In this document: positions 1 through 64,000 of the stretch, piece after piece | How the letters are laid out: the number at the start of each line of letters is the position of its first letter | Numbering within the stretch: the stretch's first letter is position 1 | DNA from: Blastocystis sp. Blastoise | Taxonomy: Eukaryota; Protista; Bigyra: Opalinata | NCBI GenBank assembly: GCA_039096225.1 | Contig: JBBPEB010000005.1 | Span: 992,001-1,056,000 of the forward strand | Direction: 5' to 3' | Length of the DNA stretch: 64,000 nt | Notes under the pieces: model-generated | The model's database searches: none | The model's input: the letters and a program-made list of their open reading frames with translations, nothing else | What the model was told of the DNA's origin: nothing | Translations under genes and position numbers: made by a program

Positions 1-705
1 ACTATACCTACATGTATTCAAGTTGATTATCAAAATACAAGATTAACTACTAATCATTTCAATATCAATAGAGCTTTACCATTTATACCTGAATATATAT
101 TATTTTGGTTTACAAATGGTTATAGTTCAACAACTATTAGTAATATAGCTAGTCCAAATGTATGGCCAACATATCAAAGTTGTTTGATTGGTGATGTTCA
201 AATGTTCCCTCAAACTGAATTCCCTACTCAAATGTATTATCATAATCTTACTACAAAAGGTCATGTCTTCAATAATGCAGAAACTACTAGTTTATCTTGT
301 CCTAATAAGAATTTATATTGTTTATGGGCTGATAATTCAAATCCTGAAACTATTCTTAAATATGATGAATGGATTAAACATCCTATTTATATTATTCCAA
401 CAAAATCATTAATGAATATCCAATCAGATAGTGGTATTGAATTGAATTTCGATTGTAATGTTGATGTTCATGATGTTAAATATGAACATATTGATTCATC
501 CACTGTTCCTGATGGACAAACGTGTCAATGGAAAAGTTACGTTGATCCAACAGATAAAAAGACAAAATATCATTGGGAAGCTGATACTGCCTCTTATAAG
601 GTAGCTTCTCATGCTGGTATTTATAAACATACTACTACTGATCTAAGTGATAGTTCTCCTTATACCTTACATATGATTGCTGTACGTAGTGTACGTGATA
701 TTTAA
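1..705 (+). CDS. Major capsid protein-like paralog 1 (C-terminal part; 5' end outside window)
   Basis: Frame is open from base 1 (TIPTCIQ...NRALPFIPEYILFWFTN...IGDVQMFPQTEFPT...LYCLWADNSNP...WIKHPIYIIP...SGIELNF...YTLH...VRD). It is collinear with the C-terminal half of ORF 885-2108. Confidence 0.7.
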   Translation, partial: TIPTCIQVDYQNTRLTTNHFNINRALPFIPEYILFWFTNGYSSTTISNIASPNVWPTYQSCLIGDVQMFPQTEFPTQMYYHNLTTKGHVFNNAETTSLSCPNKNLYCLWADNSNPETILKYDEWIKHPIYIIPTKSLMNIQSDSGIELNFDCNVDVHDVKYEHIDSSTVPDGQTCQWKSYVDPTDKKTKYHWEADTASYKVASHAGIYKHTTTDLSDSSPYTLHMIAVRSVRDI

Positions 706-884
706 ATTTAATATTTCTTACTTACTATTCTTAACGTTAACTTGTTTAATTAATTCTATTCTATTCTATAATACAATCATTTGTTTTGTTATAAAAATTA
801 AAATTAATTAATAATTATAAAATATTATTATTTTTTTTATTTTTTATTTTGTTAAAAAGAAATATATAAACAATAATTATTAAC

Positions 885-2108
885 ATGGAAGGATTCCCAA
901 GACAATTCTTACCTTCAAAGGCAAATCAAACTATTAAACCTGTACAAATTCCTATTCTAGTTTCTACAAGTCAGGATTTATTAAATCAACCTTATCCATT
1001 TGAATTCTTATATAATTCAGTGGATAGCCCTTATATTGATTTCAGTAATTCATTCTTAGAACTGAATTTCAATATTACTGGTACTAGAGACAAAAATTCA
1101 ACATCTTCAGTTGTACAACATTCTAATATCTATAGTATTATTGATAAGATTACTACAGATCTTACATTTGTATCTCCGACGGGTCAAGATATTCTTATTA
1201 ATTATTCTGAATCTTCTATTGAATCCAGTAAAGCAAGAAAATTTGTTACTATTAAAGAATTAAGTAAAGATGAAATTGATAAATCTATGTATAGTATGAC
1301 AGAATGCTTATATAATAACACGTTGAGTAGTATTGCTGGAATGGAAATGAAAGAAAAAGCTCAAGTTATTATTCCTTTATCTCTTATTACTGGTCTTGGT
1401 ACATTTGATTGTGCTATTAAAGTAAAATCTTTGAAGATGCAATTCGTTACAAATTATTTAAAGAATCTATTTACCGGTACCACTGTAATCACTGCATTGA
1501 AATTTGATCGTGTTTATATTCATCTTCAACAAATCTATGATATTAATTTTGGTAATGATCCACGTGCTTTGATTAAATGTATTCCTAATAATTGTCAGAT
1601 ATCTGCATTCACTACACCTGTTTATTCACAAGCATCAGTATCAGGTACACCAACTCCACAACAATTCTTATCCAATAGAAGTGTTGTTTTCGTTCCTGAT
1701 TATTGTATGTTATACTTCACAAATCAAGAGAAGAGCATGATTCCTATTAAAACTGAATTATTAAAATCATGTCAATTCCAAATTGGTGGTCAAAATATCT
1801 TACCAAAGACGGATTTCCCTACTACGTATAAAACAACGAATCCATCACAAATTATTCCTAATGCTATGCTTTATAATACTTGGAGATGTAATAGTCATCC
1901 TCAATCTCCTTTAAACGGTGAAAAGTGGTATGAACAACCTATTTATATATTCCCTATTTCAAGTGTTGTTGATGTCAATACGCGTAGTGGTTGTGAAGTT
2001 AATATCTCATTATTAACTGAATATACTGGTGGAACTGTTACTGGTTCTTATACTTTATATGCTCATTTTATATTTGTTAAATTTGTTAGAGATGGTGCTA
2101 CCAATTAA
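885..2108 (+). CDS. Double jelly-roll major capsid protein-like (Polinton/PLV type), 407 aa
   Basis: Size and beta-rich pattern. Polinton-MCP-like motifs YIDFSNSFLELNFNI, SNIYSIIDKI, VIIPLSLITG, P-DYCMLYF, IGGQNILP and PIYIFP. Adjacent to a penton-like gene and the ATPase. Confidence 0.75.
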   Translation: MEGFPRQFLPSKANQTIKPVQIPILVSTSQDLLNQPYPFEFLYNSVDSPYIDFSNSFLELNFNITGTRDKNSTSSVVQHSNIYSIIDKITTDLTFVSPTGQDILINYSESSIESSKARKFVTIKELSKDEIDKSMYSMTECLYNNTLSSIAGMEMKEKAQVIIPLSLITGLGTFDCAIKVKSLKMQFVTNYLKNLFTGTTVITALKFDRVYIHLQQIYDINFGNDPRALIKCIPNNCQISAFTTPVYSQASVSGTPTPQQFLSNRSVVFVPDYCMLYFTNQEKSMIPIKTELLKSCQFQIGGQNILPKTDFPTTYKTTNPSQIIPNAMLYNTWRCNSHPQSPLNGEKWYEQPIYIFPISSVVDVNTRSGCEVNISLLTEYTGGTVTGSYTLYAHFIFVKFVRDGATN

Positions 2109-2208
2109 TTTATTTATTTGATATTTTTATTATTTGTATCAACTTTATATTATTCTAAAAAAAAATATTGTTTTGTTTATAATTTCATAATTAATTCATT
2201 TAATAAAA

Positions 2209-2880
2209 ATGACATCAATATCTCATCTAAGTAAAATTACAAGTCAAATCTGTCATGAACAATTCAATTATACACTTGATCTAGTGGGTAAAAATATAAC
2301 TCATATCAATACATTAGTGAATACAAGTGATATCATCAATATTCCAGAATTCAATATTGAATTTTATGAAAATGCTGGTAGATTTACATTTCCAGCTGGA
2401 AATTATACTTTAGAAGTTTTTTTAGATCAATTATATGAAATTGGGAAAAAAATGAAATCCTATGTTGAAGGAGAACCTTATGGTTTCAGTTATAATAAAG
2501 AAACTAAAACTTTTAAATCAAATCATTATTTTGAATGTGGTCGTAGTGCTGGACTATTTAAATACTTAGGCATCAAATCAGTATACTTTTCACCGGGTGA
2601 TACAATCGTATTTACTGATGAATATATATCCAAGAATATATCATGGTATAAGATCTATATGTTACGTGTATATTGTGATATTATTAATAAAGATAATGAT
2701 TTGATTTCTATTCCTTTATATGCTAAACAAGGATTTGATAATACATTTGCTTTAAGTGATTTATCTATTCCATGTATTGATGGTAAATATACAGATATCC
2801 AATGGGAAGTATATGATCAATTAAATAATCCAATTGATTTATCAAATACAAATCTTTATATATACTTTACAGCATCTTAA
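2209..2880 (+). CDS. Minor capsid (penton) protein-like, 223 aa
   Basis: Motifs FPAGNYTL, LFKYLGI, LRVYCDII and IQWEVYDQLNNPIDL...IYF match the pattern of Polinton/PLV single-jelly-roll minor capsid proteins. Located between the MCP and the ATPase. Confidence 0.75.
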   Translation: MTSISHLSKITSQICHEQFNYTLDLVGKNITHINTLVNTSDIINIPEFNIEFYENAGRFTFPAGNYTLEVFLDQLYEIGKKMKSYVEGEPYGFSYNKETKTFKSNHYFECGRSAGLFKYLGIKSVYFSPGDTIVFTDEYISKNISWYKIYMLRVYCDIINKDNDLISIPLYAKQGFDNTFALSDLSIPCIDGKYTDIQWEVYDQLNNPIDLSNTNLYIYFTAS

Positions 2881-2950
2881 TAAAATCATTTATTTATCAT
2901 TAACTTATCATTAATTATTTTTTTTGTTTTGTTGATAAAAATCATATAAA

Positions 2951-3988
2951 ATGGTGAATAAAATAAATCCATTAAAAGAAACACGTAAAGGATGTGGAGT
3001 TTTAGAATTCAAATATGGAAAATCACATCATAAAACATATGAATCAAAATTTATATTGATTATTGCAAGAACATTCTCAGGTAAATCTTTCTTAACTGTG
3101 AACCTCTTATGTTCTATGGATCTTAAAAATAAATATAAACAAGTCACAGTAATTTGTCCTGATGCATCCAATAAGAATGAATGTTATACATCCTTTCAAG
3201 ATATTTGTGAACATGCTGGAATTGATTATAAATGGTATGATTCTGTAGATGATAAATTTAAAAAGATTAAAACTGTTGATGAATTAGTCAATACATATAA
3301 ATTACCAGAACATAATTTTATTGTATTGGATGATATCTATCCATTATCTAGACAAACCAAACAATTGATTGTATCTATATTATCTAAAGGTCGTCATTAT
3401 AAACAGAATGCTATTATATGTCTTCAAAGTCATACAGATGTTACCAATCAATCTATATTAAGTCAAGTATCTCATTTCTTTATTAATAGTCAAATCTTAA
3501 AACGTGATCCTGGATTCTTACCAGATAAATTAAAGATTATGCCATCAAATCTAAATGAAATTCTTACAGATGAAGAATTAATGAATGATCCACATCAATT
3601 CTTTATGTTAAAACAAGGTAGTGATGATTTAACGATATGGACTAATCCTGATTGTGGTAGTAAACAGAATGTATATAAGATGGTAAAGAAAAGGAAATGG
3701 ACAGAAGAAGATAGTGAAAAAGAGAAACGAGAAGAACAAGGTGAAGTATCAGGTAGTGGATTGAAACGTCCTAATGAACATATATCTACATATGAAAAGA
3801 AAATGAAGAAGTTTTTACCTGTTGAAGAAGAAGTCTCATTGAAAGGTATTGAACGAGATGAAAAAGATAAACCTAAAGAATCCATCTTACAAATCATACA
3901 AGATCAAATCATACAAGATAGTCAACGACGCATTTTCAATCCTTATTTAAATAAAAAGCATTATTCTGGTTATCCATCTTTTCATTAA
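2951..3988 (+). CDS. A32/FtsK-HerA family viral genome-packaging ATPase
   Basis: Walker A variant ILIIARTFSGKS, Walker B FIVLDD, and the A32-type arginine-finger/Q motif SKGRHYKQNAIICLQ. Confidence 0.9.
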   Translation: MVNKINPLKETRKGCGVLEFKYGKSHHKTYESKFILIIARTFSGKSFLTVNLLCSMDLKNKYKQVTVICPDASNKNECYTSFQDICEHAGIDYKWYDSVDDKFKKIKTVDELVNTYKLPEHNFIVLDDIYPLSRQTKQLIVSILSKGRHYKQNAIICLQSHTDVTNQSILSQVSHFFINSQILKRDPGFLPDKLKIMPSNLNEILTDEELMNDPHQFFMLKQGSDDLTIWTNPDCGSKQNVYKMVKKRKWTEEDSEKEKREEQGEVSGSGLKRPNEHISTYEKKMKKFLPVEEEVSLKGIERDEKDKPKESILQIIQDQIIQDSQRRIFNPYLNKKHYSGYPSFH

Positions 3989-4040
3989 TTTTTTATATTT
4001 TAATTTATTATATAAACCATAATTATTTTATTGTTTTGTT

Positions 4041-5066
4041 ATGAGTTCAATTACAAAAAGATATTTAAAACAAAATTGTGATCCACGATTATTTGGAGGA
4101 TCACCACCAAAATCAAATAGACGTGATCTTTATCATAAACGTTATGTAAGATATGGAGGAACTGGATTTGAAGAAATTGTTAGACAACAAACTAGAGATG
4201 CTGATTGGGCTGATTTTAAAAATGGTGTCTATACTGCATTACCTATTTTAGGTACATTAGGAGCATTTGCTGGATATAATTATTATCAGAAACGTAAAGA
4301 ACAAAAACGTCAAGAAAAAGCAAAAGAAGAAAAGAAAAGACAATTTGAAGAACATATTGAAGATGCTAATAGAGATGATGAATTATATAATGATGATGCT
4401 ACTTATCAACCAAAGAGAATAACAAGAAAAATGATGGCTGATGATGATAAAGATTTTGATGATAATGTTGTTGATGAAGATGATTATGGTCAAGGTACCC
4501 ATAGAAGGCATCAGAAACATCGTAAAGAACATGGGAGTCACCGAGAAAAAGAAAAGAAAACAAGTAAATTCGTTACTCCTCAAATAAGAATTATTGCTAA
4601 GAAGTCTATTCGTTCTAGTAATGTAAAATCTAATAAGAAGAAATTACAAGATATTAAAGAACGATTACCTAAAAATGATGAGCATGTGTCTGTACGTGAT
4701 ATTGTTAATGTTGTTATCGATAAAGAATATCCTATGGATCCAAAACAAAAGCATTCTATTATTGCGAATACTGCTATTAAAACTATTAAAACGATTGTTC
4801 CTATTGTAGTGAATGCATTAAAATACTATTATCCTTCTCTTGGTATCCCTATTGATTTCGCTTATAATATGATTACTACTGATGATGATAAGAAACGTAA
4901 AGAAACTGCTGATAACTATTTTAAAAATCCTAGTGGAAGTGGTGTTACAAAAGAGAATGCTGAACGTTGTGGTGGTGCTCTTGTCAACTCTACATCCTTT
5001 GATACTACTACTAATTTAATTATTAATCTTGTTCAATTCTTCTTAAAAAAATTTCATTTAAATTAA
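4041..5066 (+). CDS. Putative virion core protein precursor
   Basis: Intact 341-aa ORF with LFGG, RYGG, YGQG, SGSG and RCGG motifs, a hydrophobic segment (ALPILGTLGAFAGYNYY), and alternating acidic and basic blocks. Function is inferred from context. Confidence 0.55.
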   Translation: MSSITKRYLKQNCDPRLFGGSPPKSNRRDLYHKRYVRYGGTGFEEIVRQQTRDADWADFKNGVYTALPILGTLGAFAGYNYYQKRKEQKRQEKAKEEKKRQFEEHIEDANRDDELYNDDATYQPKRITRKMMADDDKDFDDNVVDEDDYGQGTHRRHQKHRKEHGSHREKEKKTSKFVTPQIRIIAKKSIRSSNVKSNKKKLQDIKERLPKNDEHVSVRDIVNVVIDKEYPMDPKQKHSIIANTAIKTIKTIVPIVVNALKYYYPSLGIPIDFAYNMITTDDDKKRKETADNYFKNPSGSGVTKENAERCGGALVNSTSFDTTTNLIINLVQFFLKKFHLN

Positions 5067-5142
5067 TTATTTTAACTTTTATTATTTCATAATTAATTAT
5101 TTGTTTTGTTATATAATTATTTTTAAATTAATACAATAAATA

Positions 5143-6321
5143 ATGCAAAGTAATTTAGGAGATAGTGTAACTCTCTATGATATTTTATCAAGAAATCAGA
5201 AAAAACAATCTTGGGATCCATGGTTACCGAATTCATATATTTGTCAAGATGAACAACCTGTACAACCTTTAGCACATGATCCTAATGCACAAGGATCTAT
5301 GTATAGCTCAATGGCAGTTCAAGCATTGAGAAATCATGGTCAATCAACTGAAGATATGTTTATAGCTACTATGAATTCAGCTAAAGCTAATGGAGATACT
5401 GCAAGATACTCATCTATGTTATCTCAATGGCAAACTAATTATGGTGTACCTACTACCAGTAAGATATGGTATGATGCTAGTAATCCTAATAATTATCAAT
5501 ATGAAACGTTATTATCTTCAATAAAAGGCTTAAATGGATTGAATTCAGAAGCATATAAACAGAATAAAGAGAATTATGAATTCTATTCAAATGCTCAAAA
5601 AGATATGTATGATCAATTAAACAATATTTCATATCAAATTAAAACAAATAATGATGACATTCATGCTGAAGCAGCATCAATGAAACAAAATATGACTAAT
5701 AATTATGAAAATCTACATAAAGATAACGAATATTTGAACTCAAAGATGGATACAAATGAAAATAATCGTCAATCAGATAATAATATTACAAACTCTAAAA
5801 TGGATACATATGAAAATAATCGTAAAAAAGATGTTAACAATACAAATTCGAAGATGGATAAATATGAAAATAATCGTCATCAAGACTACAACAATACACA
5901 ATCTAGAATGGATAAATATGAAAAGAATCGTCAAAATGATACTAATAAAACAAACGCTAAGATGGATGAATATGAAAGTAACCGTAAAAAAGATGCCAAA
6001 GCATTTGAAGATAAGATGGATGAACAAGGTATGCATTATGATATTGTTGAAAGTGGCATACCATTCACAATTTATGTTAATGGTAAGAACTCAAAAGTAA
6101 TATGTAATCAGCCAGAGTTTAAGGATCAGGTATTCCTTCTTAAAGATGAAAAGATTTATGTCAGATCAGCTGAAAAGTCAGGTTATATATATAAAAAGTA
6201 CGGAACAATGCCACTTGATGAATTCATTAGCAAATATAATGAAGGCTTATTTAATGAAAATAAGGCACTTCCTGATAAAGAACATAGTGGATTAAGAAAT
6301 CATCAAAACGATGAAACTTAA
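5143..6321 (+). CDS. Viral protein with 18-aa tandem repeat coiled coil (fibre/spike candidate)
   Basis: 392-aa ORF. Five full copies plus a partial copy of SKMDxYExNRxxDxNxTN at 54-bp spacing (5740, 5794, 5848, 5902, 5956, 6010). Confidence 0.6.
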   Translation: MQSNLGDSVTLYDILSRNQKKQSWDPWLPNSYICQDEQPVQPLAHDPNAQGSMYSSMAVQALRNHGQSTEDMFIATMNSAKANGDTARYSSMLSQWQTNYGVPTTSKIWYDASNPNNYQYETLLSSIKGLNGLNSEAYKQNKENYEFYSNAQKDMYDQLNNISYQIKTNNDDIHAEAASMKQNMTNNYENLHKDNEYLNSKMDTNENNRQSDNNITNSKMDTYENNRKKDVNNTNSKMDKYENNRHQDYNNTQSRMDKYEKNRQNDTNKTNAKMDEYESNRKKDAKAFEDKMDEQGMHYDIVESGIPFTIYVNGKNSKVICNQPEFKDQVFLLKDEKIYVRSAEKSGYIYKKYGTMPLDEFISKYNEGLFNENKALPDKEHSGLRNHQNDET

Positions 6322-6443
6322 TAGACTATATTATATTTACTTATTTATGCAATATTATGTTTGCCATTTAAGTTATAATTTTGTTAATATATATTTATTT
6401 TTTTGTTTTGTTTTAAAATTCATAATTATTTTATTAAACTAAA

Positions 6444-7934
6444 ATGATACAAAGTGCTCGTTTAAATGTTTCAAATAAAGGATTAGTAGGCGTAAATCAT
6501 CGTGCTACTGGTCATGAATATCGAAATTATATTGTTCCAGGATCTATTCCTGATGGAGAAGAACGTTATCCAATTAATTATTCTATTGCTCCAAATTCAT
6601 TATATGCTGTTAAGAAAATTGAAAGTAATATGGTCAATAGAGCAACATCCAATCCATTTTTCTCCTATTTATCAGAAACCAGACAAGATATTATACAAAG
6701 TTCCTTAGAAGAATCAGAAGAAAGTGAACCAATAGATGAAGGATCTGGGTTATTACCTGATGGTAGAATTCCGAAGAATTTCACAAGAAAACTCATTTAT
6801 GCTCATGATTATGTCTTACCTTATATGAAACAAAATCATATGTCTGATTATGCTAAATATTCTAGATTATTAAATCCTCGTACAATTGATAGTGCAATTG
6901 ATTTTACTAAAAGAGATCGTGATGGTTATTTATATTCTAGAGGTGGTAATTTATTTTCTAATATTTATCACACTGTGAGTGATGTATATAATGTGTCTGA
7001 TAAATTAACTGGAGGTATTAATAACATCACTCATGGAATAAGTAATGCTGTTGATTATGGTGCAAATAAATTCAAAGATCTCAAGAATTGGTGGAGAGAT
7101 ATTAATGTTGATCCACAAGAAGGATTCAATGATATTAAAGGAAAACTTGTAAGTGATAGAAACAATTTATATGATAATTGGAAATTAACTGATGATAATG
7201 AAGCTAAGAAAAATAATAAAATATTAGCTGATAACTATTTCAGATTTGCTCATATGTCAGGTAATGATACTAAAGAACAAAGACTTAACAAAAAGGTATC
7301 TTTAGATAATCAAGCAACAACATTTCATAAAAATTATATTCCATATGCAGAAAACCCAACATTTGTTAATAAAGTTGTTAATACTGCAACAAATGTATCA
7401 AAACCTGTGTATAATGGCGTTAAGAAAGTTGCAAACTCTATTGTTAGTGGTACAAAGAACGCGTTTAATAGTTTTTCTAATTGGTGGTATGGTAAAAATC
7501 CAGAGGAAGAAATACCACAAACAGAAAATCCAATAGAAACAAATAATAATGTTATACCAACTTCTTCATCTACCCCTGATACTCTAACTCTAGAAAATAT
7601 TCATAATATTACCATAGAAGATTCAAATCCTCCAAATTTAATTCCTCTTATGAATGATCCTACTGTTCCTTTACCTGATACTGTTCCAATGTCTCAAGCA
7701 ATAACGAATAAATTCACTCCAAATATTACACCTGTAGCCCCGATTCCTAATCCAGTAGAAAATGTCACTCTTGAAAATAATAATAAACGAAATAAAAAAG
7801 AAGATGATGAATTTCAATCATTTGATGAAGATGATGGTGAGGTATTTTATGATCTCGAAGAAGGTAATGGATTACGTAGAAAAAGACGTATTTCAAAAAA
7901 TAAAAAATTAAGAAATAAACGTAGAAAACATTAG
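6444..7934 (+). CDS. Putative virion core / membrane-penetration precursor (adenovirus pVI-like organisation)
   Basis: 496 aa. EGSG, SRGG and LTGG motifs followed by amphipathic helices ending in NWW, a Pro-rich region, an acidic patch, and a C-terminal EGNG-LRRKRR basic tail. Confidence 0.55.
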   Translation: MIQSARLNVSNKGLVGVNHRATGHEYRNYIVPGSIPDGEERYPINYSIAPNSLYAVKKIESNMVNRATSNPFFSYLSETRQDIIQSSLEESEESEPIDEGSGLLPDGRIPKNFTRKLIYAHDYVLPYMKQNHMSDYAKYSRLLNPRTIDSAIDFTKRDRDGYLYSRGGNLFSNIYHTVSDVYNVSDKLTGGINNITHGISNAVDYGANKFKDLKNWWRDINVDPQEGFNDIKGKLVSDRNNLYDNWKLTDDNEAKKNNKILADNYFRFAHMSGNDTKEQRLNKKVSLDNQATTFHKNYIPYAENPTFVNKVVNTATNVSKPVYNGVKKVANSIVSGTKNAFNSFSNWWYGKNPEEEIPQTENPIETNNNVIPTSSSTPDTLTLENIHNITIEDSNPPNLIPLMNDPTVPLPDTVPMSQAITNKFTPNITPVAPIPNPVENVTLENNNKRNKKEDDEFQSFDEDDGEVFYDLEEGNGLRRKRRISKNKKLRNKRRKH

Positions 7935-7983
7935 TTAATTTTATTTTGTTTTATTTATTATTATTTTTAAAAACTAAACAATT

Positions 7984-7992
7984 TGTTTTGTT
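7984..7992 (+). terminator. TGTTTTGTT putative polyadenylation-associated motif (one of many copies)
   Basis: The same 9-mer occurs 36-83 nt after each of the seven viral + strand stop codons, and also after host and hAT genes (e.g. 25268, 40622, 41660). Confidence 0.6.
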
Positions 7993-8008
7993 ATTTATAA
8001 AAATTAAT

Positions 8009-8176
8009 TTAAAAATCAATAAAATTCTTGATATAATCTTCGTAATCATCCTCACTTTCAGTTTGAATAGTATCCATTTCAGAATCACTATCACTTAATT
8101 CATCAACTTCAAAGTTTCCATAAGGTTTCCAAGTACCTTGTTTATAATCTGGAGCAAATTGCTTTGGAGAATTCAT
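8009..8176 (-). CDS. Small acidic protein, 55 aa (below ORF-track cutoff)
   Basis: MNSPKQFAPDYKQGTWKPYGNFEVDELSDSDSEMDTIQTESEDDYEDYIKNFIDF*. Coding-like composition between AT-rich spacers, convergent with the structural genes. Confidence 0.65.
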   Translation of the reverse strand: MNSPKQFAPDYKQGTWKPYGNFEVDELSDSDSEMDTIQTESEDDYEDYIKNFIDF

Positions 8177-8221
8177 AATAAATAGTATAAAAATAGAAAA
8201 AATTCACAATACAATTTTATT

Positions 8222-8251
8222 GTTCTAGAATGTTCTAGAATGTTCTCGAAA
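8222..8251. promoter_or_regulatory. Perfect heat-shock-element-like array (six alternating nTTCn/nGAAn pentamers)
   Basis: gTTCt aGAAt gTTCt aGAAt gTTCt cGAAa, 46-75 bp upstream of the ATG at 8176. Confidence 0.55.
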
Positions 8252-8852
8252 ATTTTTAGTTTTCCATATCGGTCGGTCATGTTTCCAAAAGTCTCTCGTT
8301 ATAGTCGTGGTGGTGGGTACATCTTTTTACAAGACCACACCACCACCAGCTTTTCTTTCACCCACTATAAATACATACCTTGATCACTTTACTCTTTTTA
8401 TATAATTTTTTTATGATTATCATGACTTTTTATATTATTTATTGATCACTATACATACATTTTTATTTTTATATATTCCCGTGATTATTTTTATTATTTC
8501 TTTTTAGATAGAACCATCCATTTCATCTTTTCTCTATATAAAGGGAGGGTCGGGGTGTGTGTTTATTTAGCACATTCTGTGCTTCTTTTCGTATTTCTTT
8601 CTGTATTCCCGTGATTATTTTACTCACTTTACCAACGATGGAGTCATTTTCCATGAATATTCCCTGTAAAGGGGAGGGTTGGACTGTGTATTTTATTTCT
8701 TTTATGATTACTATGAGTTTCTCCTTGATCACTTTACGTTTCACGTTGGAATCGGAACACAAATAAATTAAAAATAAATAAACATGGGAAAAAATAAATA
8801 CACACACACACTACCCTACACTCCCATGGTTATTTTACTTCAGAAATGTTAT

Positions 8853-8997
8853 TAATTCTTCCGTCGAGAACAAAAAGGGGGGATGACTTCCCCGCTTATG
8901 GCTGCGCGCGTCGCGCAGACTCTATGCGGGGTTTGCATACCCCCTTCTGCAGTTCGAAGAACGGAAGAATTATTAGTTTAACGAATCAACTAATACT
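8853..8997. other. GC-rich imperfect palindrome plus small hairpin at the putative element terminus
   Basis: Stems 8853-8864/8961-8972 (12 bp perfect), 8875-8885/8936-8946, 8890-8895/8926-8931 and 8902-8908/8912-8918. Second hairpin 8971-8978/8988-8995. Confidence 0.7.
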
Positions 8998-10331
8998 ATA
9001 TAAACAATAAATAGAATGAATATATAAAATATAAAAAAAACTATAAGAATAAATATATATTTCTACTAATAAATACTATAAGACCTATATATACAAAACT
9101 ATAGATAAAAGTAAATAATTAAATTAAAAATAAATAATTATATAAAACAATACTATTTAATATATATCTGAATTAAATATATCAAATAAATTAAATAAAA
9201 TAACATAAAAATAATAATAATAAAAATATTTATATATACCTAAAAAATGAAAAGGAAGAATTTTCTTTTTTAATTAAACCACTTTTTCAAGATTCGGTAA
9301 CTACCCTAGAGTAATATAGATAGTGAATAAAGTAAAATAAATAAAAGAATAAATAAAAATAAATATATACAGAAATGAATGTCTCCCATTCTCTCACTTT
9401 TGTTTTGATTTGAATTTATTTTGATTTAAAATCGTCAACCATTAGTACATAAGTGATTTGAAGAATCTCATTCAATTACAACCTAAATAAATAAAATAGA
9501 AATTAGACAAAATTATTATATTTTATATTTATATACTTTTGAAGAGACCTGTGTGACTAAAGTGAAGGCTTGAAACTGTTAGTGACACCTATAAGTTCTA
9601 AAAATAAATAAACGATAACATAATTACTGATTAAGTATTTGTATATAAAATAATTATAAAATATTTACTAGTATAAAGGTTCACAGACTTCCTGAGATAG
9701 TTGATGCTCGAAAATAAATGAAAAGCAATCAACAAAGCTGGATAAGCTTAAAAATAAATTTTTGATTTTTTAAAGAAATAAATTTTTTTTATACATTTTT
9801 TCTTTTGTTAGTTAAAGACTTTTTTTCGACCGATTTTTTTCTTTTTTTGTCTTAAACTGAACTCAAACCCTAACCCTAACCCTAGACAAGAAAAATGGTC
9901 CACCAGTGACAATTTTCTGACATTCATAAGAATGGCAACTTTATCATAATTCACATTCAATTCTATGTTCTTTCGAGTCTGTGAATTCGTTAGTATACGT
10001 GAATAATTCAATTAAGTAAATTGCCGAACAAAATTAAAAATGATTGTCCTAGATATTGTGGATAATTTCTTGAATATGTTATAGAAAGTCTTAAATTATC
10101 AGTTAATATACAAATAAAACATCTTACTATCAGTTTCTTAGATATAAATATATAAATATAAAACAACGAATTTATATGAGTGTCCACACAACATTATACC
10201 AAGTTTATTTTTGTTTTTGTGGTATAAATTACTTTCGTCGGTATAAAAAAAATTAAAGACCGATTTTTTCGTAATTTTGGTATAAATTTATGGGGAACCT
10301 GGTATAAAAGGGAAAAAGCTGCCCACCAGTG

Positions 10332-11898
10332 TATACTTTTTTATTAGTAAATAATATTTAAAATAATTAATAAGAAATAATGTCCCAAAATACTGATGGA
10401 CAACAACCAAACACTCAGACAACTTCAGAAACGTATAACTATTTATATATACCCTAATATATATAGTAATATATATAATTAGTATTATAGATATAACAAA
10501 TAGAACAATATAAAAAAAATTAAACGTGACATATATAATAAACATATATTATATTATATATCTAGTCTACTAAAGACTCTTGCTCTTATTTCTGTCATTA
10601 CACGACTAATACACTTTCTAATAGTACCACTATCAATAGACTTCCATTCATCACTTATTCTTTGTATAAAATCATCAATTCCATTCCATCTTGTTATGTT
10701 TCTTTCAGCATTTCCTTTCCATATACTGAATACATTTTCTATCGGGTTCATATCAGGACTATAAGGAGGACCATATATTACTGGGATCTCAAATTCATTA
10801 CATATATCATTTATAAGGCCTTTTTGGTGTACCGGCGCATTATCCATATATAAGCAAATATTCATATCATCTTCAGTATAATGAGTTAGTGCAGCACGTA
10901 GAAAATTACCAAAAACAGCTCCAGTAACAGAATTACTAAATAATTCTGTGTATCCAGCTCCAGTATTACTGATGGTTGCAATTGCTGTAAGAGATAATCT
11001 TTTTGATAAATGATGATAATATATTTTCTCACCTACTTTACCCCATCCATACTGCGAGAAATTGTTAAAAGACCAGTGCACTTCATCTAAATAAATTATT
11101 CTTTTACCTTCATGTATCATATTATCTATTTCATTGTATACTTCTATTCTTCTTGTTTTGTTATCATCATTATTTGAATTTTGACCACGTTTATAAAGCT
11201 TTTTGACATTAAAAGATGCACCAACATGTTCAGCCATACGACTACTATGTAGATGTTTTGCTACAGTGGCTTTAGAACAAAAAGAAGTTGTATTACTTTC
11301 TTTCAACGATTTCAATTCTTCTTCAGCTTGTATTCTTACATCTTCAGGTACATCATAAGTTTCAGTCACCCTTTCGAAGATTGAATTAGTAGAAGTATCA
11401 GATAATACTAAGACAGCATCATTGAGAGTTAATTTTGGATTTATAATGAACATATTCTTCAGTTTTTTGGACATATTAGGTGTAATAATAGCATGCCTAC
11501 CACTCTTTCTACGTTCTTTTATTAAAGGAGTATTGTTTACTAACTTTCTTACATATCGTTTAACTATATCTAGCTTTATATCTAACTGGAGTGAATAATC
11601 TTCTGGTGTCCATCGAACACCGTGAATTGACCACAAGTCCATTAATCGTTGTTTTTCAGAATCAGGTATCTTAGTATTCTTTCTTTTCCCAGTCTCAGTA
11701 GCCAGAAACGAATCATGATCACGTTGATTAATTAAGGAAATACGAGACGAGCGTCTTGCATTACTATATATATTAGGGTATATATAAATAGTTATACGTT
11801 TCTGAAGTTGTCTGAGTGTTTGGTTGTTGTCCATCAGTATTCTGGGACATTATTTCTTATTAATTATTTTAAATATTATTTACTAATAAAAAAGTATA
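10332..11898 (-). mobile_element. Tc1/IS630-family DNA transposon with 139-bp inverted repeats
   Basis: 10332-10470 is the reverse complement of 11760-11898 (one mismatch seen). Both outer ends are TA, consistent with a TA target duplication. The repeats enclose a DDE transposase. Confidence 0.75.
10554..11850 (-). CDS. DD34E transposase (IS630/Tc1, DDE_3)
   Basis: IIYLDE, LYMDNAPVH and PPYSPDMNPIENVFS; 34 residues between the second D and the E. Probable start at 11850 with a 34-nt GT-AG intron at 11764-11797 (alternative unspliced start at 11834). Confidence 0.9.
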
Positions 11899-12640
11899 AT
11901 GAAAATATTGAATTATTAAAACTATATTCTTTCTGAAAATTTAATTTCAGTTTTTTTCAGACTCAAAAAATTTCTTTTCTTTTTTTAATTTTTTTTAATT
12001 TTATTTTATTATAATTACATTAAATTTGTATTTAATTATTTATTCTAATTGACATGTTATTAAATAATACTATTTTAAAGGCAAATGAGCTAAAATGACT
12101 GATATATAAAACTCAAAGTTAAAAACTGACTTTCTATCTTTGATATGTTGACCAAACTAAGAGTCAAATAGGTACAACACACTAAAACTACAAAACTCCG
12201 ACCTTACAAATTTCGTAATTGCACTATTTAAAAAACAAAGTCGTTTACCCAAGTCAGCATAAGGTAGAAAGGTACCCAGTTCGGGTTTTATAAAAAAACT
12301 ATGTACTATTACGAAAATAGCATGTTTCAAATAAATACACAAAAGTCTCATATTTTGGGTCATATTTATTCAAATTTAGTATTATCTGAATCTTGATTTT
12401 TTTATAAAAAACACCGAATTTTTCAAAAAAAACATTTAATTTTTTCTTTTGTGAACCGAATTTTTCAAAAATATACTTAAATTTTTAGAATAGCTGTAAC
12501 AAACTGTTTTACATATTATTTTATAGATTTAATTATTTGATCAAAATGATTCAAACATAAATAAATAATATATGCAAAACTCACGAAATAATAAATGAGA
12601 ATTATGATCTTCAACAAATAATAATAAATATTTACATGTT

Positions 12641-13162
12641 TTACAATTTAATAACCTTTGTATCTTCTGTTAATTCAAATAAAGAATATATCAAGGAAGA
12701 CAGTGAATTTTCCATCATATTGATTTGTTTCGTAGAGAAATCAGTAACAATTCTCTTTTCATATTCTTCTTCAAAGAGTTCGAAACATTTTCTAGATGTA
12801 TATATCCATATTTCATTACGAATTTCATGTTGAGCTGTACAACCTAAATGATAAAAAGCACATTGATATGTTGTTTTTTGTTCATTATCCATTGAACCAG
12901 AAACTCTAGTGATGATCATTGATAGCCCATCTTTTAATTGAGTTGTATCTCCTTCAATATGTACGATCTGACCCATACTAATTGACGACATGATGACTTT
13001 TTTATAGAAGTCTTCTATTGGCTTTTTGTATGTAATCTTTAGGGCTTTGATAAGACTTTCAAAATCGTTGTATGTTGATGTATATTGTTTAAGAATTTGG
13101 CAGCTACTAATATTAAAAAACTGAACTATTGAAAAAGAACCAGTGTTTTTATTACTTCCCAT
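12641..13162 (-). CDS. Hypothetical protein (possibly transposon-derived)
   Basis: Intronless ~173-aa ORF. YQCAFYHLGCTA faintly resembles WRKY/GCM/FAR1-like Cys motifs; no firm family. Confidence 0.35.
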   Translation of the reverse strand: MGSNKNTGSFSIVQFFNISSCQILKQYTSTYNDFESLIKALKITYKKPIEDFYKKVIMSSISMGQIVHIEGDTTQLKDGLSMIITRVSGSMDNEQKTTYQCAFYHLGCTAQHEIRNEIWIYTSRKCFELFEEEYEKRIVTDFSTKQINMMENSLSSLIYSLFELTEDTKVIKL

Positions 13163-13711
13163 ATTTTGTTTAACCAAGAAAATATTATAATTAAATATGA
13201 AGAATATATCTTCTTATAAAATGAAAACAATAATAAATAAAAACTAAATTTTCTATATTAGTTTTTTATTTTTCTTTGAGTTAATTATATAATTTGTATA
13301 TATATATTTCAATAGAATAAGTATAATAGATATATATAACTTAATTATTATATAAATGCTATATCTAAGGATATTCTGACATAATGTATATCAATATGGA
13401 TATAGTTACACTATAATTGAGAGTATTATGAGTTGTTAAAGGAATAAATAAGAAGAAGAAGTAAACAAGGTGACTTATTAATCAAATTTATTAGAAGAAG
13501 TGATATATTTGTTTATTATATTAATATATTAATATCCATAAGACAATTATTTTAAGAAGAATAGATGAGTACAAGAAAAGAAACAAAAGGATTAAAAATT
13601 TATAATAGACAAAGCAAAATAAATAATACACTCTAATAAAAAAAATAGTCTATAGAAACTTGATTATGAAGAGTATAAGTATAAATATATATATGTATAT
13701 GTATATATATT

Positions 13712-13871
13712 TTAATGTGTTAATAAGGGTTGACAATCCGTATTTGATTCTTGAGATAAAGAAGGCATAGGTTTTACATATCTATAACCTACTATATCTT
13801 CATAATTCTTAAAATAGGGAGAAATAGGAATAAGCCATAATAAAGAGAAATGTCCATCGCCTCCAAAGACT

Positions 13872-13906
<35 letters not shown>

Positions 13907-15090
13907 GAATGAAAAGAAGAAGAAGAAAATATAATTGAATAAATTCTTACGCAATTGCTTTATATCGATCAGAATAATTAAATGTTTTACGTTGTTTCTC
14001 ATCAATACCTGTTACTCCAGTTGTGCAAACATATATCATATCACATAATAAGGAGAATGTAAATAATCCAAATAATAAGCAAATAACAACTAATGAAGTA
14101 GTACAGAATTTCGCTAAAAATATAAGTGTATAAAGATATTATATATATATATATATAGAAAGATGAAAATAGAATCCAATATAAAAAATGATGAAAAGAA
14201 GTTTTAAAAACATATATAGTAATTGATAAATAAACTAAATATATATATATATATACGCCAATAGTCTAATGGGTGTCCAGCCCCATCTGTCCATTTCACA
14301 TGAAGTATACTCATAATGAATCCACATATAGAACAGAGAAATACATATAATAAATATAATACAAAAAACTTTGTATTTCGAATTCCCACACAATTATTGA
14401 TCTATAAATAAAAAGAATAATCCTATTATATATATTTAGATATATAAATAATGAAATAAGTATATGAATAAATATATTTATATATTTATAAAAATAAGCA
14501 TATAAATAAATAAATAAATATCTATATATATACCCATGGACAATGATGATCCATCTTAACGATACAACGTCTACATACACTATATGAAACTCAATAATAA
14601 ATAATAATATAAATATAAATAAATACCTGCAATGATGAGCTCGAGGTGGTTTATAAGAATTACAGCGAGTACATTTCATAATACTATTATCTTCTATATC
14701 ATAATTAATTGGCTCAGAATCAAATGGAACAGAACCTGGATCAGTAAAAATACCTATATATAATATATCAAATATATTTTATCAATATAACTATTATTGA
14801 TGTAAATATTCACAAGATTATTTTAAATACAACGAAAATGAGCTATAAATGCATTTCCAAAACAATATATCAATGCAAAATATAATGTCCAGTAATGATC
14901 AGATCCTGAATAATCATTATTCAAAATAATAAACTATATCTATTAACAATGATATCAATGAACATACAAAAACTACATAAAAACCAAATAGAAGAACTAA
15001 GAAAGCACCTAATGCATTGAGTATACCATAATTATCCCAATTAAACCAAAAGATTGATCCAGGCTGTGTACCACATATAGAATGTCCCAT
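13712..15090 (-). CDS. DHHC palmitoyltransferase (multi-exon)
   Basis: Spliced CTRCNSYKPPRAHHC / CRRCIVKMDHHCPW / INNCVGIRNTKFF, with TDPG motif and TM segments. Confidence 0.92.
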
Positions 15091-15496
15091 GAAATATCTT
15101 TAAATGAATTAAAACAAGATATATTAGGTATAGTAGAGCTAATTTAGTTGAAAAAAACAACGAGATTATTGTTTCTATACTTTTAGAAACTAATACTTTT
15201 CTACACATTTATAATAATCATTTAATAGTCATTTTATAATACTCAATTTTTTAATATAAAATATGTTTATTAAATAAGCAATCAATTATTTTAAATTATC
15301 TAAAATTATAATTAAAAAAATGAATCTGTATAAAACCTATAAATTACACCTACTAAAAGAGTTTTTAGCATAATATTATTTTACAATAAACTCAACTTAC
15401 ATATTACATTCTTATTACATATAATAGAAGTGATTCATAAATTAAAAAAAAAGAAAAGAATACATAAAAAAATAGAATAAAAAAGAAACATATAAA

Positions 15497-15862
15497 TTAA
15501 GAAATACATTTTTCTTTCATAGAACATTGTAAATTAGATACCTTGGTAGGTACAATATTGACAACTTTTTGTTTCATTGTTTTATTTGTGACAAAAGATA
15601 CATCTCCAGAGAGAAGTGCATATAATGTGTGATCTTTACCCATACCAATATTCTTTCCTGGATGTATTCTTGTACCTCTTTGTCTTACTATAATACCACC
15701 AGCATTTACAAATTCACCTTCATTCACTTTCACTCCAAGATGTTTAGGGTTTGAATCTCTTCCATTCTTTTTAGCTCCTTTTGATGCAAATCTACAAAAG
15801 TCTGTTGTTAAGAATAATGACTTGCTAGATATGCAACTTGAAGCACGTAAGAGAAATGACAT
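15497..15862 (-). CDS. MRPL27: Mitochondrial ribosomal protein bL27
   Basis: [14 protein letters not shown]...[29 protein letters not shown] after an S/R-rich presequence. Confidence 0.93.
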
Positions 15863-16853
15863 TTCTAAGAAACGATAAAACAATAAAAAGTATTATTTCT
15901 TCTCAATTTTATTTTATTTATGGAAATTCACTAGGAAACAGTCATCATTTATAAAATTCAATGGGTTTTTCTTTTGTTATTAAAACTCATATTTTTCAAA
16001 ACATAATAGAGTTGATGTTTTGATTTATTTTGATTTATATTGATTTAATTTTTATTTTTCAATATATAGAGAAGACCTAGATCCGTTTTTGAAAACATAA
16101 TAGAAACATTGAATTCTTCAGATTTACTAAAGTCATTCTTCTGTTGTGAAACTCATTCTAAAAGGCAAAGCATGATAGCTATAATAATTAATATAAAAGA
16201 ATAGCAACAAAAAAGATTTATTTCTAGAAAAAAAGTATGAATTATCCTTTTTGATATATCACAAAGAATCTAAAGCACCATTCTTTTTTTTATTTTTTAA
16301 CAAACACTATTTATTCTTAGATATATCATTTATTGTCACATATTTTGTTTACATTAAATATTGATATTTTTTTAAATATAATAAAGAATATTTTTTAAAG
16401 AATATAGACATATATCATTATATAGTTGAATTGGATTTATACATTATTTATATCTAATATTAATACAAAACAAGTAGTATAATTTAAAATGTATGAAATA
16501 TATATATCTATTATTTATATGAATATAATGAATATATATATAGTTGATAATTACTAAATAGTATTAGAATTCATGTTTATTAAGAGAAAAGTCGAAAACA
16601 TCAGTTGGAAAAAAAGAAAATATATATATATAATAAATAATAAATGGATACAAACTTGACAAAAAGATATTTCTAGATGAAAATTAGAATAGAATTGGGG
16701 TTAAATAATATATTTAAAATATTAGAATAGATTAACAATGTAAATATATTTTATGATTTTAAAAAAATATATCAATAATATAAATATATTTTTTGATTTT
16801 TATAAAATATATATTAATAATATAAATATATTCTAATGATAAATATAAATATA

Positions 16854-18070
16854 TTAATCAGAAAGTACTTCTTGTATATCTTTGTCATAATTATCCATAA
16901 TTTCGTTCAATTCTTTTGAGGATATCGATTGAGAAGGAGCAGGTATCGAAATATTTACAGGAGTATATCTATAATATATATACAATTAAATAAAATAAAT
17001 ATACTTAGGTGTAGCTAGAGATTGTTGATTATGTATACAATCTACAATAGTGCCCATAGAGACAGTTGGTTGAGAGGGTATACCTGGAAATGAAGACTGT
17101 AAGAATAGAGGTATAGTAGAAAGAGGAGATGGAAGAGGAATAGGAATAGGAAGAGAAGAAGAAGAAGAGGAAGAGGAAGTGAATGAAGACTGAGAGACAG
17201 GAGGAAGAGGAAGAGGAAGAGGAAGAGGAAGAGGAAGAGAAGAAGAGGAATTAATAGTATGAAGAGTCGATACAGAAGGATTGGCTAAAATAGGGTCTTG
17301 AGGAAGAGAAGGAGCTTGAACTTGATACATTGTCACATAAATGTGATTAATAAACGACATATCAAACCTATTTATATAGATTATATAAAATATTAACAAC
17401 AATATATTCATTTTAAAAAACGAAATAACTCTATATATATACAAATTATTTGTTCTCCATACTTCTATAATAGTTTCAACTTTCTTTTGTTCTTCTTTAA
17501 CAAAAGAACATCGTATAATATTATGAATAATTGTAGGAAGCTGAGGACCTAATGCCTCTTTCATTTTCAATTGAGAAACCACAGAATCTTTTGAAGAAAG
17601 TATCAAGAGATTATCTATTAATGTCAATAAATTATATCGTTCTTGAAAACTTGAAGAAGTTATAATACATTGGCGAAGCTGAATAGCTATTGCAACACTA
17701 TTACGATACTCATGCTCCAAAATCCAATCACAACATGAGGTCATTTTATCATGAGACCCTAAATATTTCATAATTATGCTCATTAATATATTTATTCAAA
17801 AATATTATATTTTTTTAATATATAATTACCATTTACTGACGATATTAATGAATAAAACTCAGATTTTTCACCAGATGTTAAATCAATCATTCCAGGTGTT
17901 ACTTCCATCTGCGTCTATACTCATTGAAGAATAAAAATAAAAGTAGATCATAAAGAATCTTTTATACAAAAACAAACACATAATTAATTTACTTGAGGCA
18001 TCATAGAAGAGTTTGGCATAGCTTGCTGCGACACTGGATTGAATGATGGCTGGAAAAAAGGAAGACTCAT
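16854..18070 (-). CDS. CTD-interacting (CID/RPR) domain protein with Pro/Ser-rich tail (multi-exon)
   Basis: Spliced LISSVNGSHDKMTSCCDWILEH...RYNLLTLIDNLL...KKVETIIEVW fits the CID helical pattern. Confidence 0.7.
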
Positions 18071-18545
18071 CTAAAATAAAATCACATTTAGATAATACAC
18101 GCATTCAAAATTAACTTTTATTAAAGTTCAAATGTATTATGAAATATATAACATACAATTAATTTAAAATGAGAAATAACTAACAAGAAAAGCGAATATG
18201 ACTCTTTTATCGTTTTTAAAATTCCCAAGGGAAATTATTTTCTTTCTATTGAATAATATTATTTTCCGTGTGACATTCTTTTCTTCTGAATTCAAATTCC
18301 TTTCGTCATAACTCTTCAAAAAGCATATACTTAATTTGTTTTAATGTCCTCAAATATTGTGCTTTTTATTTTTAAAAATTAATCACATTTACCACCAATT
18401 ACCCTAATTACTAAATCAGTTTAAACTGATTATATGTCAAATACACTATCATAGCAAAGATTTCGTCACTCTATAATTATTACTTTTAAAATCAATCAAT
18501 ATTGAATAAACCACTTTAAAATATATATATATATATACTGTTTTT

Positions 18546-20520
18546 TAGAGCGGTTCAAAAGTTGCAACAAGTTGCGACAAGTTGTGATAGTATTTAAAAA
18601 CATTTTTTCCTTGATAAATAAAACAAATTTTTAATAAAGAAAACATAAATAAAACATAAAAATACAAATTATGAATTAATTAAGAAAAAATATTAATCAA
18701 GATTAATCTCTGAAACATTACTAAAAGTAGATAAATTATCAAAAAGTTGAAAAAAAAATCATCAAGAGAATCAGATAAAAGACTATTTGAATTGAAATTT
18801 CTATCATAAACATCAGTTTCATGTTCATTTGATAATATTTCATTATCATCTATAATTGTTATTGAAGAATCATTAATTGTAGTATCTATTTCATCTTCAA
18901 TAATCATTGAATCATTTTGAATTGAAATAGTATCTATTTGTGGATTCATATAGAAAAATAAATCTCTGAACAAATTTTCATCAGAATAACCAAATTTCTT
19001 CTTTGTAAATAAAATATTCATAAAAGAGAAAGATCTTTCTACACTAACAGTAGTAGAAGGTAATTGAAGAATGAAAGTAATTATTTTAGAAATAGAAGGA
19101 ATTTGTTTAAGAATAGGAAAATATAATTTTATCATTTGTTCTTTACTTATCATATTTTGAGGAAAACATTCATTTTATTTCTTCTCATTATCTATAAAAT
19201 CTTTCAATTTTGAAACACATAATAAATAATCTTTCTTTTCTATATCTAAAAATTCAGATGAAGTGAAAGAAGGAAATGAAGAAGACATCAAGAAAGGATT
19301 TTCATTATAAAATATCATTTGTTTCTTATTCATTGTTTTGATTTCTTTCAATTTTAATAATGTATTCGTAAAACATATATAATATAAAATAATAATAAAT
19401 AATAAATATACTTTTCTTATATTCTTGAATAAATGAAGATTGAACATTTGATAAATTATTTTCTTCACATATTTCATTCACTATCATAATTATATTATCT
19501 TTTGAATTCTTCAATTCTTCTTCAATTTCATCTATCAAACTAGAAACATTACAACATTGAAAATTATCATTGGATAATAATTTTAATATTTCTTCAAACA
19601 TTATTCCACTCTTCAAGAGAATCGATATTTTGATTTGTAAAGAAGAAGATAATTGATTATCTTGAAGAATATTCAATATTTCTTTATCTTTTTCACTTAA
19701 CATATCCAATGTTTCTAAATATTCATAGAATGATTTCAAATATTTAAAATGTTTCAAAATATATCTTAATGATTTATACCAAGATATCCATCGTGTTTCT
19801 TTAAATAAGAAAAGAAAGAAGACGAAGGAAGATTATTTATCTTTAAAAAGGATAACCATATATCATTTTTCTTTCTAAAGAAACGAAATGATGAATTAAT
19901 GAGATTAATAAATGATTTAGTATTAATAAAACCATCTTTTAGTTTCTCAGCTACTAAATTAATCATATGCATAAAACATCCACAATAAATTCCATCACTA
20001 AAAATCGATTCATAATTATTACCAGCATTTCGCATAGTATTACAGTTATCAGTGTGAAACGATTTGAATTGTTTTCTTTTAATGTTCCATTCTTCTAATG
20101 TATCTTGAATGATAGAAAGAAAAATATTAGATTTTTGATTTTCCATTCGTTTCAAGTTTATTAAGTAGAAAGGTTCATTCAAATTGAAAGAATTCAATCT
20201 TCTTACGATTATTGATAAATAATTAGAACCAGCATCTGAGGTAGAAGAATCACATAGAACAGCTAGAGAACATTTATCTAAACTCATTTTTACATATTGA
20301 ATACGTTCATCATACAATTTAGGTATAATTCGTTTTTGAATAGTATTATAACATGGCATATTATTATTATTCATTTCAAATATATTTTTCAATTTCATTC
20401 TAAATTGAGGTTTCTTGAATTTATTAATAGGAATACATTCTTCTAAAAATAATTCTATTAATTTTTCAAATCTTAAATAATTCACATTAGATTCAATAAT
20501 TCTATTGTTATTATTATTAG
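18546..20520 (-). mobile_element. hAT transposon, 5'-truncated copy B
   Basis: TIR TAGAGCGGTTCAAAAGTTGC at 18546. Transposase fragments on the - strand are near-identical to copy A. Cut off at 20520 by another TIR. Confidence 0.85.
18680..20510 (-). pseudogene. hAT transposase, truncated/disrupted
   Basis: Motifs AVLCDSST, FHTDN, CFMHMINL (CxxH), TRW (in a shifted frame) and LPSTTVSVERSFS. Frameshift and in-frame stop; lacks the N-terminal zinc finger. Confidence 0.85.
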
Positions 20521-20918
20521 TAGAGCGGTTCAAAAGTTGCGATAAAAGTTGTGACAAGTTGCGACAAAAGTTGCGACAAAGTTGCGACAAGTTGTGACAA
20601 GTTGCGACACTTTTTATATCTCATTTGTGAGCCATATATTTATTATATAATAAATTTATATATATAATTATAGAGAGATTTACATGATGATTACATAAAT
20701 AATTTTTAAATAAATTAAAAATAAGTTTAATACTCTTAATAAGCGTTTTAAACACTAAAAATTGAATTTTTAAAGTCAAAATTATTCTATAAATATCGTT
20801 ATTTTAATCATTTTAACAATCTTTTAACGATTTTTAAAATATTATATTATTTTTATATTATAAGAATAATGTTATTAAATATAAAAAGTGAAAAATTGCA
20901 TGTCATAGATAGAGCGGT
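20521..20918 (-). mobile_element. Inverted right end of the non-autonomous hAT derivative
   Basis: Reverse complement of ~23533-23918, beginning with the TIR and AAGTTGCGAC subterminal repeats and ending in a 9-bp TIR stub. Confidence 0.8.
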
Positions 20919-21510
20919 TAGAGCGGTTCAAAAGTTGCGACAAATTTCACAACTTGTCGCAACTTGTCGCAATTTGTCGCAACTTTTTTAATCATGAATA
21001 ATGGCGAGAGTCCCGTAATTATTTTATTAATTTGGCAATTAAAAAAGACTTGTTTAAAAAAAGAATTCAGTGTCGCAATTTGTCACAACTTTGTCACAAC
21101 TTTTCATTTAAACATATATAGACCTATTTTACATTTATATAAAATATGATAATTTATGAAATTCATAGTGGTGAATATAATAAGCATCAAGAATTATTTA
21201 AATACTTAATTCAAACAAAGAAAAACATTAAAAATACTTTTCAAAAAATCATGAATATTTTTTTTACAGTCAAAAAAATGAAATATTCACGGGACATTAT
21301 TAATTTTCAGTCATTTTAAAATGTATAAATAATTGAAAGAAATCATCTCATTTTCATTAATTTATATTTCTATATAAATCGTTCTTTCAATATAGATTCA
21401 TTCATCTATTCATAAAGTCTTCTTTAATACTCATTTCTATCAATAAAATATCATTCTAAGAATCAAAAGAAGTATATATATGTATTCATCATTCTTAATT
21501 ATCTTTAGAT

Positions 21511-24500
21511 ATGGTTAAAAAAACAATGAAACAATCTAATAATCATAAAGTGAAAAGAAAAGAAAAGAAGAAGTCTTCATCTACTAAGAAAAGTGAGAAT
21601 GTTAGAACGAGAATCTACAAAATGAATCCAATAAGTCGTTTAACAAAAATAAAATTATCATCCAGTATGAATGAAGAAGAAAAGAAATGTTTCATATCAA
21701 AGAATAATAATCTTCGTTGTATTTATTGTAATTGTATTGTAGATCATAAAAGATTATCTTCTATTAATAAACATCTCAATACTGATATGCATATTTCTAA
21801 TATGAATTCATTCATGAAAGAAAAGTCTGCTACTGTATCTTCTGTAAAGAAAACTAATACTAAAAATAGAATTATTGAATCTAATGTGAATTATATAAGA
21901 TTTGAAAAATTAATAGAATTATTTTTAGAAGAATGTATTCCTATTAATAAATTCAAGAAACCTCAATTTAGAATGAAATTGAAAAATATATTTGAAATGA
22001 ATAATAATAATATGCCATGTTATAATACTATTCAAAAACGAATTATACCTAAATTATATGATGAACGTATTCAATATGTAAAAATGAATTTAGATAAATG
22101 TTCTCTAGCTGTTCTATGTGATTCTTCTACCTCAGATGCTGGTTCTAATTATTTATCAATAATCGTAAGAAGATTGAATTCTTTCAATTTGAATGAACCT
22201 TTCTACTTAATAAACTTGAAACGAATGGAAAATCAAAAATCTAATAATTATCTTTCTATCATTCAAGATACATTAGAAGAATGGAATATTAGAAGAAAAC
22301 AGTTTAATCGTTTCATACAGATAACTGTAATACTATGCGAATAGAGCGGTTCAAAAGTTGCGACAAATCGAGTTGCGACAAATTTCACAACTTGTCGCAA
22401 CTTGTCGCAATTTGTCGCAACTTTTTTAACCATTAATAATGGCGAGAGTACCGCGATTATTTTATTAATTTGGCAATTAAAAAAGACTTGTTTAAAAAAT
22501 GAATTCAGTGTCGCAATTTGTCACAACTTTGTCACAACTTTTCATTTAAACATATATTCAATTAATATTTTATATAATAGAATATTTCATTATATAAATA
22601 AAGTAGTAACAAATATATATACCAAATTTCATTTTATAAAAATGAAAAGATCATATGAAATGAATTAGAGTAAGAATTCAAAATATTTTGAATAATTTTT
22701 TTACAGTCAAAAATTTGATTTATTTACGGGATAAAACCATTTTTGACTCATTTTTGAAATTACATTTTTTAATCAAAATTCAAATGAATTTCAATTTTAT
22801 TTTCTTTGCATTATTTATCCATTTTCAATTGAAATCATAGTTTGTATTATTTATAGCATTTAATAATGTGAATGATTTCATTAATACATTGATTTTAGAT
22901 CTTTTTGAAATGATTTATTTTTTATCAACTCATTTTATCATCTAATTAAGCATATTATATTTATAATTGACTATTAATTATCATATAGATACATATTTAT
23001 ATCATAATGATTCATTATATGATGTTTAATGAAGAATGTTAAAAATTGAATTTTGATGAAATTCAATAATTTGAATATATATGTATTCAATATCTTATTA
23101 AAGACTCATACGAAAGAAATGAATCAATTTTTTAAATATTATATGCTTAATGAGCTCATTTTGTCTTCAATGAAGCTTTTATGACATTCAATTCTTCACT
23201 TTTTATATTTAATAACATTATTTTGATAATATAAAAATAATATCATACTTTAAAAATCGTTAAAAGAATTAAAAAATGATTAAAATAAGTATATTTATCT
23301 AATGAATTTTTCTTATGAATTTCAAAAATTTCAATTTTTAGTGTTTAAAACGCTTATTTTGTGTATTAAACTTATTTTTAATTTATTTAAAAATTATTTA
23401 TGTAATCATCATGTAAATATCTTTATAATTATATATTTAAATATATTTTATAATAAATATATGACTTACAAATGAGATATAAAAAGTGTCACAACTGTCT
23501 TAACTTGTCGCAACTTTTCTCACAACTTTTGAACCGCTCTATCTATGACATTCAATTTTTCACTTTTTATATTTAATAACATTATTCTTATAATATAAAA
23601 ATAATATAATATTTTAAAAATCGTTAAAAGATTGTTAAAATGATTAAAATAACGATATTTATAGAATAAATTTGACTTTAAAAAATCAATTTTTAGTGTT
23701 TAAAACGCTTATTAAGAGTGTTAAACTTATTTTTAATTTATTTAAAAATTATTTATGTAATCATCATGTAAATCTCTCTATAATTATATATATAAATTTA
23801 TTATATAATAAATATATGGCTTACAAATGAGATATAAAAAGTGTCGCAACTTGTCGCAACTTGTCACAACTTTGTCGCAACTTGTCGCAACTTTTGTCGC
23901 AACTTTTGAACCGCTCTAATGCATATGATTAATTTAGTAGCTGAGAAACTAAAAGATGGTTTTATTAATACTAAATCATTTATTAATCTCATTAATTCAT
24001 CATTTCGTTTCTTTAGAAAGAAAAATGATTTATGGTTATCCTTTTTAAAGATAAATAATCTTCCTTCGTCTTCTTTCTTTTCTTATTTAAAGAAACACGA
24101 TGGATATCTTGGTATAAATCATTAAGATATATTTTGAAACATTTTAAATATTTGAAATCATTCTATGAATATTTAGAAACATTGGATATGTTAAGTGAAA
24201 AAGATAAAGAAATATTGAATATTCTTCAAGATAATCAATTATCTTCTTCTTTACAAATCAAAATATCGATTCTCTTGAAGAGTGGAATAATGTTTGAAGA
24301 AATATTAAAATTATTATCCAATGATAATTTTCAATGTTGTAATGTTTCTAGTTTGATAGATGAAATTGAAGAAGAATTGAAGAATTCAAAAGATAATATA
24401 ATTATGATAGTGAATGAAATATGTGAAGAAAATAATTTATCAAATGTTCAATCTTCATTTATTCAAGAATATAAGAAAAGTATATTTATTATTTATTATT

Positions 24501-25199
24501 ATTTTATATTATATATGTTTTACGAATACATTATTAAAATTGAAAGAAATCAAAACAATGAATAAGAAACAAATGATATTTTATAATGAAAATCCTTTCT
24601 TGATGTCTTCTTCATTTCCTTCTTTCACTTCATCTGAATTTTTAGATATAGAAAAGAAAGATTATTTATTATGTGTTTCAAAATTGAAAGATTTTATAGA
24701 TAATGAGAAGAAATAAAATGAATGTTTTCCTCAAAATATGATAAGTAAAGAACAAATGATAAAATTATATTTTCCTATTCTTAAACAAATTCCTTCTATT
24801 TCTAAAATAATTACTTTCATTCTTCAATTACCTTCTACTACTGTTAGTGTAGAAAGATATTTCTCTTTTATGAATATTTTATTTACAAAGAAGAAATTTG
24901 GTTATTCTGATGAAAATTTGTTTAGAGATTTATTTTTCTATATGAATTCACAAACAGATACTATTTCAATTCAAAATGATTCAATGATTATTGAAGATGA
25001 AATAGATACTACAATTAATGATTCTTCAATAACAATTATAGATGATAATGAAATATTATCAAATGAAAATGAAAATGAAGAAAAAAATACAAATTTCAAT
25101 TCAAATAGTGTTTTATCTGATTCTCTTGATGATATTTTATCAATTTCTTTTGATAATTTATCTACTTTCAGTAATGTTTCAGAGATCAATCTTGATTAA
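21511..25199 (+). pseudogene. hAT transposase (CGGBP1-like zinc finger), disrupted
   Basis: N-terminal CIYCNCIVDHKRLSSINKHLNTDMH finger, catalytic and dimerisation motifs. Interrupted at 22342-23918, with frameshifts and a stop at 24714. Confidence 0.85.
22342..23918 (+). mobile_element. Non-autonomous hAT derivative with one left end and two tandem right ends
   Basis: TIR at 22342 and reverse TIRs ending at 23541 and 23918. The ~350-bp right-end segment is duplicated. No coding capacity. Confidence 0.85.
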
Positions 25200-25449
25200 A
25201 TTTTTTCTTAATTAATTCATAATTTGTTTTTTTATATGTTTTATTTATGTTTTCTTTATTAAAAATTTGTTTTGTTTATCAAGGAAAAAATGTTTAAAAA
25301 GTGTCGCAACTTGTTGCAACTTTTGTCGCAATTTTTGTCACAACTTTTGAACCACTCTAATTTGGTTTAAACTAATGAAAATCTATTTCGTTATTTAATC
25401 TTTTATATTAATCTAAAAATATATAATATTGCTTGAAACTAATTCAATT

Positions 25450-25700
25450 ATTTTAGAAGAAATAGATGATAGAAAAATATTTTTTACAAATAACAGTTGT
25501 AAATGATGAATTATTATCAAATGAATAAAACAGTATATGATTATAATTTCAACTCAAATATTTTTTTATGATTATTATTATATTATTATATCAATTTCTT
25601 TAGATGATTCATCTACTTGATAATATTGTCTCAGATATTAATCTTGATTAATTAATCATTTTTAAATTCATAGTTATTGTTTTATTATGTTTTTTAACAC
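25450..25700 (+). pseudogene. Degenerate remnant of a related hAT 3' end
   Basis: Decayed similarity to ~24990-25240 (GAAATAGAT, TTATCAAATGAA, AATTTCAA, AATCTTGATTAA). Confidence 0.55.
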
Positions 25701-26179
25701 TTAACTTTAAAAATTTATGTATTTAAAAAAACGAAAAAATGGTTATGGCAATATTTCTGTTCTGGAATTAAGATGAGTAGTTATGGTCAAATAAATGTGA
25801 TTTAACAGTTCTTATGCAAAAATTCTAAAAAATGTTGCACTAGATATTCAGAAACTTTATGGATAACCATTGAAATATTAATTATGTTCTATGTGATATT
25901 TTGAAGACTAAAAACATTATATTGTGTCAATCACATTTTTATCAATTACATAATGATTATTTTAAAAAATTATTATTTGAAAGAACAATTTAAGAAAAAT
26001 AATATGGTTATCATGTGAGTACAAGTCATTTTAACAAAAATAAATGGTCAAAATCAATTTTTTAAATGATAACAAAGAAATAATTTGTTGTTAAAACATC
26101 ATAATAGAAGGATAATACCATTTAATAGTAATAATATATATAAATATGTTTTTTAAGTACTACATGGAAATATCGCTTT

Positions 26180-29100
26180 TTATTTATAATAACCGTAATT
26201 AAAGAGATATGATTTCTCAGAGATTTGTCTCTTATTAAGATAAGTATTATCATCACAATTCTGAGAACTATTGGTATTATCATTCGTAGTATCTTCGATA
26301 TTGTCTATATTTCTTTTAATTCCCATGATTATTGTACCTAGTGGTGGAGTATGTACTCGATTTATTATAGGATAAATTCTGGTTTGAGTGTTTCTATTTG
26401 GATTGTCATTTGAGGACAAGGTAGAATAACTCAATTCATGTAGAGACGATACATGATGATATATATGACGTCTGTTGGATATATGTTCATGTTTAGTATA
26501 AACAGTATATATCAATTGATTGATTTGAACTAATTGCGTTTTATCTATTGATTGTCGAACTTTATCAATCAATTTATGGCTACATTTTACTATATATATA
26601 ATTAATATATAATTAAAGCATATTTATGTTGATAGAAGACTAAATACTCTTTATTTTTAATTGAGATAATTGAGGTAAATATTCTGATGTTAAATAAGTG
26701 ATGAAACGTTTGAAAACTTTAAGTTTAATAGTTGTGTCTGTGATAAATGTTATATATATAAGATAATATAAAAAATATATATATACATTCAATATTAATA
26801 CTGGTTAGATGTGTTAACTTCTTTTGTTTGATTCTTTTGATAAGATATTTTATTCCTTCTTTTGGAATGACAGTTATATCTTTATCTATAACAATGAAAT
26901 ATGTACTAAAGTGGGTATAATAAAAATAGTAAGAAACAAAATAATATGAATAAAATGTATATAGACAAAGAATGATATATATTATTAAATAATATATATA
27001 TACATTCATCATAGAATGTATCAATATCAACAAGAGAAAGAGATGTAGAGAGAATTATATGATTACTAAAGAGATCGATATATCTTTTAAAGTCTTTGAC
27101 AGTAAAGCTTATACCTTGAGAAATAATAGTAGAAATAATATACATGAAAACATACCAAGATAATAAAGTTCTTTCAAAGAAGATAATAAATCATTTTTTA
27201 GTTTTTATGAAATCCAAAGAGAAACATGTTATAATAAGGTTTTGCATTTACATCAAAATTGTCGACATAGAATCGTTGAATATGCTTGAAAAGACCTTGG
27301 GTAATGATAGAATAAAGGGATTTCTTGCAATTTTTATCAAATTGGCATTCTTTGGAAACGAAAATAAAAATGATTTATATATATAGATACGTGTGAAAGT
27401 GAGTTCTTTGAGTTCAGAACAACTACTGAGAAAAGGAATTAACAATAGTTGAAAAGATTCTTTCGTAAAATAAAGATCTATAATGTGACAGATAGAGTAT
27501 ATAAATCGATAATAATGTATATACTTTTGAAAGTAATTGAGTTTAAATGAGGCATATGAAGATGAATGAGAAGATTCTTTTTGTATTTGTTTATATGTAT
27601 ATGATTTTTTGTTGGTATTTGATAGGTGTTACTATCATAGTCGATTATAAGTGTCTGAAGGGATGGAAAGGAGAAGGAGAAGAGAGGAGAAGGAGAAGAG
27701 AAGGAAGGAAAGATATGGGTTCAACATCTATTTACATATATATATATATATATATATATATGTTTTCTATAGTTTGGATATATAAATATACATATAACTC
27801 AGTTGAAATTGTCTCAGTTTAGTAAATACAAGTGGAGTAAATAATTCTATCATATCATTAATAGTATTTGAATTAATATTACCTATAGAAGTAAATATTC
27901 ACAAGAAGAGGCAATATACTATTAATGCTTAATTTTTGGATCGTACTTGATATTTTACTGAAGAAGGAGAGAGAGTTCCATCGAATACCTATATTAATAT
28001 AAATATACTTAGGAAAGTAGTGTGTAGTTAGAAAATTTATACATACTAGGAACTGCATATAAATCATAATTGTAGTTATAGTTATAATTACGATCATTAT
28101 AGTCAATAATTAGTTTATCGATTGTATTTATAATTCTTTTGTTGAAGATAGTTTGATAGAACGATAGAACTGGAAGTGGAACATTAATAGGTAGATCTAT
28201 AAATAGGAGTAGTAATATAATAATAAATATATACAATCGATATTAATATATTGTAAATTCGGAAACACTCCATTTATATAGGCATTTATAAAGTCACAAA
28301 TACCATAACTATTCATTCCTATGTATTATATACTATGTCATAACTTTAATAGTATCAAGTATATATGGAAATAAACAGAGAATATATATTATATATACCT
28401 TTTAAATTAATTTCTTCGAAGATTTCTGAGTTTTTTGTACAATTTTTAAAGATTTCAACTTTCAGACAAAGAACTACAATAATATATATATAAATAAAAA
28501 AGAGAATACCTTTATAGAATGATATTTTCTTCATATTTGGAAAACATGTTTTGGTAATACCTGAAATAATCATGGGAATTTGTTCACGTAGATTCTCATT
28601 AATATTTATGTCTATATATATAAAAGAAATAACGAATTGATAGTATAGTATAATTATAATGTAAATATATGATAAATAGTCTGGAAATAATTATTTTGCT
28701 TATATACAATCAAAAGAAAGTGTTTCTACAGTTGTACTATAGAGAGTTGATAATTGTTTCGGAATAGTACTAAGAGAATATGTTTGTAAAGAGTCTAAAT
28801 AGAGTATAATTATTTTTGTAATTATTAAGAGAGATACTATAGGAGAAATGTATGTTTTTGATAGAAGGATAGAAATTATCTCTAAATATACTCAAGTAAT
28901 TTGTTAGAGAATCTGTATTAGCTATATAGGATAATTGAAACTATATAGTAATATGTTTGAGTGATATACAATAATATATCTCTTCAATTGTATCTTTATA
29001 TGGATTATCTAATATCCAATCGACGAAGTATTCGTCATACAATACATATAAGCTATAGTTATAGTATATATATAATAATAAGTAAAATTGGATTACTTCA

Positions 29101-30287
29101 TTTTAGTGATTGAGAAGGATGCTAAAAACAATAATAGAATGTATGTATATATAGAAGAAGATTACTTGAAGAATTATTTTGGATTTTTTTGTAATTAAAA
29201 GCTACTTCATGGACATCGATTTCTTGTGTTTCATAATAATATAAGACTTGATAAAATGATAATAAGTATATACACATATATACTTATATATATACATACA
29301 TCGTATATGAAGAGAAGGAAGATTGGGGAAAATAGTTAAATATTGATTATTAATAACTGTAGTTATATCCAGATCCAGGGTAAAGGTAGCTATATATATG
29401 TATATATATATATATTTAATATTATGAAGAAAATAATTATATAAATATACATTCAATAGAAATAGTAATAAAGTTGAAGAATGAGAAATATCGACTTAAT
29501 TGCTTCAATTCATTTATTTTTGAATCACTTAATTGTCCTAAAGATATTTATAGAAATTCATAATATATAATAATAAATAATAATAATATATACTAATAAT
29601 ATATACTAATAATATATATATAATAAAAAATAAATAATAATAATATATAATAATAATATGTATATAAATAATAATATATAAATAATAATATATAAATAAT
29701 ACTATATAAATAATAATATATAAATAATAATATATAAATAACAATATACCTGATACTATATATACATATTTATCTTGAAAGTTCATGGTATCTACAATTT
29801 TATTCTGATACGTATCGGAGTCACTAGTAGGAGCGCATGAATATACAGGTGTCTTACAATGACATATACTATCCTTTGACTTGGAACAATAATCAAATAT
29901 AGGCTTACTAAGAGTATTCACAGCAACACTAGTTCTCCCATCTCTATCGGGAAATAACGTTAAAAAATCATTCTTTAGAAGAGATACATCAATAGTATCG
30001 TCTAAAGGAGTATCACTAGACTCTCCTTCTATAATAGATATCAATAATTCAGGATAATGAACAGTATAATCAATGTAGATTTCATCGTCTTCTTCTTCTC
30101 CATCAATCTGAATAAAATCATTTAAAATACATTCAGGATGCTTTTCTAGGAACTCATTTGTTACTATACATACATTCTCTTCTTGAAAACAAAAAATATC
30201 TATGGAAATGAATGATTATCGGTTTTATAAGGGTTATATACATTTTTTATTCATATTTGACGTCTTTACTTGATTAAGATTACTCAT
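26180..30287 (-). CDS. Multi-exon protein with BTB/POZ(T1)-like N-terminus and LRR-like repeats
   Basis: N-terminal FLEKHPECILN...EIYIDY pattern and downstream FPNLPSLHI, FPNMKKISF, CSELKELTF and LTHLTSINI segments in GT-AG-bounded exons. Exon structure is approximate. Confidence 0.5.
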
Positions 30288-31114
30288 AGGACTGTATAGT
30301 AAGATAAAACAAAAAACTATGTTGAGAATATTCACTAATACTCAATGATACATCATATTTATTATATACCTATTTAGAATGGTTATATTTATAATATAAT
30401 AAGAAAGCGATATATTTTATTTAAAGCTTTAATTTTAAATGTTTTATCTTTCAAAATCCATATGTTTTAATAATTAGCAACTTCTTTGCAGGTTTTAACT
30501 CTTTTTGACACAAATATTTTTGTTAAATCATATAGCAAAGAGCATTATATATATGTTCACTGTTGTATTCTATTGAAAATAGGGTATAGACATGTTGTAT
30601 AAGTATGTAGAATGCTTACAGCAACTGATTCACATAAAATGACATTTATATCCTTAAAGAAATAACTAAATACATTGCTATGAAATCAAACAATTCATAT
30701 ATGAGTATATACTAAAATAAAAATAATATTAAAAGAATTGATTGCCTGATTCATCAATATTTCCGTAAATGTCATCATTAGTAGGTTTATTTATTGTCAA
30801 GGAATTAGTAGAATAAGTAGTGTATAACCGTATAATCGATTTTGCTTTAAAAAAATAATCAAAGAATAAAATCTTGATGAAAATGATAAGAACAGAAGAT
30901 TCTTTTTATATCTCGAAAATATATTATTAAAAGAATACTGTTCTTTCAAGTCATACATAGAGTCTAATAAACAAAATATCATATTATATATATTATGAGA
31001 ACACTTTAATGTTCACAAATAAACAAAAATGGACAGAAAAAAAAATAATAATAATAATTCAGAGTATGTTACAGAAATACTATTTTAAAATGAGACTGAA
31101 GATGATTATTTCAC

Positions 31115-32200
31115 TCATTGTGTTTTAGTAATTGTGATAGCTATATTATTTGGTGATGAATTCGTTATATCGCTGGTTGGAATCGAATCTTGAGATAGAT
31201 TTGCACTAGAGAGATTACTGGTATTATAGGCGGCTATAGTGTCCACATTGATTTCATTCTTCACACATGCATTCTCTTGGTTGTTGGTATTCTTAGTCTC
31301 CTGCGTGTCTTCTACTCTTGTTGTAGATATCTCAAGAACAGTATCTTCTGATTCTATATAATAATAAATAGTATCATAAAAATATGTAATTATGAATAGA
31401 GTAATAATATCTCTTGGAATATACTGATTGGGTCGACTTTCTCTGCGCAGCGCAAGCTTCCAGGGACAAAGAGGAATAGAAGTAGAGAGAGGAACATAAG
31501 AATGACTATAGAATATAGAGAAGAATGACTAGTATATATATACCATAGAGTAAGCAGGAGGAAATAGACCAGAAGGGGGAGGAGTCATAGAAGGTACCAT
31601 ATACAAGGGGAATAATGACAGATACTGCTTGACCTACTATTGTAGCTATACAAGGGAAAAGGATAAATATATTATGAATATATATTTATATGTATATGTA
31701 TATATTTACACATGGAAAGAGCTTTTCCTTGAGATTCAGGTGGACATTGAACCTATATATATATATATATATATAATGATTAATAGAGAATCCATACAGA
31801 AAGTACAATGACGCAGAGAGGGTTAACAAATGAATATCCCGCGAAAGTGATGAATCCTGAAAGAACGGCGTACCAAGGAGATGGCGGGAAAACAGCCAGA
31901 ATAAGACCGAAAACTGGAAATAGGAGAAAGAAATAGTAAATAGAAATAAGTGTATTAAAACAAAGGTATATAATATATATAAATATATACACATGACAAT
32001 AGATCCAAACATAGCAAGATATACTATAGATAGAAGAGTAAGTATAGAAGAATAAGATATATGTATATATATACCGACACTATAATGTTTCTTTTCAATG
32101 AGTGATGGGAGAATGAACGCCTGTACAATGACGCAGGACACGCCGATAGAACATACACATAAACTACAGAGAGAGAACAAATAAAGATGAATTCGTATTA

Positions 32201-32286
<86 letters not shown>

Positions 32287-32688
32287 AATACCTGACATGA
32301 AGATTTGTTGCTTGTACTGTGGTTATTATATATAAACTATAACTATACATATAAATAGATACATTACTCTCAACTATATTAATATACATACAAAGTTGAC
32401 AAAACAACAGCAATACACTCATTGAAGAACCGCATAAGTAGCCAAAAGAGCTATATATATATATATAAGAATAAATCTTATAAATCTATTTTATTTACCA
32501 TAAAAATATTCCAATGAACTTTTGTGGATTCTTTCTTTTTATTAGGATCTATATAAATAATAATAATATATATTATGAATTGAATGTAAATATAATATAT
32601 ATATATCTACTTTTAGAACTCATTGAATATAATTCTCCTTTTATTATATCCATCTCCTTACTTTCCTCTTCACCTATATATATATATA

Positions 32689-32735
<47 letters not shown>

Positions 32736-33487
32736 TATTATATATACTAAGTCCTGTTTTCTTTTGTAGAGAGCGTAACTTGTTTTTTAATTCTGATTTC
32801 TTTAATACTATTGCATTTGTTTCTTTTAATACAAAAATAGCAGCGATAAATATAACTAGTGCAAGACCACTTGAAAACCAACTATATATATATAGTGAGA
32901 ATATATAACAATAAGTATCTATTTATATAAATATACAAAGGACTTTTTAAGAGAATACTTCCTAATGCGCCACCAATAGCTGGACAAACTAAATAGGACA
33001 CAGAAGCTATTCCAAGAAGAACACTAAAGAATTTTCCTCGTTTTTCAGGAGGATACATATCAGCAATTGACGCTTGACCAATTGTCAAACTACCAGCGAA
33101 AAATCCAGTCAATGCTCTAAGTATATTCATTATTATCATATTAGTCGAAAATGACTGAAGTAAAGGACCTAAATATATAGAAATCATTGGAAATATAAAT
33201 ATACCAATAAATGATCCAAGTAAGGATAACAACAAAAATGGACGTCTACCATATTTATCTGAAAGAGGAGCCATGAAATAGATACCTAATAAACTAATAA
33301 AAATCAAATGAGCTCAAAAAATACTTATTATTTGAGTCAAAGAGTATGTTGTGTAGAATAAACCCATATCAATTCCTGATCCACCAAGTTCTTCAAGAAT
33401 AAAAGGCATAACTGGTAATAGAAGTGTACATCCGAACGAATCAATTGTCGCTGTAGCAATAACAATAAATAATTGAGTAGAAAACAT
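31115..33487 (-). CDS. MFS transporter (TetA/DHA1-like, multi-exon)
   Basis: Motif A LSDKYGRRPFLL, RALTGFFAG, ASIADMYPPEKRG and PAIGGAL, with multiple TM helices. Confidence 0.9.
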
Positions 33488-34678
33488 ATTAACGAATTCT
33501 TAAGACTAGTGTAGTTATTATTTGAAGAGGGACAACATTTTATAATCATTTTAGTATTGTTTTTAGTATTTGGGAAGAATGTACTAAAAAGGATACTGAA
33601 TAGTTTGTCAAGTTTCTTTTTTTAACAGATAACTTTCCAACCCTTTCATCATAAATAATAAAAGCAAGGACTTATATGTCTATTTTAAAGATTAATCTAA
33701 TTATACAGTCCTGTTAGAAAAAGCCAAAATAATAAATTTACTGATTTGCTTCAGTAGTATTTTGATTTTATTAAATCATCACTTTAACCATGGTGAGTTC
33801 GAATAAACGATCTATTGTCATTCATCTTAGAATATAGATAAGTTGAAGAAACCATTAGTTCATATTTTGTGGCTTCTTTTTGTGAAATACTAGTAAATCT
33901 CTGAAAATAATTGAAGATTAAATCTTTTTTTATGATAAATATCAGAACTATCATAGATATCAAAATAAAATATAATGAAATTTTATTAATTATTGATTAT
34001 ATGTTGTGAATTGATCTCAAAGAATTTAAAAGATAAAAAAGCATAATATTTGATAATTAGACAGAAAGGAAGCACTACTCTATACACACATCAATAGGTC
34101 AAGTTATCATTATTATCTAAGCGATCTTTATGATTGTGTAGAAATTCTTTATATATATATTCATATAATACTTGTTTTCAATTATTATAAAAACTGTTCT
34201 ATTCGACTAGGTATAATTCAGATATAAATTTGGAATTTTTATTTATTCTATTTGAATTATTAACTATATAAATGTCTACAGAATGATTTATTTCCATTTC
34301 AAGTACATTTTCAGTTAACATGATACTCTATATCTCGTTGTGTATATATATAACTGGATGAATTCTTATTATTTTCATGTCAATTAGTAGTTGCTCATGT
34401 TTATATTAATAGAGACTAGAATTCTTGTTATTCTTTATGATATATATACAATTAATACCATTCTACTTGTATTGCTATTTTCGTAATTCGATTTGAATTA
34501 ACATTAAAATAAGATATAATTAAAACGAGTTAAACAAACAAAAAAAAATAAAAGAAAACGTATAAACATAAGAACATCAAATAAAAATGTATATATAAGA
34601 ATTATATATATATATATATATAAAAGAATAGAGATATAAAGACATAAGAGTATATATAAGTAGGTATATAGATGCCAA

Positions 34679-38634
<3,956 letters not shown>

Positions 38635-40208
38635 TTTCCTAAATTATGAGCTAAATAAGAACATATATTAGTTGATAATTATTATTTAACTATTTAATAA
38701 TAAATAAAGATATACAAACCTTGGAAAGCGATAAAGTCTTTTTTGACTGTTCTCTTTTCATACCATAAAAAGGTGAATAAAATTATCCAGCCATTTTTTT
38801 GTGATTCCCATAATTTTTGTAATAATGTTTTAAAACTCATGTATCATTATTGTTCATATCAATAAAATATATTATATCCTGCTATTCGTATAGAATACAT
38901 ATATATATTTAATATGTACCATTTTTATTGTTTTATCTAAAATGATAATTACCATTTTTTTATTATATTTGATACAAAAGGAACGCTATATATATAGAAA
39001 GAATGCTATAAGCAATGTGATGTATGGTAAAATATACATGATTCTTGAAACACCTTTCTTCGTGTGAAAATCTTACTTATTTTCAAACGGTGTTTATATT
39101 GAAATAATAAAAAAATAAACTGATTTGAAGAATCCTCAGCATCGCAGATATGAAAAATGAATAGATCATTATAAAGAAAAACTATATTTCTTCTCTTCAA
39201 TCACTCATTTCGTGTCTAACTTTCTTATATGAGTTCTCTTATTAATTCTTATATCACCAATGAATTACTTAGGAATAACAAAATCAAATAAATGTATAAA
39301 TTTCTATCATTAACAAATAAACATAAATATTGTTCTTTGACATTTCATGATTATTCAATATATGTAGGAACAATGATAACCTAATCAATATTTCTTTGAT
39401 ATAATAAGGTTGAGTATTTTTAATTATATCAAAAAGTCAATGTCTTGAAAAAACAGAACAAATAATTTCTGTTAATCTTAATATTTACAGTATTTAAGAA
39501 TTCAATACATTTTCCATCATATATTCGTCAATAAATTTATATTCTTCAAAAAAGAAGACACAATTAAAGAGGTAACCTATTTAATTGATTTTTAAAATAG
39601 TTGTCTATCTTATTCTTTTTATTTTAAATATATTATACTATTTTCCAATAAGAGATATATCTCAATAATCACGTTAAAAAGTGATTTAAAACCATAAGTG
39701 ATGTTTTTTCATGTATTCACTCCTCAATTCATCATTATATATAATTGATAAACTATATACAACCTGAAATACTTATATTTTATATTTAAAAAAGGTTGAA
39801 ATAAAATAAACTTTTAAAATAAATAAAAAAGTCATCTTTATCATCAATTTTTATCGACAACTAGATGAACACAAAACAATAGCCATCCATTCTTAAATCA
39901 CTATTAATAAGATCCAATCAGAAACGATACTTTTTCTAAGAAATTTTTGAACTGCCTCTACTTTTAAAGCAGAGGTTCTTTATATTAAAATCTATAATAC
40001 ATTCAAAAAACACAAAAAACAAGAGTATTTTTTATTGATATCAAACCACTATAAAAAATATAACTGATTTAATATATATAATTCATGATATCCAATAGAA
40101 ACCTAGCTATATTCAGCTAGAAAGAATTTTTTAAAATTTTAAGTTGATGATCTAAGGCATAATTTTTTAATTTAAATATTTTTACTTATCAACAAAATAA
40201 TTATCAAA

Positions 40209-40528
40209 ATGGCTCAAGTTTATACTCTTGATGAAATCATGAATCACAATACAGAAGATGATTTATGGATTATTGCTGATCATAACGTGTATATATCACT
40301 TATTTTTCGTTCTATTTATTTTTAATTTTCCTATATATAATAAAGTATATATTTTTATATGTTTTTAGGTATGATTTAACTTCATTTGCCATGAAACACC
40401 CTGGTGGTATTGATGCTTTATTAGATTATGCTGGTGGTCAATATGATGCCATCGAAGCTTTTGAAGGTCATCCTGAAGAAGCTCAAAAGCTCTTTGAACA
40501 ATACAAAATCGGTATTGTTGACTATTAA
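40209..40528 (+). CDS. Soluble cytochrome b5-domain protein 1 (one intron)
   Basis: HNTEDDLWII...VYDLTSFAMKHPGG...DAIEAFEGH...YKIG; no TM tail. Confidence 0.92.
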
Positions 40529-41242
40529 ATTAATTTATTCTCTTATCATTCTGCTTGCTTATACTTTATAGATGAAATTATTATTTCATTTATGTTTATT
40601 CTCATCGTTAAAAGTATCAATTGTTTTGTTAAATAGAATAAAATACATATATAATACACCTTATAATAGATAATACGTACTATCATTTAAAAAATAAGTA
40701 ATAATTTGTATTTACCATAAAAAAAAACACATCATAAACATAATCTCTTTTATTTCTTTTGTTTAAAAAATAGGATTCATTCAATTGAATCTTCCGTTTG
40801 ACTGTTCTTTGCAATTGAAAAACAAATCAAATGTTACGAGACAAGAAGCAATTAAATGAGAGAAAAGTTTCTAAAAAACAGTCAAATAGAAGAGTTCCCT
40901 CTTGATATTTCCAAAAAGTTAACAATTCGAACAATTAAATGTCTATAAATTAAATATAAGCATGATTCTTTGGGATCATAAGAAAGACAAAGAAAAAGCT
41001 ACAAAACGCAACTTTTCTGATAACCGTTAAAATATTCACTTTTTCAGAGAGAGAAAAATAATAATAAAAAAAACTAAAAAGCTTATGGATACAGATGATC
41101 AGAACCTTTTGTGCAAATGCAAAGGAGAGCAGAACACAAGTGCTCAGTTTGGGTTGAATTTAACATATTGTTTTCTTCATAAATATTTTATATTTAAATA
41201 TTTAAATAGTTTTACTAATAGTTTATTAATTTTAAAGAAGTC

Positions 41243-41543
41243 ATGGAAACCTATACTAAGGAACAAGTTGCTACTCACAATACTGCTGAAGATTGTTGGG
41301 TTATTGCTGGAAACGAAGTGTATGTTCTTTTATGTTATGAATATTTTGTACTCATTTTATTTCTAATCATTATTTTTATATAGTTACAACGTATCTTCTC
41401 TTGTTAATAAGCATCACGGTGGTCCTTCCGTTATTCTGAAGTTTGCTGGAGGTAAAGTTGATGCTTCTGGTGCTTTTGGTGCTCATCCTGCTTTTGCTAA
41501 GGATATCTTTGGAAAGTTAAAGATTGGTACTCTTAGCGAATAA
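41243..41543 (+). CDS. Soluble cytochrome b5-domain protein 2 (one intron)
   Basis: HNTAEDCWVI...VYNVSSLVNKHHGG...DASGAFGAH...LKIG. Confidence 0.9.
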
Positions 41544-42154
41544 ATACATTAAAGTAAATGCTACTTTTTTCTCTGTTTTCCATATGAAATATTGGCTTTA
41601 TTTTTTTCTTTGCGTGTGCTATAATGTCATTAAATTTAGATCATAAATACATTTATATTTGTTTTGTTTTCAAAGTCGTTTATAACATTCATTTTTTTTT
41701 TCACAAATTCATTTCTTTTATTGCATGCTTATGTATATATGAATGATGCTGATATATGTAAAAGGATATTTGAAATAGAAACATATGAATATTATGAACA
41801 AGTATATAATCAAAATAATATTTCATAGATTCCTATCAGTAAAATAGGAGCAAGAATACGTTTATGATTTCTAAAGACAAATGAAAAAGGTTTTTGCATA
41901 AATAATTAAATATGTTGTCAGCAATTATAATCATAACATGTCAATAATACATCGAGTTTTTGTTTCTCATCTATGTGTCCTGTATACAGTGAAAGTGCAA
42001 ATGAAACATTTAAAAATTAAACACTTTGAAAGATGAACAAATGAATAAATTGTGTTTATCATGATTATTTTCAAAAAGCCAAAGAAATTTTAACAGTTGT
42101 TTTTTGGAATATTTATATATAAATATTTCATTTAATTTAGTTCGTATAATTAAG

Positions 42155-42391
42155 ATGAGCCAAGAATTTACTCGTGAAGAGATTGCTCAACACAATAAAA
42201 TAGATGATTGTTGGGTTGTTAAAGGAAAATATGTATATGATTTATCTACATTGAAAGATAAATTTCATCATCCTACTTGTTATGTTGCTAGAGCTCAAAA
42301 AATGGCTGATACAACACGTGATTTCGCGTTCCATTCCGAAAGAGCTAAGGCTATGTGGGAAAGTATGAAGATTGGTGTTTTAAAAGATTAA
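42155..42391 (+). CDS. Soluble cytochrome b5-domain protein 3 (no coding intron)
   Basis: HNKIDDCWVV...VYDLS...FHHPT...DTTRDFAFHSERA...MKIG. Confidence 0.85.
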   Translation: MSQEFTREEIAQHNKIDDCWVVKGKYVYDLSTLKDKFHHPTCYVARAQKMADTTRDFAFHSERAKAMWESMKIGVLKD

Positions 42392-42682
42392 AAATGAATT
42401 TTTTTATTTATATTAGTAGCGTGGTTTTCAGTAAAAAAAATGAGTAATTATTTGGTTTAGTTCTGCTTTTATACAATTCTTTTTATTACAAGCAACACAT
42501 TCATTATTAAATACATTTAAAACTATAAATTAAATATAGCCTTTCTAATAATTACAAGAATAAAGAAAAAAATAACTGTACAATGGATAGAAAAAAGAAT
42601 AAAAAAAAGTAGAAAAGAGTATATGTACACTACAAAGAAACCCCCTATAAACAATAGTAATATATATATTTAAAAAGATATA

Positions 42683-43714
42683 TTATTGATGTGTATTTTT
42701 AAACAATGTAACAAGAGATGTAGAAATAGCTTCATTATATTGTGATTTTTGTAGTTGAGATCTCAATAACATGATTTCCTTTTTTAATTCTATGTTTTCA
42801 ATTTGTAAGGATTCATTTGTTTGCTGCTTTGTATCGGATTGTACTCCGATCTTCTGCTCTAATTGATTAATATATTGATTCTTATAGTGTAATTCAGATT
42901 GTAATTTATTCAACTGATCCTGTAATAAGAAGAAGGTATCTGACAGCTGTATATATATATTTTTTTAGGAAATGTAAAAAATATATATATATAAATATAA
43001 TATATACGACAAAATTATATATAAATATAATATATAAGAAAATACTATATATAAGAAAATATTATATATAAATATAAAATATAAAAAAATATTATATATA
43101 AATATAATATATAAGAAAATATTATATATAAATATTATATATAAGAAAATATTATATATAAATATTATATATAAGAAAATACTATATATAAAAAAATAAT
43201 ATATATAAAAAGATATAACAATATAATATCATATACTGGATTATTTTTGCGAATTCTGTTGATTAACATTTCTCTATATATATCATTTTATATACAATTA
43301 TTCTTTTCTATATACTTTTCTTTAGTTTGAAAAAGATTGATAGTTTCATTACTCTTCGCAAGATCTTCTTCCATAGTTTTCTTCTATATATATATATATA
43401 TTCATTATAAATCATTATATAATAGAATATTTATATACTTCTGTATCTGATTTAACAAGATATTGTTGAAGTAAATTGATTTGACTCTGAAGTTGATCAA
43501 CTTGTGACTGTAAACTTGTTTTTTCACACTCTAACTTTTCTATACATAATACAATTTAAAATAAATGCACAAAACTATCAAAATAAATAAAATGATAAAA
43601 TATACGGATAAGTGAAGATTTGTCATTAAGCAAACATATTTGATGAGACCACTCTATTTGTTGGTAGAGTTCAACATCATCGTAGCAATTTTGCAAAAAT
43701 TGATTTCTCGACAT
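42683..43714 (-). CDS. Hypothetical coiled-coil protein (multi-exon)
   Basis: Several Q/E/K/L-rich exons bounded by GT-AG introns; no recognisable family. Confidence 0.55.
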
Positions 43715-43942
43715 AGTATAGAGACAATTAATATGTATTTATTGATTTATAAGCAATTTTCTATAGTTACTAATAACAAAAACCTAATCACACGAAACGA
43801 ATACCTTTAAAAATTGTAAAAAAAGTTAAAAAAATAAAACAAGTTCCAGATTATAAAAAAAAACGAAAACGAAACAGAGAACTACTTTGCCTCATTGTGT
43901 GTCATTTTCGCATTCTGATGCTCATTTTTAAAAAGATAAAAA

Positions 43943-44015
43943 TGACTCCGCCGAGGATTGAACTCGGGATCTCTCGCGTGTCAGGCGAGCGTGTTTGCCA
44001 CTGCACTACGGAGTC
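43943..44015 (-). tRNA. tRNA-Val(GAC)
   Basis: Cloverleaf GACTCCG...CGGAGTC-A; anticodon arm CTCGC-CTGACAC-GCGAG; TTCAA T-loop; A73. Confidence 0.9.
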
Positions 44016-44232
44016 TGCTGGAATTTTGCTTCTTAATTATATAATTACATAAAATAGTTGTTCACAATGCTCTATATATTTTTTATTTCTAAAAAGTATA
44101 CTGAAATATTTTTATAAACACTTTTAAGCCTTAATCAATCTAAATTATAACTTATAAAACAATATTACTCATAAACAGTATGATATTTGACAGTTTTTTT
44201 GCTTTAAAAAAAAAGATAATTGTGAAAAAAAG

Positions 44233-44304
44233 AGGCTCTACCGAGATTTGAACTCGGATCGCTGGATTCAAAGTCCAACGTGCTAACCATTACACCATAG
44301 TGCC
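44233..44304 (-). tRNA. tRNA-Gln(TTG)
   Basis: GGCACTATGGTGTAATGG...TTGGA-CTTTGAA-TCCAG...GTTCAAATC; T-run terminator downstream. One A:A mismatch in the acceptor stem. Confidence 0.92.
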
Positions 44305-44880
44305 AATTGGAATTTTTGTATTAACTTTATCTTATAATACCATAATTATCAATTTTTATTTTTAAGATATTCTCGTATATATATTCATAGATATATTTAA
44401 TTCATATTAAAGAATGAAAATAAGCATGTGAAATTGAAGGAAATGATTTTAAAAATGAATGAAAAAAAAACATATTTGCTGTATTTTAATGTTTATTATG
44501 TGTTGCTACATTGCATTCACAATTCTCAATCACTTCTTTAAGAGAAAAATAATTTATTTGAAGTATCAAGGACATTAAAACAAAATTTATATCCAAAACT
44601 ATATATATGTATTTTCAAAACTCATATAGACTTGAATACTATAAATAAGACCTTTCAGAATGTAAAATGATATTTTTCTTAAATTTAATATATTGTTTTC
44701 AAAGGTGAAGATTCTTTGACAATATGAATCAATCATTTTTTTACGAAAAATTCTGTAAGAATAGTTGTTGATTTATTTTTAAATATTAGCAACTAATTTA
44801 TATATATTTACTAACTCAAGTTGGATATATACAACGGCGAAGAATTAAAAAGTACTGAATTATTAGAAATCCAATACGTC

Positions 44881-46095
44881 ATGTCAAAACTTGGTCCGAA
44901 CAGTATTAGAAATAATATGATTTTTGAATACATTGTTACTATTGCAATATTCATTATTTCATATATCCCCAAAATGTTTCCTCCTCATTTTCCAGAATTT
45001 CTTGAAGGAGATATGACTATCTCTCATACATGTGGTGAAACTTATAAGTATATAGACTATATTTTCTCATGTATAAAGTTCTTATGAATGAAAAATTACG
45101 AATGGAACTTCATTTTATTACATTATTTTCATAATTCCTTCATGACTTATTCTGCATATTTTGTTCCTGTTATTCTTGTAGCAATCTTAGTTCTTTTATT
45201 TGATAAGGACTCAAAGTGGATGGACTTACATGTCATGTTTATTTTATCTATAAAAAACTTATGTATGGTTACTTTCTTTACAGATGTTTGGAAGAATGTT
45301 GTTGGAAGACCTCGTCCTTGTGCTCTTGATATGTGTGGATATTCTATATATGAATATAATGTTATAATAATGATTATGATTATGATGATCATGATATATA
45401 TTATATTAAAGAACACTTTTATACATATTTCTGATATAATTATATATATATAGATATACTAAAGTCAGTAATTCGTCTAGTCGTCTTTTTGGTACTTTAG
45501 GACAAATAGGATCTATTAATAATTGTTCTGCTCCTGTATGTATTGAGAACTCTTCTTCTTCTCTCTCTTTTATTATTATTATTATTCTACTCTATTTAAA
45601 AGACCTTCATAATCATACTATTCATAATTTATAATATATATATATATTTTTTCATATTTTACTCTTTTCATTTCTCTCTTCCCTATTATATATATCTATA
45701 TATAGACTAAATATATATGGGATGCCTTCCGCAGTTTCCCCTCAGGTCATTCCTCTATTACTATGAGTGGAGCTGTTCTTGCGCTTCTTTTCTTTGTCAA
45801 ATTCTCTTCTTCTTTTCACCATCAAAAACCATTTATCTACAAAACTTATAGATATATTCTCTTTGTTCTATCTCTTGCCATTCCCTGTGTTATTGGGGGT
45901 AGTCGAATCTATGACTATAAACATAGAGGTGATGATATTGCTGTAGGATACCTTCTTGGTGCTATCATATCCTATCTTGATTTCAAACAATTTTTTACAT
46001 TTCACTATCGTCCCTATTCCTTATTGAAACAAACTGAATCCTACACTGATATTGAAGTTCATGCTATTGAAACGAAGGAACCTCAAAAACTATAA
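44881..46095 (+). CDS. PAP2 lipid phosphate phosphatase (multi-exon)
   Basis: C1 KNVVGRPRP, C2 SFPSGHSS and C3 SRIYDYKHRGDDIAVG. Start codon uncertain. Confidence 0.92.
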
Positions 46096-46630
46096 AACGA
46101 TCTCTCATTATTTTTTTATTTTGATTACTGTTTTATTTTGTATTTATTTCATTAAAAACAACGATCATCATTTCTTAATATTTTATTATTATTCCTATTG
46201 TTATATTTCTTAAAGTCATATCCGAAGATATATTTTTTTTTATTTTCTTTTTTTCGTTATTATAATGAAATCTTTTTATTTCAATAACCCAATTGCAGCG
46301 TCATTATGACAAACCAATCAAAACAAACGAAATCATTTTGTTTTTTCTATTCTCCATACGTTTTTAAGAAGGGAAGAATTCACTTGCTTGATTTATGACA
46401 CATCAAAATACAAAAAATAATATTTTCTTTTTGATTATTTATAAATTTTCACCCGATATCAAAAGAATAATCAGAATTATCACCATTATATAATTGTGTC
46501 TGTAATTTCCCCTATCCAGGCTATTCCTAAGAATTTTCTTAAACTCACTTCATTGAAATAAAAAAAGGGAGAATTGTTTTTTCATTCTTATTTTAATAGA
46601 TTTACATAGAGTTTTGACATATAAATTAAT

Positions 46631-47936
46631 ATGATAGCTTTCTTCTTGATTGCCATATGTGTTTGTATGGCAAATCCTTCTATTTGGCCACAACCTGTCA
46701 AAGTTACCAATGGAAAAGAAATTTTTTGTATTGATAGCAACAAAATAGAACTCAAAGTCAATTTAGTGAGTGAAATTATTCAAACAGCTTATAGTGAACT
46801 TTTCTCAGAAATATTTGATCACTCTTCTTTATCGTTGAATGGAGAATGTATTAAAGTTATTCAAATTAATGTATCTCATAATGATACACAACCTAGCCTT
46901 GAAATGGATGAATCTTATTCTATATCTATTACAAAAGAAACAGATCCTATTAAAATTACTTGCTCAACTGCTTTTGGCGCCATTTATGCGTTGAGCACAT
47001 TATCTCAATTAATTCGATTTAGTTTTGATGATTCACTTTATATAATTGAAGATTGTCCTATAACTATTGAAGATAAACCTAGATTTAAAGTATTTATTAT
47101 CATTATTTTTATTATTCGTTGTATATGATAGATATTATTTTATATTATTTTATATTATTTTATATTATTATTTTATATTTTTCTATATAATAGTATATTA
47201 TTCTATATAATAGTATATTATTCTATATAATAAATATTATTCTATATATAGCATCGTGGGCTATTAATTGACTCTGCCCGCCATTATTTACCGCTTAATT
47301 TCATTAAAAGTATAATTGATTCGATGCGTTATGTAAAGCTAAATGTGTTACATTGGCAGCTGATTGATGACCAATCAGAACCCGTCCAATCGAAAGTATT
47401 CGAGAAATGGTGGAATGCTGCTTTCTCCAAATATGAACGATATACATTAGTATATATATATATATCTTTAATGATGTTCTTTTATTTCTATATATATCTT
47501 TTATTCCTATATATATCTTTTATTTCTATTATTTTAATGATTTCTAAATATGTTTTTATGTATGTATATATATAATATATATCACCTTTATATTTATTTA
47601 ATTCTTTTTAGAATGACATTCATAGCATTGTTTCGTACGCTGAAAACCGCGGGATTCGAGTAGTTCCCGAATTAAATATCCCTGGACATTCAGTCAGTTG
47701 GTGTACTGGGTATCCAGAGTTATGTCCTAGCACTACCTGTAAGACCCCTCTGTCCCCCGCGAGTGCGTCGACGATCCCCTTCATCACCAAGATCATGCAG
47801 GAATGGGGAGGAGACCAGAGCAACTCGGGTCTGTTTGATGATGAATACTTTCATCTCGGAGGCAATGATGTATATATACTAACTATACTATACTATACTA
47901 TACTATACTATACTATACTATACTATACTATACTAT

Positions 47937-48010
<74 letters not shown>

Positions 48011-48908
48011 TTATATGTGAATACCGATTGTTGGACGAAGGTAGATGCTGTGATCGACTGGATGAAGCAGAAAGGATATACTATTAAAGATACTTATAAA
48101 TATATGCTCTCTGAAGCCAAGAAGGCATACTTCTATATACTTTTATATACTTTTATATACTTTTATATACTTTTATATACTTTTCTATAATTAAATAATT
48201 TATAGGCTCTTACTATTCGACATCATAAAACTATCTTCTACGATGACGCATACCCTATTATCCAATCATCTTTAGTCAATGACTCCGTCATTCAAATGCT
48301 CAGTAGCACCAGCAAAATCAAAGAGATAACTAAAGAGGGATATAATGTAATTATAAGTGACAGTGACCATTGGCATGCGAATAGAATCATGAATGTATGG
48401 ACTAAAGCTTATGACTATGATTTGTATATATATATAATTATATATAGTACTATTCTCTATTCTTTATTGTTATTTTATTCTGTTCTTTATATATTACTCT
48501 CTCTATTATTATTCTCTCTTTATCACTATCAATATATTATCACTATCTCTCTCTATATATATATAGCTCTCTATCTATATATATATAACTCTCTCTCTAT
48601 ATTATCCCTATATATATAGTGTTTCCCTTGTAGAAGCAGCTCAGTCCAGTAAGATTCTTGGAGGGGAAGTTGTTATATATGGTGATTACATTGATGCTTC
48701 AGACTTCTATAGTACCCTTTACCCTACTGCTGCTGCTGTAGCTGAGAAACTATGGTCTCCTGCGTCTAATGCTACTAGCGCTACTGTTAAAGATCGACTT
48801 CATCTATTCCGATTCTACCTCCATCAAAGAGGGATTGGCGCCAGTCCGTTGACCAGCAAGAATAACCGCGATGCACCGGATGGACCCGGCAGCTGTATAG
48901 ACCAATAA
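46631..48908 (+). CDS. GH20 beta-hexosaminidase-like protein (signal peptide, multi-exon)
   Basis: IWPQP, DESYSI, DKPRF-HRGLLIDSARHY, KLNVLHW, GIRVVPELNIPGH, FHLGGND and AVAEKLWS. Confidence 0.92.
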
Positions 48909-49008
48909 AGATAATTATATGTATAATACTTCTATTCTTATTTATACTCTTTATATCCTCTCTCTTCTCTCTATATGATTATGTCTTATAAGATATAACA
49001 CAATAGGA

Positions 49009-49068
<60 letters not shown>

Positions 49069-49376
49069 GTTATCACAGGCATATATATATTTACATACTC
49101 TTTATCATGCTAACTTCTTCCTCTATTTCTTTAAAAGTATTATTTTATACTATGATCATATTTGTTTTTTATCAGTCTTTTCTTGTGCACAAATATCACC
49201 TTTGTTTTTCATCTTTTTCTTATTTATATGCATTTTATTCGTTTATATTACGTTTTCAGTCCTTTTGTTTATATGTTCTAAATCAATTCTGTTTTGTTTA
49301 TATAAAATAAATCGTAATTTCTCAACCAAAAAATACTGTTCAGTTTTTATTTAAAAAAAAAATATGAATAAAAATT

Positions 49377-49447
49377 TGCACCAGCCGGGAATCGAACCCG
49401 GGTCTGTTCCGTGGCAGGGAACTATCTTACCACTGGACCACTGGTGC
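49377..49447 (-). tRNA. tRNA-Gly(GCC)
   Basis: GCACCAG...GTTCC-CTGCCAC-GGAAC...GTTCGATTC...CTGGTGCA. Confidence 0.95.
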
Positions 49448-50046
49448 ATGAAATTTATTTTCCTATCAGGATATCTAAACAACAGAATGAGTATATGCTT
49501 ATAAACGAAATAGATACCTTATAACACATTTTGAACAAAACAAATTCTAGGGCAAACAATTAATGACAAGTTTTTAACGATGGGCTCAATGATAGAGAAT
49601 ATTGTAATAATACAAGACATGAAAAGAACATAAATTAAATAGAAGACAAATGAAGCAAATGAGTTAGAGAATCTGATGAGAAGAGAAGAAGGCATCCTGA
49701 AGAATGATAGAATTGGCTTTTAAGCCATGTATAAAGAGAATATATTATATATAAAGAGAAATCTATATTCCTCAAACATGAATATAGAATAAAAAGATAA
49801 TTAAATTCACTAGTGAAGCAGTTATTATATGGATATAAATAATTAATAAATAAACGTACATTATTATTGAATATACATATATAAAGAGATAGAAAGATAT
49901 AGAATAGCAATAGAAATGGTATATACTGTTTAAATTGATTTGCGCATACAAGTATAGCAAATAATCAATGAATAACAATATAAACATAAAAATCACATAA
50001 AAATAAAAACAATAATAATAATATATATATATTAGTATATCATTTT

Positions 50047-52744
<2,698 letters not shown>

Positions 52745-53173
52745 ACGGCTTTGGTGTGACAATACTTAGTATGTTAATGATATATAAAAGCAATAAAGCT
52801 TATTTTCGTCACTAGGAAACAGAATATAGAAGTAAAGCTGCAGATAAACCACAAAAAAACACATAAAGTATTAGTTTCATAGTGACGTATCCATTTACAA
52901 AAAGAAATTCGTTTTTTGCGTTTACGGTGAAATTGACACTCCTCTCTTAAGGAGAATCTTATTTCTTTCTATTTCTTTATTTTAATAGAATAAAATATCT
53001 ATACTTTAAAACAAAACAAATCATAGTTGTTTATTTAAATATTTTAATAAATAAATCTAAATACATTGACAGATAATAGTATACAAATGTAGATGAAAAA
53101 ATAGAAAAAAGTATATATCTGCATTAAAAGAAATGGTATGTTAAAATAAATGAATTTTGTATTGTATACACTC

Positions 53174-56630
<3,457 letters not shown>

Positions 56631-56920
56631 GAGTGCCTCTTTTATCTAAGAACTTCTATAGAAATAAACAATGACTTTGATATAAAAAAGTATTAATAAT
56701 TACATTTAATAACAAGCCCAATGAAGGTAAAAGAGATAGATTACAAATGTTGTATGCTGTGACGCTATTGCATCCATTTTGGGAACAACAAAAGAACTGT
56801 CATTTTCCCATGGGAAAAAACATTTCTCCAACTCAAGAAAAACAACAATTATTTTTTAAAGAAAAAAGCATAGTGTCTCTTTCTTTGCCTTAGTTTTTTG
56901 TTTATACGATAAAATCAGAA

Positions 56921-58714
<1,794 letters not shown>

Positions 58715-58916
58715 TTGTTCTTTCTCATTTATTTTTTTTATATATATAAACATCCCACTTTTTCTTTTCTTTTATGTTGATGGCAGAATAATCATTATTA
58801 TATCAAAAGTTGTTTTTGAATGTATCATAATATAGGAAAAAAAAAGTATATATAACACAACTATAACATTTTTCTAATTATTACACATCGAGTTGGATAA
58901 TAAGAATCTAAGACTT

Positions 58917-59790
58917 TTAGTTCTTGTGATGAGCATGAGCAGCATGACGACGAGCCTTGGCATATAATTCCTTGACTTCATCTCTCTTAAGGAGAGCACG
59001 CTTGTGACCACCAAGCTATAGAATAATATAGATAATAGAATATCAATGTATTCTATTGATATAATAATATATATCAATAAATAAATAAATAAAAAAAAGA
59101 GAAATAAAAAGAAATTCATAAATATATGATTAAATTAAAAAAAAAAATTGAAAGATGATGTTAAGAGATGAGTTTGATAATATTATTTTGTTAGATTATT
59201 ATTATTATTATTATTATATTTTGAATGAATGAAAATAAATACTCGCTTCTTAGCAAACTTGTAGAGTCTCTTTTCAACGTTGTTACCACCAGCCTTAAGT
59301 AATAAAATAAAAATTATTATTATATATAATAATTAAAAAAATAAATAAATAAATAAGAAAATCATTGTCAAATAATATATATAGAATATAAAGAAGAATA
59401 AAAGAATATAAATAACAATAAAATGCCTTAAGTTGATCCATCATGTGTTTTTCATAAGGAAGTAAACCAATGACTTCACGGATAAGTTCACGGGCGAACT
59501 TAACGTTCTTGGTAGCCATACCCAAAATAAATAAATAAAAACTTATGTTATATTAAAAAAAGAAAACAGTTCATTTTGTAATAAATAAGTAGATATTCAT
59601 TTTAAATTTATTTTATTATAAATATTCATATATACATATAAATATAAATATGAAATGACAAAAAATAAAGAATAAATAAAACTAATCTACATACACCCTT
59701 CTTAGCAATAGGTCTTTCAACCTTAGCCATCTTTTCAGTATGATGACCTCTTTCAATACCAACAGCAATAGATTCCCAAGGACCCTTCAT
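58917..59790 (-). CDS. RPL36: 60S ribosomal protein eL36 (4 exons)
   Basis: IAVGIERGH, KFARELIREVIGLLPYEK, EKRLYKFAKKR and LGGHKRALLKRDE. Confidence 0.95.
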
Positions 59791-60814
59791 TTTTGTAATG
59801 TGTGTTCTTAAAGTACTCGACGTAATTTAGAAGTATTAAAGGAAAAACAACGAAAGCGTTTTTTTTTCTTAGGACATTTTTTTTTATCATAATCCAGCCC
59901 CTTTCATTTTCTTTTTACACCATATTCATATATACATTTCCTATTTCACCCCCACCCCTCTTTCTTTTTTCCTATTTTTTTCATTTTCTTTACTCATTCA
60001 CAACAAATTACCGTGAAAGTGTTTTTTTGTTTTCAATACTTTTCAGATAATATTCAGCTTTCTTTTTGTTTTTTATTGAAATAGCCTATATACATGATAT
60101 ATATTCTTGTAGATGATGTTTATGATGATAGAGCAATACTACTTATAGTTTCTTTATGTTTTCATTATAAAATAAGTCTTTTGATTTCTTCGTGATTTCT
60201 ATTTTTAACTATTTTGATGTAAAACATTTTAAACGATGCAAAACATTATATAAAAAATGCATAAAATTATTTAAATTAACAAAATCTTGATAATATGTAT
60301 GAATGTTTCTATTGGTGTGCTTTTCTTGATAAATATCAGTTAGACTATCGTTATCTAAATAAATTAAATTATCAGAAATGAATATATAAGATATACAAAA
60401 TTAGAAGCAATAGTCAAGTAAAAAAAATAACGAAAAACTTTTGAAGATGATTTACAATAAAAAAAGTTATATATATATACATATAAATTAAATAGCATAT
60501 ATGATATATAAGAGGAAAACTATGGAATATGATTAAGAAATATATATAAATAAAAAATTTATATAATAGAAAAATAAAAATATTAGATACAATGAAAACA
60601 AAAATAAAGTATATAATAATAATGAATAGAGAGATGATGGCTACTAAAGTATATCATTATTAGAGAAGAATTATAGAAAAGATAATCACATATGTATATG
60701 TATATATATAGAATTCAAGGTAAAGATAAGTAATAGAATAATATATATAATCTATAAATAAAAGTTATAGTTACTGTATATATATATATATATAGTAATT
60801 GAAAGTGTATATAT

Positions 60815-63800
60815 TTAAAAAGGAGAATGAGGTTGTTTCATAGTCACCATATTAATTTCCATACTCTCTTTTTGGCGGGATGAATCATGGGCAAATGGCT
60901 CAGAGAGGAGACTAGTATAGAATATATATATAGAATATATATACATAATATATATATACTAATTAGAGCTTTCTATATTGTTATAACCATTGATTTTCTT
61001 CCTATATAAATGTGCATTTAATAATATATAATAATATATAATAGAATATAATGATAATGATAATAATATATAATAGAATATAATGATAATGATAATAATA
61101 TATAATAGAATATAATGATTATGATAATAATATATAATAGAATATAATGATAATGATAATAATATATAATAGAATATAATGATAATGATAATAATATATA
61201 ATAGAATATAATGATTATGATAATAATATATAATAGAATATAATGATTATGATAATAATATATAATAGAATATAATGATAATGATAATAATATATAATAG
61301 AATATAATGATAATGATAATAATATATAATAGAATATAATATAATATAATATAAATAGAATAAATAAAAATAAATGAATAATACTATAATACAATATATA
61401 TACATATTATTATTTTTGTTTTTAATAAAAAGAAGAATACAGGTTACCACAATAACCGTAATTATGACTAGAACTACAGCAACAGTAATAATTATATATA
61501 ACATAATATAATCGTCATCATTGAGATCGGAGAGAGTAAAAGGATGAAGAATTGTCACACGTAAAGATCCCTTTGTGAAAGGGGGATTCGTAACGGCTGC
61601 AGAGGGTTCTGTGGGATATGGAAGGATTTCTAAAAGAAGAGATGTTAACTTGGACACATTATTATTAATAATATCAATATAATTGCGGGAAACACTTTGA
61701 GAGGGAGAAAGACGAATAACGAGACACGTGCGAGATTCGGTCTAAAGAATAGAGATATAAAGAATAATAATAGATAATTATTATTTATTTATAGTAGTTG
61801 TAATAATGAGAATGACATAAAGATATTTAAGAATATATATATATACATCAATAGAACAATCAATGATTTGAGATATATGTATTTGATTGGTTGGTATATT
61901 TAACAGTTGTACAAATAATTGGTTGATATAGGGTGATACATAGAGTGAATAGATAGAAGGGAGGAGATTATGTATAACAAGAGTAGCATCAAGATAAGAA
62001 GTAAAATAGGGAGGAAGAGTAGACACTAGTAATAGAGAGAGATAGGTATATATATAAATATGAATATAGGAATATGAATATATAAATATGAATATATGGA
62101 AATAAATAAAGAGAAAAATGATAATATAATTCAATAATATAAAAATAATAAAGAAAGATAATATTAAGATATATTTAAAAAAAGACAATAATAAACAACA
62201 TAAACATAGCTATATATATATACTACATGAAGAGTCATCAATATTATTCCATGAAGCTATGCCTTGTTGGGTATCTTCTATACATTGTCGAGTAATATAT
62301 CCTTTGAATCCATCTGGACAAAGAGTAAATGTTGTTTCACCTATTGGAATACTATTCCATCCTTGTTCCTGTGGGCACATGGCATGAGTTGATGAATAAA
62401 ATCCAATAAATGAAATCGAAAGATGCACTGTTTCTGACAAAGGAATATTTGTACCTATATATATATATATATAAAGATAAAAAGAAAAAATTATATAGAA
62501 TAATATATAAATAAAAAAAGAAATGATTATACAGATTATTCTTATATATATATATAAACATACTTAGTATAATTAATTTATAATATTGATAATCCTGATG
62601 TTGTTTGTCTATCCATAAAGTGAATTCATTCGAATCACTTTCAAAGTATCCTTTTTTCTGTATTGTATATACTAGATCCCAGTCTATATTATTATTACTA
62701 CCTTGGAATTGTATATGTTCAGGAACAGCTCTAGTATTTGATGATACTACTGAAGAAAGTTTAATTACTATTTTATTGATATATTCGTGATGATATATAG
62801 AGAAAGAGTAGGGGATTTGAAGAGGTAGAGAAGAGGAAGAAGATAATTCTAAGGAGGGTTTAGAAGAGGAGAGGGAGGAGATACTGAAGAGAGACTTATA
62901 CTATAGAGGAAGGTATAGTAACGTAATATAATAAATAATAATTATAAATATTAATAATAAGAATAAAATTAAAAATATAATACTAATAATAAAAATAAAA
63001 TAAAATAAAATAATAATAAAAAAAAAAAAATAAAATAATAATAAAAATAAAATAAAAATAATAATAACATTAAAAATATAATACTAATAAAAATAAAATA
63101 AGAATAAATAAAATACAGCTTGATTTGTATATCCTGAATATGATTTTAGAATATTATGTGTGTAAATAGCCTTGATACTGAGGTCTGTGAATATATGTAC
63201 AGGGTATGTACTATCATATAATGTATGCCCATATTGAGTATAATTCTGAGGAGCATAAGGAGTAGTAGGAATAATAACTTGATCTATATAGGTTATAGGA
63301 CCAAACACATTAGTAATATTAATAGCACGATGGATCTCGAAGGAAAGAACATTATGAGAGGTAGAGAGAGAACCAGGAAGAATACTTCCTCTATAGGGGA
63401 GACAAGATAATAATAATAACAATAGTAATAAATATAATAATAATAATAAATATAATAATAATATAATAATATAATAATAATAAATATAATAATAATAATT
63501 TATATATATGATAATTACAAAAAGAAAACTTAAAAACTATGTTATATAATATATACACTGCATAACAAGTATCGTTATTAAATCCTATAGAATGCGTATT
63601 ATAATCTACAACAGTCGAATTACTAATGAATTCTCTTCTTATTTCTTGACCATTTAAATATAAAACATATCCGAATTGATTATAGAATTCATATACGATT
63701 TCTAATATATCATTGGATAGCACGAGGTCAAAAGGATAACGTAAATAAATAGTATTCCCAACAAAATCTTGTGGAGTACTGAATGGAACAGTATTCCAAA

Positions 63801-64000
63801 GAGAATCATCATATTGAATATCTCTCCAATTTCCTTCTGGAATAGTATTTTCATTAAATAATTGAATAGGTTGATATTTACGAATAATTATTTGATTCTG
63901 AATTTTGACTTCATATTCTTTAATTCCCACGGGGATCTCGACTGTAGCAATCATTGATGTTTCTGTAGTTATATATAGAGTTGTGATTGTTTTTGTTAGT
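60815..64000 (-). CDS. Large single-pass surface protein with galactose-binding-like domains and a Cys-rich (HRM-like) module; 5' end outside window
   Basis: WRDIQYDDSLW...TIYLR...GYVLYLNGQEIRR, FQGSNNNIDWD, CPQEQGW...CPDGFKGYITRQC...W...SSC, and a C-terminal TM IIITVAVVLVIITVIVVTCILLF. Confidence 0.7.
61030..61340. repeat. ~30-bp intronic minisatellite (TATAATGATAATGATAATAATATATAATAGAA)
   Basis: About nine to ten tandem near-identical units. Confidence 0.9.

Follow-up and report, generated by a model that had tools for sequence, protein, structure and literature searches.

What kind of element occupies the first 9 kb of this stretch of the Blastocystis sp. Blastoise genome, and does it still behave as a virus? 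No eukaryote is commoner in the vertebrate gut than Blastocystis, and endogenous Polinton-like viruses (PLVs) are common in protists. A 2026 review, in its accessible text, describes the source of reported Blastocystis viral genomes as unclear and virus-like particles as unexplained (PMC12835684). In the 64,000-nucleotide window analyzed here, positions 1-8997 are probably the right-hand capsid end of an integrated PLV with two major capsid proteins (MCPs), which exists in at least 20 intact colinear copies and is likely transcribed and polyadenylated by its host and likely particle-forming. The evidence comes from the MCP1 fold, MCP2 homology, ATPase family, copy number, gene order, a 3′ motif, the sites of variation and a structured end.

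Gene content and right end of the block

Seven plus-strand open reading frames (ORFs) without stops or introns make up 92% of positions 1-7934 (Table 1). This bears out the original prediction of uninterrupted, intronless ORFs in the order MCP-like, MCP-like, penton-like, ATPase and three unknowns. (TA)6+ tracts are absent from 1-8997, compared with 58 in the remainder of the window. The contrast first drawn between an intact virus and decayed neighbors was selective: the viral ORFs are indeed intact, but so is the nearest transposon (10332-11898), with a DDE_3 transposase and 139-nt terminal inverted repeats (TIRs) that match at 99%. The intron-rich host DNA described past the junction is likewise only partly recovered, as AT-rich stretches bounded by GT..AG are found but no clean spliced gene in 8998-9900; host genes are present elsewhere in the same window.

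Table 1. Features annotated in the first 9 kb of the window
Feature	Position	Strand	Basis
MCP2, a second double jelly-roll capsid protein; 3′ half, 234 of its 497 aa	1-705	+	hhalign to MCP1 profile
TGTTTTGTT element	782-790	+	77 nt past MCP2 stop
MCP1, double jelly-roll capsid protein	885-2108	+	AF2 model and structure searches
TGTTTTGTT element	2169-2177	+	61 nt past MCP1 stop
Likely minor capsid protein (penton), 223 aa	2209-2880	+	Atlas features, hhalign
TGTTTTGTT element	2925-2933	+	45 nt past penton stop
A32/FtsK-HerA-type genome packaging ATPase, 345 aa	2951-3988	+	Motifs, Pox_A32, PDB profile match
TGTTTTGTT element	4032-4040	+	44 nt past ATPase stop, abuts ORF4 ATG
ORF4, 341 aa, basic (+16), GG/GxG sites; candidate core protein	4041-5066	+	18 cluster members; motif/charge counts
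TGTTTTGTT element	5102-5110	+	36 nt past ORF4 stop
ORF5, 392 aa, 4.8 tandem 18-aa repeats; candidate fiber or stalk	5143-6321	+	Repeats
TGTTTTGTT element	6404-6412	+	83 nt past ORF5 stop
ORF6, 496 aa, candidate core/entry protein with GG/GxG sites, an acidic stretch and, after it, a basic C-terminal tail	6444-7934	+	
TGTTTTGTT element	7984-7992	+	50 nt past ORF6 stop
ORF7, 55 aa, acidic, convergent with ORF6; possibly a gene	8009-8176	-	Open frame
Non-coding right end, candidate TIR	8177-8997	.	Repeats, folding, GC step

Searches of Pfam, PHROGs and NCBIfam named no protein of the element, apart from weak P-loop matches. They returned no family for ORF4 or ORF6 and just weak coiled-coil-type matches under the cut-off for ORF5, whose repeats at 5737-5994 have a 54-nt period (score 285). 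Matches to SLATT_6, C2c1, terminase and endolysin were discarded as generic or far under the cut-off. The 15 cluster members of ORF6 are 92.5-98.6% identical. ORF7, overlooked in the first reading, has a one-mismatch copy of the 3′ motif 29 nt past its stop, and its exact sequence is absent from the protein collection searched. No adenain/Ulp1 protease, integrase (rve included) or replicase (pPolB included) was found within the element's 9 kb in the window. The ATPase, ORF4 and ORF6 together carry five GxG[LVI] sites versus 0.46 expected, an excess that hints at a maturation protease of the adenain/Ulp1 type.

The structured non-coding end also stood up to analysis. It contains short direct repeats and a GC-rich imperfect palindrome at about 8860-8965, and finishes with ...ACT at 8997, where GC content drops from 48-55% to 7-13%. 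Positions 8860-8997 fold at -33.7 kcal/mol (z -5.95), which none of 200 shuffles equals, and a second folding test gave z -7.17. Read from the other strand, the right end starts with AGTATTAGT, which is near, but does not perfectly match, the (AGT)2 found at Maverick ends (PMC8097293). The left end lies outside the window, and no second copy of the right end occurs in the window or in 35 related loci.

For the upstream half, circumstantial evidence makes a tyrosine recombinase with a Pif1/Tlr1-type polymerase-helicase somewhat more probable than pPolB with rve. A published domain table (PMC12129017) gives 36 tyrosine-recombinase, 52 Pif1-like, 0 rve and 0 pPolB domains for a tortoise-derived isolate, and 0-6 tyrosine-recombinase and 1-4 Pif1-like domains for seven other isolates; these counts are genome-wide and untied to the present loci, and Pif1 could come from Helitrons. 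InterPro can miss such polymerases, because the pPolB of one human-gut locus, L033, was missed by Pfam.

Capsid proteins and packaging ATPase

The assignment of 885-2108 as an MCP was put to a jelly-roll check and is upheld, with a double jelly-roll fold predicted. The AF2 model used was built from a 42-sequence alignment (pLDDT 72); folding from the single sequence was useless (pLDDT 32). Foldseek against the PDB placed the Sputnik MCP best (E 4.9e-11), while the best BFVD match was a MELD virus protein (TM 0.67, 13% identity). The VIA comparison with the faustovirus MCP gave Z 17.4 and rmsd 4.9 over 322 aligned residues, and every one of the top 15 VIA rows was a double jelly-roll capsid or scaffold protein. 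In structure, virophage and NCLDV capsids tied at 6-14% identity, and Pfam had no match for MCP1.

The window edge cuts ORF 1-705, and a 497-aa protein on record (P0281) has an identical end. By profile alignment, MCP2 is a paralog of MCP1: hhalign to the MCP1 profile gave 98% for the fragment and 100% (E 7e-53, 352 columns) for full-length MCP2 paralogs. The two are tandem genes at 31% identity, and a third could lie upstream. MCP2 adjoins MCP1 in all 15 copies with a listed MCP2 accession, and the pairing recurs in families of greater divergence (two or three, at 45-55% identity). An approximately 55-aa variable insertion near the MCP2 C-terminus is the predicted outer HI2 loop. When longer homologs of MCP2 were sought, the matches were five Blastocystis clusters, with none from metagenomes; relatives elsewhere may therefore have just one MCP. 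Prediction of an MCP1-MCP2 complex, with alignments unused, scored 0.00 twice and informs neither way.

The protein at 2209-2880 is likely the penton. Atlas features link it at 0.97 to clusters in which 26% of members carry Sputnik V18/19 and 14% DUF5901, and hhalign matches it to a 227-232-aa protein of gut elements that carry pPolB and rve (89.7%, E 1.9e-6); its profile had no match among PDB sequences. Residues ~47-142 (about 2347-2634) form a hypervariable insert. The A32-type ATPase proposed for 2951-3988 was confirmed by its motifs, with Walker A GK, Walker B DD, RH and Q conserved across 21 relatives, and by its family profile, for which the best PDB match is the STIV B204 packaging ATPase (E 3.7e-12). 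Pox_A32 matches 12 of the 21 relatives at E<=0.01 and misses the window's own ATPase.

Integrated copies, their variation and the gene-terminal motif

Nineteen further colinear copies are recorded on Blastocystis contigs of 0.53-2.16 Mb, 89-100% identical outside the penton insert, and the order MCP2-MCP1-penton-ATPase-ORF4-5-6 is kept in 19/19 accession clusters. Copy number is much stronger evidence for an intact provirus than ORF intactness, and it agrees with the proposed integrated, recently mobile provirus in a Blastocystis-type genome. Of ten other ATPase sequences, nine are full length at 98.6-99.7% identity; one copy has a truncated ATPase (P0138, 255 aa). Several member contigs are 26.3-27.5 kb long. 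Beyond these copies, unnamed clusters from ENA/Logan/NCBI account for 83 of 87 MCP1 matches, at 55-63% identity. No locus related to MCP1 was found in viral, metagenome or genome contigs, none related to MCP2 or the ATPases in viral contigs, and no relative of the element in the phage collection or IMG/VR scans; the 35 related loci (human-gut L001-L035) were obtained only through distant-ATPase alignment.

Most variation among the copies appears to lie in capsid loops predicted to face outward and in a swappable penton insert. Among 35 variable MCP1 positions, 26 fall in predicted outer loops (162 residues), one in inner loops (82) and eight in strands, and variation touches 6/8 outer versus 1/9 inner loops, where the labels come from general jelly-roll topology applied to the pLDDT-72 model, the variable sites are linked, and outer loops tolerate change in any case. 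Two MCP1 alleles are mosaic. The penton has four allele types with 130-133 of 134 core residues identical, while in five of six allele pairs the insert is identical at just 36-45 of 85-88 residues (41-53%).

Past the stop of all seven plus-strand genes we found TTGTTTTGTT, which is a variant form of the polyadenylation element known from Blastocystis. It lies 36-83 nt downstream and is absent from the 7.3 kb of coding sequence, with a chance per gap of 0.2-1.3% by dinucleotide shuffle. The motif also follows ORF6, the last plus-strand gene, with no gene ahead; that TGTTTTGTT element stands back to back with a one-mismatch minus-strand copy at 7972-7980. In the window's host DNA it occurs six times versus 0.53 expected and follows three identifiable host stops; six host stops checked gave one exact 9-mer, one 8-mer, three one-mismatch copies only and one with nothing. 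The motif is likely the host's own mRNA-ending signal. A related TGTTTGTT element marks the poly(A) site in ~96% of 2,419 Blastocystis genes (PMC4159000), and its mutation lowers reporter output 324-fold (PMC6395660). For tortoise-derived isolates, no enriched downstream element was reported (PMC12129017). Our motif challenges that published claim on the evolution of Blastocystis 3′-end processing; if our reading is true, a downstream polyadenylation element, one base longer, is present in an AT-rich lineage said to lack it.

Alternative origins, relatives and implications

The block could instead be a capsid-carrying transposon that spreads only within the genome and forms no particles, its copies intact after a recent burst. 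Recent transposition is all that near-identity of the copies requires, and one ATPase is truncated; however, ATPases at ~99% identity alongside the divergent penton inserts on an unchanged core require either that sequence was exchanged with a divergent pool or that the exposed part is under selection, and the structural genes are open throughout several families 45-55% apart. We consider this origin unlikely. A virophage-like satellite, producing particles only on giant-virus infection as endogenous mavirus or Tetraselmis PLVs do, is quite unlikely. The Sputnik MCP is the best solved-structure match, and many endogenous PLVs depend on giant viruses according to accessible parts of the literature, but virophage and NCLDV capsid scores are tied and low (TM 0.4-0.5, 8-14% identity), a gene-end motif common to host genes fits nuclear host transcription, and the accessible text of a preprint (10.1101/2024.03.23.586382) reports no gene flow between Blastocystis and gut egoviruses. 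An assembly artefact, in which free virus from a mixed culture became fused with host contigs, is highly improbable: xenic cultures lie behind some Blastocystis assemblies (PMC12129017), yet at least 20 mutually differing copies keep their order on separate Mb-scale contigs, with a sharp motif-bearing end and a host-type 3′ motif. Chimeric assembly is unlikely because 19 of these colinear copies lie on other contigs of 0.5-2.2 Mb.

It is very unlikely that the block is another copy of the Blastocystis MELD virus described in 2021, a Polinton in the strict sense with pPolB and rve (Starrett, PMC8502044). The host genus is the same, the MCP folds are similar, with a MELD virus protein the best predicted-structure match, and the end is AGT...ACT-like. 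For sequence comparison, L001-L035, likely kin of the MELD virus by their gene set of pPolB and rve, stand in for it. Their penton and ATPase are homologous to ours, but their MCP cannot be aligned with the MCP1 and MCP2 profiles (hhalign 1.55% and 0.16%), which makes a separate lineage likely, as judged through these human-gut elements. Each gut locus has one MCP found versus two here, with a different gene order and accessory genes; ORF4-6 match none of nine gut-element families (best 2%), and the motif follows 1/62 gut-element ORFs versus every gene here. Between the two sets, ATPase identity is 24-34%; a quick tree with neither cellular nor reference outgroup separates them into groups supported at 99, and is to be read for the groups and not for their deep order or sisterhood.

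The suggested novelty is retained for the capsid lineage, which appears undescribed in the literature and databases searched, but is narrowed by the known MELD virus, Proteromonas elements and multi-capsid PLVs. PLVs (PMC10120064, PMC11161782) share a double jelly-roll MCP, likely penton, packaging ATPase and an intronless gene-dense block in many integrated copies of likely 15-30 kb, whereas the Blastocystis element lacks database and IMG/VR matches. Trimcap PLVs, likened by description from the accessible text of a preprint (bioRxiv 10.64898/2026.06.19.733378), also have several capsid genes in a small genome, with mixed capsomers proposed, but their three MCPs are highly divergent. Polintons/Mavericks (Polintoviricetes) share the virion module, an AGT...ACT-like end and GG/GxG sites that would suit an adenain/Ulp1 protease; in contrast, pPolB, rve, protease, a TIR pair and a 6-bp target site duplication are not visible in the window, and a tyrosine recombinase is hinted. 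Proteromonas, the sister genus, has 285 capsid matches in a 2023 survey (PMC10120064 supplement), whose table holds no MCP count for ten Blastocystis assemblies. The elements of Proteromonas lacertae, the closest host relative among anaerobic gut Opalinata, are many-copied too, but by domain counts, on which this likening rests, its genome is rich in pPolB (172), rve (54) and recognizable Pox_A32 (60). The literature searched does not describe the present copies, and PMC12129017 contains neither 'polinton' nor 'endogenous' in its text and no 'capsid', 'maverick' or 'polinton' in its supplements. A 7,103-genome survey (10.1101/2025.04.19.649669), whose accessible text names Bigyra as one of the protist groups with viral regions above 1%, or the 2026 PLV framework may include them.

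For the integrated two-MCP virus that we favor, host RNA polymerase II would transcribe each gene and the TGTTTTGTT element would set the 3′ end of each mRNA. MCP1 trimers would build the shell, with MCP2 in mixed trimers or as a special capsomer with a protruding loop, and the penton would close the vertices and display its swappable insert for host contact. A linear genome, likely some 25-27 kb long, would be pumped in by the ATPase. The core would contain ORF4 and ORF6 after protease maturation, ORF5 would form a fiber, and the integration and replication genes would lie upstream, beyond the window. The element appears to be still functional, and it likely still spreads as a virus given its host-type mRNA-ending signal and copies that differ mostly on the predicted particle surface. 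More tentatively, it may represent an undescribed family of autonomous, nucleus-transcribed, two-capsid DNA viruses that actively reinfect Blastocystis, with 20 to 27 intact proviruses swapping penton inserts and surface loops like serotypes and close relatives widespread in metagenomes.

With about 20 intact copies in chromosomes, and mRNA signals of host type, the element has a host link that metagenomes cannot provide, and a likely host genus can now be assigned to >80 unnamed metagenomic capsid clusters. Variation of the penton cassette offers a handle on PLV receptor use. The element gives a cultured system for a particle search and makes Blastocystis virology testable. Hexagonal particles were seen in Blastocystis by electron microscopy in the 1990s; if the proposed family is real, it could be where those particles come from, and no Blastocystis virus before it would have had a link to host chromosomes.

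Virion genes and genomic setting

The element is a real, integrated and recently multiplied Polinton-like virus (PLV) that likely represents a new lineage, and we regard its integration and the identity of its virion genes as nearly certain. None of its proteins is named by Pfam, PHROGs or NCBIfam. The major capsid protein MCP1, modeled from an alignment of 42 out of 87 homologs, is predicted to fold into two eight-stranded jelly rolls (pLDDT 72). The top matches of this model among solved structures (Foldseek, VIA) are exclusively double jelly-roll capsids, as expected for the capsid protein proposed from sequence; it matches Sputnik with an E-value of 4.9e-11 (Foldseek) and faustovirus with Z 17.4, rmsd 4.9 and 322 aligned (VIA), and the nearest predicted structure is a protein of a MELD virus (TM 0.67, 13% identity). 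The ORF truncated at the window edge encodes a paralog, MCP2 (profile probability 100%, 31% identity over 352 columns), which is 497 aa at full length and has an additional variable segment ahead of the last strand.

The predicted A32-type ATPase was confirmed: the A32 motifs are kept, 12 of 21 relatives match Pox_A32, and the family profile has the STIV packaging ATPase as its best solved-structure match, P0099 (a repetitive protein of 2054 aa) and three short fragments having been left out of the 25 matches for the alignment. The penton-like protein of the original prediction gained support from clusters with the Sputnik minor capsid domain and DUF5901 (0.97, language-model features) and from a small protein of gut elements with a protein-primed B polymerase (pPolB) (89.7%, profile comparison), and by these comparisons stays a likely penton. 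Charge, repeats and GG/GxG sites, the latter linked to adenain-type proteases, suggest ORF4, ORF5 and ORF6 as candidate core, fibre and core proteins, respectively. ORF6 also has two short, apparently amphipathic Trp-Trp-containing segments, possibly akin to the membrane-lytic helix of adenovirus protein VI, that resemble one in a 327-aa GG-rich protein of gut locus L029 with a profile match of only 2%.

All seven ORFs lie where they had been placed and cover 92% of positions 1-7934. The non-coding right end has 820 bases, of which the terminal 138 fold much better than shuffles (z -5.95, 0/200 as good); Maverick end motifs are treated in PMC8097293. GC content steps from ~50% to ~10% at 8997, and (TA)n and (AAT)n tracts number zero in the element versus 58 and 18 in the rest of the window. 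The flanking DNA is eukaryotic, AT-rich and intron-broken, with identifiable genes including cytochrome b5. A contrast had been drawn between the element and decayed neighbouring transposons; the element's ORFs are indeed uninterrupted, but the nearest transposon is intact, with a 426-aa DDE_3 transposase (10554-11834, minus) that starts inside the terminal inverted repeat (TIR) and whose identical protein occurs on two contigs.

Features of the window and of the gut elements compared
Feature	Position	Strand	Remarks
MCP2	1-705	plus	cut by window edge
MCP1	885-2108	plus	
Likely penton	2209-2880	plus	
ATPase	2951-3988	plus	
ORF4	4041-5066	plus	
ORF5	5143-6321	plus	
ORF6	6444-7934	plus	
ORF7	8009-8176	minus	eighth ORF; 55 aa, acidic, convergent with ORF6
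Telomere-like (CCCTAA)3 tract	9866-9883		contig interior, 0.9 kb from virus end
IS630/Tc1-type transposon	10332-11898		nearest to element, intact-looking; TIRs 139 nt, 99% matched
hAT-type transposase pieces	18680-25199		arranged as a large inverted structure with 1220-nt arms (99% matched) and nested shorter ones
(AAT)n microsatellite	57529-58319		~500 nt; one among many in host introns
3' motif in host DNA	25268, 40622, 41660, 49290	plus	
3' motif in host DNA	49534-49542, 53010-53018	minus	
Motif 8-mers in host DNA	16299, 17971, 34533	minus	
Gut element L033	470-20596		near-complete, human gut, 21-25 kb
Gut elements L029, L026, L007, L020			near-complete, human gut, 21-25 kb

Copies and where they differ

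The window's proteins have near-identical paralogs in a Blastocystis species, where they are annotated as hypothetical proteins. Their accessions form at least 19 clusters on contigs of 0.53-2.16 Mb (1.38 Mb for the window's own proteins), with the order MCP2-MCP1-penton-ATPase-ORF4-ORF5-ORF6 in 19/19, and these colinear copies bear out the proposed integration of a virion module in a Blastocystis-like genome. Identity to the window copy is 93-99.8% for MCP1, 89-99.6% for MCP2, 98.6-99.7% for the ATPase (one copy in ten truncated), 91-99% for ORF4, 97-98% for ORF5 and 92-99% for ORF6. Two or three more families at 45-55% identity comprise about seven further copies and keep the MCP pair; multiple MCPs are described as common among Trimcap PLVs (10.64898/2026.06.19.733378). 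Two pairs of copies lie head to tail with about ten annotated genes between them, so the unseen part of the element has at most about ten genes. Unnamed relatives with 55-63% MCP identity occupy contigs of up to 26.3-27.5 kb, plausibly the full element length.

Nine MCP1 sequences vary at 35 positions, of which 26 map to predicted outer loops and one to inner loops; counted by segment, 6/8 outer and 1/9 inner segments vary. Two alleles show mosaic occurrence. Four allele types of the penton occur; they share 97-99% identity in the core, but across the central insert five of the six allele pairs share 41-53%. In MCP2 the C-terminal insert is the most variable part, and the ATPase hardly differs between copies. 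Such a pattern would be expected if the particle surface were under selection or if the copies exchanged sequence with a circulating pool; it is not proof, as the comparison covers proteins only, the variable sites are linked and loops tolerate change anyway.

A shared 3' motif

The motif TTGTTTTGTT lies 36-83 nt after the stop in 7/7 genes (chance per gap 0.2-1.3%), with no occurrence in coding sequence, and its presence after the last plus-strand gene argues against a promoter role. The ORF4 ATG directly abuts the ATPase motif (4032-4043), compared with 31-32 nt from motif to next ATG in three other gaps, so the ATPase 3' end must be shared with the promoter or 5' UTR of ORF4. In host DNA (55 kb), TTGTTTTGTT occurs six times against 0.53 expected, among them sites that follow two cytochrome b5-like genes and one hAT ORF by 69-117 nt, counted from the stop; TGTTTTGTT comes after the hAT ORF that ends at 25199. 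TGTTTGTT is a known Blastocystis element, four bases beyond the poly(A) site (PMC4159000), and is required for reporter expression (PMC6395660). In this AT-rich Blastocystis-type genome, TGTTTTGTT or TGTTTGTT appears to mark the ends of host genes, with the exact 8- or 9-mer at only two of six host stops checked, against the absence of such a downstream motif reported for tortoise-derived isolates in PMC12129017. On the simplest reading of the motif, host polymerase II would transcribe the element with 3' processing gene by gene, which would favour a nuclear, helper-independent virus.

Relatives and the upstream module

A scan with distant ATPases returned 35 gut-metagenome loci with a pPolB (by motifs), an rve integrase, sometimes KilA-N, a penton homolog and one MCP, the gene set that PMC8502044 reported in 2021 for the Blastocystis MELD virus. 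The five near-complete elements share pPolB, rve, MCP, ATPase, penton, a ~1000-aa protein and a 130-140-aa candidate cysteine protease, with KilA-N in L007 and L026; their polymerase is missed by Pfam and they lack the Blastocystis 3' motif. The gut-locus MCP does not align with MCP1 or MCP2, the ATPases group separately from the window element's, and the motif follows 1/62 ORFs (>=180 aa, 7 loci) versus 7/7 window-element genes; the gut loci are therefore cousins from a different family.

PLVs are described in PMC11161782 as lacking pPolB and rve and often having tyrosine integrases and SF1-helicase replicases. For one tortoise-derived isolate, the domain table of PMC12129017 gives 36 tyrosine recombinases, 52 Pif1-like helicases, 0 rve and 0 pPolB, counts that would fit a PLV if that column corresponds to the genome carrying these copies. 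We lean towards an upstream half with a tyrosine recombinase and a Pif1-like helicase, and with neither pPolB nor rve.

PMC10120064 describes endogenous PLVs, 15-30 kb long, as widespread among protists; its table has 285 MCP matches for Proteromonas and blanks for ten Blastocystis assemblies. A 2026 review (PMC12835684) treats Blastocystis viruses as unconfirmed. Our search of the openly accessible literature found no published account of these copies. The element is probably host-transcribed and still particle-forming. Its class is common, but with this host, the 3' signal and an intact multi-copy library whose variation is surface-limited, Blastocystis virology becomes directly testable.

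What the first reader, a model, noticed from the sequence alone, without database searches (positions are those of the whole stretch)
1..2108. Two tandem, diverged major-capsid paralogs, one carrying a ~55-aa insertion
Seen: the two ORFs align block by block (FIPEYILFWFTN/FVPDYCMLYFTN; FPQTEFPT/LPKTDFPT; WADNSNP/WRCNSHP; PIYIIP/PIYIFP; SGIELN/SGCEVN; YTLH..VRD/YTLY..VRD). Paralog 1 has a long extra segment (CNVDVHDVKY...DLSDSS) between the last two strands where paralog 2 has ~12 aa. Known: most Polintons/PLVs have one MCP. Inference: a heteromeric capsid, or a specialised capsomer with a protruding loop for host attachment. More paralogs may lie upstream.
Basis: partly seen in the sequence, partly recalled or inferred. 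Interest (0 to 1): 0.8.

Follow-up and report, generated by a model that had tools for sequence, protein, structure and literature searches.

The report
Blastocystis virus with paired capsid genes
A virus integrated in what is likely a Blastocystis gut protist carries two side-by-side, 29%-identical copies of its main capsid gene, a pair seen in every relative checked; one copy has three extra loops predicted to face outward and the two likely build one mixed shell, a new two-gene version of a design already known from related viruses.

Summary
ORF1 (1-705) is the 3' half of a 497-aa protein (MCP-A); ORF2 (885-2108, 407 aa) is MCP-B. They align almost end to end (29% identity; profile E 3e-54). 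A confident MCP-A model (pLDDT 85) is a double jelly-roll capsid protein (Z 20 to faustovirus MCP). MCP-A also has longer DE1 and HI1 loops upstream of the window, and lacks MCP-B's 14-aa N-terminal arm. The pair is adjacent in 22 of 22 checkable annotated Blastocystis copies, and 8 of 8 metagenomic MCP-A clusters share contig lengths with MCP-B clusters. The two genes have similar tree lengths. No third paralog family was found. Best reading: an integrated Polinton-like (MELD-type) virus whose shell uses both proteins, likely in 2:1 mixed trimers. Separate homotrimers are the main rival; neither was tested. Several capsid genes per virus are already known (PLV duplications since 2015, Trimcap, PBCV-1 variants), so this is a new variant, not a new principle. 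Host attachment by the loop is untested.

The parts
1..705 (+). [quoted passage not shown]
   Evidence: open frame; identical to the C-terminal 234 aa of P0130/P0137; model of P0130 pLDDT 85.3; capsid matches
457..666 (+). HI2 loop of MCP-A, 70 aa (P0130 residues 416-485); four predicted beta strands within 472-636; predicted exterior
   Evidence: DSSP of the model; loop lengths; coordinates; HI insertions are exterior in PBCV-1 MCPs (PMC9617893)
885..2108 (+). MCP-B, 407 aa, short-looped paralog
   Evidence: 87 proteins at E<=0.01, itself included; Atlas features nearest to viral clusters, one with a DJR Pfam on 10% of members
885..926 (+). 14-aa N-terminal arm of MCP-B, absent from MCP-A
   Evidence: 14 aa before strand B1 in 15 of 25 B rows, 6 aa in 10 of 25; 0-3 aa in 12 of 13 A rows; the A model aligns to solved MCPs from residue 1
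2013..2060 (+). HI2 loop of MCP-B, 16 aa (residues 377-392)
2209..2880 (+). 223-aa protein, likely penton (minor capsid protein) by position and size; fold not tested
   Evidence: follows B in 10 of 10 listed accessions; no significant Pfam or PHROG match
2951..3988 (+). 345-aa P-loop ATPase, likely the A32-type genome-packaging ATPase
   Evidence: Walker A/B-like motifs in the sequence (A32 motif recalled); PHROG 2666 'head and packaging' E 1.9e-10; weak Pfam P-loop hits below cut-off; third gene after A in 9 of 13 listed accessions
4041..5066 (+). 341-aa intronless viral ORF, function unknown
   Evidence: 18-member cluster; the 14 named rows listed are all Blastocystis
5143..6321 (+). 392-aa intronless viral ORF with a 54-nt tandem repeat at 5635-5995; possible fibre or coiled coil (inferred)
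6444..7934 (+). 496-aa intronless viral ORF, function unknown
   Evidence: 15-member cluster
781..7992 (+). Seven copies of TTGTTTTGTT (781, 2168, 2924, 4031, 5101, 6403, 7983), one after each of the seven genes, all on +; likely a transcription signal
   Evidence: 13 in the window vs 0.46 expected, 0 of 100 shuffles; 7 of 13 lie in the first 8 kb
8200..8997 (.). Putative right terminal region of the element, ending near 8997 (inferred; the left end lies outside the window)
   Evidence: GC 45% at 8800-8999, 10% at 9000-9199; the last bases read AG.. on the minus strand, a Polinton-type end (recalled)

Best explanation
These are two diverged copies of one gene, predicted to encode double jelly-roll major capsid proteins, in the capsid module of a likely Polinton-like virus integrated in a likely Blastocystis genome, and both proteins likely go into one shell, most likely as mixed 2:1 trimers. 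Shown: homology over nearly the full length, adjacency in every checkable copy, three longer loops (DE1, HI1, HI2) in MCP-A, and an N-terminal arm in MCP-B only. Predicted: the fold, and the outward position of the loops. Inferred: an old duplication within this virus lineage split the work. MCP-B would supply the plain base subunit with its arm, which in other such capsids clamps neighbouring subunits. MCP-A would supply a variable beta-rich crown on top of the capsomer. Neither gene could then be lost. What the crown binds (host surface, a fibre, or just the neighbouring subunit) is open.
For: Fold: pLDDT 85.3, pTM 0.85; all 33 listed PDB Foldseek rows are DJR capsid or scaffold entries; VIA Z 20.4, rmsd 5.0, 365 aligned to faustovirus MCP, Z 19.0 to Sputnik. 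Pair retention: 20 of 20 visible A accessions have a B accession at +/-1, plus 2 of 2 by locus tag; 8 of 8 metagenomic A clusters share exact contig lengths with B clusters, 34 shared vs 1.3 in shifted controls. Similar tree lengths (5.95 vs 5.53) and 8 of 10 shared splits over 13 pairs. 58 positions conserved and identical in both families, 29 conserved but different. Loop asymmetry: DE1 41-95 vs 16-32, HI1 40-54 vs 19-25, HI2 47-97 vs 16-49 (13 A, 25 B rows). Precedents: AlphaFold3 favours a heterotrimer for Trimcap B (ipTM 0.89 vs 0.19-0.25); PBCV-1 has 2:1 heterotrimers among variants of 26-43% identity that differ in exterior insertions.
Against: Nothing here distinguishes mixed trimers from two kinds of homotrimer; PBCV-1 has four homotrimer types and two heterotrimer types. 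Tree congruence is expected from linkage alone. Each gene has its own intergenic motif, so nothing fixes a 2:1 ratio. In one subfamily 2 of 3 annotated A copies are internally shortened (P0092 414 aa, P0093 469 aa vs P0154 508 aa) while 3 of 3 B copies are 436 aa. The HI2 ranges touch (one B lineage has 49 aa, the shortest A 47). The distant relative P0100 also starts without an arm, so the arm may be a gain in B and not essential. No expression or particle evidence was obtained.
Confidence: 0.45

Rival explanations
1. Two kinds of homotrimer in one shell: MCP-B builds most of the lattice, and crowned MCP-A trimers sit at special positions (around vertices or at fibre sites), as MCPv1 does in PBCV-1.
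For: PBCV-1 MCPv1 is a homotrimer with a large DE1 insertion forming a ~5-nm protrusion. Separate transcription units would allow unequal amounts. B is more conserved in its core than A (0.76 vs 0.62, though the B set is more redundant).
Against: Tree lengths over matched pairs are nearly equal. A lacks the N-terminal arm that all PBCV-1 variants have. A small shell has few special positions (inference).
Confidence: 0.3
2. This is two-thirds of a three-MCP (Trimcap-like) module; a third, far more diverged MCP lies upstream and the capsomer is an A:B:C heterotrimer.
For: The window cuts the element inside ORF1, so upstream genes were not seen. Trimcap paralogs are so diverged that each needs its own HMM.
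Against: A profile of both families against 1.84 billion representatives, which include proteins of the named Blastocystis assembly, returned 11 hits: 10 A or B members or fragments and P0100, no third family, although it reached P0100 at about 20-24% identity. A and B are 29% identical, unlike Trimcap paralogs.
Confidence: 0.1
3. The two proteins are used apart: alternative particles for different hosts or helper viruses, or one acts as a temporary scaffold or second layer.
For: Separate transcription signals; DJR scaffolds exist (vaccinia D13 among the fold matches).
Against: One candidate penton and one ATPase follow the pair; known multi-MCP viruses with structures mix the variants in one shell.
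Confidence: 0.1
4. MCP-A is a redundant or decaying duplicate with no structural role.
For: Two internally shortened A annotations in one subfamily; the 5' half at this locus was not read.
Against: 15 of 15 distinct A sequences in the window's own cluster are 490 or 497 aa; A is kept across lineages 44-48% identical to it with a tree length like B's.
Confidence: 0.05

Closest known systems
Trimcap / group X Polinton-like viruses (PMC7805220; 10.64898/2026.06.19.733378) and PLVs with duplicated MCP (PMC4642659)
   Same: Small DNA virus with more than one DJR MCP gene beside a likely penton and packaging ATPase; stramenopile hosts; heteromeric capsomer proposed.
   Different: Two genes found, not three; 29% identical and alignable, whereas Trimcap paralogs fall at divergent places in the MCP tree; the A+B profile found no outside MCP family except P0100; no relative found in IMG/VR; gut rather than aquatic host.
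Blastocystis MELD virus (Starrett et al. 2021, PMC8502044)
   Same: Host genus; virion proteins not recognisable by sequence. The best viral fold match is an uncharacterised 420-aa 'MELD virus sp.' protein (E 1.9e-17, TM 0.56/0.65, 12% identity).
   Different: Whether it is the same family was not tested: its sequence and Figure 5 could not be seen. The section read does not mention two capsid genes ('paralog' 0 times in the main text). The PolB and integrase genes would lie outside the window.
PBCV-1 MCP variants (PMC9617893)
   Same: Paralogs at 26-43% identity with conserved base and divergent exterior BC/DE/FG/HI insertions; both homotrimers and 2:1 heterotrimers.
   Different: Giant virus with six MCPs, most of them minority capsomers; all have an N-terminal arm, which MCP-A lacks.
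Faustovirus MCP / ASFV p72 / melbournevirus MCP
   Same: Top structural matches; DE1, HI1 and HI2 loops extend outward, and HI1 contacts HI2 of the neighbour in melbournevirus (PMC13119691).
   Different: 7-10% identity; giant viruses; the crown there belongs to the main MCP, not to one of two paralogs.

Membership tests
[quoted passage not shown] | Two tandem eight-stranded jelly rolls | tested here: met
   MCP-A model and matches; MCP-B by profile homology over 350 columns, not by its own model
[quoted passage not shown] | Forms pseudo-hexameric trimers in a virion | not tested
   No complex model, no particle data
Polinton-like virus (broad sense, incl. MELD) | DJR MCP | tested here: met
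Polinton-like virus (broad sense, incl. MELD) | A32-like packaging ATPase | tested here: inconclusive
   P-loop ATPase with a packaging-category PHROG hit, E 1.9e-10; no Pfam A32 family hit
Polinton-like virus (broad sense, incl. MELD) | Single jelly-roll penton | tested here: inconclusive
   223-aa ORF in the expected place; no family match; not folded
Polinton-like virus (broad sense, incl. MELD) | 15-40 kb genome, free or integrated, with terminal repeats | tested here: inconclusive
   Longest metagenomic contigs with the pair are 23.7-27.5 kb; about 20 copies on long contigs of one named assembly; only one putative end is in the window
Polintoviricetes (Maverick/Polinton proper) | pPolB, RVE integrase and maturation protease | not testable with these tools
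   None seen in 1-9000; the rest of the element lies upstream and could not be fetched
Trimcap PLV | Three MCP genes per genome | tested here: inconclusive
   Two found; no third family; upstream DNA unread
Trimcap PLV | MCPs matching Trimcap A1-3 or B profiles | not testable with these tools
   Profiles not held; indirectly, the A+B profile hit no large outside family and IMG/VR scans were empty

The most novel reading that the evidence does not exclude
A widespread, barely described virus lineage of the commonest gut protist builds its whole shell from an obligate 2:1 heterotrimer of two paralogs with split jobs: one supplies the clamping N-terminal arm, the other a fast-varying three-loop crown that is shuffled between alleles and sets host-subtype specificity. 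It would be an origin of heteromeric capsomers independent of Trimcap, young enough to align, and present in about 20 full-length copies in a culturable host.
Probability: 0.25. Interest if true: 0.68.

Novelty: new variant of a known kind. Interest (0 to 1): 0.42.

Why it matters
Why small DNA viruses keep several capsid genes is open: for Trimcap viruses the papers read give only a model. This pair is simpler (two genes), still alignable (29%), has a clear anatomical split, and sits in many full-length copies in a protist that can be cultured, so the homo- versus heterotrimer question becomes testable. It also gives a fold-level identification of the capsid of viruses that probably infect Blastocystis and occur in many public metagenomes, a family that Pfam, PHROGs and the IMG/VR scans here all missed.

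Tried and rejected
No genome is held for the window, so the upstream half of the element could not be read. Scans for flanking DNA found no relative: viral contigs 0 of 3 scans, metagenome contigs 0 of 2, genome contigs 0 of 1, phages 0. No sequencing runs were obtained, so expression, copy depth and the element's end are untested. Single-sequence folding of MCP-B failed (pLDDT 32). Pfam, PHROGs and PDB sequence searches gave no capsid match for either protein. dN/dS was not computed: no DNA of other copies was held. Rejected: pseudogene (full-length copies); chance similarity; tree congruence as proof of co-evolution (linkage explains it); the Fisher P values as proof of positive selection (the variable sites belong to two haplotype classes and are not independent). 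PMC9239254 and the egovirus preprint added nothing on this element.

Full report
What is in the sequence. The window opens inside a run of seven intronless, same-strand ORFs (1-705, 885-2108, 2209-2880, 2951-3988, 4041-5066, 5143-6321, 6444-7934). GC falls from 45% to 10% at about base 9000, after which the DNA looks like AT-rich eukaryotic sequence with transposons.

Full-length ORF1. No genome was held, but two database proteins of 497 aa (P0130 on 4 contigs, P0137 on 1) end in ORF1's 234 residues exactly. I call this family MCP-A and ORF2's family MCP-B. Whether this very locus has an intact 5' half is likely but not shown. Full-length A and B are 28.9% identical over 419 columns; their profiles align with probability 100, E 3.4e-54, over 350 columns; across 13 A and 25 B rows identity is 25-34%.

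Fold. AlphaFold2 on P0130 with a 39-row alignment gave pLDDT 85.3 and pTM 0.85. All 33 listed Foldseek rows from the PDB are double jelly-roll capsid or scaffold entries (best E 5.7e-10). VIA-align gives Z 20.4 (rmsd 5.0, 365 aligned) to faustovirus MCP, 19.9 to a PBCV-1 chain, 19.0 to Sputnik and 18.9 to mavirus, at 7-10% identity. Among predicted viral structures an uncharacterised 'MELD virus sp.' protein stands well above the rest (E 1.9e-17, next 5.5e-10). The Atlas feature search agrees (one source). MCP-B has no good model of its own; its fold rests on homology to A.

Where the insertions lie. I named strands B1-I2 from the model's secondary structure (my assignment). Family-wide, A has longer DE1 (41-95 vs 16-32), HI1 (40-54 vs 19-25) and HI2 (47-97 vs 16-49) loops, B has a longer BC2 (15-26 vs 10), and the CD, EF and GH loops are fixed in length within each family. 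In PBCV-1 MCPs the BC, DE, FG and HI insertions are exterior and CD, EF, GH interior (PMC9617893, passages); in melbournevirus DE1, HI1 and HI2 extend outward and HI1 touches the neighbour's HI2 (PMC13119691, passages). So all three A insertions are predicted to crown the capsomer. The A model aligns to solved MCPs from residue 1, at their residues 32-70 in most rows: A has no N-terminal arm (0-3 aa in 12 of 13 rows; the 13th probably has a mis-called start), whereas B has 14 aa in 15 of 25 rows and 6 aa in 10. One distant relative, P0100, has short loops like B and no arm like A, which suggests that the A loops are derived and leaves the arm's history open.

The pair is stable. The named relatives are all annotated in Blastocystis sp. 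Blastoise, so the host is likely a Blastocystis of that low-GC group. In that assembly 20 of 20 visible A accessions have a B accession next to them, and 2 of 2 further A genes do so by locus tag; the five places of P0130/P0137 have no visible accession and were left out, and 4 of 24 B accessions have no listed A accession beside them (one is the locus-tag case). The window's subfamily has about 20 copies of each gene; three other subfamilies are 45-54% identical. The 223-aa gene follows B in 10 of 10 listed accessions and the ATPase comes next in 9 of 13. In public metagenome assemblies, 8 of 8 A clusters share exact longest-contig lengths with B clusters (34 shared; 1.3 on average, at most 4, when lengths are shifted); this is indirect, since the contigs were not read. 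Over 13 matched pairs the A and B trees share 8 of 10 splits (Mantel r 0.84) and have lengths 5.95 and 5.53. Linkage alone explains the congruence; the useful point is that A is neither lost nor evolving much faster. Against this, 2 of 3 annotated A copies of one subfamily are internally shortened.

Variation. Mean pairwise identity in DE1, HI1, BC2, DE2 and HI2 is 0.28 (A) and 0.39 (B), against 0.62 and 0.76 elsewhere (the FG loops, also exterior, were counted with the rest). Among 15 near-identical A sequences, 52 of 182 positions in those loops vary against 15 of 315 elsewhere; among 9 B sequences, 23 of 89 against 11 of 318. The differences form two haplotype classes with mosaics between them (e.g. 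P0140, P0151). This fits surface exposure and possibly a host or defence interaction, but also relaxed constraint, and B's short loops vary too. It does not show host attachment.

A third paralog? A profile of both families against 1.84 billion representatives gave 11 hits: A and B members or fragments, and P0100. tblastn finds no further copy in the window. A third MCP as diverged as Trimcap's could escape this.

How it likely works. Shown: homology, adjacency, loop and arm asymmetry. Predicted: fold and exterior loops. Inferred: both proteins enter one shell, packaged by the neighbouring ATPase and closed by the likely penton. I put 0.45 on mixed 2:1 trimers, 0.3 on two homotrimer types, 0.1 on an unseen third MCP, 0.1 on separate uses and 0.05 on decay. 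The choice between the first two rests on analogy and on the missing arm, not on a test.

What is known. Yutin et al. [quoted passage not shown] Trimcap viruses have three (PMC7805220, passages), make up about 10% of PLV genomes retrieved from IMG/VR, and model best as heterotrimers (10.64898/2026.06.19.733378, abstract, passages and section 7). PBCV-1 shows both arrangements. A Blastocystis MELD virus with unrecognisable virion proteins was described in 2021 (PMC8502044, passages and section 3.4; Figure 5 not visible; the supplement is held cut and the word Blastocystis was not found in it) and used in one phylogeny (10.1101/2022.05.25.493380, one passage). I found no description of a two-MCP module in Blastocystis viruses in searches. 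'Blastocystis' occurs 0 times in the main text of three PLV surveys, and the genome paper for the named strain does not discuss endogenous viruses in the passages returned (PMC10690189). Supplements of the bioRxiv preprints could not be seen and may include this family. Three earlier scan notes on other genomes filed multi-MCP loci as Trimcap; they are leads only.

Verdict. Real, well supported as a capsid-gene pair, and a new two-gene variant of a known multi-capsid design. Interest 0.42; up to 0.68 if an obligate 2:1 heterotrimer with a host-specifying crown is shown.

Noticed in passing
window 781, 2168, 2924, 4031, 5101, 6403, 7983 (+): TTGTTTTGTT occurs once after each viral gene. It is one T longer than the TGTTTGTT 3'-end signal of human Blastocystis subtypes (PMC4159000, passages), which is reported not to be enriched in tortoise isolates (PMC10690189 section 8). 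In 3 of 6 cases it lies 41-42 nt before the next ATG (4 of 6 with a one-base variant at 844), so it could instead be a promoter element.
   Followed up: partly
window 10332-11898: Complete-looking DDE transposon: 139-bp terminal inverted repeats (99% complementary) around a 426-aa DDE_3 transposase at 10554-11834 on the minus strand.
   Followed up: partly
window 18680-25199: Two near-identical copies, in opposite orientation, of ORF pieces that look like a hAT-type transposase (family label recalled, not tested).
   Followed up: no
window 5635-5995: 54-nt (18-aa) tandem repeat inside the 392-aa viral ORF; possible fibre or coiled-coil stalk.
   Followed up: no
protein P0100 (403 aa, 1720-bp contig): Only outside relative of the A/B families (E 1.5e-7); closer to B (24%, E 1e-9) than to A; a possible outgroup from another host.
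   Followed up: partly
proteins P0130-P0151: Two allele classes of both capsid genes coexist in one named assembly, with mosaics between them, pointing to recombination among copies.
   Followed up: partly
protein clusters of P0160, P0161, P0003: Relatives are common in public metagenome assemblies (343 members in one cluster; one member on 104 contigs) yet absent from three IMG/VR scans.
   Followed up: partly
window 9868-9884: Short CCCTAA telomere-like repeat just left of the transposon.
   Followed up: no

Follow-up and report, generated by a model that had tools for sequence, protein, structure and literature searches.

Some nuclear DNA viruses, of which adenovirus is an example, use the AAUAAA signal of their host. 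In Blastocystis subtype 7, the downstream element UGUUUGUU sits 4 nt downstream of 96% of the mapped poly(A) sites (Klimes et al. 2014, PMC4159000), and its mutation in a reporter lowered the output 324-fold (PMC6395660). Tortoise isolates, Blastoise included, were reported to have no such element ('DGE') (Lind et al. 2025, PMC12129017). A MELD virus of Blastocystis has also been described (Starrett et al. 2021, PMC8502044), and the accessible part of that description gives no expression signals for it. Among virophages, Sputnik carries the mimivirus hairpin poly(A) signal and Mavirus the late promoter of CroV (PMC6723459).

The 64,000-nt stretch of DNA analysed here (the window) comes from the tortoise isolate Blastocystis sp. 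Blastoise, and the first-pass annotation, which had named Blastocystis as host, was right in this respect. The window includes part of a multi-copy endogenous double-jelly-roll-capsid virus of the MELD/Polinton-like kind, which extends past the left window edge. Its double-jelly-roll major capsid protein (MCP) places it in this group, as does a predicted packaging ATPase, the exact class of which is left broad. The Blastoise virus and the published Blastocystis MELD virus share a Blastocystis host, a divergent double-jelly-roll capsid and a P-loop ATPase, but the former has two tandem MCP paralogues, and its PolB and integrase genes, if present, lie beyond the window. That the virus belongs to the host genome, as had been proposed from the motif, is borne out by contig context and copy number (it is integrated, in many copies) and not by the motif.

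At the left edge (1..705, +) we found the C-terminal part of the second MCP paralogue, the 5' end of which lies beyond the window. Its product aligns to P0271-P0273 and P0278 and matched an MCP alignment profile with a probability of 100 and an E-value of 8e-53. The next gene (885..2108, +) encodes the 407-aa double-jelly-roll major capsid protein. This protein (structure model with a pLDDT of 72; single-sequence prediction gave 32 and was of no use) matched the Sputnik and PBCV-1 capsids with E-values of about 1e-9, and its best structural match was a MELD virus sp. protein (E 6.7e-16). The model and these matches confirm that the genes are viral, as had been assumed before. Downstream on the same strand follow a 223-aa protein (2209..2880), a P-loop ATPase (2951..3988), a 341-aa viral ORF with no assigned family (4041..5066), a 392-aa viral ORF with 54-nt (18-aa) repeats (5143..6321) and, as last forward gene, a 496-aa viral ORF (6444..7934). 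The 223-aa product is a putative minor capsid protein, a lead given by an Atlas score of 0.97 to mostly viral clusters, one of which has Sputnik V18/19 on 26% of its members. The P-loop protein is likely to be the packaging ATPase (PHROG packaging family, E 1.9e-10; weak Pfam matches to FtsK and DEAD). A predicted acidic ORF of 55 codons (8009..8176, -) is convergent with the last forward gene; it shows G-skew on its own strand, and its product had no exact sequence match in the protein collection. The same assembly has 15-20 complete copies of the virus as well as divergent lineages. Searches of the viral, metagenome, genome contig and phage collections turned up no related viral DNA, although contigs of related viruses, 20-27 kb long, exist in ENA and Logan. 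The viral proteins have close relatives in metagenomes; in the ATPase domain, identity to such relatives, which have no known host, amounts to 86-89%. Recent movement between hosts is therefore possible, and the long co-evolution that the first-pass annotation had read from the motif does not follow.

Each of the seven forward viral genes is followed by the nine-letter word TGTTTTGTT on the sense strand (782..790, 2169..2177, 2925..2933, 4032..4040, 5102..5110, 6404..6412, 7984..7992). The words start 76, 60, 44, 43, 35, 82 and 49 nt past the respective stop codon; these coordinates agree with those noted before, and the earlier range of 36-83 nt differs by the counting of one base. For the six tandem copies, the next ATG follows after 94, 31, 17, 0, 32 and 31 nt, in intergenic gaps of 52-179 nt. 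When the seven gaps were shuffled 5000 times with preserved dinucleotides, on average 0.07 gaps contained the word (maximum 2). It was absent from the viral ORFs, and in antisense not even a one-mismatch form occurred in any of the six tandem gaps. The exact 8-mer UGUUUGUU does not occur in the viral gaps. Generation of the 9-mer from the 8-mer by a homopolymer error is unlikely, as four T are present at 7/7 sites and the ORFs are intact.

At the convergent junction both strands carry a copy. The one-mismatch variant TGTTTAGTT (7972..7980, -) lies 28 nt past the stop of the small reverse ORF and 3 nt from the forward word at 7984. Its frequency in shuffles, calculated post hoc, ranged from 0.001 (for TGTTTNGTT) to 0.04 (any one mismatch). 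The earlier statement that every viral gene is followed by the word thus holds for the seven forward genes in the window, but for the reverse ORF only in this variant form. Behind the word at 7984, the next forward ATG-initiated ORF of at least 30 aa begins at 8240 (47 aa).

In the whole window, 14 exact matches were counted, compared with 1.18 expected, and 0/100 window shuffles reached this number. Thirteen are on the sense strand 3' of a coding region, one of them ambiguously; the fourteenth (11154, +) is antisense inside a DDE transposase ORF. Outside the virus, the word was found 68 nt past the stop codon in a broken copy of the hAT transposase (25268..25276, +), 93 and 116 nt past two cytochrome b5-like host genes (40622..40630 and 41660..41668, both +) and 260 nt past an ion-channel gene (53010..53018, -), all of which had been listed correctly before. 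To this list we added the match at 11154 and two others. One of these (49290..49298, +) is located 381 nt past a GH20 hexosaminidase gene, in a convergent region with no forward gene behind. The other (49534..49542, -) is the ambiguous one, since it lies 497 nt past a host gene with an uncertain end and also falls within a 58-codon open frame. A second hAT copy carries TGTTTTATT at the corresponding place. The same TGTTTTATT past PAP2 and the 8-mer at 34540 past NAT10 may be variants and were left out of the counts. A further candidate, TGTTTGGTT 140 nt past the DDE transposase, was rejected as coding sequence copied into an inverted repeat.

Host gene ends were annotated by hand, and NAT10 alone was compared with an annotated protein. 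Within 600 nt of the stop, 5/17 host genes carry exact TGTTTTGTT and 12/17 do not, and the control word TCTTTTCTT was found in the same regions at 4/17 genes. Since this control also exceeded its dinucleotide shuffles (0.35 genes expected, four reached in 0/1500), shuffle P-values are inflated here, and a fifth-order Markov model trained on the same host regions gave only P = 0.028 for TGTTTTGTT. Matches with two mismatches are uninformative at 25% GC. The claim of a general host signal of nine letters is supported only in part and by weaker host evidence than had been stated: the word follows host genes, but the control attains nearly as many. Six of the seven non-viral copies are in sense within 600 nt past a stop, compared with 4/12 for TCTTTTCTT; T-rich control words showed this arrangement at a rate of 0.18-0.22, which gives P-values of 2e-4 to 7e-4. 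Together with its shifted form, TGTTTTGTT was the leading 9-mer with at least two G/C in the host 3' regions, and the exact 8-mer UGUUUGUU was found at 2/17 host genes, which is not significant. The sense strand of the host gene bodies (30,933 nt) contained no copy, a comparison of little power with 0.2-0.4 expected. The T-over-A skew dropped across the word at 12/13 sites with 40-nt flanks and more weakly (9/13) with 20-nt flanks. For the six non-viral sites, the drop differed from random 3' positions (P = 0.014); at the viral sites it is confounded by A-rich leaders. The X1 contigs, for which RNA status is a guess, gave depth in 24/30 bins, many of them less than 95% alike; among the eight pieces listed none spans the motif, and no poly(A) was seen among the listed loose ends.

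By analogy with subtype 7, TGTTTTGTT is probably the downstream element of Blastocystis in a nine-letter form, which would direct cleavage and polyadenylation of each viral mRNA. Like UGUUUGUU, it is GU-rich, follows the stop codon in sense orientation and occurs in the same genus. It differs by one extra U; put otherwise, its first eight letters are one inserted U or two substitutions away, and two substitutions are within the published tolerance, yet not the consensus. It further differs in its length of nine letters, in its occurrence in a clade reported to lack the element, in its frequency (exact copies at 5/17 host genes, 93-497 nt past the stop, versus 96% of subtype 7 sites) and in that every gene end read in the Blastoise window has a DNA-encoded stop. 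A CstF-like complex of the host may recognise the word. The host machinery would then cleave every viral mRNA at a point a few bases upstream, perhaps about 4 nt if the subtype 7 distance applies, and add the poly(A) tail there. Such recognition and cleavage would imply that nuclear Pol II transcribes the viral genes into single-gene mRNAs. Packed tightly as they are, the viral genes may have kept the signal in its strongest form; in most host genes, weaker forms or none would be used. As in adenovirus, the virus would have adopted the 3'-end code of its host, but here this code is a lineage-specific downstream element. Like the virophages, it has one signal repeated between its genes, which gives a hint of the machinery that transcribes it. 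In contrast to them, the word matches the signal of the cell and the junctions have no hairpin; a hairpin poly(A) signal was rejected, as 7/7 junctions fold no better than shuffles (z -1.2 to +1.2).

A 3'-end role, which the first-pass annotation had also favoured, fits the positions better than a promoter: the word is present past the last forward gene, and the convergent junction has one copy per strand. Against it speak the genome-wide RNA-seq data of Lind et al. (PMC12129017), in which the transcript ends of tortoise isolates had no motif nearby, and the position of three of the six tandem copies 31-32 nt ahead of the next ATG. At 4032, moreover, the word adjoins the next ATG, so that the mRNA of the 341-aa ORF would start upstream and include the signal. 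The nearly equal distances of the three copies (31, 32, 31), with similar A/T tracts behind the word, could indicate a promoter or 5'-leader element of the next viral gene, resembling the giant-virus late promoters before virophage genes; Mavirus and Sputnik have shared late promoters (PMC6723459), and the small reverse ORF has a two-mismatch form about 28 nt upstream. We consider a promoter unlikely. Behind the words at 7984, 25268 and 49290 no sense gene follows closely, two promoters facing each other at the convergent junction would produce antisense RNA, and the ATG spacing spreads widely (0-94 nt). In the 300 nt upstream of host genes, the word was found at 1/17, and that copy also lies downstream of the previous gene. 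Very unlikely in our view is a dual role, in which the word ends one mRNA and helps to start or process the next in the tandem run. The short tandem gaps would suit such a role, and the word at 4032 adjoins the ATG of the 341-aa ORF, the start codon of which is conserved and the N-terminus of which is identical in 7/7 aligned copies. However, simple compaction can yield this overlap, and in 4/5 non-zero spacers the stretch from word to ATG lacks an AG acceptor, which disfavours trans-splicing.

It is also improbable that the word is a 3'-end or termination signal specific to the virus, either handed down from viruses that belong to other Blastocystis lineages or recognised by viral factors, with T-run noise as source of the host matches. 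Such an origin would agree with the difference between viral (7/7) and host genes (5/17), with the count reached by TCTTTTCTT, with the negative published search for the tortoise clade (PMC12129017) and with the close metagenomic relatives of the viral proteins. It is opposed by the sense, after-stop placement of 6/7 non-viral copies, by the fact that the form at host genes is the 9-mer and not the 8-mer, and by the absence of any transcription enzyme gene from the viral part within the window.

Use of a host poly(A) code by a nuclear virus would be ordinary in itself. The main interest of the cleavage-signal reading is that the word is found in the tortoise clade, which Lind et al. 2025 report to be without such an element (PMC12129017), a report that the first-pass annotation had not taken into account. 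It is conceivable, although we would not call it probable, that the element was already present in the common ancestor of all Blastocystis and that the tortoise clade still has it as UGUUUUGUU; the published genome-wide search would have missed this form, and a virus that keeps the perfect version after every gene would have revealed it. This would overturn the published conclusion that the cleavage signal arose once tortoise and human clades of Blastocystis had diverged, and it would change the order of the steps leading to genes without stop codons: the signal would have come first and stop-codon loss later. The word would also be rare sequence evidence on whether Polinton-like viruses are transcribed by the cell nucleus or in a giant-virus factory. 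If the reading is true, the spelling of the word in gut MELD viruses would tell which Blastocystis lineage each of them infects, and also that their transcription takes place in the nucleus, with no giant virus as helper.

The 9-mer TGTTTTGTT, a candidate form of the Blastocystis downstream poly(A) element, occurs 14 times in the window versus 1.18 expected copies, and this count was reached in none of 100 shuffles. In the integrated double-jelly-roll (MELD/Polinton-like) virus at the left edge, we found one copy in each of the seven gaps, 35-82 nt 3' of each forward ORF stop (1-7934), and all seven positions reported by the first-pass annotation were correct. When these gaps were shuffled 5000 times, the word was present in two gaps at most, and each of eight other words of the same spacing was present in no more than two of the seven.

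For the ORF at 885-2108, a beta-rich model (mean pLDDT 72) was built from an 87-sequence alignment; its top matches were the capsids of Sputnik and PBCV-1, together with a MELD virus protein (E 6.7e-16). The forward ORF cut by the left edge was assigned as a second capsid paralogue, and the two divergent major-capsid paralogues lie in tandem (1-2108). ORF 2951-3988 (forward strand) encodes a P-loop ATPase that has a packaging-family match. The capsid cluster comprised 9 sequences; apart from the window's own, 18 accessions were listed for it, all from one Blastocystis assembly. Two adjoining ORFs gave clusters of 18 and 15 members that bear neighbouring locus tags. We therefore conclude that the window carries the right portion of a virus that is integrated as many intact copies; any replication genes and the left end lie beyond the window. 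A Blastocystis MELD virus bearing PolB and integrase has been reported (PMC8502044). The evidence for integration is contig context and copy number rather than the motif. Long co-evolution, which had been read from the motif, does not follow: the viral ATPase domain shares 86-89% identity with four metagenomic clusters (77-80% over the whole protein), whereas average protein identity between tortoise and human isolates is 40-42% (Lind et al.). Relatives of both capsid paralogues occur on metagenome contigs up to about 27 kb long and one ATPase relative is present on 134 contigs, which suggests a widespread, little-described virus family. A 392-aa viral ORF contains five 54-nt (18-residue) repeats (5635-5995), possibly a fibre or coiled coil. 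The non-coding, relatively GC-rich (up to 46%) stretch at about 8180-9000 with its short repeats is probably the right terminal repeat. The right end seems to fall around 8990-9070, although only the left end, outside the window, would fix it exactly.

Among 17 host gene ends annotated by hand (NAT10 alone was compared with an annotated protein), five had the exact word within 600 nt 3' of the stop on the sense strand, against a shuffle expectation of 0.25. No antisense copies were detected within 600 nt of these ends, and the sense strand of host gene bodies (30,933 nt) had no copy. In host 3' regions, TGTTTTGTT taken together with its shifted form was the top-ranked 9-mer containing two or more G/C. 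Against host use, the control word TCTTTTCTT followed four of the 17 genes and also exceeded 1500 of 1500 shuffles, and Markov models of order 1-5 trained on the same regions yielded P 4e-6 to 0.028. Comparison with T-rich control words is a fairer test than shuffles: six of the seven non-viral TGTTTTGTT copies lie in sense after-stop regions, compared with 18-22% for the controls (P 2e-4 to 7e-4; TCTTTTCTT, 4/12). One of these six (49542) is doubtful because it falls inside a 58-codon frame. The classic 8-mer downstream element UGUUUGUU followed 2 of the 17 host genes, which was not significant. Thus, host use of a 9-nt variant, as proposed, is probable but partial, with few genes behind it. 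Of three tandem cytochrome b5-like genes (40209-42391), two carry the exact word; the remaining one has a form with two mismatches (TGGTTTAGTT region).

In the tandem viral gaps, position does not separate an end signal from a promoter. The word precedes the next viral ATG by 94, 31, 17, 0, 32 and 31 nt, and a promoter for the following gene is still a live explanation of these distances. However, no sense gene follows closely after the copies at 7984, 25268 and 49290. Moreover, at the sole convergent viral junction a predicted 55-codon ORF on the reverse strand is followed, 28 nt past its stop, by the one-mismatch variant TGTTTAGTT, which is separated from the forward copy by 3 nt. Its frequency in shuffles was 0.001 to 0.04 (post hoc), and the other six viral gaps contain no comparable antisense copy. 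On the sense strand, T-richness before the word also gives way to A-richness after it, at 12 of 13 sites when flanks of 40 nt are compared, at 10 of 13 with 30 nt and at 9 of 13 with 20 nt (six non-viral sites versus random positions, P = 0.014). Taken together, these three lines of evidence favour the end-signal role, as the first-pass annotation had suggested. An oddity for the end-signal reading is the word at 4032, which touches a start codon kept across viral copies, and therefore the next gene's leader would contain the signal. Since the word abuts this ATG (4032-4043), the adjacent transcription units must overlap. No hairpin forms at the viral junctions, whereas Sputnik relies on a mimivirus hairpin signal (PMC6723459).

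Elsewhere, three telomere-like CCCTAA units (9866-9884) lie inside the contig shortly before an IS630/Tc1-like element (10332-11898), which encodes an intact 426-aa DDE_3 transposase flanked by 139-nt inverted repeats (99% complementary) that take in the first gene codons. A hAT cluster at about 18500-25360 is made up of nested, broken copies that point in both directions, with subterminal repeats of the GTTGCGACAA type. The 34000-64000 region contains three tRNA genes (Val, Gln, Gly), and its host introns carry long AT and AAT microsatellites of up to about 500 nt, whereas introns of human subtypes measure 30 nt.

In subtype 7, 2,419 poly(A) sites have been mapped, and 96% of them are reported to have UGUUUGUU four bases on the downstream side; an upstream poly(A) signal is absent (PMC4159000). 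A CstF-64-like protein was proposed as the binder of UGUUUGUU (PMC4159000; PMC5608401, PMC4360255), and mutating this element reduced reporter output 324-fold (PMC6395660). In the tortoise isolate, TGTTTTGTT would take this role. Host Pol II would transcribe the integrated virus, giving one mRNA per gene with a 3' UTR of about 30-80 nt, and tight gene packing would select the strongest form of the signal. If cleavage falls 4 nt before each word, the 3' ends of the convergent mRNAs would be about five bases apart and the transcripts would not overlap. Literature searches, which covered few subscription papers, returned one unrelated paper for Blastocystis and the 9-mer; those on Blastocystis MELD/Polinton and on polyadenylation or transcription of Polinton-like viruses yielded no title or abstract on the expression signals of these viruses. 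The main text of PMC10120064 does not mention Blastocystis.

The host NAT10 gene has a long exon that matches a protein of Blastocystis sp. Blastoise at 100% identity. Blastoise is listed as tortoise isolate Rus-B by Lind et al. These authors report enrichment of the downstream element in human isolates but none in tortoise isolates, and place its origin after the two groups split (PMC10690189; PMC12129017). They looked for a 7-letter core close to the ends of annotated transcripts, allowing up to two mismatches; such a test would have little power at 23% GC, and where gene models stop far from the true cut. The TGTTTTGTT feature is real and likely a variant of a known signal; its interest is mainly that it challenges this published absence, a challenge that is testable at once.

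Follow-up and report, generated by a model that had tools for sequence, protein, structure and literature searches.

In adenovirus, pre-protein VI (pVI) is cut directly upstream of its lytic helix, residues 34-54 (10.1101/857581), and releases the 11-residue basic peptide pVIc (PMC4246237). According to PMC6048507, the protease of the virophage mavirus cuts GG↓X and GX↓G (the arrow marks the point of cleavage), and the pVI/pX-like protein LO6 of adomaviruses is reported to occur cleaved in virions (10.1101/341131). A maturation protease is described for Polintons, Gosseviruses and some others, whereas classical Polinton-like viruses (PLVs) are given as lacking one (PMC4642659). The polymerase pPolB of polintons bears a vOTU cysteine-protease domain which has been proposed to process the polymerase (PMC11161782). 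According to the literature, Polinton virions have not been observed. The texts consulted contained no analysis of cleavage sites in MELD viruses of protists, and an incomplete literature search yielded no paper on cleavage sites in the element described here or on cleavage of a packaging ATPase.

Gene content, ends and copies of the element

The window, i.e. the whole 64-kb stretch of DNA analysed, opens on the right arm of a multi-copy, integrated Polinton-like (MELD) virus whose host genome is of the Blastocystis type. This arm carries the virion genes and, with them, the glycine motifs considered here (Table 1). The element is endogenous and multi-copy, as there are many near-identical intact copies in one host and host genes, e.g. 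for ribosomal L27, adjoin it downstream. At 90% clustering, 11 distinct sequences were obtained for the ATPase, 18 for ORF 4041, 15 for ORF 6444 and nine for ORF 885, and the NCBI organism name of the sister proteins in these clusters was nearly always the same (Blastocystis). No second copy was found within the 64-kb window. Searches for relatives in viral contigs (queries: the ATPase, a degenerate ATPase pattern, alignment A1, ORF 885, P0128 and P0126) found none, as did searches of metagenome contigs and genome contigs and a tblastn search of a phage collection. No RNA run was listed as containing the element; one sequencing run contains a small share (0.16) of it in short, partly diverged contigs, none of which extends past its ends, and was left out of the evidence.

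The capsid-like product of ORF 885 showed an ESM Atlas feature similarity of 0.97 to viral clusters, one of which has PF21738 (DJR-like) on 10% of its members; it had no Pfam or PHROG match, and its PDB matches were weak and non-viral only. The partial gene at the window edge encodes a product with 31% identity to that of ORF 885 over 136 aa (E 2e-16). ORF 2209 is a probable minor capsid (penton) protein according to its size, its position and a C-terminal pattern which we take to be that of a penton, and it had no supporting match in the databases searched. The product of ORF 5143 is probably a coiled-coil or fibre protein, the fibre role being putative. The element probably ends on the right at ACTAATACT (8989-8997), whose reverse complement starts with AG; Polinton ends follow a 5'-AG...CT-3' rule.

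Table 1. Genes, candidate cleavage sites and right terminus of the element, numbered from the first nucleotide of the window
Feature	Position	Strand	Evidence or remark
Second major-capsid-like gene, 3' part; 5' end beyond the window edge	1..705	+	without GG/GxG
ORF 885, capsid-like protein, 407 aa	885..2108	+	ESM Atlas feature similarity
ORF 2209, probable minor capsid (penton) protein, 223 aa	2209..2880	+	without GG/GxG
FtsK/HerA (A32-like) packaging ATPase, 345 aa	2951..3988	+	sequence motifs, PHROG 2666
ATPase candidate site 1, G14-C-G16; putative cleavage at GC↓G with loss of 15-aa leader	2990..2998	+	conservation
ATPase candidate site 2, G268-S-G270 (hypervariable linker); putative cleavage at GS↓G with loss of 76-aa tail	3752..3760	+	conservation
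ORF 4041, 341-aa protein with hydrophobic, acidic and basic blocks	4041..5066	+	six GG/GxG matches
ORF 4041 G150-Q-G152, at acidic-to-basic step	4488..4496	+	copy comparison
ORF 5143, 392-aa protein with five 54-nt (18-aa) repeats	5143..6321	+	repeat family D1
ORF 6444, likely protein-VI-like precursor, 496 aa	6444..7934	+	diverged homologues, P0126 match to pre-protein VI
ORF 6444 G100-S-G102, after acidic block	6741..6749	+	homologue comparison
ORF 6444 G167-G168, directly ahead of amphipathic helix; best-supported site	6942..6947	+	homologues, pVI alignment
ORF 6444 LTGG, G190-G191, strict adenain form	7011..7016	+	poorly conserved
ORF 6444 G474-N-G476; predicted cut frees 21-aa tail, net charge +13	7863..7871	+	homologue layout
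Right terminal region, non-coding, short repeats and palindromes	8150..8997	.	sequence

Frequency and type of the glycine motifs

All eleven motifs quoted in the first-pass annotation were recovered in the ORFs to which they had been assigned, their first glycines lying at nt 2990 and 3752 (ATPase), 4095, 4155, 4488, 4935 and 4971 (ORF 4041) and 6741, 6942, 7011 and 7863 (ORF 6444); a twelfth motif, GTG, overlaps RYGG in ORF 4041. ORF 5143 contains no GG/GxG in its 392 aa, though it is situated within the interval 2951..7934 in which the motifs had been described as recurrent. Compared to composition shuffles, the three ORFs contain 12 GG/GxG vs 4.7-4.8 expected (p 0.001-0.002, or p 0.014 when corrected for the best of 35 possible triples), ORF 4041 alone accounting for six vs 1.6 (p 0.002). 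All seven element ORFs have 15 vs 8.3 expected (p 0.011-0.015) and the other four three vs 3.6. GG alone was not enriched in the three ORFs (5 vs 2.4, p 0.09), and the 20 host and transposon ORFs of the window showed an excess of GxG as well (13 vs 7.6 expected, 1.7x, p 0.04; GG/GxG 19 vs 14.9, p 0.15). GxG followed by a hydrophobic residue, a pattern defined post hoc after inspection of the data, occurs six times in the three element ORFs vs 0.67 expected and three times vs 3.2 in the host and transposon ORFs (n=20). The motif enrichment is by itself modest, and conservation is the better evidence. A DNA-level repeat as their source was ruled out because the codons differ.

The proposal that the motifs sit at boundaries of charged and amphipathic blocks applies to some of them. 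Three of the 12 coincide with strong acidic-to-basic steps within the top 4% of positions (ORF 4041 G150, ORF 6444 G100 and G474), and four precede amphipathic helices, those following ORF 4041 G39 and ORF 6444 G100, G167 and G190 ranking in the top 6-12% for hydrophobic moment, whereas the change in charge is not unusual at KGCG, LFGG, SGSG and RCGG.

The strict adenain rule, which had been put forward for these sites, describes only two of the 12 (LFGG and LTGG), with [MIL]xGxG matching 0/12 in the window copy and the strict pattern occurring once in the diverged ORF 6444 homologues vs 2.5 expected. Exceptions are IAGHG in P0108 and the G150 site of ORF 4041, which reads IFGQG in 13/15 copies, four residues upstream being missing from the window copy. 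The virophage-type specificity invoked alongside it agrees better with the data, as the pattern fits the looser rule by which the mavirus protease cuts (GG↓X and GX↓G). That rule places the cut before the second glycine of GxG, whereas the first-pass annotation had drawn it after; given a virophage-like specificity, GxG would therefore be cut before, not after, the second glycine. The protease motif Q-x(3-5)-CG was not detected in a long frame within the 64-kb window; the left arm of the element, for which the first-pass annotation predicts the protease, lies outside it.

ORF 6444 and the match of a homologue to adenovirus protein VI

The product of ORF 6444 consists of a conserved N-terminal domain, GG, amphipathic helices, a Pro-rich variable part, an acidic block, GxG and a basic tail. 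A profile search identified five homologues with 29-39% identity over the first 200 aa, and the family spans lengths of 373 to 1129 aa. The homologue counts exclude P0132, a fragmentary sequence of the P0126 type; P0131 and P0133 were discarded as repeat-driven false matches. In otherwise variable regions, GG/GxG is conserved at GG167-168 of ORF 6444 (4/4) and in the ATPase linker (53/56), though not at all sites. The expectation that the motifs would be conserved among homologues was thus borne out at the key sites, GG167-168, both GxG of the ATPase and, in 2/4 diverged homologues, the C-terminal acidic-GxG-basic site of ORF 6444; G190 is kept in 1/4.

GG was found at residues 166-171 in all four homologues that are long enough, followed in each by an amphipathic or hydrophobic stretch (lenient score), and all five diverged homologues have an extra GxG about 10 residues upstream. 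The C-terminal GxG-basic site is present in 18/19 members of the window family and missing in P0109, P0130/P0169 and P0139/P0141. An acidic-GxG-basic C-terminus occurs in the window protein, P0108 and P0128, with EGNG in the window protein and P0128, whereas P0129 has GKGKG and a basic tail without the acidic block. LTGG is retained in 19/19 close copies, the one diverged counterpart reading VTGGI. At the G100 site the diverged homologues read GSGL (3/5) or a shifted GSGP (1/5), or lack the motif (1/5). This site may be a structural turn because G100-L103 lies where the model is most confident (pLDDT about 82), in a part with beta bridges. LTGG, SGSG, RCGG and G100 are accordingly the weakest candidates, and use of every motif is not required. 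Across the five diverged homologues, which are not mutually independent, GxG occurs 23 times vs 9.5 expected and GG alone is not enriched (6 vs 9.6). Further glycines of the alignment, G13, G16, G23 and G161, are invariant as well. The structure models of the ATPase and ORF 6444 are of low confidence (mean pLDDT 45); the latter had no significant Foldseek match in the viral or PDB libraries, generic helical matches with Z below 6 being the only ones.

For the homologue P0126, all six PDB matches at E up to 10 were to adenovirus pre-protein VI (best E 7.7e-5). The alignment begins NGG↓AATW versus SGG↓AFSW, the known adenain site of pVI, where GG167-168 of ORF 6444 aligns in P0126, and the 217-aa chain 6b1t_X aligns with P0126 from the residue just after the cut. 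Pfam MCPVI (PF02993) scored best with P0126 (16 bits, E 0.012), followed by P0139 and P0141 (14.3 bits), at a cut-off of 28.4 bits, and did not match the window protein or P0128-P0130. Neither these proteins nor profile A4 or profile A6 (without P0126) retrieved protein VI, so that the match is limited to the lineage P0126/P0139/P0141, and short amphipathic helices can converge. A GG directly ahead of an amphipathic helix supports a protein that works like VI, not membership of the protein VI family. ORF 6444 is likely to encode a protein-VI-like precursor, and there is a good chance that it is a protease substrate.

Packaging ATPase and ORF 4041

As judged from its sequence, the element carries an FtsK/HerA (A32-like) packaging ATPase with motifs that we take to be Walker A (ARTFSGKS), Walker B (FIVLDD), GRH and Q. 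The protein matches PHROG 2666 (head and packaging) over residues 24-257 (E 1.9e-10), and the two candidate sites flank this catalytic domain. The top Foldseek match of its low-confidence model was a MELD virus protein (E 3.3e-4), many viral packaging ATPases following at weak E. GxG was found within the first 35 residues of 54/56 full-length ATPases compared, P0008 and P0069 being the exceptions. At site 2, G268 is kept in 7/8 lineages and G270 in 6/8 while the flanks share 7-17% pairwise identity; 48 of the 56 have GxG-[LIVMC], five another GG/GxG and three none. The middle residue of the 48 is S, K, R or G (25/16/6/1), a freedom which the GX↓G cleavage rule allows. The most diverged lineage, P0008/P0069, has neither site, the close copy P0018 reads GSS, and several non-motif glycines of the alignment are also invariant. 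The conserved motifs make the ATPase a possible protease substrate, with the odds somewhat against it. Its trimming would be the more novel part of the reading and is unproven.

ORF 4041 has relatives only in its own cluster of copies (91-99% identical). It had no usable Atlas or Pfam match, PDB matches at chance level and no profile similarity to ORF 6444. It is a probable core-protein precursor, and the balance tips slightly towards its being a protease substrate.

Proposed maturation pathway and alternative explanations

Taken together, the conserved glycine motifs are rather probably cut sites for a predicted virus-encoded cysteine protease of the Ulp1/adenain family which would mature the particle after assembly. 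The specificity of such an enzyme would be that of the mavirus protease, GG↓X and GX↓G, the residue at P4 mattering little. The ORF 6444 product would enter the particle in precursor form; cleavage behind G168 would free the amphipathic helix, which may later breach the host membrane at entry, and a cut at GN↓G would release the 21-residue basic tail, which would bind DNA and may act as a pVIc-like cofactor. Cleavage of the core precursor encoded by ORF 4041 would yield fragments of acidic, basic (residues 152-300, net +16) and hydrophobic character. In the description of these proteins as virion polyprotein precursors, “precursors” appears to hold, whereas “polyprotein” is too strong for what would be only trimmed leaders and tails. 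More tentatively, and with the chances against it, the virus may mature its own packaging motor, the enzyme that excises the internal protein-VI-like module from a larger precursor also cutting the ATPase at GC↓G and GS↓G. Loss of leader and tail from the catalytic core after packaging would then release the motor or switch it off.

The glycines might instead be structural hinges, helix caps or flexible linkers at domain borders that stay uncut, with the likeness to protein VI due to a convergent amphipathic helix. The GxG excess in host ORFs, the invariant glycines outside the motifs, the well-modelled G100-L103 and the restriction of the pVI match to one lineage all point in this direction. 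However, a linker would have no need to keep two glycines at constant spacing around a free middle residue, and a hydrophobic residue behind them, amid insertions and deletions, the pVI alignment starts at a known cut site and GxG followed by a hydrophobic residue is not enriched in host ORFs, so that this explanation seems unlikely. The recurrence of G-x-G-hydrophobic in unrelated proteins of the element, including the ATPase, would also suit a docking signal common to internal virion proteins, e.g. for the capsid cavity, and the ATPase is absent from the adenovirus protease substrates listed in the accessible literature. Such a signal is highly improbable in our view, because the motif occurs several times per protein at borders of charge and, in the pVI alignment, is identical with an established cut site.

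Cleavage could also be performed by an outside protease, either of the host (Ulp1/SENP-type) or of a helper large virus, or by the vOTU domain of the element's own polymerase, in which case a stand-alone adenain-like gene would not exist. The result for the window, the lack of a maturation protease in many PLVs (PMC4642659) and the vOTU domain of pPolB in polintons are in accordance with this possibility. On the other hand, cleavage at GX↓G in which P1 may be any residue is the signature of viral clan CE maturation enzymes, and adenovirus and mavirus encode and package their own protease. Host Ulp1, moreover, requires a SUMO fold ahead of GG. An enzyme from another source is therefore improbable, and cleavage by a virus-encoded Ulp1/adenain-type protease is the preferred reading.

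With this reading, virion genes of Blastocystis DNA viruses that have no other annotation would gain a working identity, and a further gene is predicted, a vUlp1 protease with the specificity given above. If a helix like that of protein VI follows a conserved cut site, the integrated elements would still encode an entry apparatus, and the adenovirus entry protein would be tied to protist-infecting relatives. Since the host is cultivable and many copies are intact, virion maturation of the Polinton type would be directly testable. If cleavage of the packaging ATPase is true, it would be a step not found in the accessible adenovirus or mavirus literature; an endogenous virus of the most common protist of the gut would then combine adenovirus-style entry maturation with trimming of its ATPase.

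Comparison with known systems

By description, the element resembles the Blastocystis MELD virus (PMC8502044), likewise a DNA virus of medium size found in Blastocystis whose virion proteins are not recognisable. Other MELD viruses and the core proteins of adintoviruses and adomaviruses are also among the nearest known counterparts, and a figure legend on MELD viruses marks “VI”-like genes (PMC8502044; 10.1101/341131). As in the present element, more than one capsid-like paralogue occurs per element in Trimcap and other multi-MCP Polinton-like viruses (10.64898/2026.06.19.733378); the two paralogues here have the identity stated above.

The mavirus protease MVP resembles the predicted enzyme in its loose specificity and in the clustering of its sites in variable regions, where they are conserved across relatives (PMC6048507). 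In contrast to the present element, its shown substrate is the C-terminal domain of the 606-aa MCP and probably also MV13 (PMC6048507), whereas the 407-aa capsid-like protein here has no Gly-rich tail and the sites are located in two proteins of unknown function and the ATPase.

Adenovirus pre-protein VI and its protease adenain (AVP) differ from the system proposed here in that about 168 residues precede the helix in ORF 6444 instead of 33 in pVI, that the ORF 6444 family varies widely in length and that the hydrophobic P4 rule is mostly unmet; the host here is a protist, the virus is integrated and the packaging ATPase has candidate sites as well. Shared with adenovirus are the GG directly ahead of the amphipathic helix (by sequence match for P0126), in part of the ORF 6444 family, a basic C-terminal peptide after GX↓G, the tail of ORF 6444 being placed like pVIc, and the occurrence of several putative precursors with common glycine motifs. 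Adomavirus LO6, pVI/pX-like and found cleaved (10.1101/341131), is likewise comparable with the protein-VI-like precursor that we propose for ORF 6444.

Glycine motifs in the element ORFs

The eleven glycine motifs that the first-pass annotation had quoted as putative maturation cleavage sites were all found in the sequence. In the three ORFs concerned (ATPase, ORF 4041 and ORF 6444) GG or GxG occurs 12 times versus about 4.7 expected (p = 0.014, corrected for picking three ORFs of seven), while the remaining four element ORFs are at expectation. Taken alone, this enrichment is weak since a control set of twenty host and transposon ORFs also exceeds expectation (GxG, 13 versus 7.6; GG or GxG, 19 versus 14.9). 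GxG followed by a hydrophobic residue, a pattern defined post hoc, discriminates better (6 versus 0.67 in the three ORFs; 3 versus 3.2 in the host set). The proposed position at charge-block boundaries holds for three of the 12 sites, where acidic sequence gives way sharply to basic; at four others the change in charge is nothing out of the ordinary. Only two of the 12 conform to the strict adenain rule as given in PMC4246237, so that adenain specificity proper is mostly not borne out, whereas all 12 fit, by definition, the GG/X and GX/G pattern (slash, predicted cut) described for the mavirus protease (PMC6048507).

ORF 4041 is the densest in GG/GxG (6 versus 1.6 expected). Of its 15 copies, 13 read IFGQG, in line with the strict adenain rule, where an acidic block passes into a basic one. 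Similarity searches with ORF 4041 retrieved no diverged homologue.

ORF 6444 and its probable likeness to adenovirus protein VI

Screening 1.84 billion representatives with an ORF 6444 profile returned ten matches. Five are diverged homologues and two belong to the window family; of the other three, one is a fragment and two were discarded as false, their similarity being driven by repeats. The diverged homologues (ENA and Logan contigs of at most 24 kb) are 29-39% identical in the first 200 residues. The GG at 166-171 is present in all four homologues long enough to show it, with amphipathic or hydrophobic sequence directly after it each time, and an extra GxG just upstream occurs in all five but not in the window copy. 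At G100, GSGL is found in three of five, shifted in one and absent in one. LTGG has a counterpart in only one of four, and the GxG ahead of the basic C-terminal tail is present in P0128 and P0129 and missing in P0130 and P0139. Conservation is best at the GG at 166-171, partial at the C-terminal site and poor for LTGG.

When the homologue P0126 was compared with the PDB, all six matches were adenovirus pre-protein VI (E 7.7e-5 to 5.7e-3), NGG/AATWADTWNGIK being aligned to SGG/AFSWGSLWSGIK; with a 217-residue pre-protein VI chain the alignment starts just past the GG. For P0126, the Pfam MCPVI score of 16 bits is below the Pfam cut-off. The aligned GG of adenovirus pVI is described as a cleavage site directly upstream of the membrane-lytic helix, a second cut releasing the basic cofactor pVIc (10.1101/857581, PMC4246237). 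The ORF 6444 product thus likely acts in the manner of protein VI. Protein VI was not retrieved by the window protein, P0128-P0130 or two profiles; we term ORF 6444 VI-like, by which a probable resemblance in function is meant rather than family membership.

By eye, the sequence GKG/GIKIPKRYCF near the C-terminus of P0129 is reminiscent of pVIc (GVQSLKRRRCF), and P0128 terminates in PPSY, a PPxY motif as in adenovirus protein VI.

The packaging ATPase

ORF 2951 carries packaging-ATPase motifs and a PHROG head-and-packaging match (residues 24-257). Among 56 full-length relatives (about eight lineages, 45-100% identical) the N-terminal GxG is kept in 54, and the linker shows GxG plus hydrophobic residue or Cys in 48, another GG or GxG in five and none in three. 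G268 is retained in seven and G270 in six of eight lineages; the flanks of this site are gapped and 7-17% identical. The catalytic domain thus lies between the N-terminal and the linker site. Since these enzymes need a P2 glycine, the large residues among those found in the middle of the linker GxG (S, K, R or G) would suit a GX/G cut with X at P1 rather than a cut past the second glycine. The expected conservation was observed in most relatives; against it, the most diverged lineage has neither site and one close copy reads GSS. The structure model is too low in quality for judging site exposure. Trimming of the packaging ATPase is possible but doubtful.

Genomic context

Features of the element and its surroundings
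Feature	Position	Strand	Description
Viral element, right arm	1 to ~8997		seven co-oriented intronless ORFs, then non-coding terminal region
Repeats in ORF 5143	5635-5995		five 54-nt repeats, 18-aa unit each
Nested inverted repeats	8850-8975		GC-rich core, just inside probable right end
DDE_3 (IS630/Tc1-like) transposon	10332-11898	minus (ORF)	intact 426-aa ORF 10554-11834
Inverted duplicate ORF set	18680-25199	minus; plus; plus	18680-20590; 21511-22344; 24134-25199

The element is multi-copy, since the 90% clusters hold 9-18 sequences (ATPase 11, ORF 4041 18, ORF 6444 15, ORF 885 9), nearly all of them Blastocystis sp. Blastoise hypothetical proteins by NCBI naming; a Blastocystis is accordingly the most likely host. 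ATPase relatives P0002-P0005 (ENA/Logan contigs of at most 27.5 kb) share 76-80% identity with the window ATPase, more than do some of the copies assigned to the same organism (45-69%). A single host may therefore harbour several virus lineages, and the virus may have moved between hosts.

ORF 885 (885-2108) resembles viral capsid clusters in language-model features. The adjacent ORF 1-705 is its paralogue (31% identity over 136 aa) and has an insertion close to the C-terminus; mixed capsomers are described as possible in multi-MCP viruses. The ORF 5143 repeats suggest a coiled-coil stalk, and the inverted repeats are possibly an origin or packaging signal. From Blastocystis datasets, PMC8502044 describes a MELD virus that encodes pPolB and an integrase and whose virion proteins are unrecognisable.

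The DDE transposon, with 139-nt terminal inverted repeats (99% complementary), lies some 1.3 kb beyond the end of the element, and AT-rich, intron-rich host genes are also found on that side. The duplicate ORFs are, judging by motifs, presumably hAT-type transposase pieces.

TGTTTTGTT occurs on the plus strand at 782, 2169, 2925, 4032, 5102, 6404 and 7984, about 35-82 nt past the stop codon of all seven viral genes. Because the last gene is included, a role as a 3'-end signal seems likely. In all, 14 copies occur in the window versus 1.2 expected, and seven of these lie beyond the element. The sequence is similar to the downstream gene element known from human Blastocystis subtypes, for which PMC10690189 reports no enrichment in tortoise isolates, and may be a variant signal of this host or one carried in by the virus.

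A predicted maturation protease

We consider it fairly probable that the element itself encodes a vUlp1/adenain-like protease of virophage-like specificity, for which the conserved sites serve as substrates; an adenain/Ulp1-like enzyme had been predicted for the left arm by the first-pass annotation. It would cut at GG/X and GX/G, maturing the protein-VI-like entry precursor (ORF 6444) and, probably, a precursor of core protein as well. The N-terminal domain of ORF 6444 has further invariant glycines, which tempers the argument from the GG, and additional conserved glycines in the ATPase speak against its trimming; a structural role of the glycines, with no cleavage at all, is rather improbable.

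The priors for an element-encoded protease are mixed: PMC4642659 describes the gene in nearly all Polintons and all virophages and classical PLVs as being without it, and one is encoded by Gosseviruses and by roughly half of VC35 (10.64898/2026.06.19.733378). No protease was seen in the window, and scans of viral, metagenome and genome contigs and a phage collection for relatives of the element gave no match. Cutting by a protease from elsewhere appears improbable to a greater degree than a structural role, and service of the motif as a docking site very improbable indeed. The proposed processing by an element protease would be of a known type, since glycine-directed maturation is already described in adenoviruses, virophages and adomaviruses; what would be new here is that the VI-like module sits internally, unlike in adenovirus protein VI, and that a packaging ATPase is possibly trimmed.

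Follow-up and report, generated by a model that had tools for sequence, protein, structure and literature searches.

A six-unit heat-shock-element-type array before a probable small acidic gene near the end of an integrated Polinton-like virus in Blastocystis sp. Blastoise

In the 64,000-nt stretch of Blastocystis sp. Blastoise DNA analysed here (the window), the first 8975 nt are the right part of an integrated Polinton-like virus, and a six-unit array of the heat-shock-element (HSE) type (8222-8251) lies directly before a small antisense ORF (8009-8176, minus strand) near the end of this element. We propose, from sequence features and with a probability of roughly 0.55, that the array is a promoter driven by the heat-shock factor (HSF) of the host and serving the small acidic viral protein that the ORF encodes. 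That this 55-aa protein then wakes the virus is a separate and speculative proposition, which we consider doubtful. The array is well placed, before a probable viral gene and in a host clade with HSF, and its function is a prediction.

The cores of the array span 8223-8250 (pentamers 8222-8251) and consist of three TTC and three GAA in perfect 5-bp alternation. An HSE has been defined as three or more contiguous alternating nGAAn pentamers (PMC12366260); this array has six. A four-unit pattern matched only twice in the 64-kb window, in overlapping positions that both fall within the array, and none of 100 dinucleotide shuffles equalled these two matches. Under an independent-base model, six units are expected about 2e-6 times per 64 kb, but this figure exaggerates the rarity of the array because a single 10-mer, repeated 2.6-fold in perfect tandem, makes up 26 nt of it. 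Slippage is therefore a fair null, and a random 10-mer has a chance of about 0.3% of fitting the array pattern in some rotation. HSF prefers units of the form AGAAn, which is found in five of the six units.

Furthermore, the array occupies a promoter position: the conserved small ORF, whose codon usage is gene-like, has its ATG 46 nt downstream of the nearest core and 74 nt downstream of the far end. The right end of the element (8975) is 725 nt away. The preliminary description, which had reported a perfect six-unit HSE in the subterminal region, about 46-75 bp upstream of a small ORF, is thus confirmed as far as sequence and position go. The leader between array and ATG (8177-8221, minus strand) is AT-rich and, judging from translated gene models, carries small indels between copies of the element. 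No TATAAA box was found in this 46-nt leader; in the hsp70-type layout, a TATA box lies downstream of the HSE array. In one gene model of another copy, the last exon begins right after the AG of the proximal array unit, which suggests that this unit has been kept in that copy. The visible 9 kb of the element contain no further array. Elsewhere in the window, three-unit HSE matches occur at 35268 and 56299, both within coding sequence of the host and at a frequency close to chance (mean 0.75 per shuffle).

The small ORF is probably a real, unannotated viral gene. On a codon log-odds score trained on the seven long ORFs of the element it reaches 0.47, versus 0.26 ± 0.13 for 43 windows of those seven genes, at most -0.02 for off-frame ATG ORFs of 40-120 codons (n = 22) and no match to its score in 2000 shuffles. 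It is intact, as the C-terminus, in all four other gene models that hold it (all from Blastocystis sp. Blastoise), with 90-95% identity and three to five mostly conservative, gapless substitutions in each, and the frame of the leader just upstream changes between copies. By locus tag, all four models adjoin a copy of the 496-aa gene that is the last plus-strand gene here (6444-7934), and the small ORF was seen only in that company; two more members of the cluster of one of these models are devoid of it. The four models look like gene predictions in which the element end has been spliced onto the small ORF, and they are no evidence of transcription. Thus, the 55-aa D/E-rich ORF of the preliminary description is there (27% D/E, pI 4.05) and conserved in other copies. 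Its designation as the only antisense gene stands for ORFs with gene-like codon usage among the 23 ATG ORFs of 40-120 codons in 1-9000, and does not extend to the left part of the element, which lies outside the window.

The exact sequence of the 55-aa protein is absent from a collection of 15 billion proteins, no proteins of 30-97 aa matched it, and Pfam, Atlas and phmmer gave no relative outside its own family. Seven phmmer matches comprised four members of that family and three further proteins (P0204-P0206), which were set aside as multi-stretch matches at 31-35%. Five S/T-x-x-D/E sites lie in an acidic tract of the protein, and its hydrophobic moment peaks in a C-terminal segment that is predicted to form an amphipathic helix. 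An activation-domain rule (a 39-aa tile with charge of -9 or below, at least seven W+F+Y+L residues and a position on or beyond the CITED2-VP16 line; PMC10550315) was passed by three of its 17 tiles, all on the boundary of a rule whose published precision on human factors is 0.18. None of the 2172 tiles from the other seven ORFs of the element passed. Among the other copies of the protein three of four passed, and P0199 failed (50 aa tested). An adaptor-type activator is the most likely role, if a weakly supported one, and calling the protein an 'immediate-early activator' would lean on a borderline predictor pass. Proteins that mimic DNA are folded scaffolds that display carboxylates in the manner of the DNA backbone, and we found no support for such a role here.

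The viral identity of the element, proposed earlier as a provirus, is borne out by its capsid. Seven co-oriented intronless ORFs occupy 1-7934, and the DNA that makes up the remainder of the window is eukaryotic, AT-rich and rich in introns; its low GC, long introns and low-complexity sequence match the tortoise clade as characterized in the available parts of PMC10690189. The ORF at 885-2108 (plus strand) has 87 matches including itself, most at about 60% identity and three named Blastocystis sp. Blastoise. Folded from an 83-row alignment (pLDDT 74, compared with 32 from the single sequence), it gives a predicted double-jelly-roll major capsid protein, matching the capsids of Sputnik (E 1.2e-10) and of 'MELD virus sp.' (E 2.2e-15, TM 0.68, the best BFVD match). 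A P-loop ATPase at 2951-3988 (plus strand) likely serves genome packaging (PHROG head-and-packaging, 1.9e-10, with weak Pfam P-loop matches). On this predicted capsid fold and packaging-type ATPase, the element is a Polinton-like virus. Six of its proteins sit in clusters of 4-18 members at 92-99.8% identity, in which every named member is from Blastocystis sp. Blastoise, and at least 15 near-identical copies of the virus carry that name; we conclude that this is a young multi-copy family. Related loci were not found with the ATPase in viral contigs, with the capsid alignment in viral or metagenome contigs, or with the capsid against GenBank phages.

No replication gene is present in the visible 9 kb. 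The annotation of Rus-B (Blastoise), as far as its published tables were available, counts no protein with the PolB domain IPR004868, none with the rve integrase domain IPR001584 and 36 of the tyrosine-recombinase superfamily (IPR013762), so the virus family more likely uses a tyrosine recombinase, whose gene would belong to the left part of the element, outside the window. The same strain also gave its name to three more distant capsid families (P0077, P0079 and P0080; 47-51% identity), and ENA and Logan contigs no longer than 27 kb contributed some 80 capsid relatives at close to 60% identity. Elsewhere in the element, 54-nt tandem repeats at 5635-5995 encode an 18-residue repeat in a 392-aa ORF, which may form a coiled-coil fibre. 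Consecutive tags (WA158_003931 and WA158_003932) on a pair of copies of the 496-aa gene suggest that two elements were inserted end to end.

Beyond the array, a non-coding subterminal region (8252-8849) with short direct repeats (8378/8723, 8472/8602 and 8540/8669) leads to the terminus (8850-8975), whose last 125 nt form a long hairpin (fold z -7.5). Three other gene models have the terminal sequence in common but part from it at about 8975, and this divergence led us to reject a Polinton-type end at 8998. Around one copy, model P0202 matches 8898-8975 in 26 of 26 residues and continues beyond the element end into the C-terminal portion of a hAT-type gene, and P0200 leads from the N-terminal portion of that gene into the opposite end of the element. 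As the two models share the terminal sequence at opposite ends, the element would have terminal inverted repeats of at least 78 bp, with 8898-8975 recurring inverted at the other end, and that copy would be integrated in the hAT-type gene. Locus tags would place about 14 annotated genes between the two ends. The terminal hairpin and the direct repeats are candidates for an origin or for recombinase sites; Rfam gave nothing at threshold in 8000-9100.

Other mobile elements lie nearby in the window. An intact 426-aa DDE_3 transposase ORF (10554-11834, minus strand) is contained in 10332-11898 and flanked by 139-nt inverted arms with 99% complementarity, the arm repeating the first codons of the gene. 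Similarly, 18680-25199 holds two inverted, partly broken hAT-like transposase copies with arms of 1220 and 453 nt and short tandem 10-mers.

A second short motif, TTGTTTTGTT, marks the spaces between the viral genes. Its plus-strand copies start at 781, 2168, 2924, 4031, 5101 and 6403, with a seventh and last at 7983-7992, such that it occurs in all seven plus-strand intergenic stretches and is absent from all 7,335 coding bases; none of 5,000 shuffles placed it in more than one intergenic stretch. One of the copies directly adjoins the following ATG and another comes after the last plus-strand gene, which favours a role at 3' ends, and we regard TTGTTTTGTT as the likely 3'-end signal of the element. 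Three copies sit 31-32 nt before an ATG, so the motif may also have a promoter role. On the minus strand, a one-mismatch copy lies about 27 nt past the stop of the small ORF, where it is weak support because there are five such minus-strand matches in 9.1 kb. We also weighed a two-mismatch copy in the leader as a possible promoter element but dropped it, as gene models from other copies of the virus imply that it is not retained there. The motif resembles TGTTTGTT, the poly(A) element of human Blastocystis (PMC5608401), which in the portion of PMC10690189 available is reported as not enriched in tortoise strains. A further exact copy at 25267 (plus strand) follows the stop of a hAT transposase by 67 nt, and none was found within 450 nt after the four host genes checked. 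It may be that mobile elements here use a 3' signal that the host's own genes lack.

The preliminary description had made its stress reading depend on the host encoding an HSF, and annotation agrees: two proteins with the HSF-type DNA-binding signature IPR000232 are listed for Rus-B, and two to three in each of the eight Blastocystis strains (PMC10690189, supplementary file 7, as available). Literature searches on Blastocystis HSF gave nothing useful.

How specific the array is for HSF was gauged against viral sequences. A loose six-unit pattern matched 68 loci in IMG/VR, 55 of them inside an ORF; six of eight such ORFs tested are phage replication initiators, from hosts that have no HSF, and a seventh initiator was found on retest. 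Because phage initiator genes carry it, the loose pattern alone is no proof of an HSE. At these seven loci (L004, L010, L018, L019, L022, L027 and L048), TTCnnGAA arrays with a 10-bp period mimic a perfect HSE, and we take them to be iterons. Six of them contain zero to two AGAAn units and the seventh contains four, against five here; among 30 distinct six-unit arrays in IMG/VR, only two reach five.

A strict five-unit pattern matched only 12 IMG/VR loci, namely six of CRESS-DNA viruses (five called by a Rep Pfam match and L073 by its likeness to L072), four of giant-virus type (three called by contig name and L079 by genes in common with L071) and two phage-like. Eukaryotic viruses thus account for 10 of the 12, loci that are not all independent and represent about eight independent lineages. 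IMG/VR is mostly phage, and the proportion is therefore an enrichment in viruses of eukaryotes. In five of the six CRESS loci the array lies 103-134 nt before the Rep ATG. In all, seven CRESS-DNA viruses were noted in which a five- or six-unit array precedes the Rep start by about 100-135 nt (L049:1484-1511, L064:998-1025, L072, L073, L075, L077 and L080); in L049 a TGACGTAA site precedes the array and a TATA-like box follows it. Two strict viral arrays (L070 and L076) are at gene 3' ends and are not promoters. As a positive control, we looked for heat-shock-protein families in the ORFs flanking the 80 listed metagenome loci with strict arrays and found none in 85 ORFs and then in 84 of 142 further ones, picked in a way that is crude for spliced genes; several of the neighbours look bacterial.

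The initiator arrays bear on a genuine alternative, in which one of the virus's own proteins (a replication initiator, a recombinase or an autoregulator) binds the array, which only resembles an HSE; the preliminary description had raised it for a viral replication protein. The palindromic 10-bp-period pattern inside phage initiator genes speaks for it, as do the position of the array beside a repeat-rich subterminal region, 725 nt from the terminus, and the fact that the replication genes of the element lie outside the window. Against it, the array is neither in nor beside a replication gene in the visible 9 kb. A second array is missing from the same 9 kb, the terminal hairpin and the direct repeats are better candidates for an origin or recombinase sites, and the tested phage arrays are poorer in AGAAn units. 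We judge a viral-protein site to be unlikely.

If the array is instead an HSF-driven promoter, we envisage the following sequence of events. Under host stress, the host HSF would bind the array, perhaps as two trimers bound cooperatively across the six units, and switch on the adjacent 55-aa gene. Host RNA polymerase II would be recruited and would transcribe inward from the right end of the element, the transcript likely ending at the one-mismatch TTGTTTTGTT copy past the small ORF stop. The 55-aa protein has no recognisable DNA-binding domain and so would most likely act through a protein partner, which its acidic tract and the aromatic helix at its C-terminus would bind, making it an activator or de-repressor of the adaptor type. 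This step, together with any link from it to excision or virion production, is the weakest part of the proposal.

The link to excision or virion production could be absent altogether. HSF might use the array only for a stress-coupled cargo gene, or to open the element end, while the virus as a whole responds to a different trigger, for instance a helper giant virus; the promoter reading is then the same and only the outcome differs. Such an outcome would suit a protein with no DNA-binding domain and with no homologue found, within the reach of the search, in the proteomes of about 80 more distant capsid relatives. It would also suit the known reactivation of integrated Polinton-like viruses and virophages, which needs a giant virus (bioRxiv 10.1101/2025.10.09.676808, in the parts available). 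However, the intronless viral genes appear to use a host-like 3' motif, also present after the hAT transposase, which fits nuclear transcription by the host, and one survey gave no gene-flux link between Blastocystis and gut egoviruses. We hold this alternative to be quite improbable. Least probable of all is that the array is a functionless, neutral 10-mer duplication in an AT-rich leader: slippage can make a perfect 26-nt tandem, other 10-mer tandems occur in the window and the adjoining leader tolerates indels, but so few 10-mers fit the pattern, the single mismatch falls on a free position and the array directly precedes a conserved gene.

Extended to its fullest form, the HSF-promoter reading would make this virus family a eukaryotic counterpart of an inducible prophage, in which HSF, and not a helper giant virus, fires a 55-aa trigger of the viral programme and of excision by a tyrosine recombinase. 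We put this forward tentatively and think it rather unlikely. If it were true, strong HSEs before CRESS Rep genes and near Polinton ends would reflect a stress switch that has arisen convergently and generally among small DNA viruses of eukaryotes. Integrated Polinton-like viruses are very numerous in protist genomes, and giant-virus infection is the only trigger shown to wake them in the literature as far as it was covered; an HSE before a conserved small gene would offer a trigger that is independent of a helper. Should the host be a tortoise-type Blastocystis, the gut of an ectotherm with daily swings in temperature would make a stress switch ecologically plausible.

Mobile elements driven by HSEs are already known, and none was found described among Polinton-like viruses in the searched literature outside subscription journals. 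For example, HSE-dependent heat induction has been reported for the LTR elements ONSEN of Arabidopsis and Mlig-id115/36/55/38 of Macrostomum lignano, in which four of six HSE-bearing families responded and two were not induced (PMC12801592, available sections). The present element resembles these in being mobile and in having alternating nGAAn units near its end, in a promoter position. However, they are retroelements in which the LTR promoter drives the whole element and induction was shown by experiment, whereas here a DNA virus carries an array that faces one small antisense gene and is known from sequence alone.

Among DNA viruses, the gamma-herpesviruses offer a regulatory parallel, a latent virus with an HSE before a regulatory gene: HSF2 has been found at the herpesvirus ORF50 and BZLF1 promoters (PMC12047821), and HSF control has been described for KSHV ORF50, EBV BZLF1 and the EBV EBNA-1 promoter (PMC12047821; PMC12366260). 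In the accessible parts of those accounts the elements have two or three units, with that of ORF50 some 550 nt away from the start site, and control genes for large regulators; the array described here has six units, all no more than 75 nt from the ATG, and the protein in question is only 55 aa long and has no DNA-binding domain.

In its gene content, the element resembles the MELD viruses of B. hominis (Starrett et al., PMC8502044) and protist Polinton-like viruses (Bellas et al., PMC10120064), with which it shares a double-jelly-roll capsid, a packaging-type ATPase, inferred terminal inverted repeats and many integrated copies, and with the former also a Blastocystis host. The available text of these two papers makes no mention of an HSE. 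The B. hominis MELD virus has PolB and an adintovirus-type integrase (PMC8502044), from which the present family likely differs, to judge from the Rus-B annotation. The phage replication-initiator arrays have the same TTCnnGAA units at a 10-bp period, but inside the initiator ORF and in an AGAAn-poor form. Finally, Mavirus/EMALE and the Tetraselmis Polinton-like viruses are likewise integrated, capsid-encoding protist elements that can be reactivated. They are woken by giant viruses, and induction of the Cafeteria provirophage is described, in the portions of that preprint available, as dependent on the giant virus and not on host stress (bioRxiv 10.1101/2025.10.09.676808). Their trigger is thus a helper virus together with its promoter motif, whereas the trigger proposed here would be a stress factor of the host itself.
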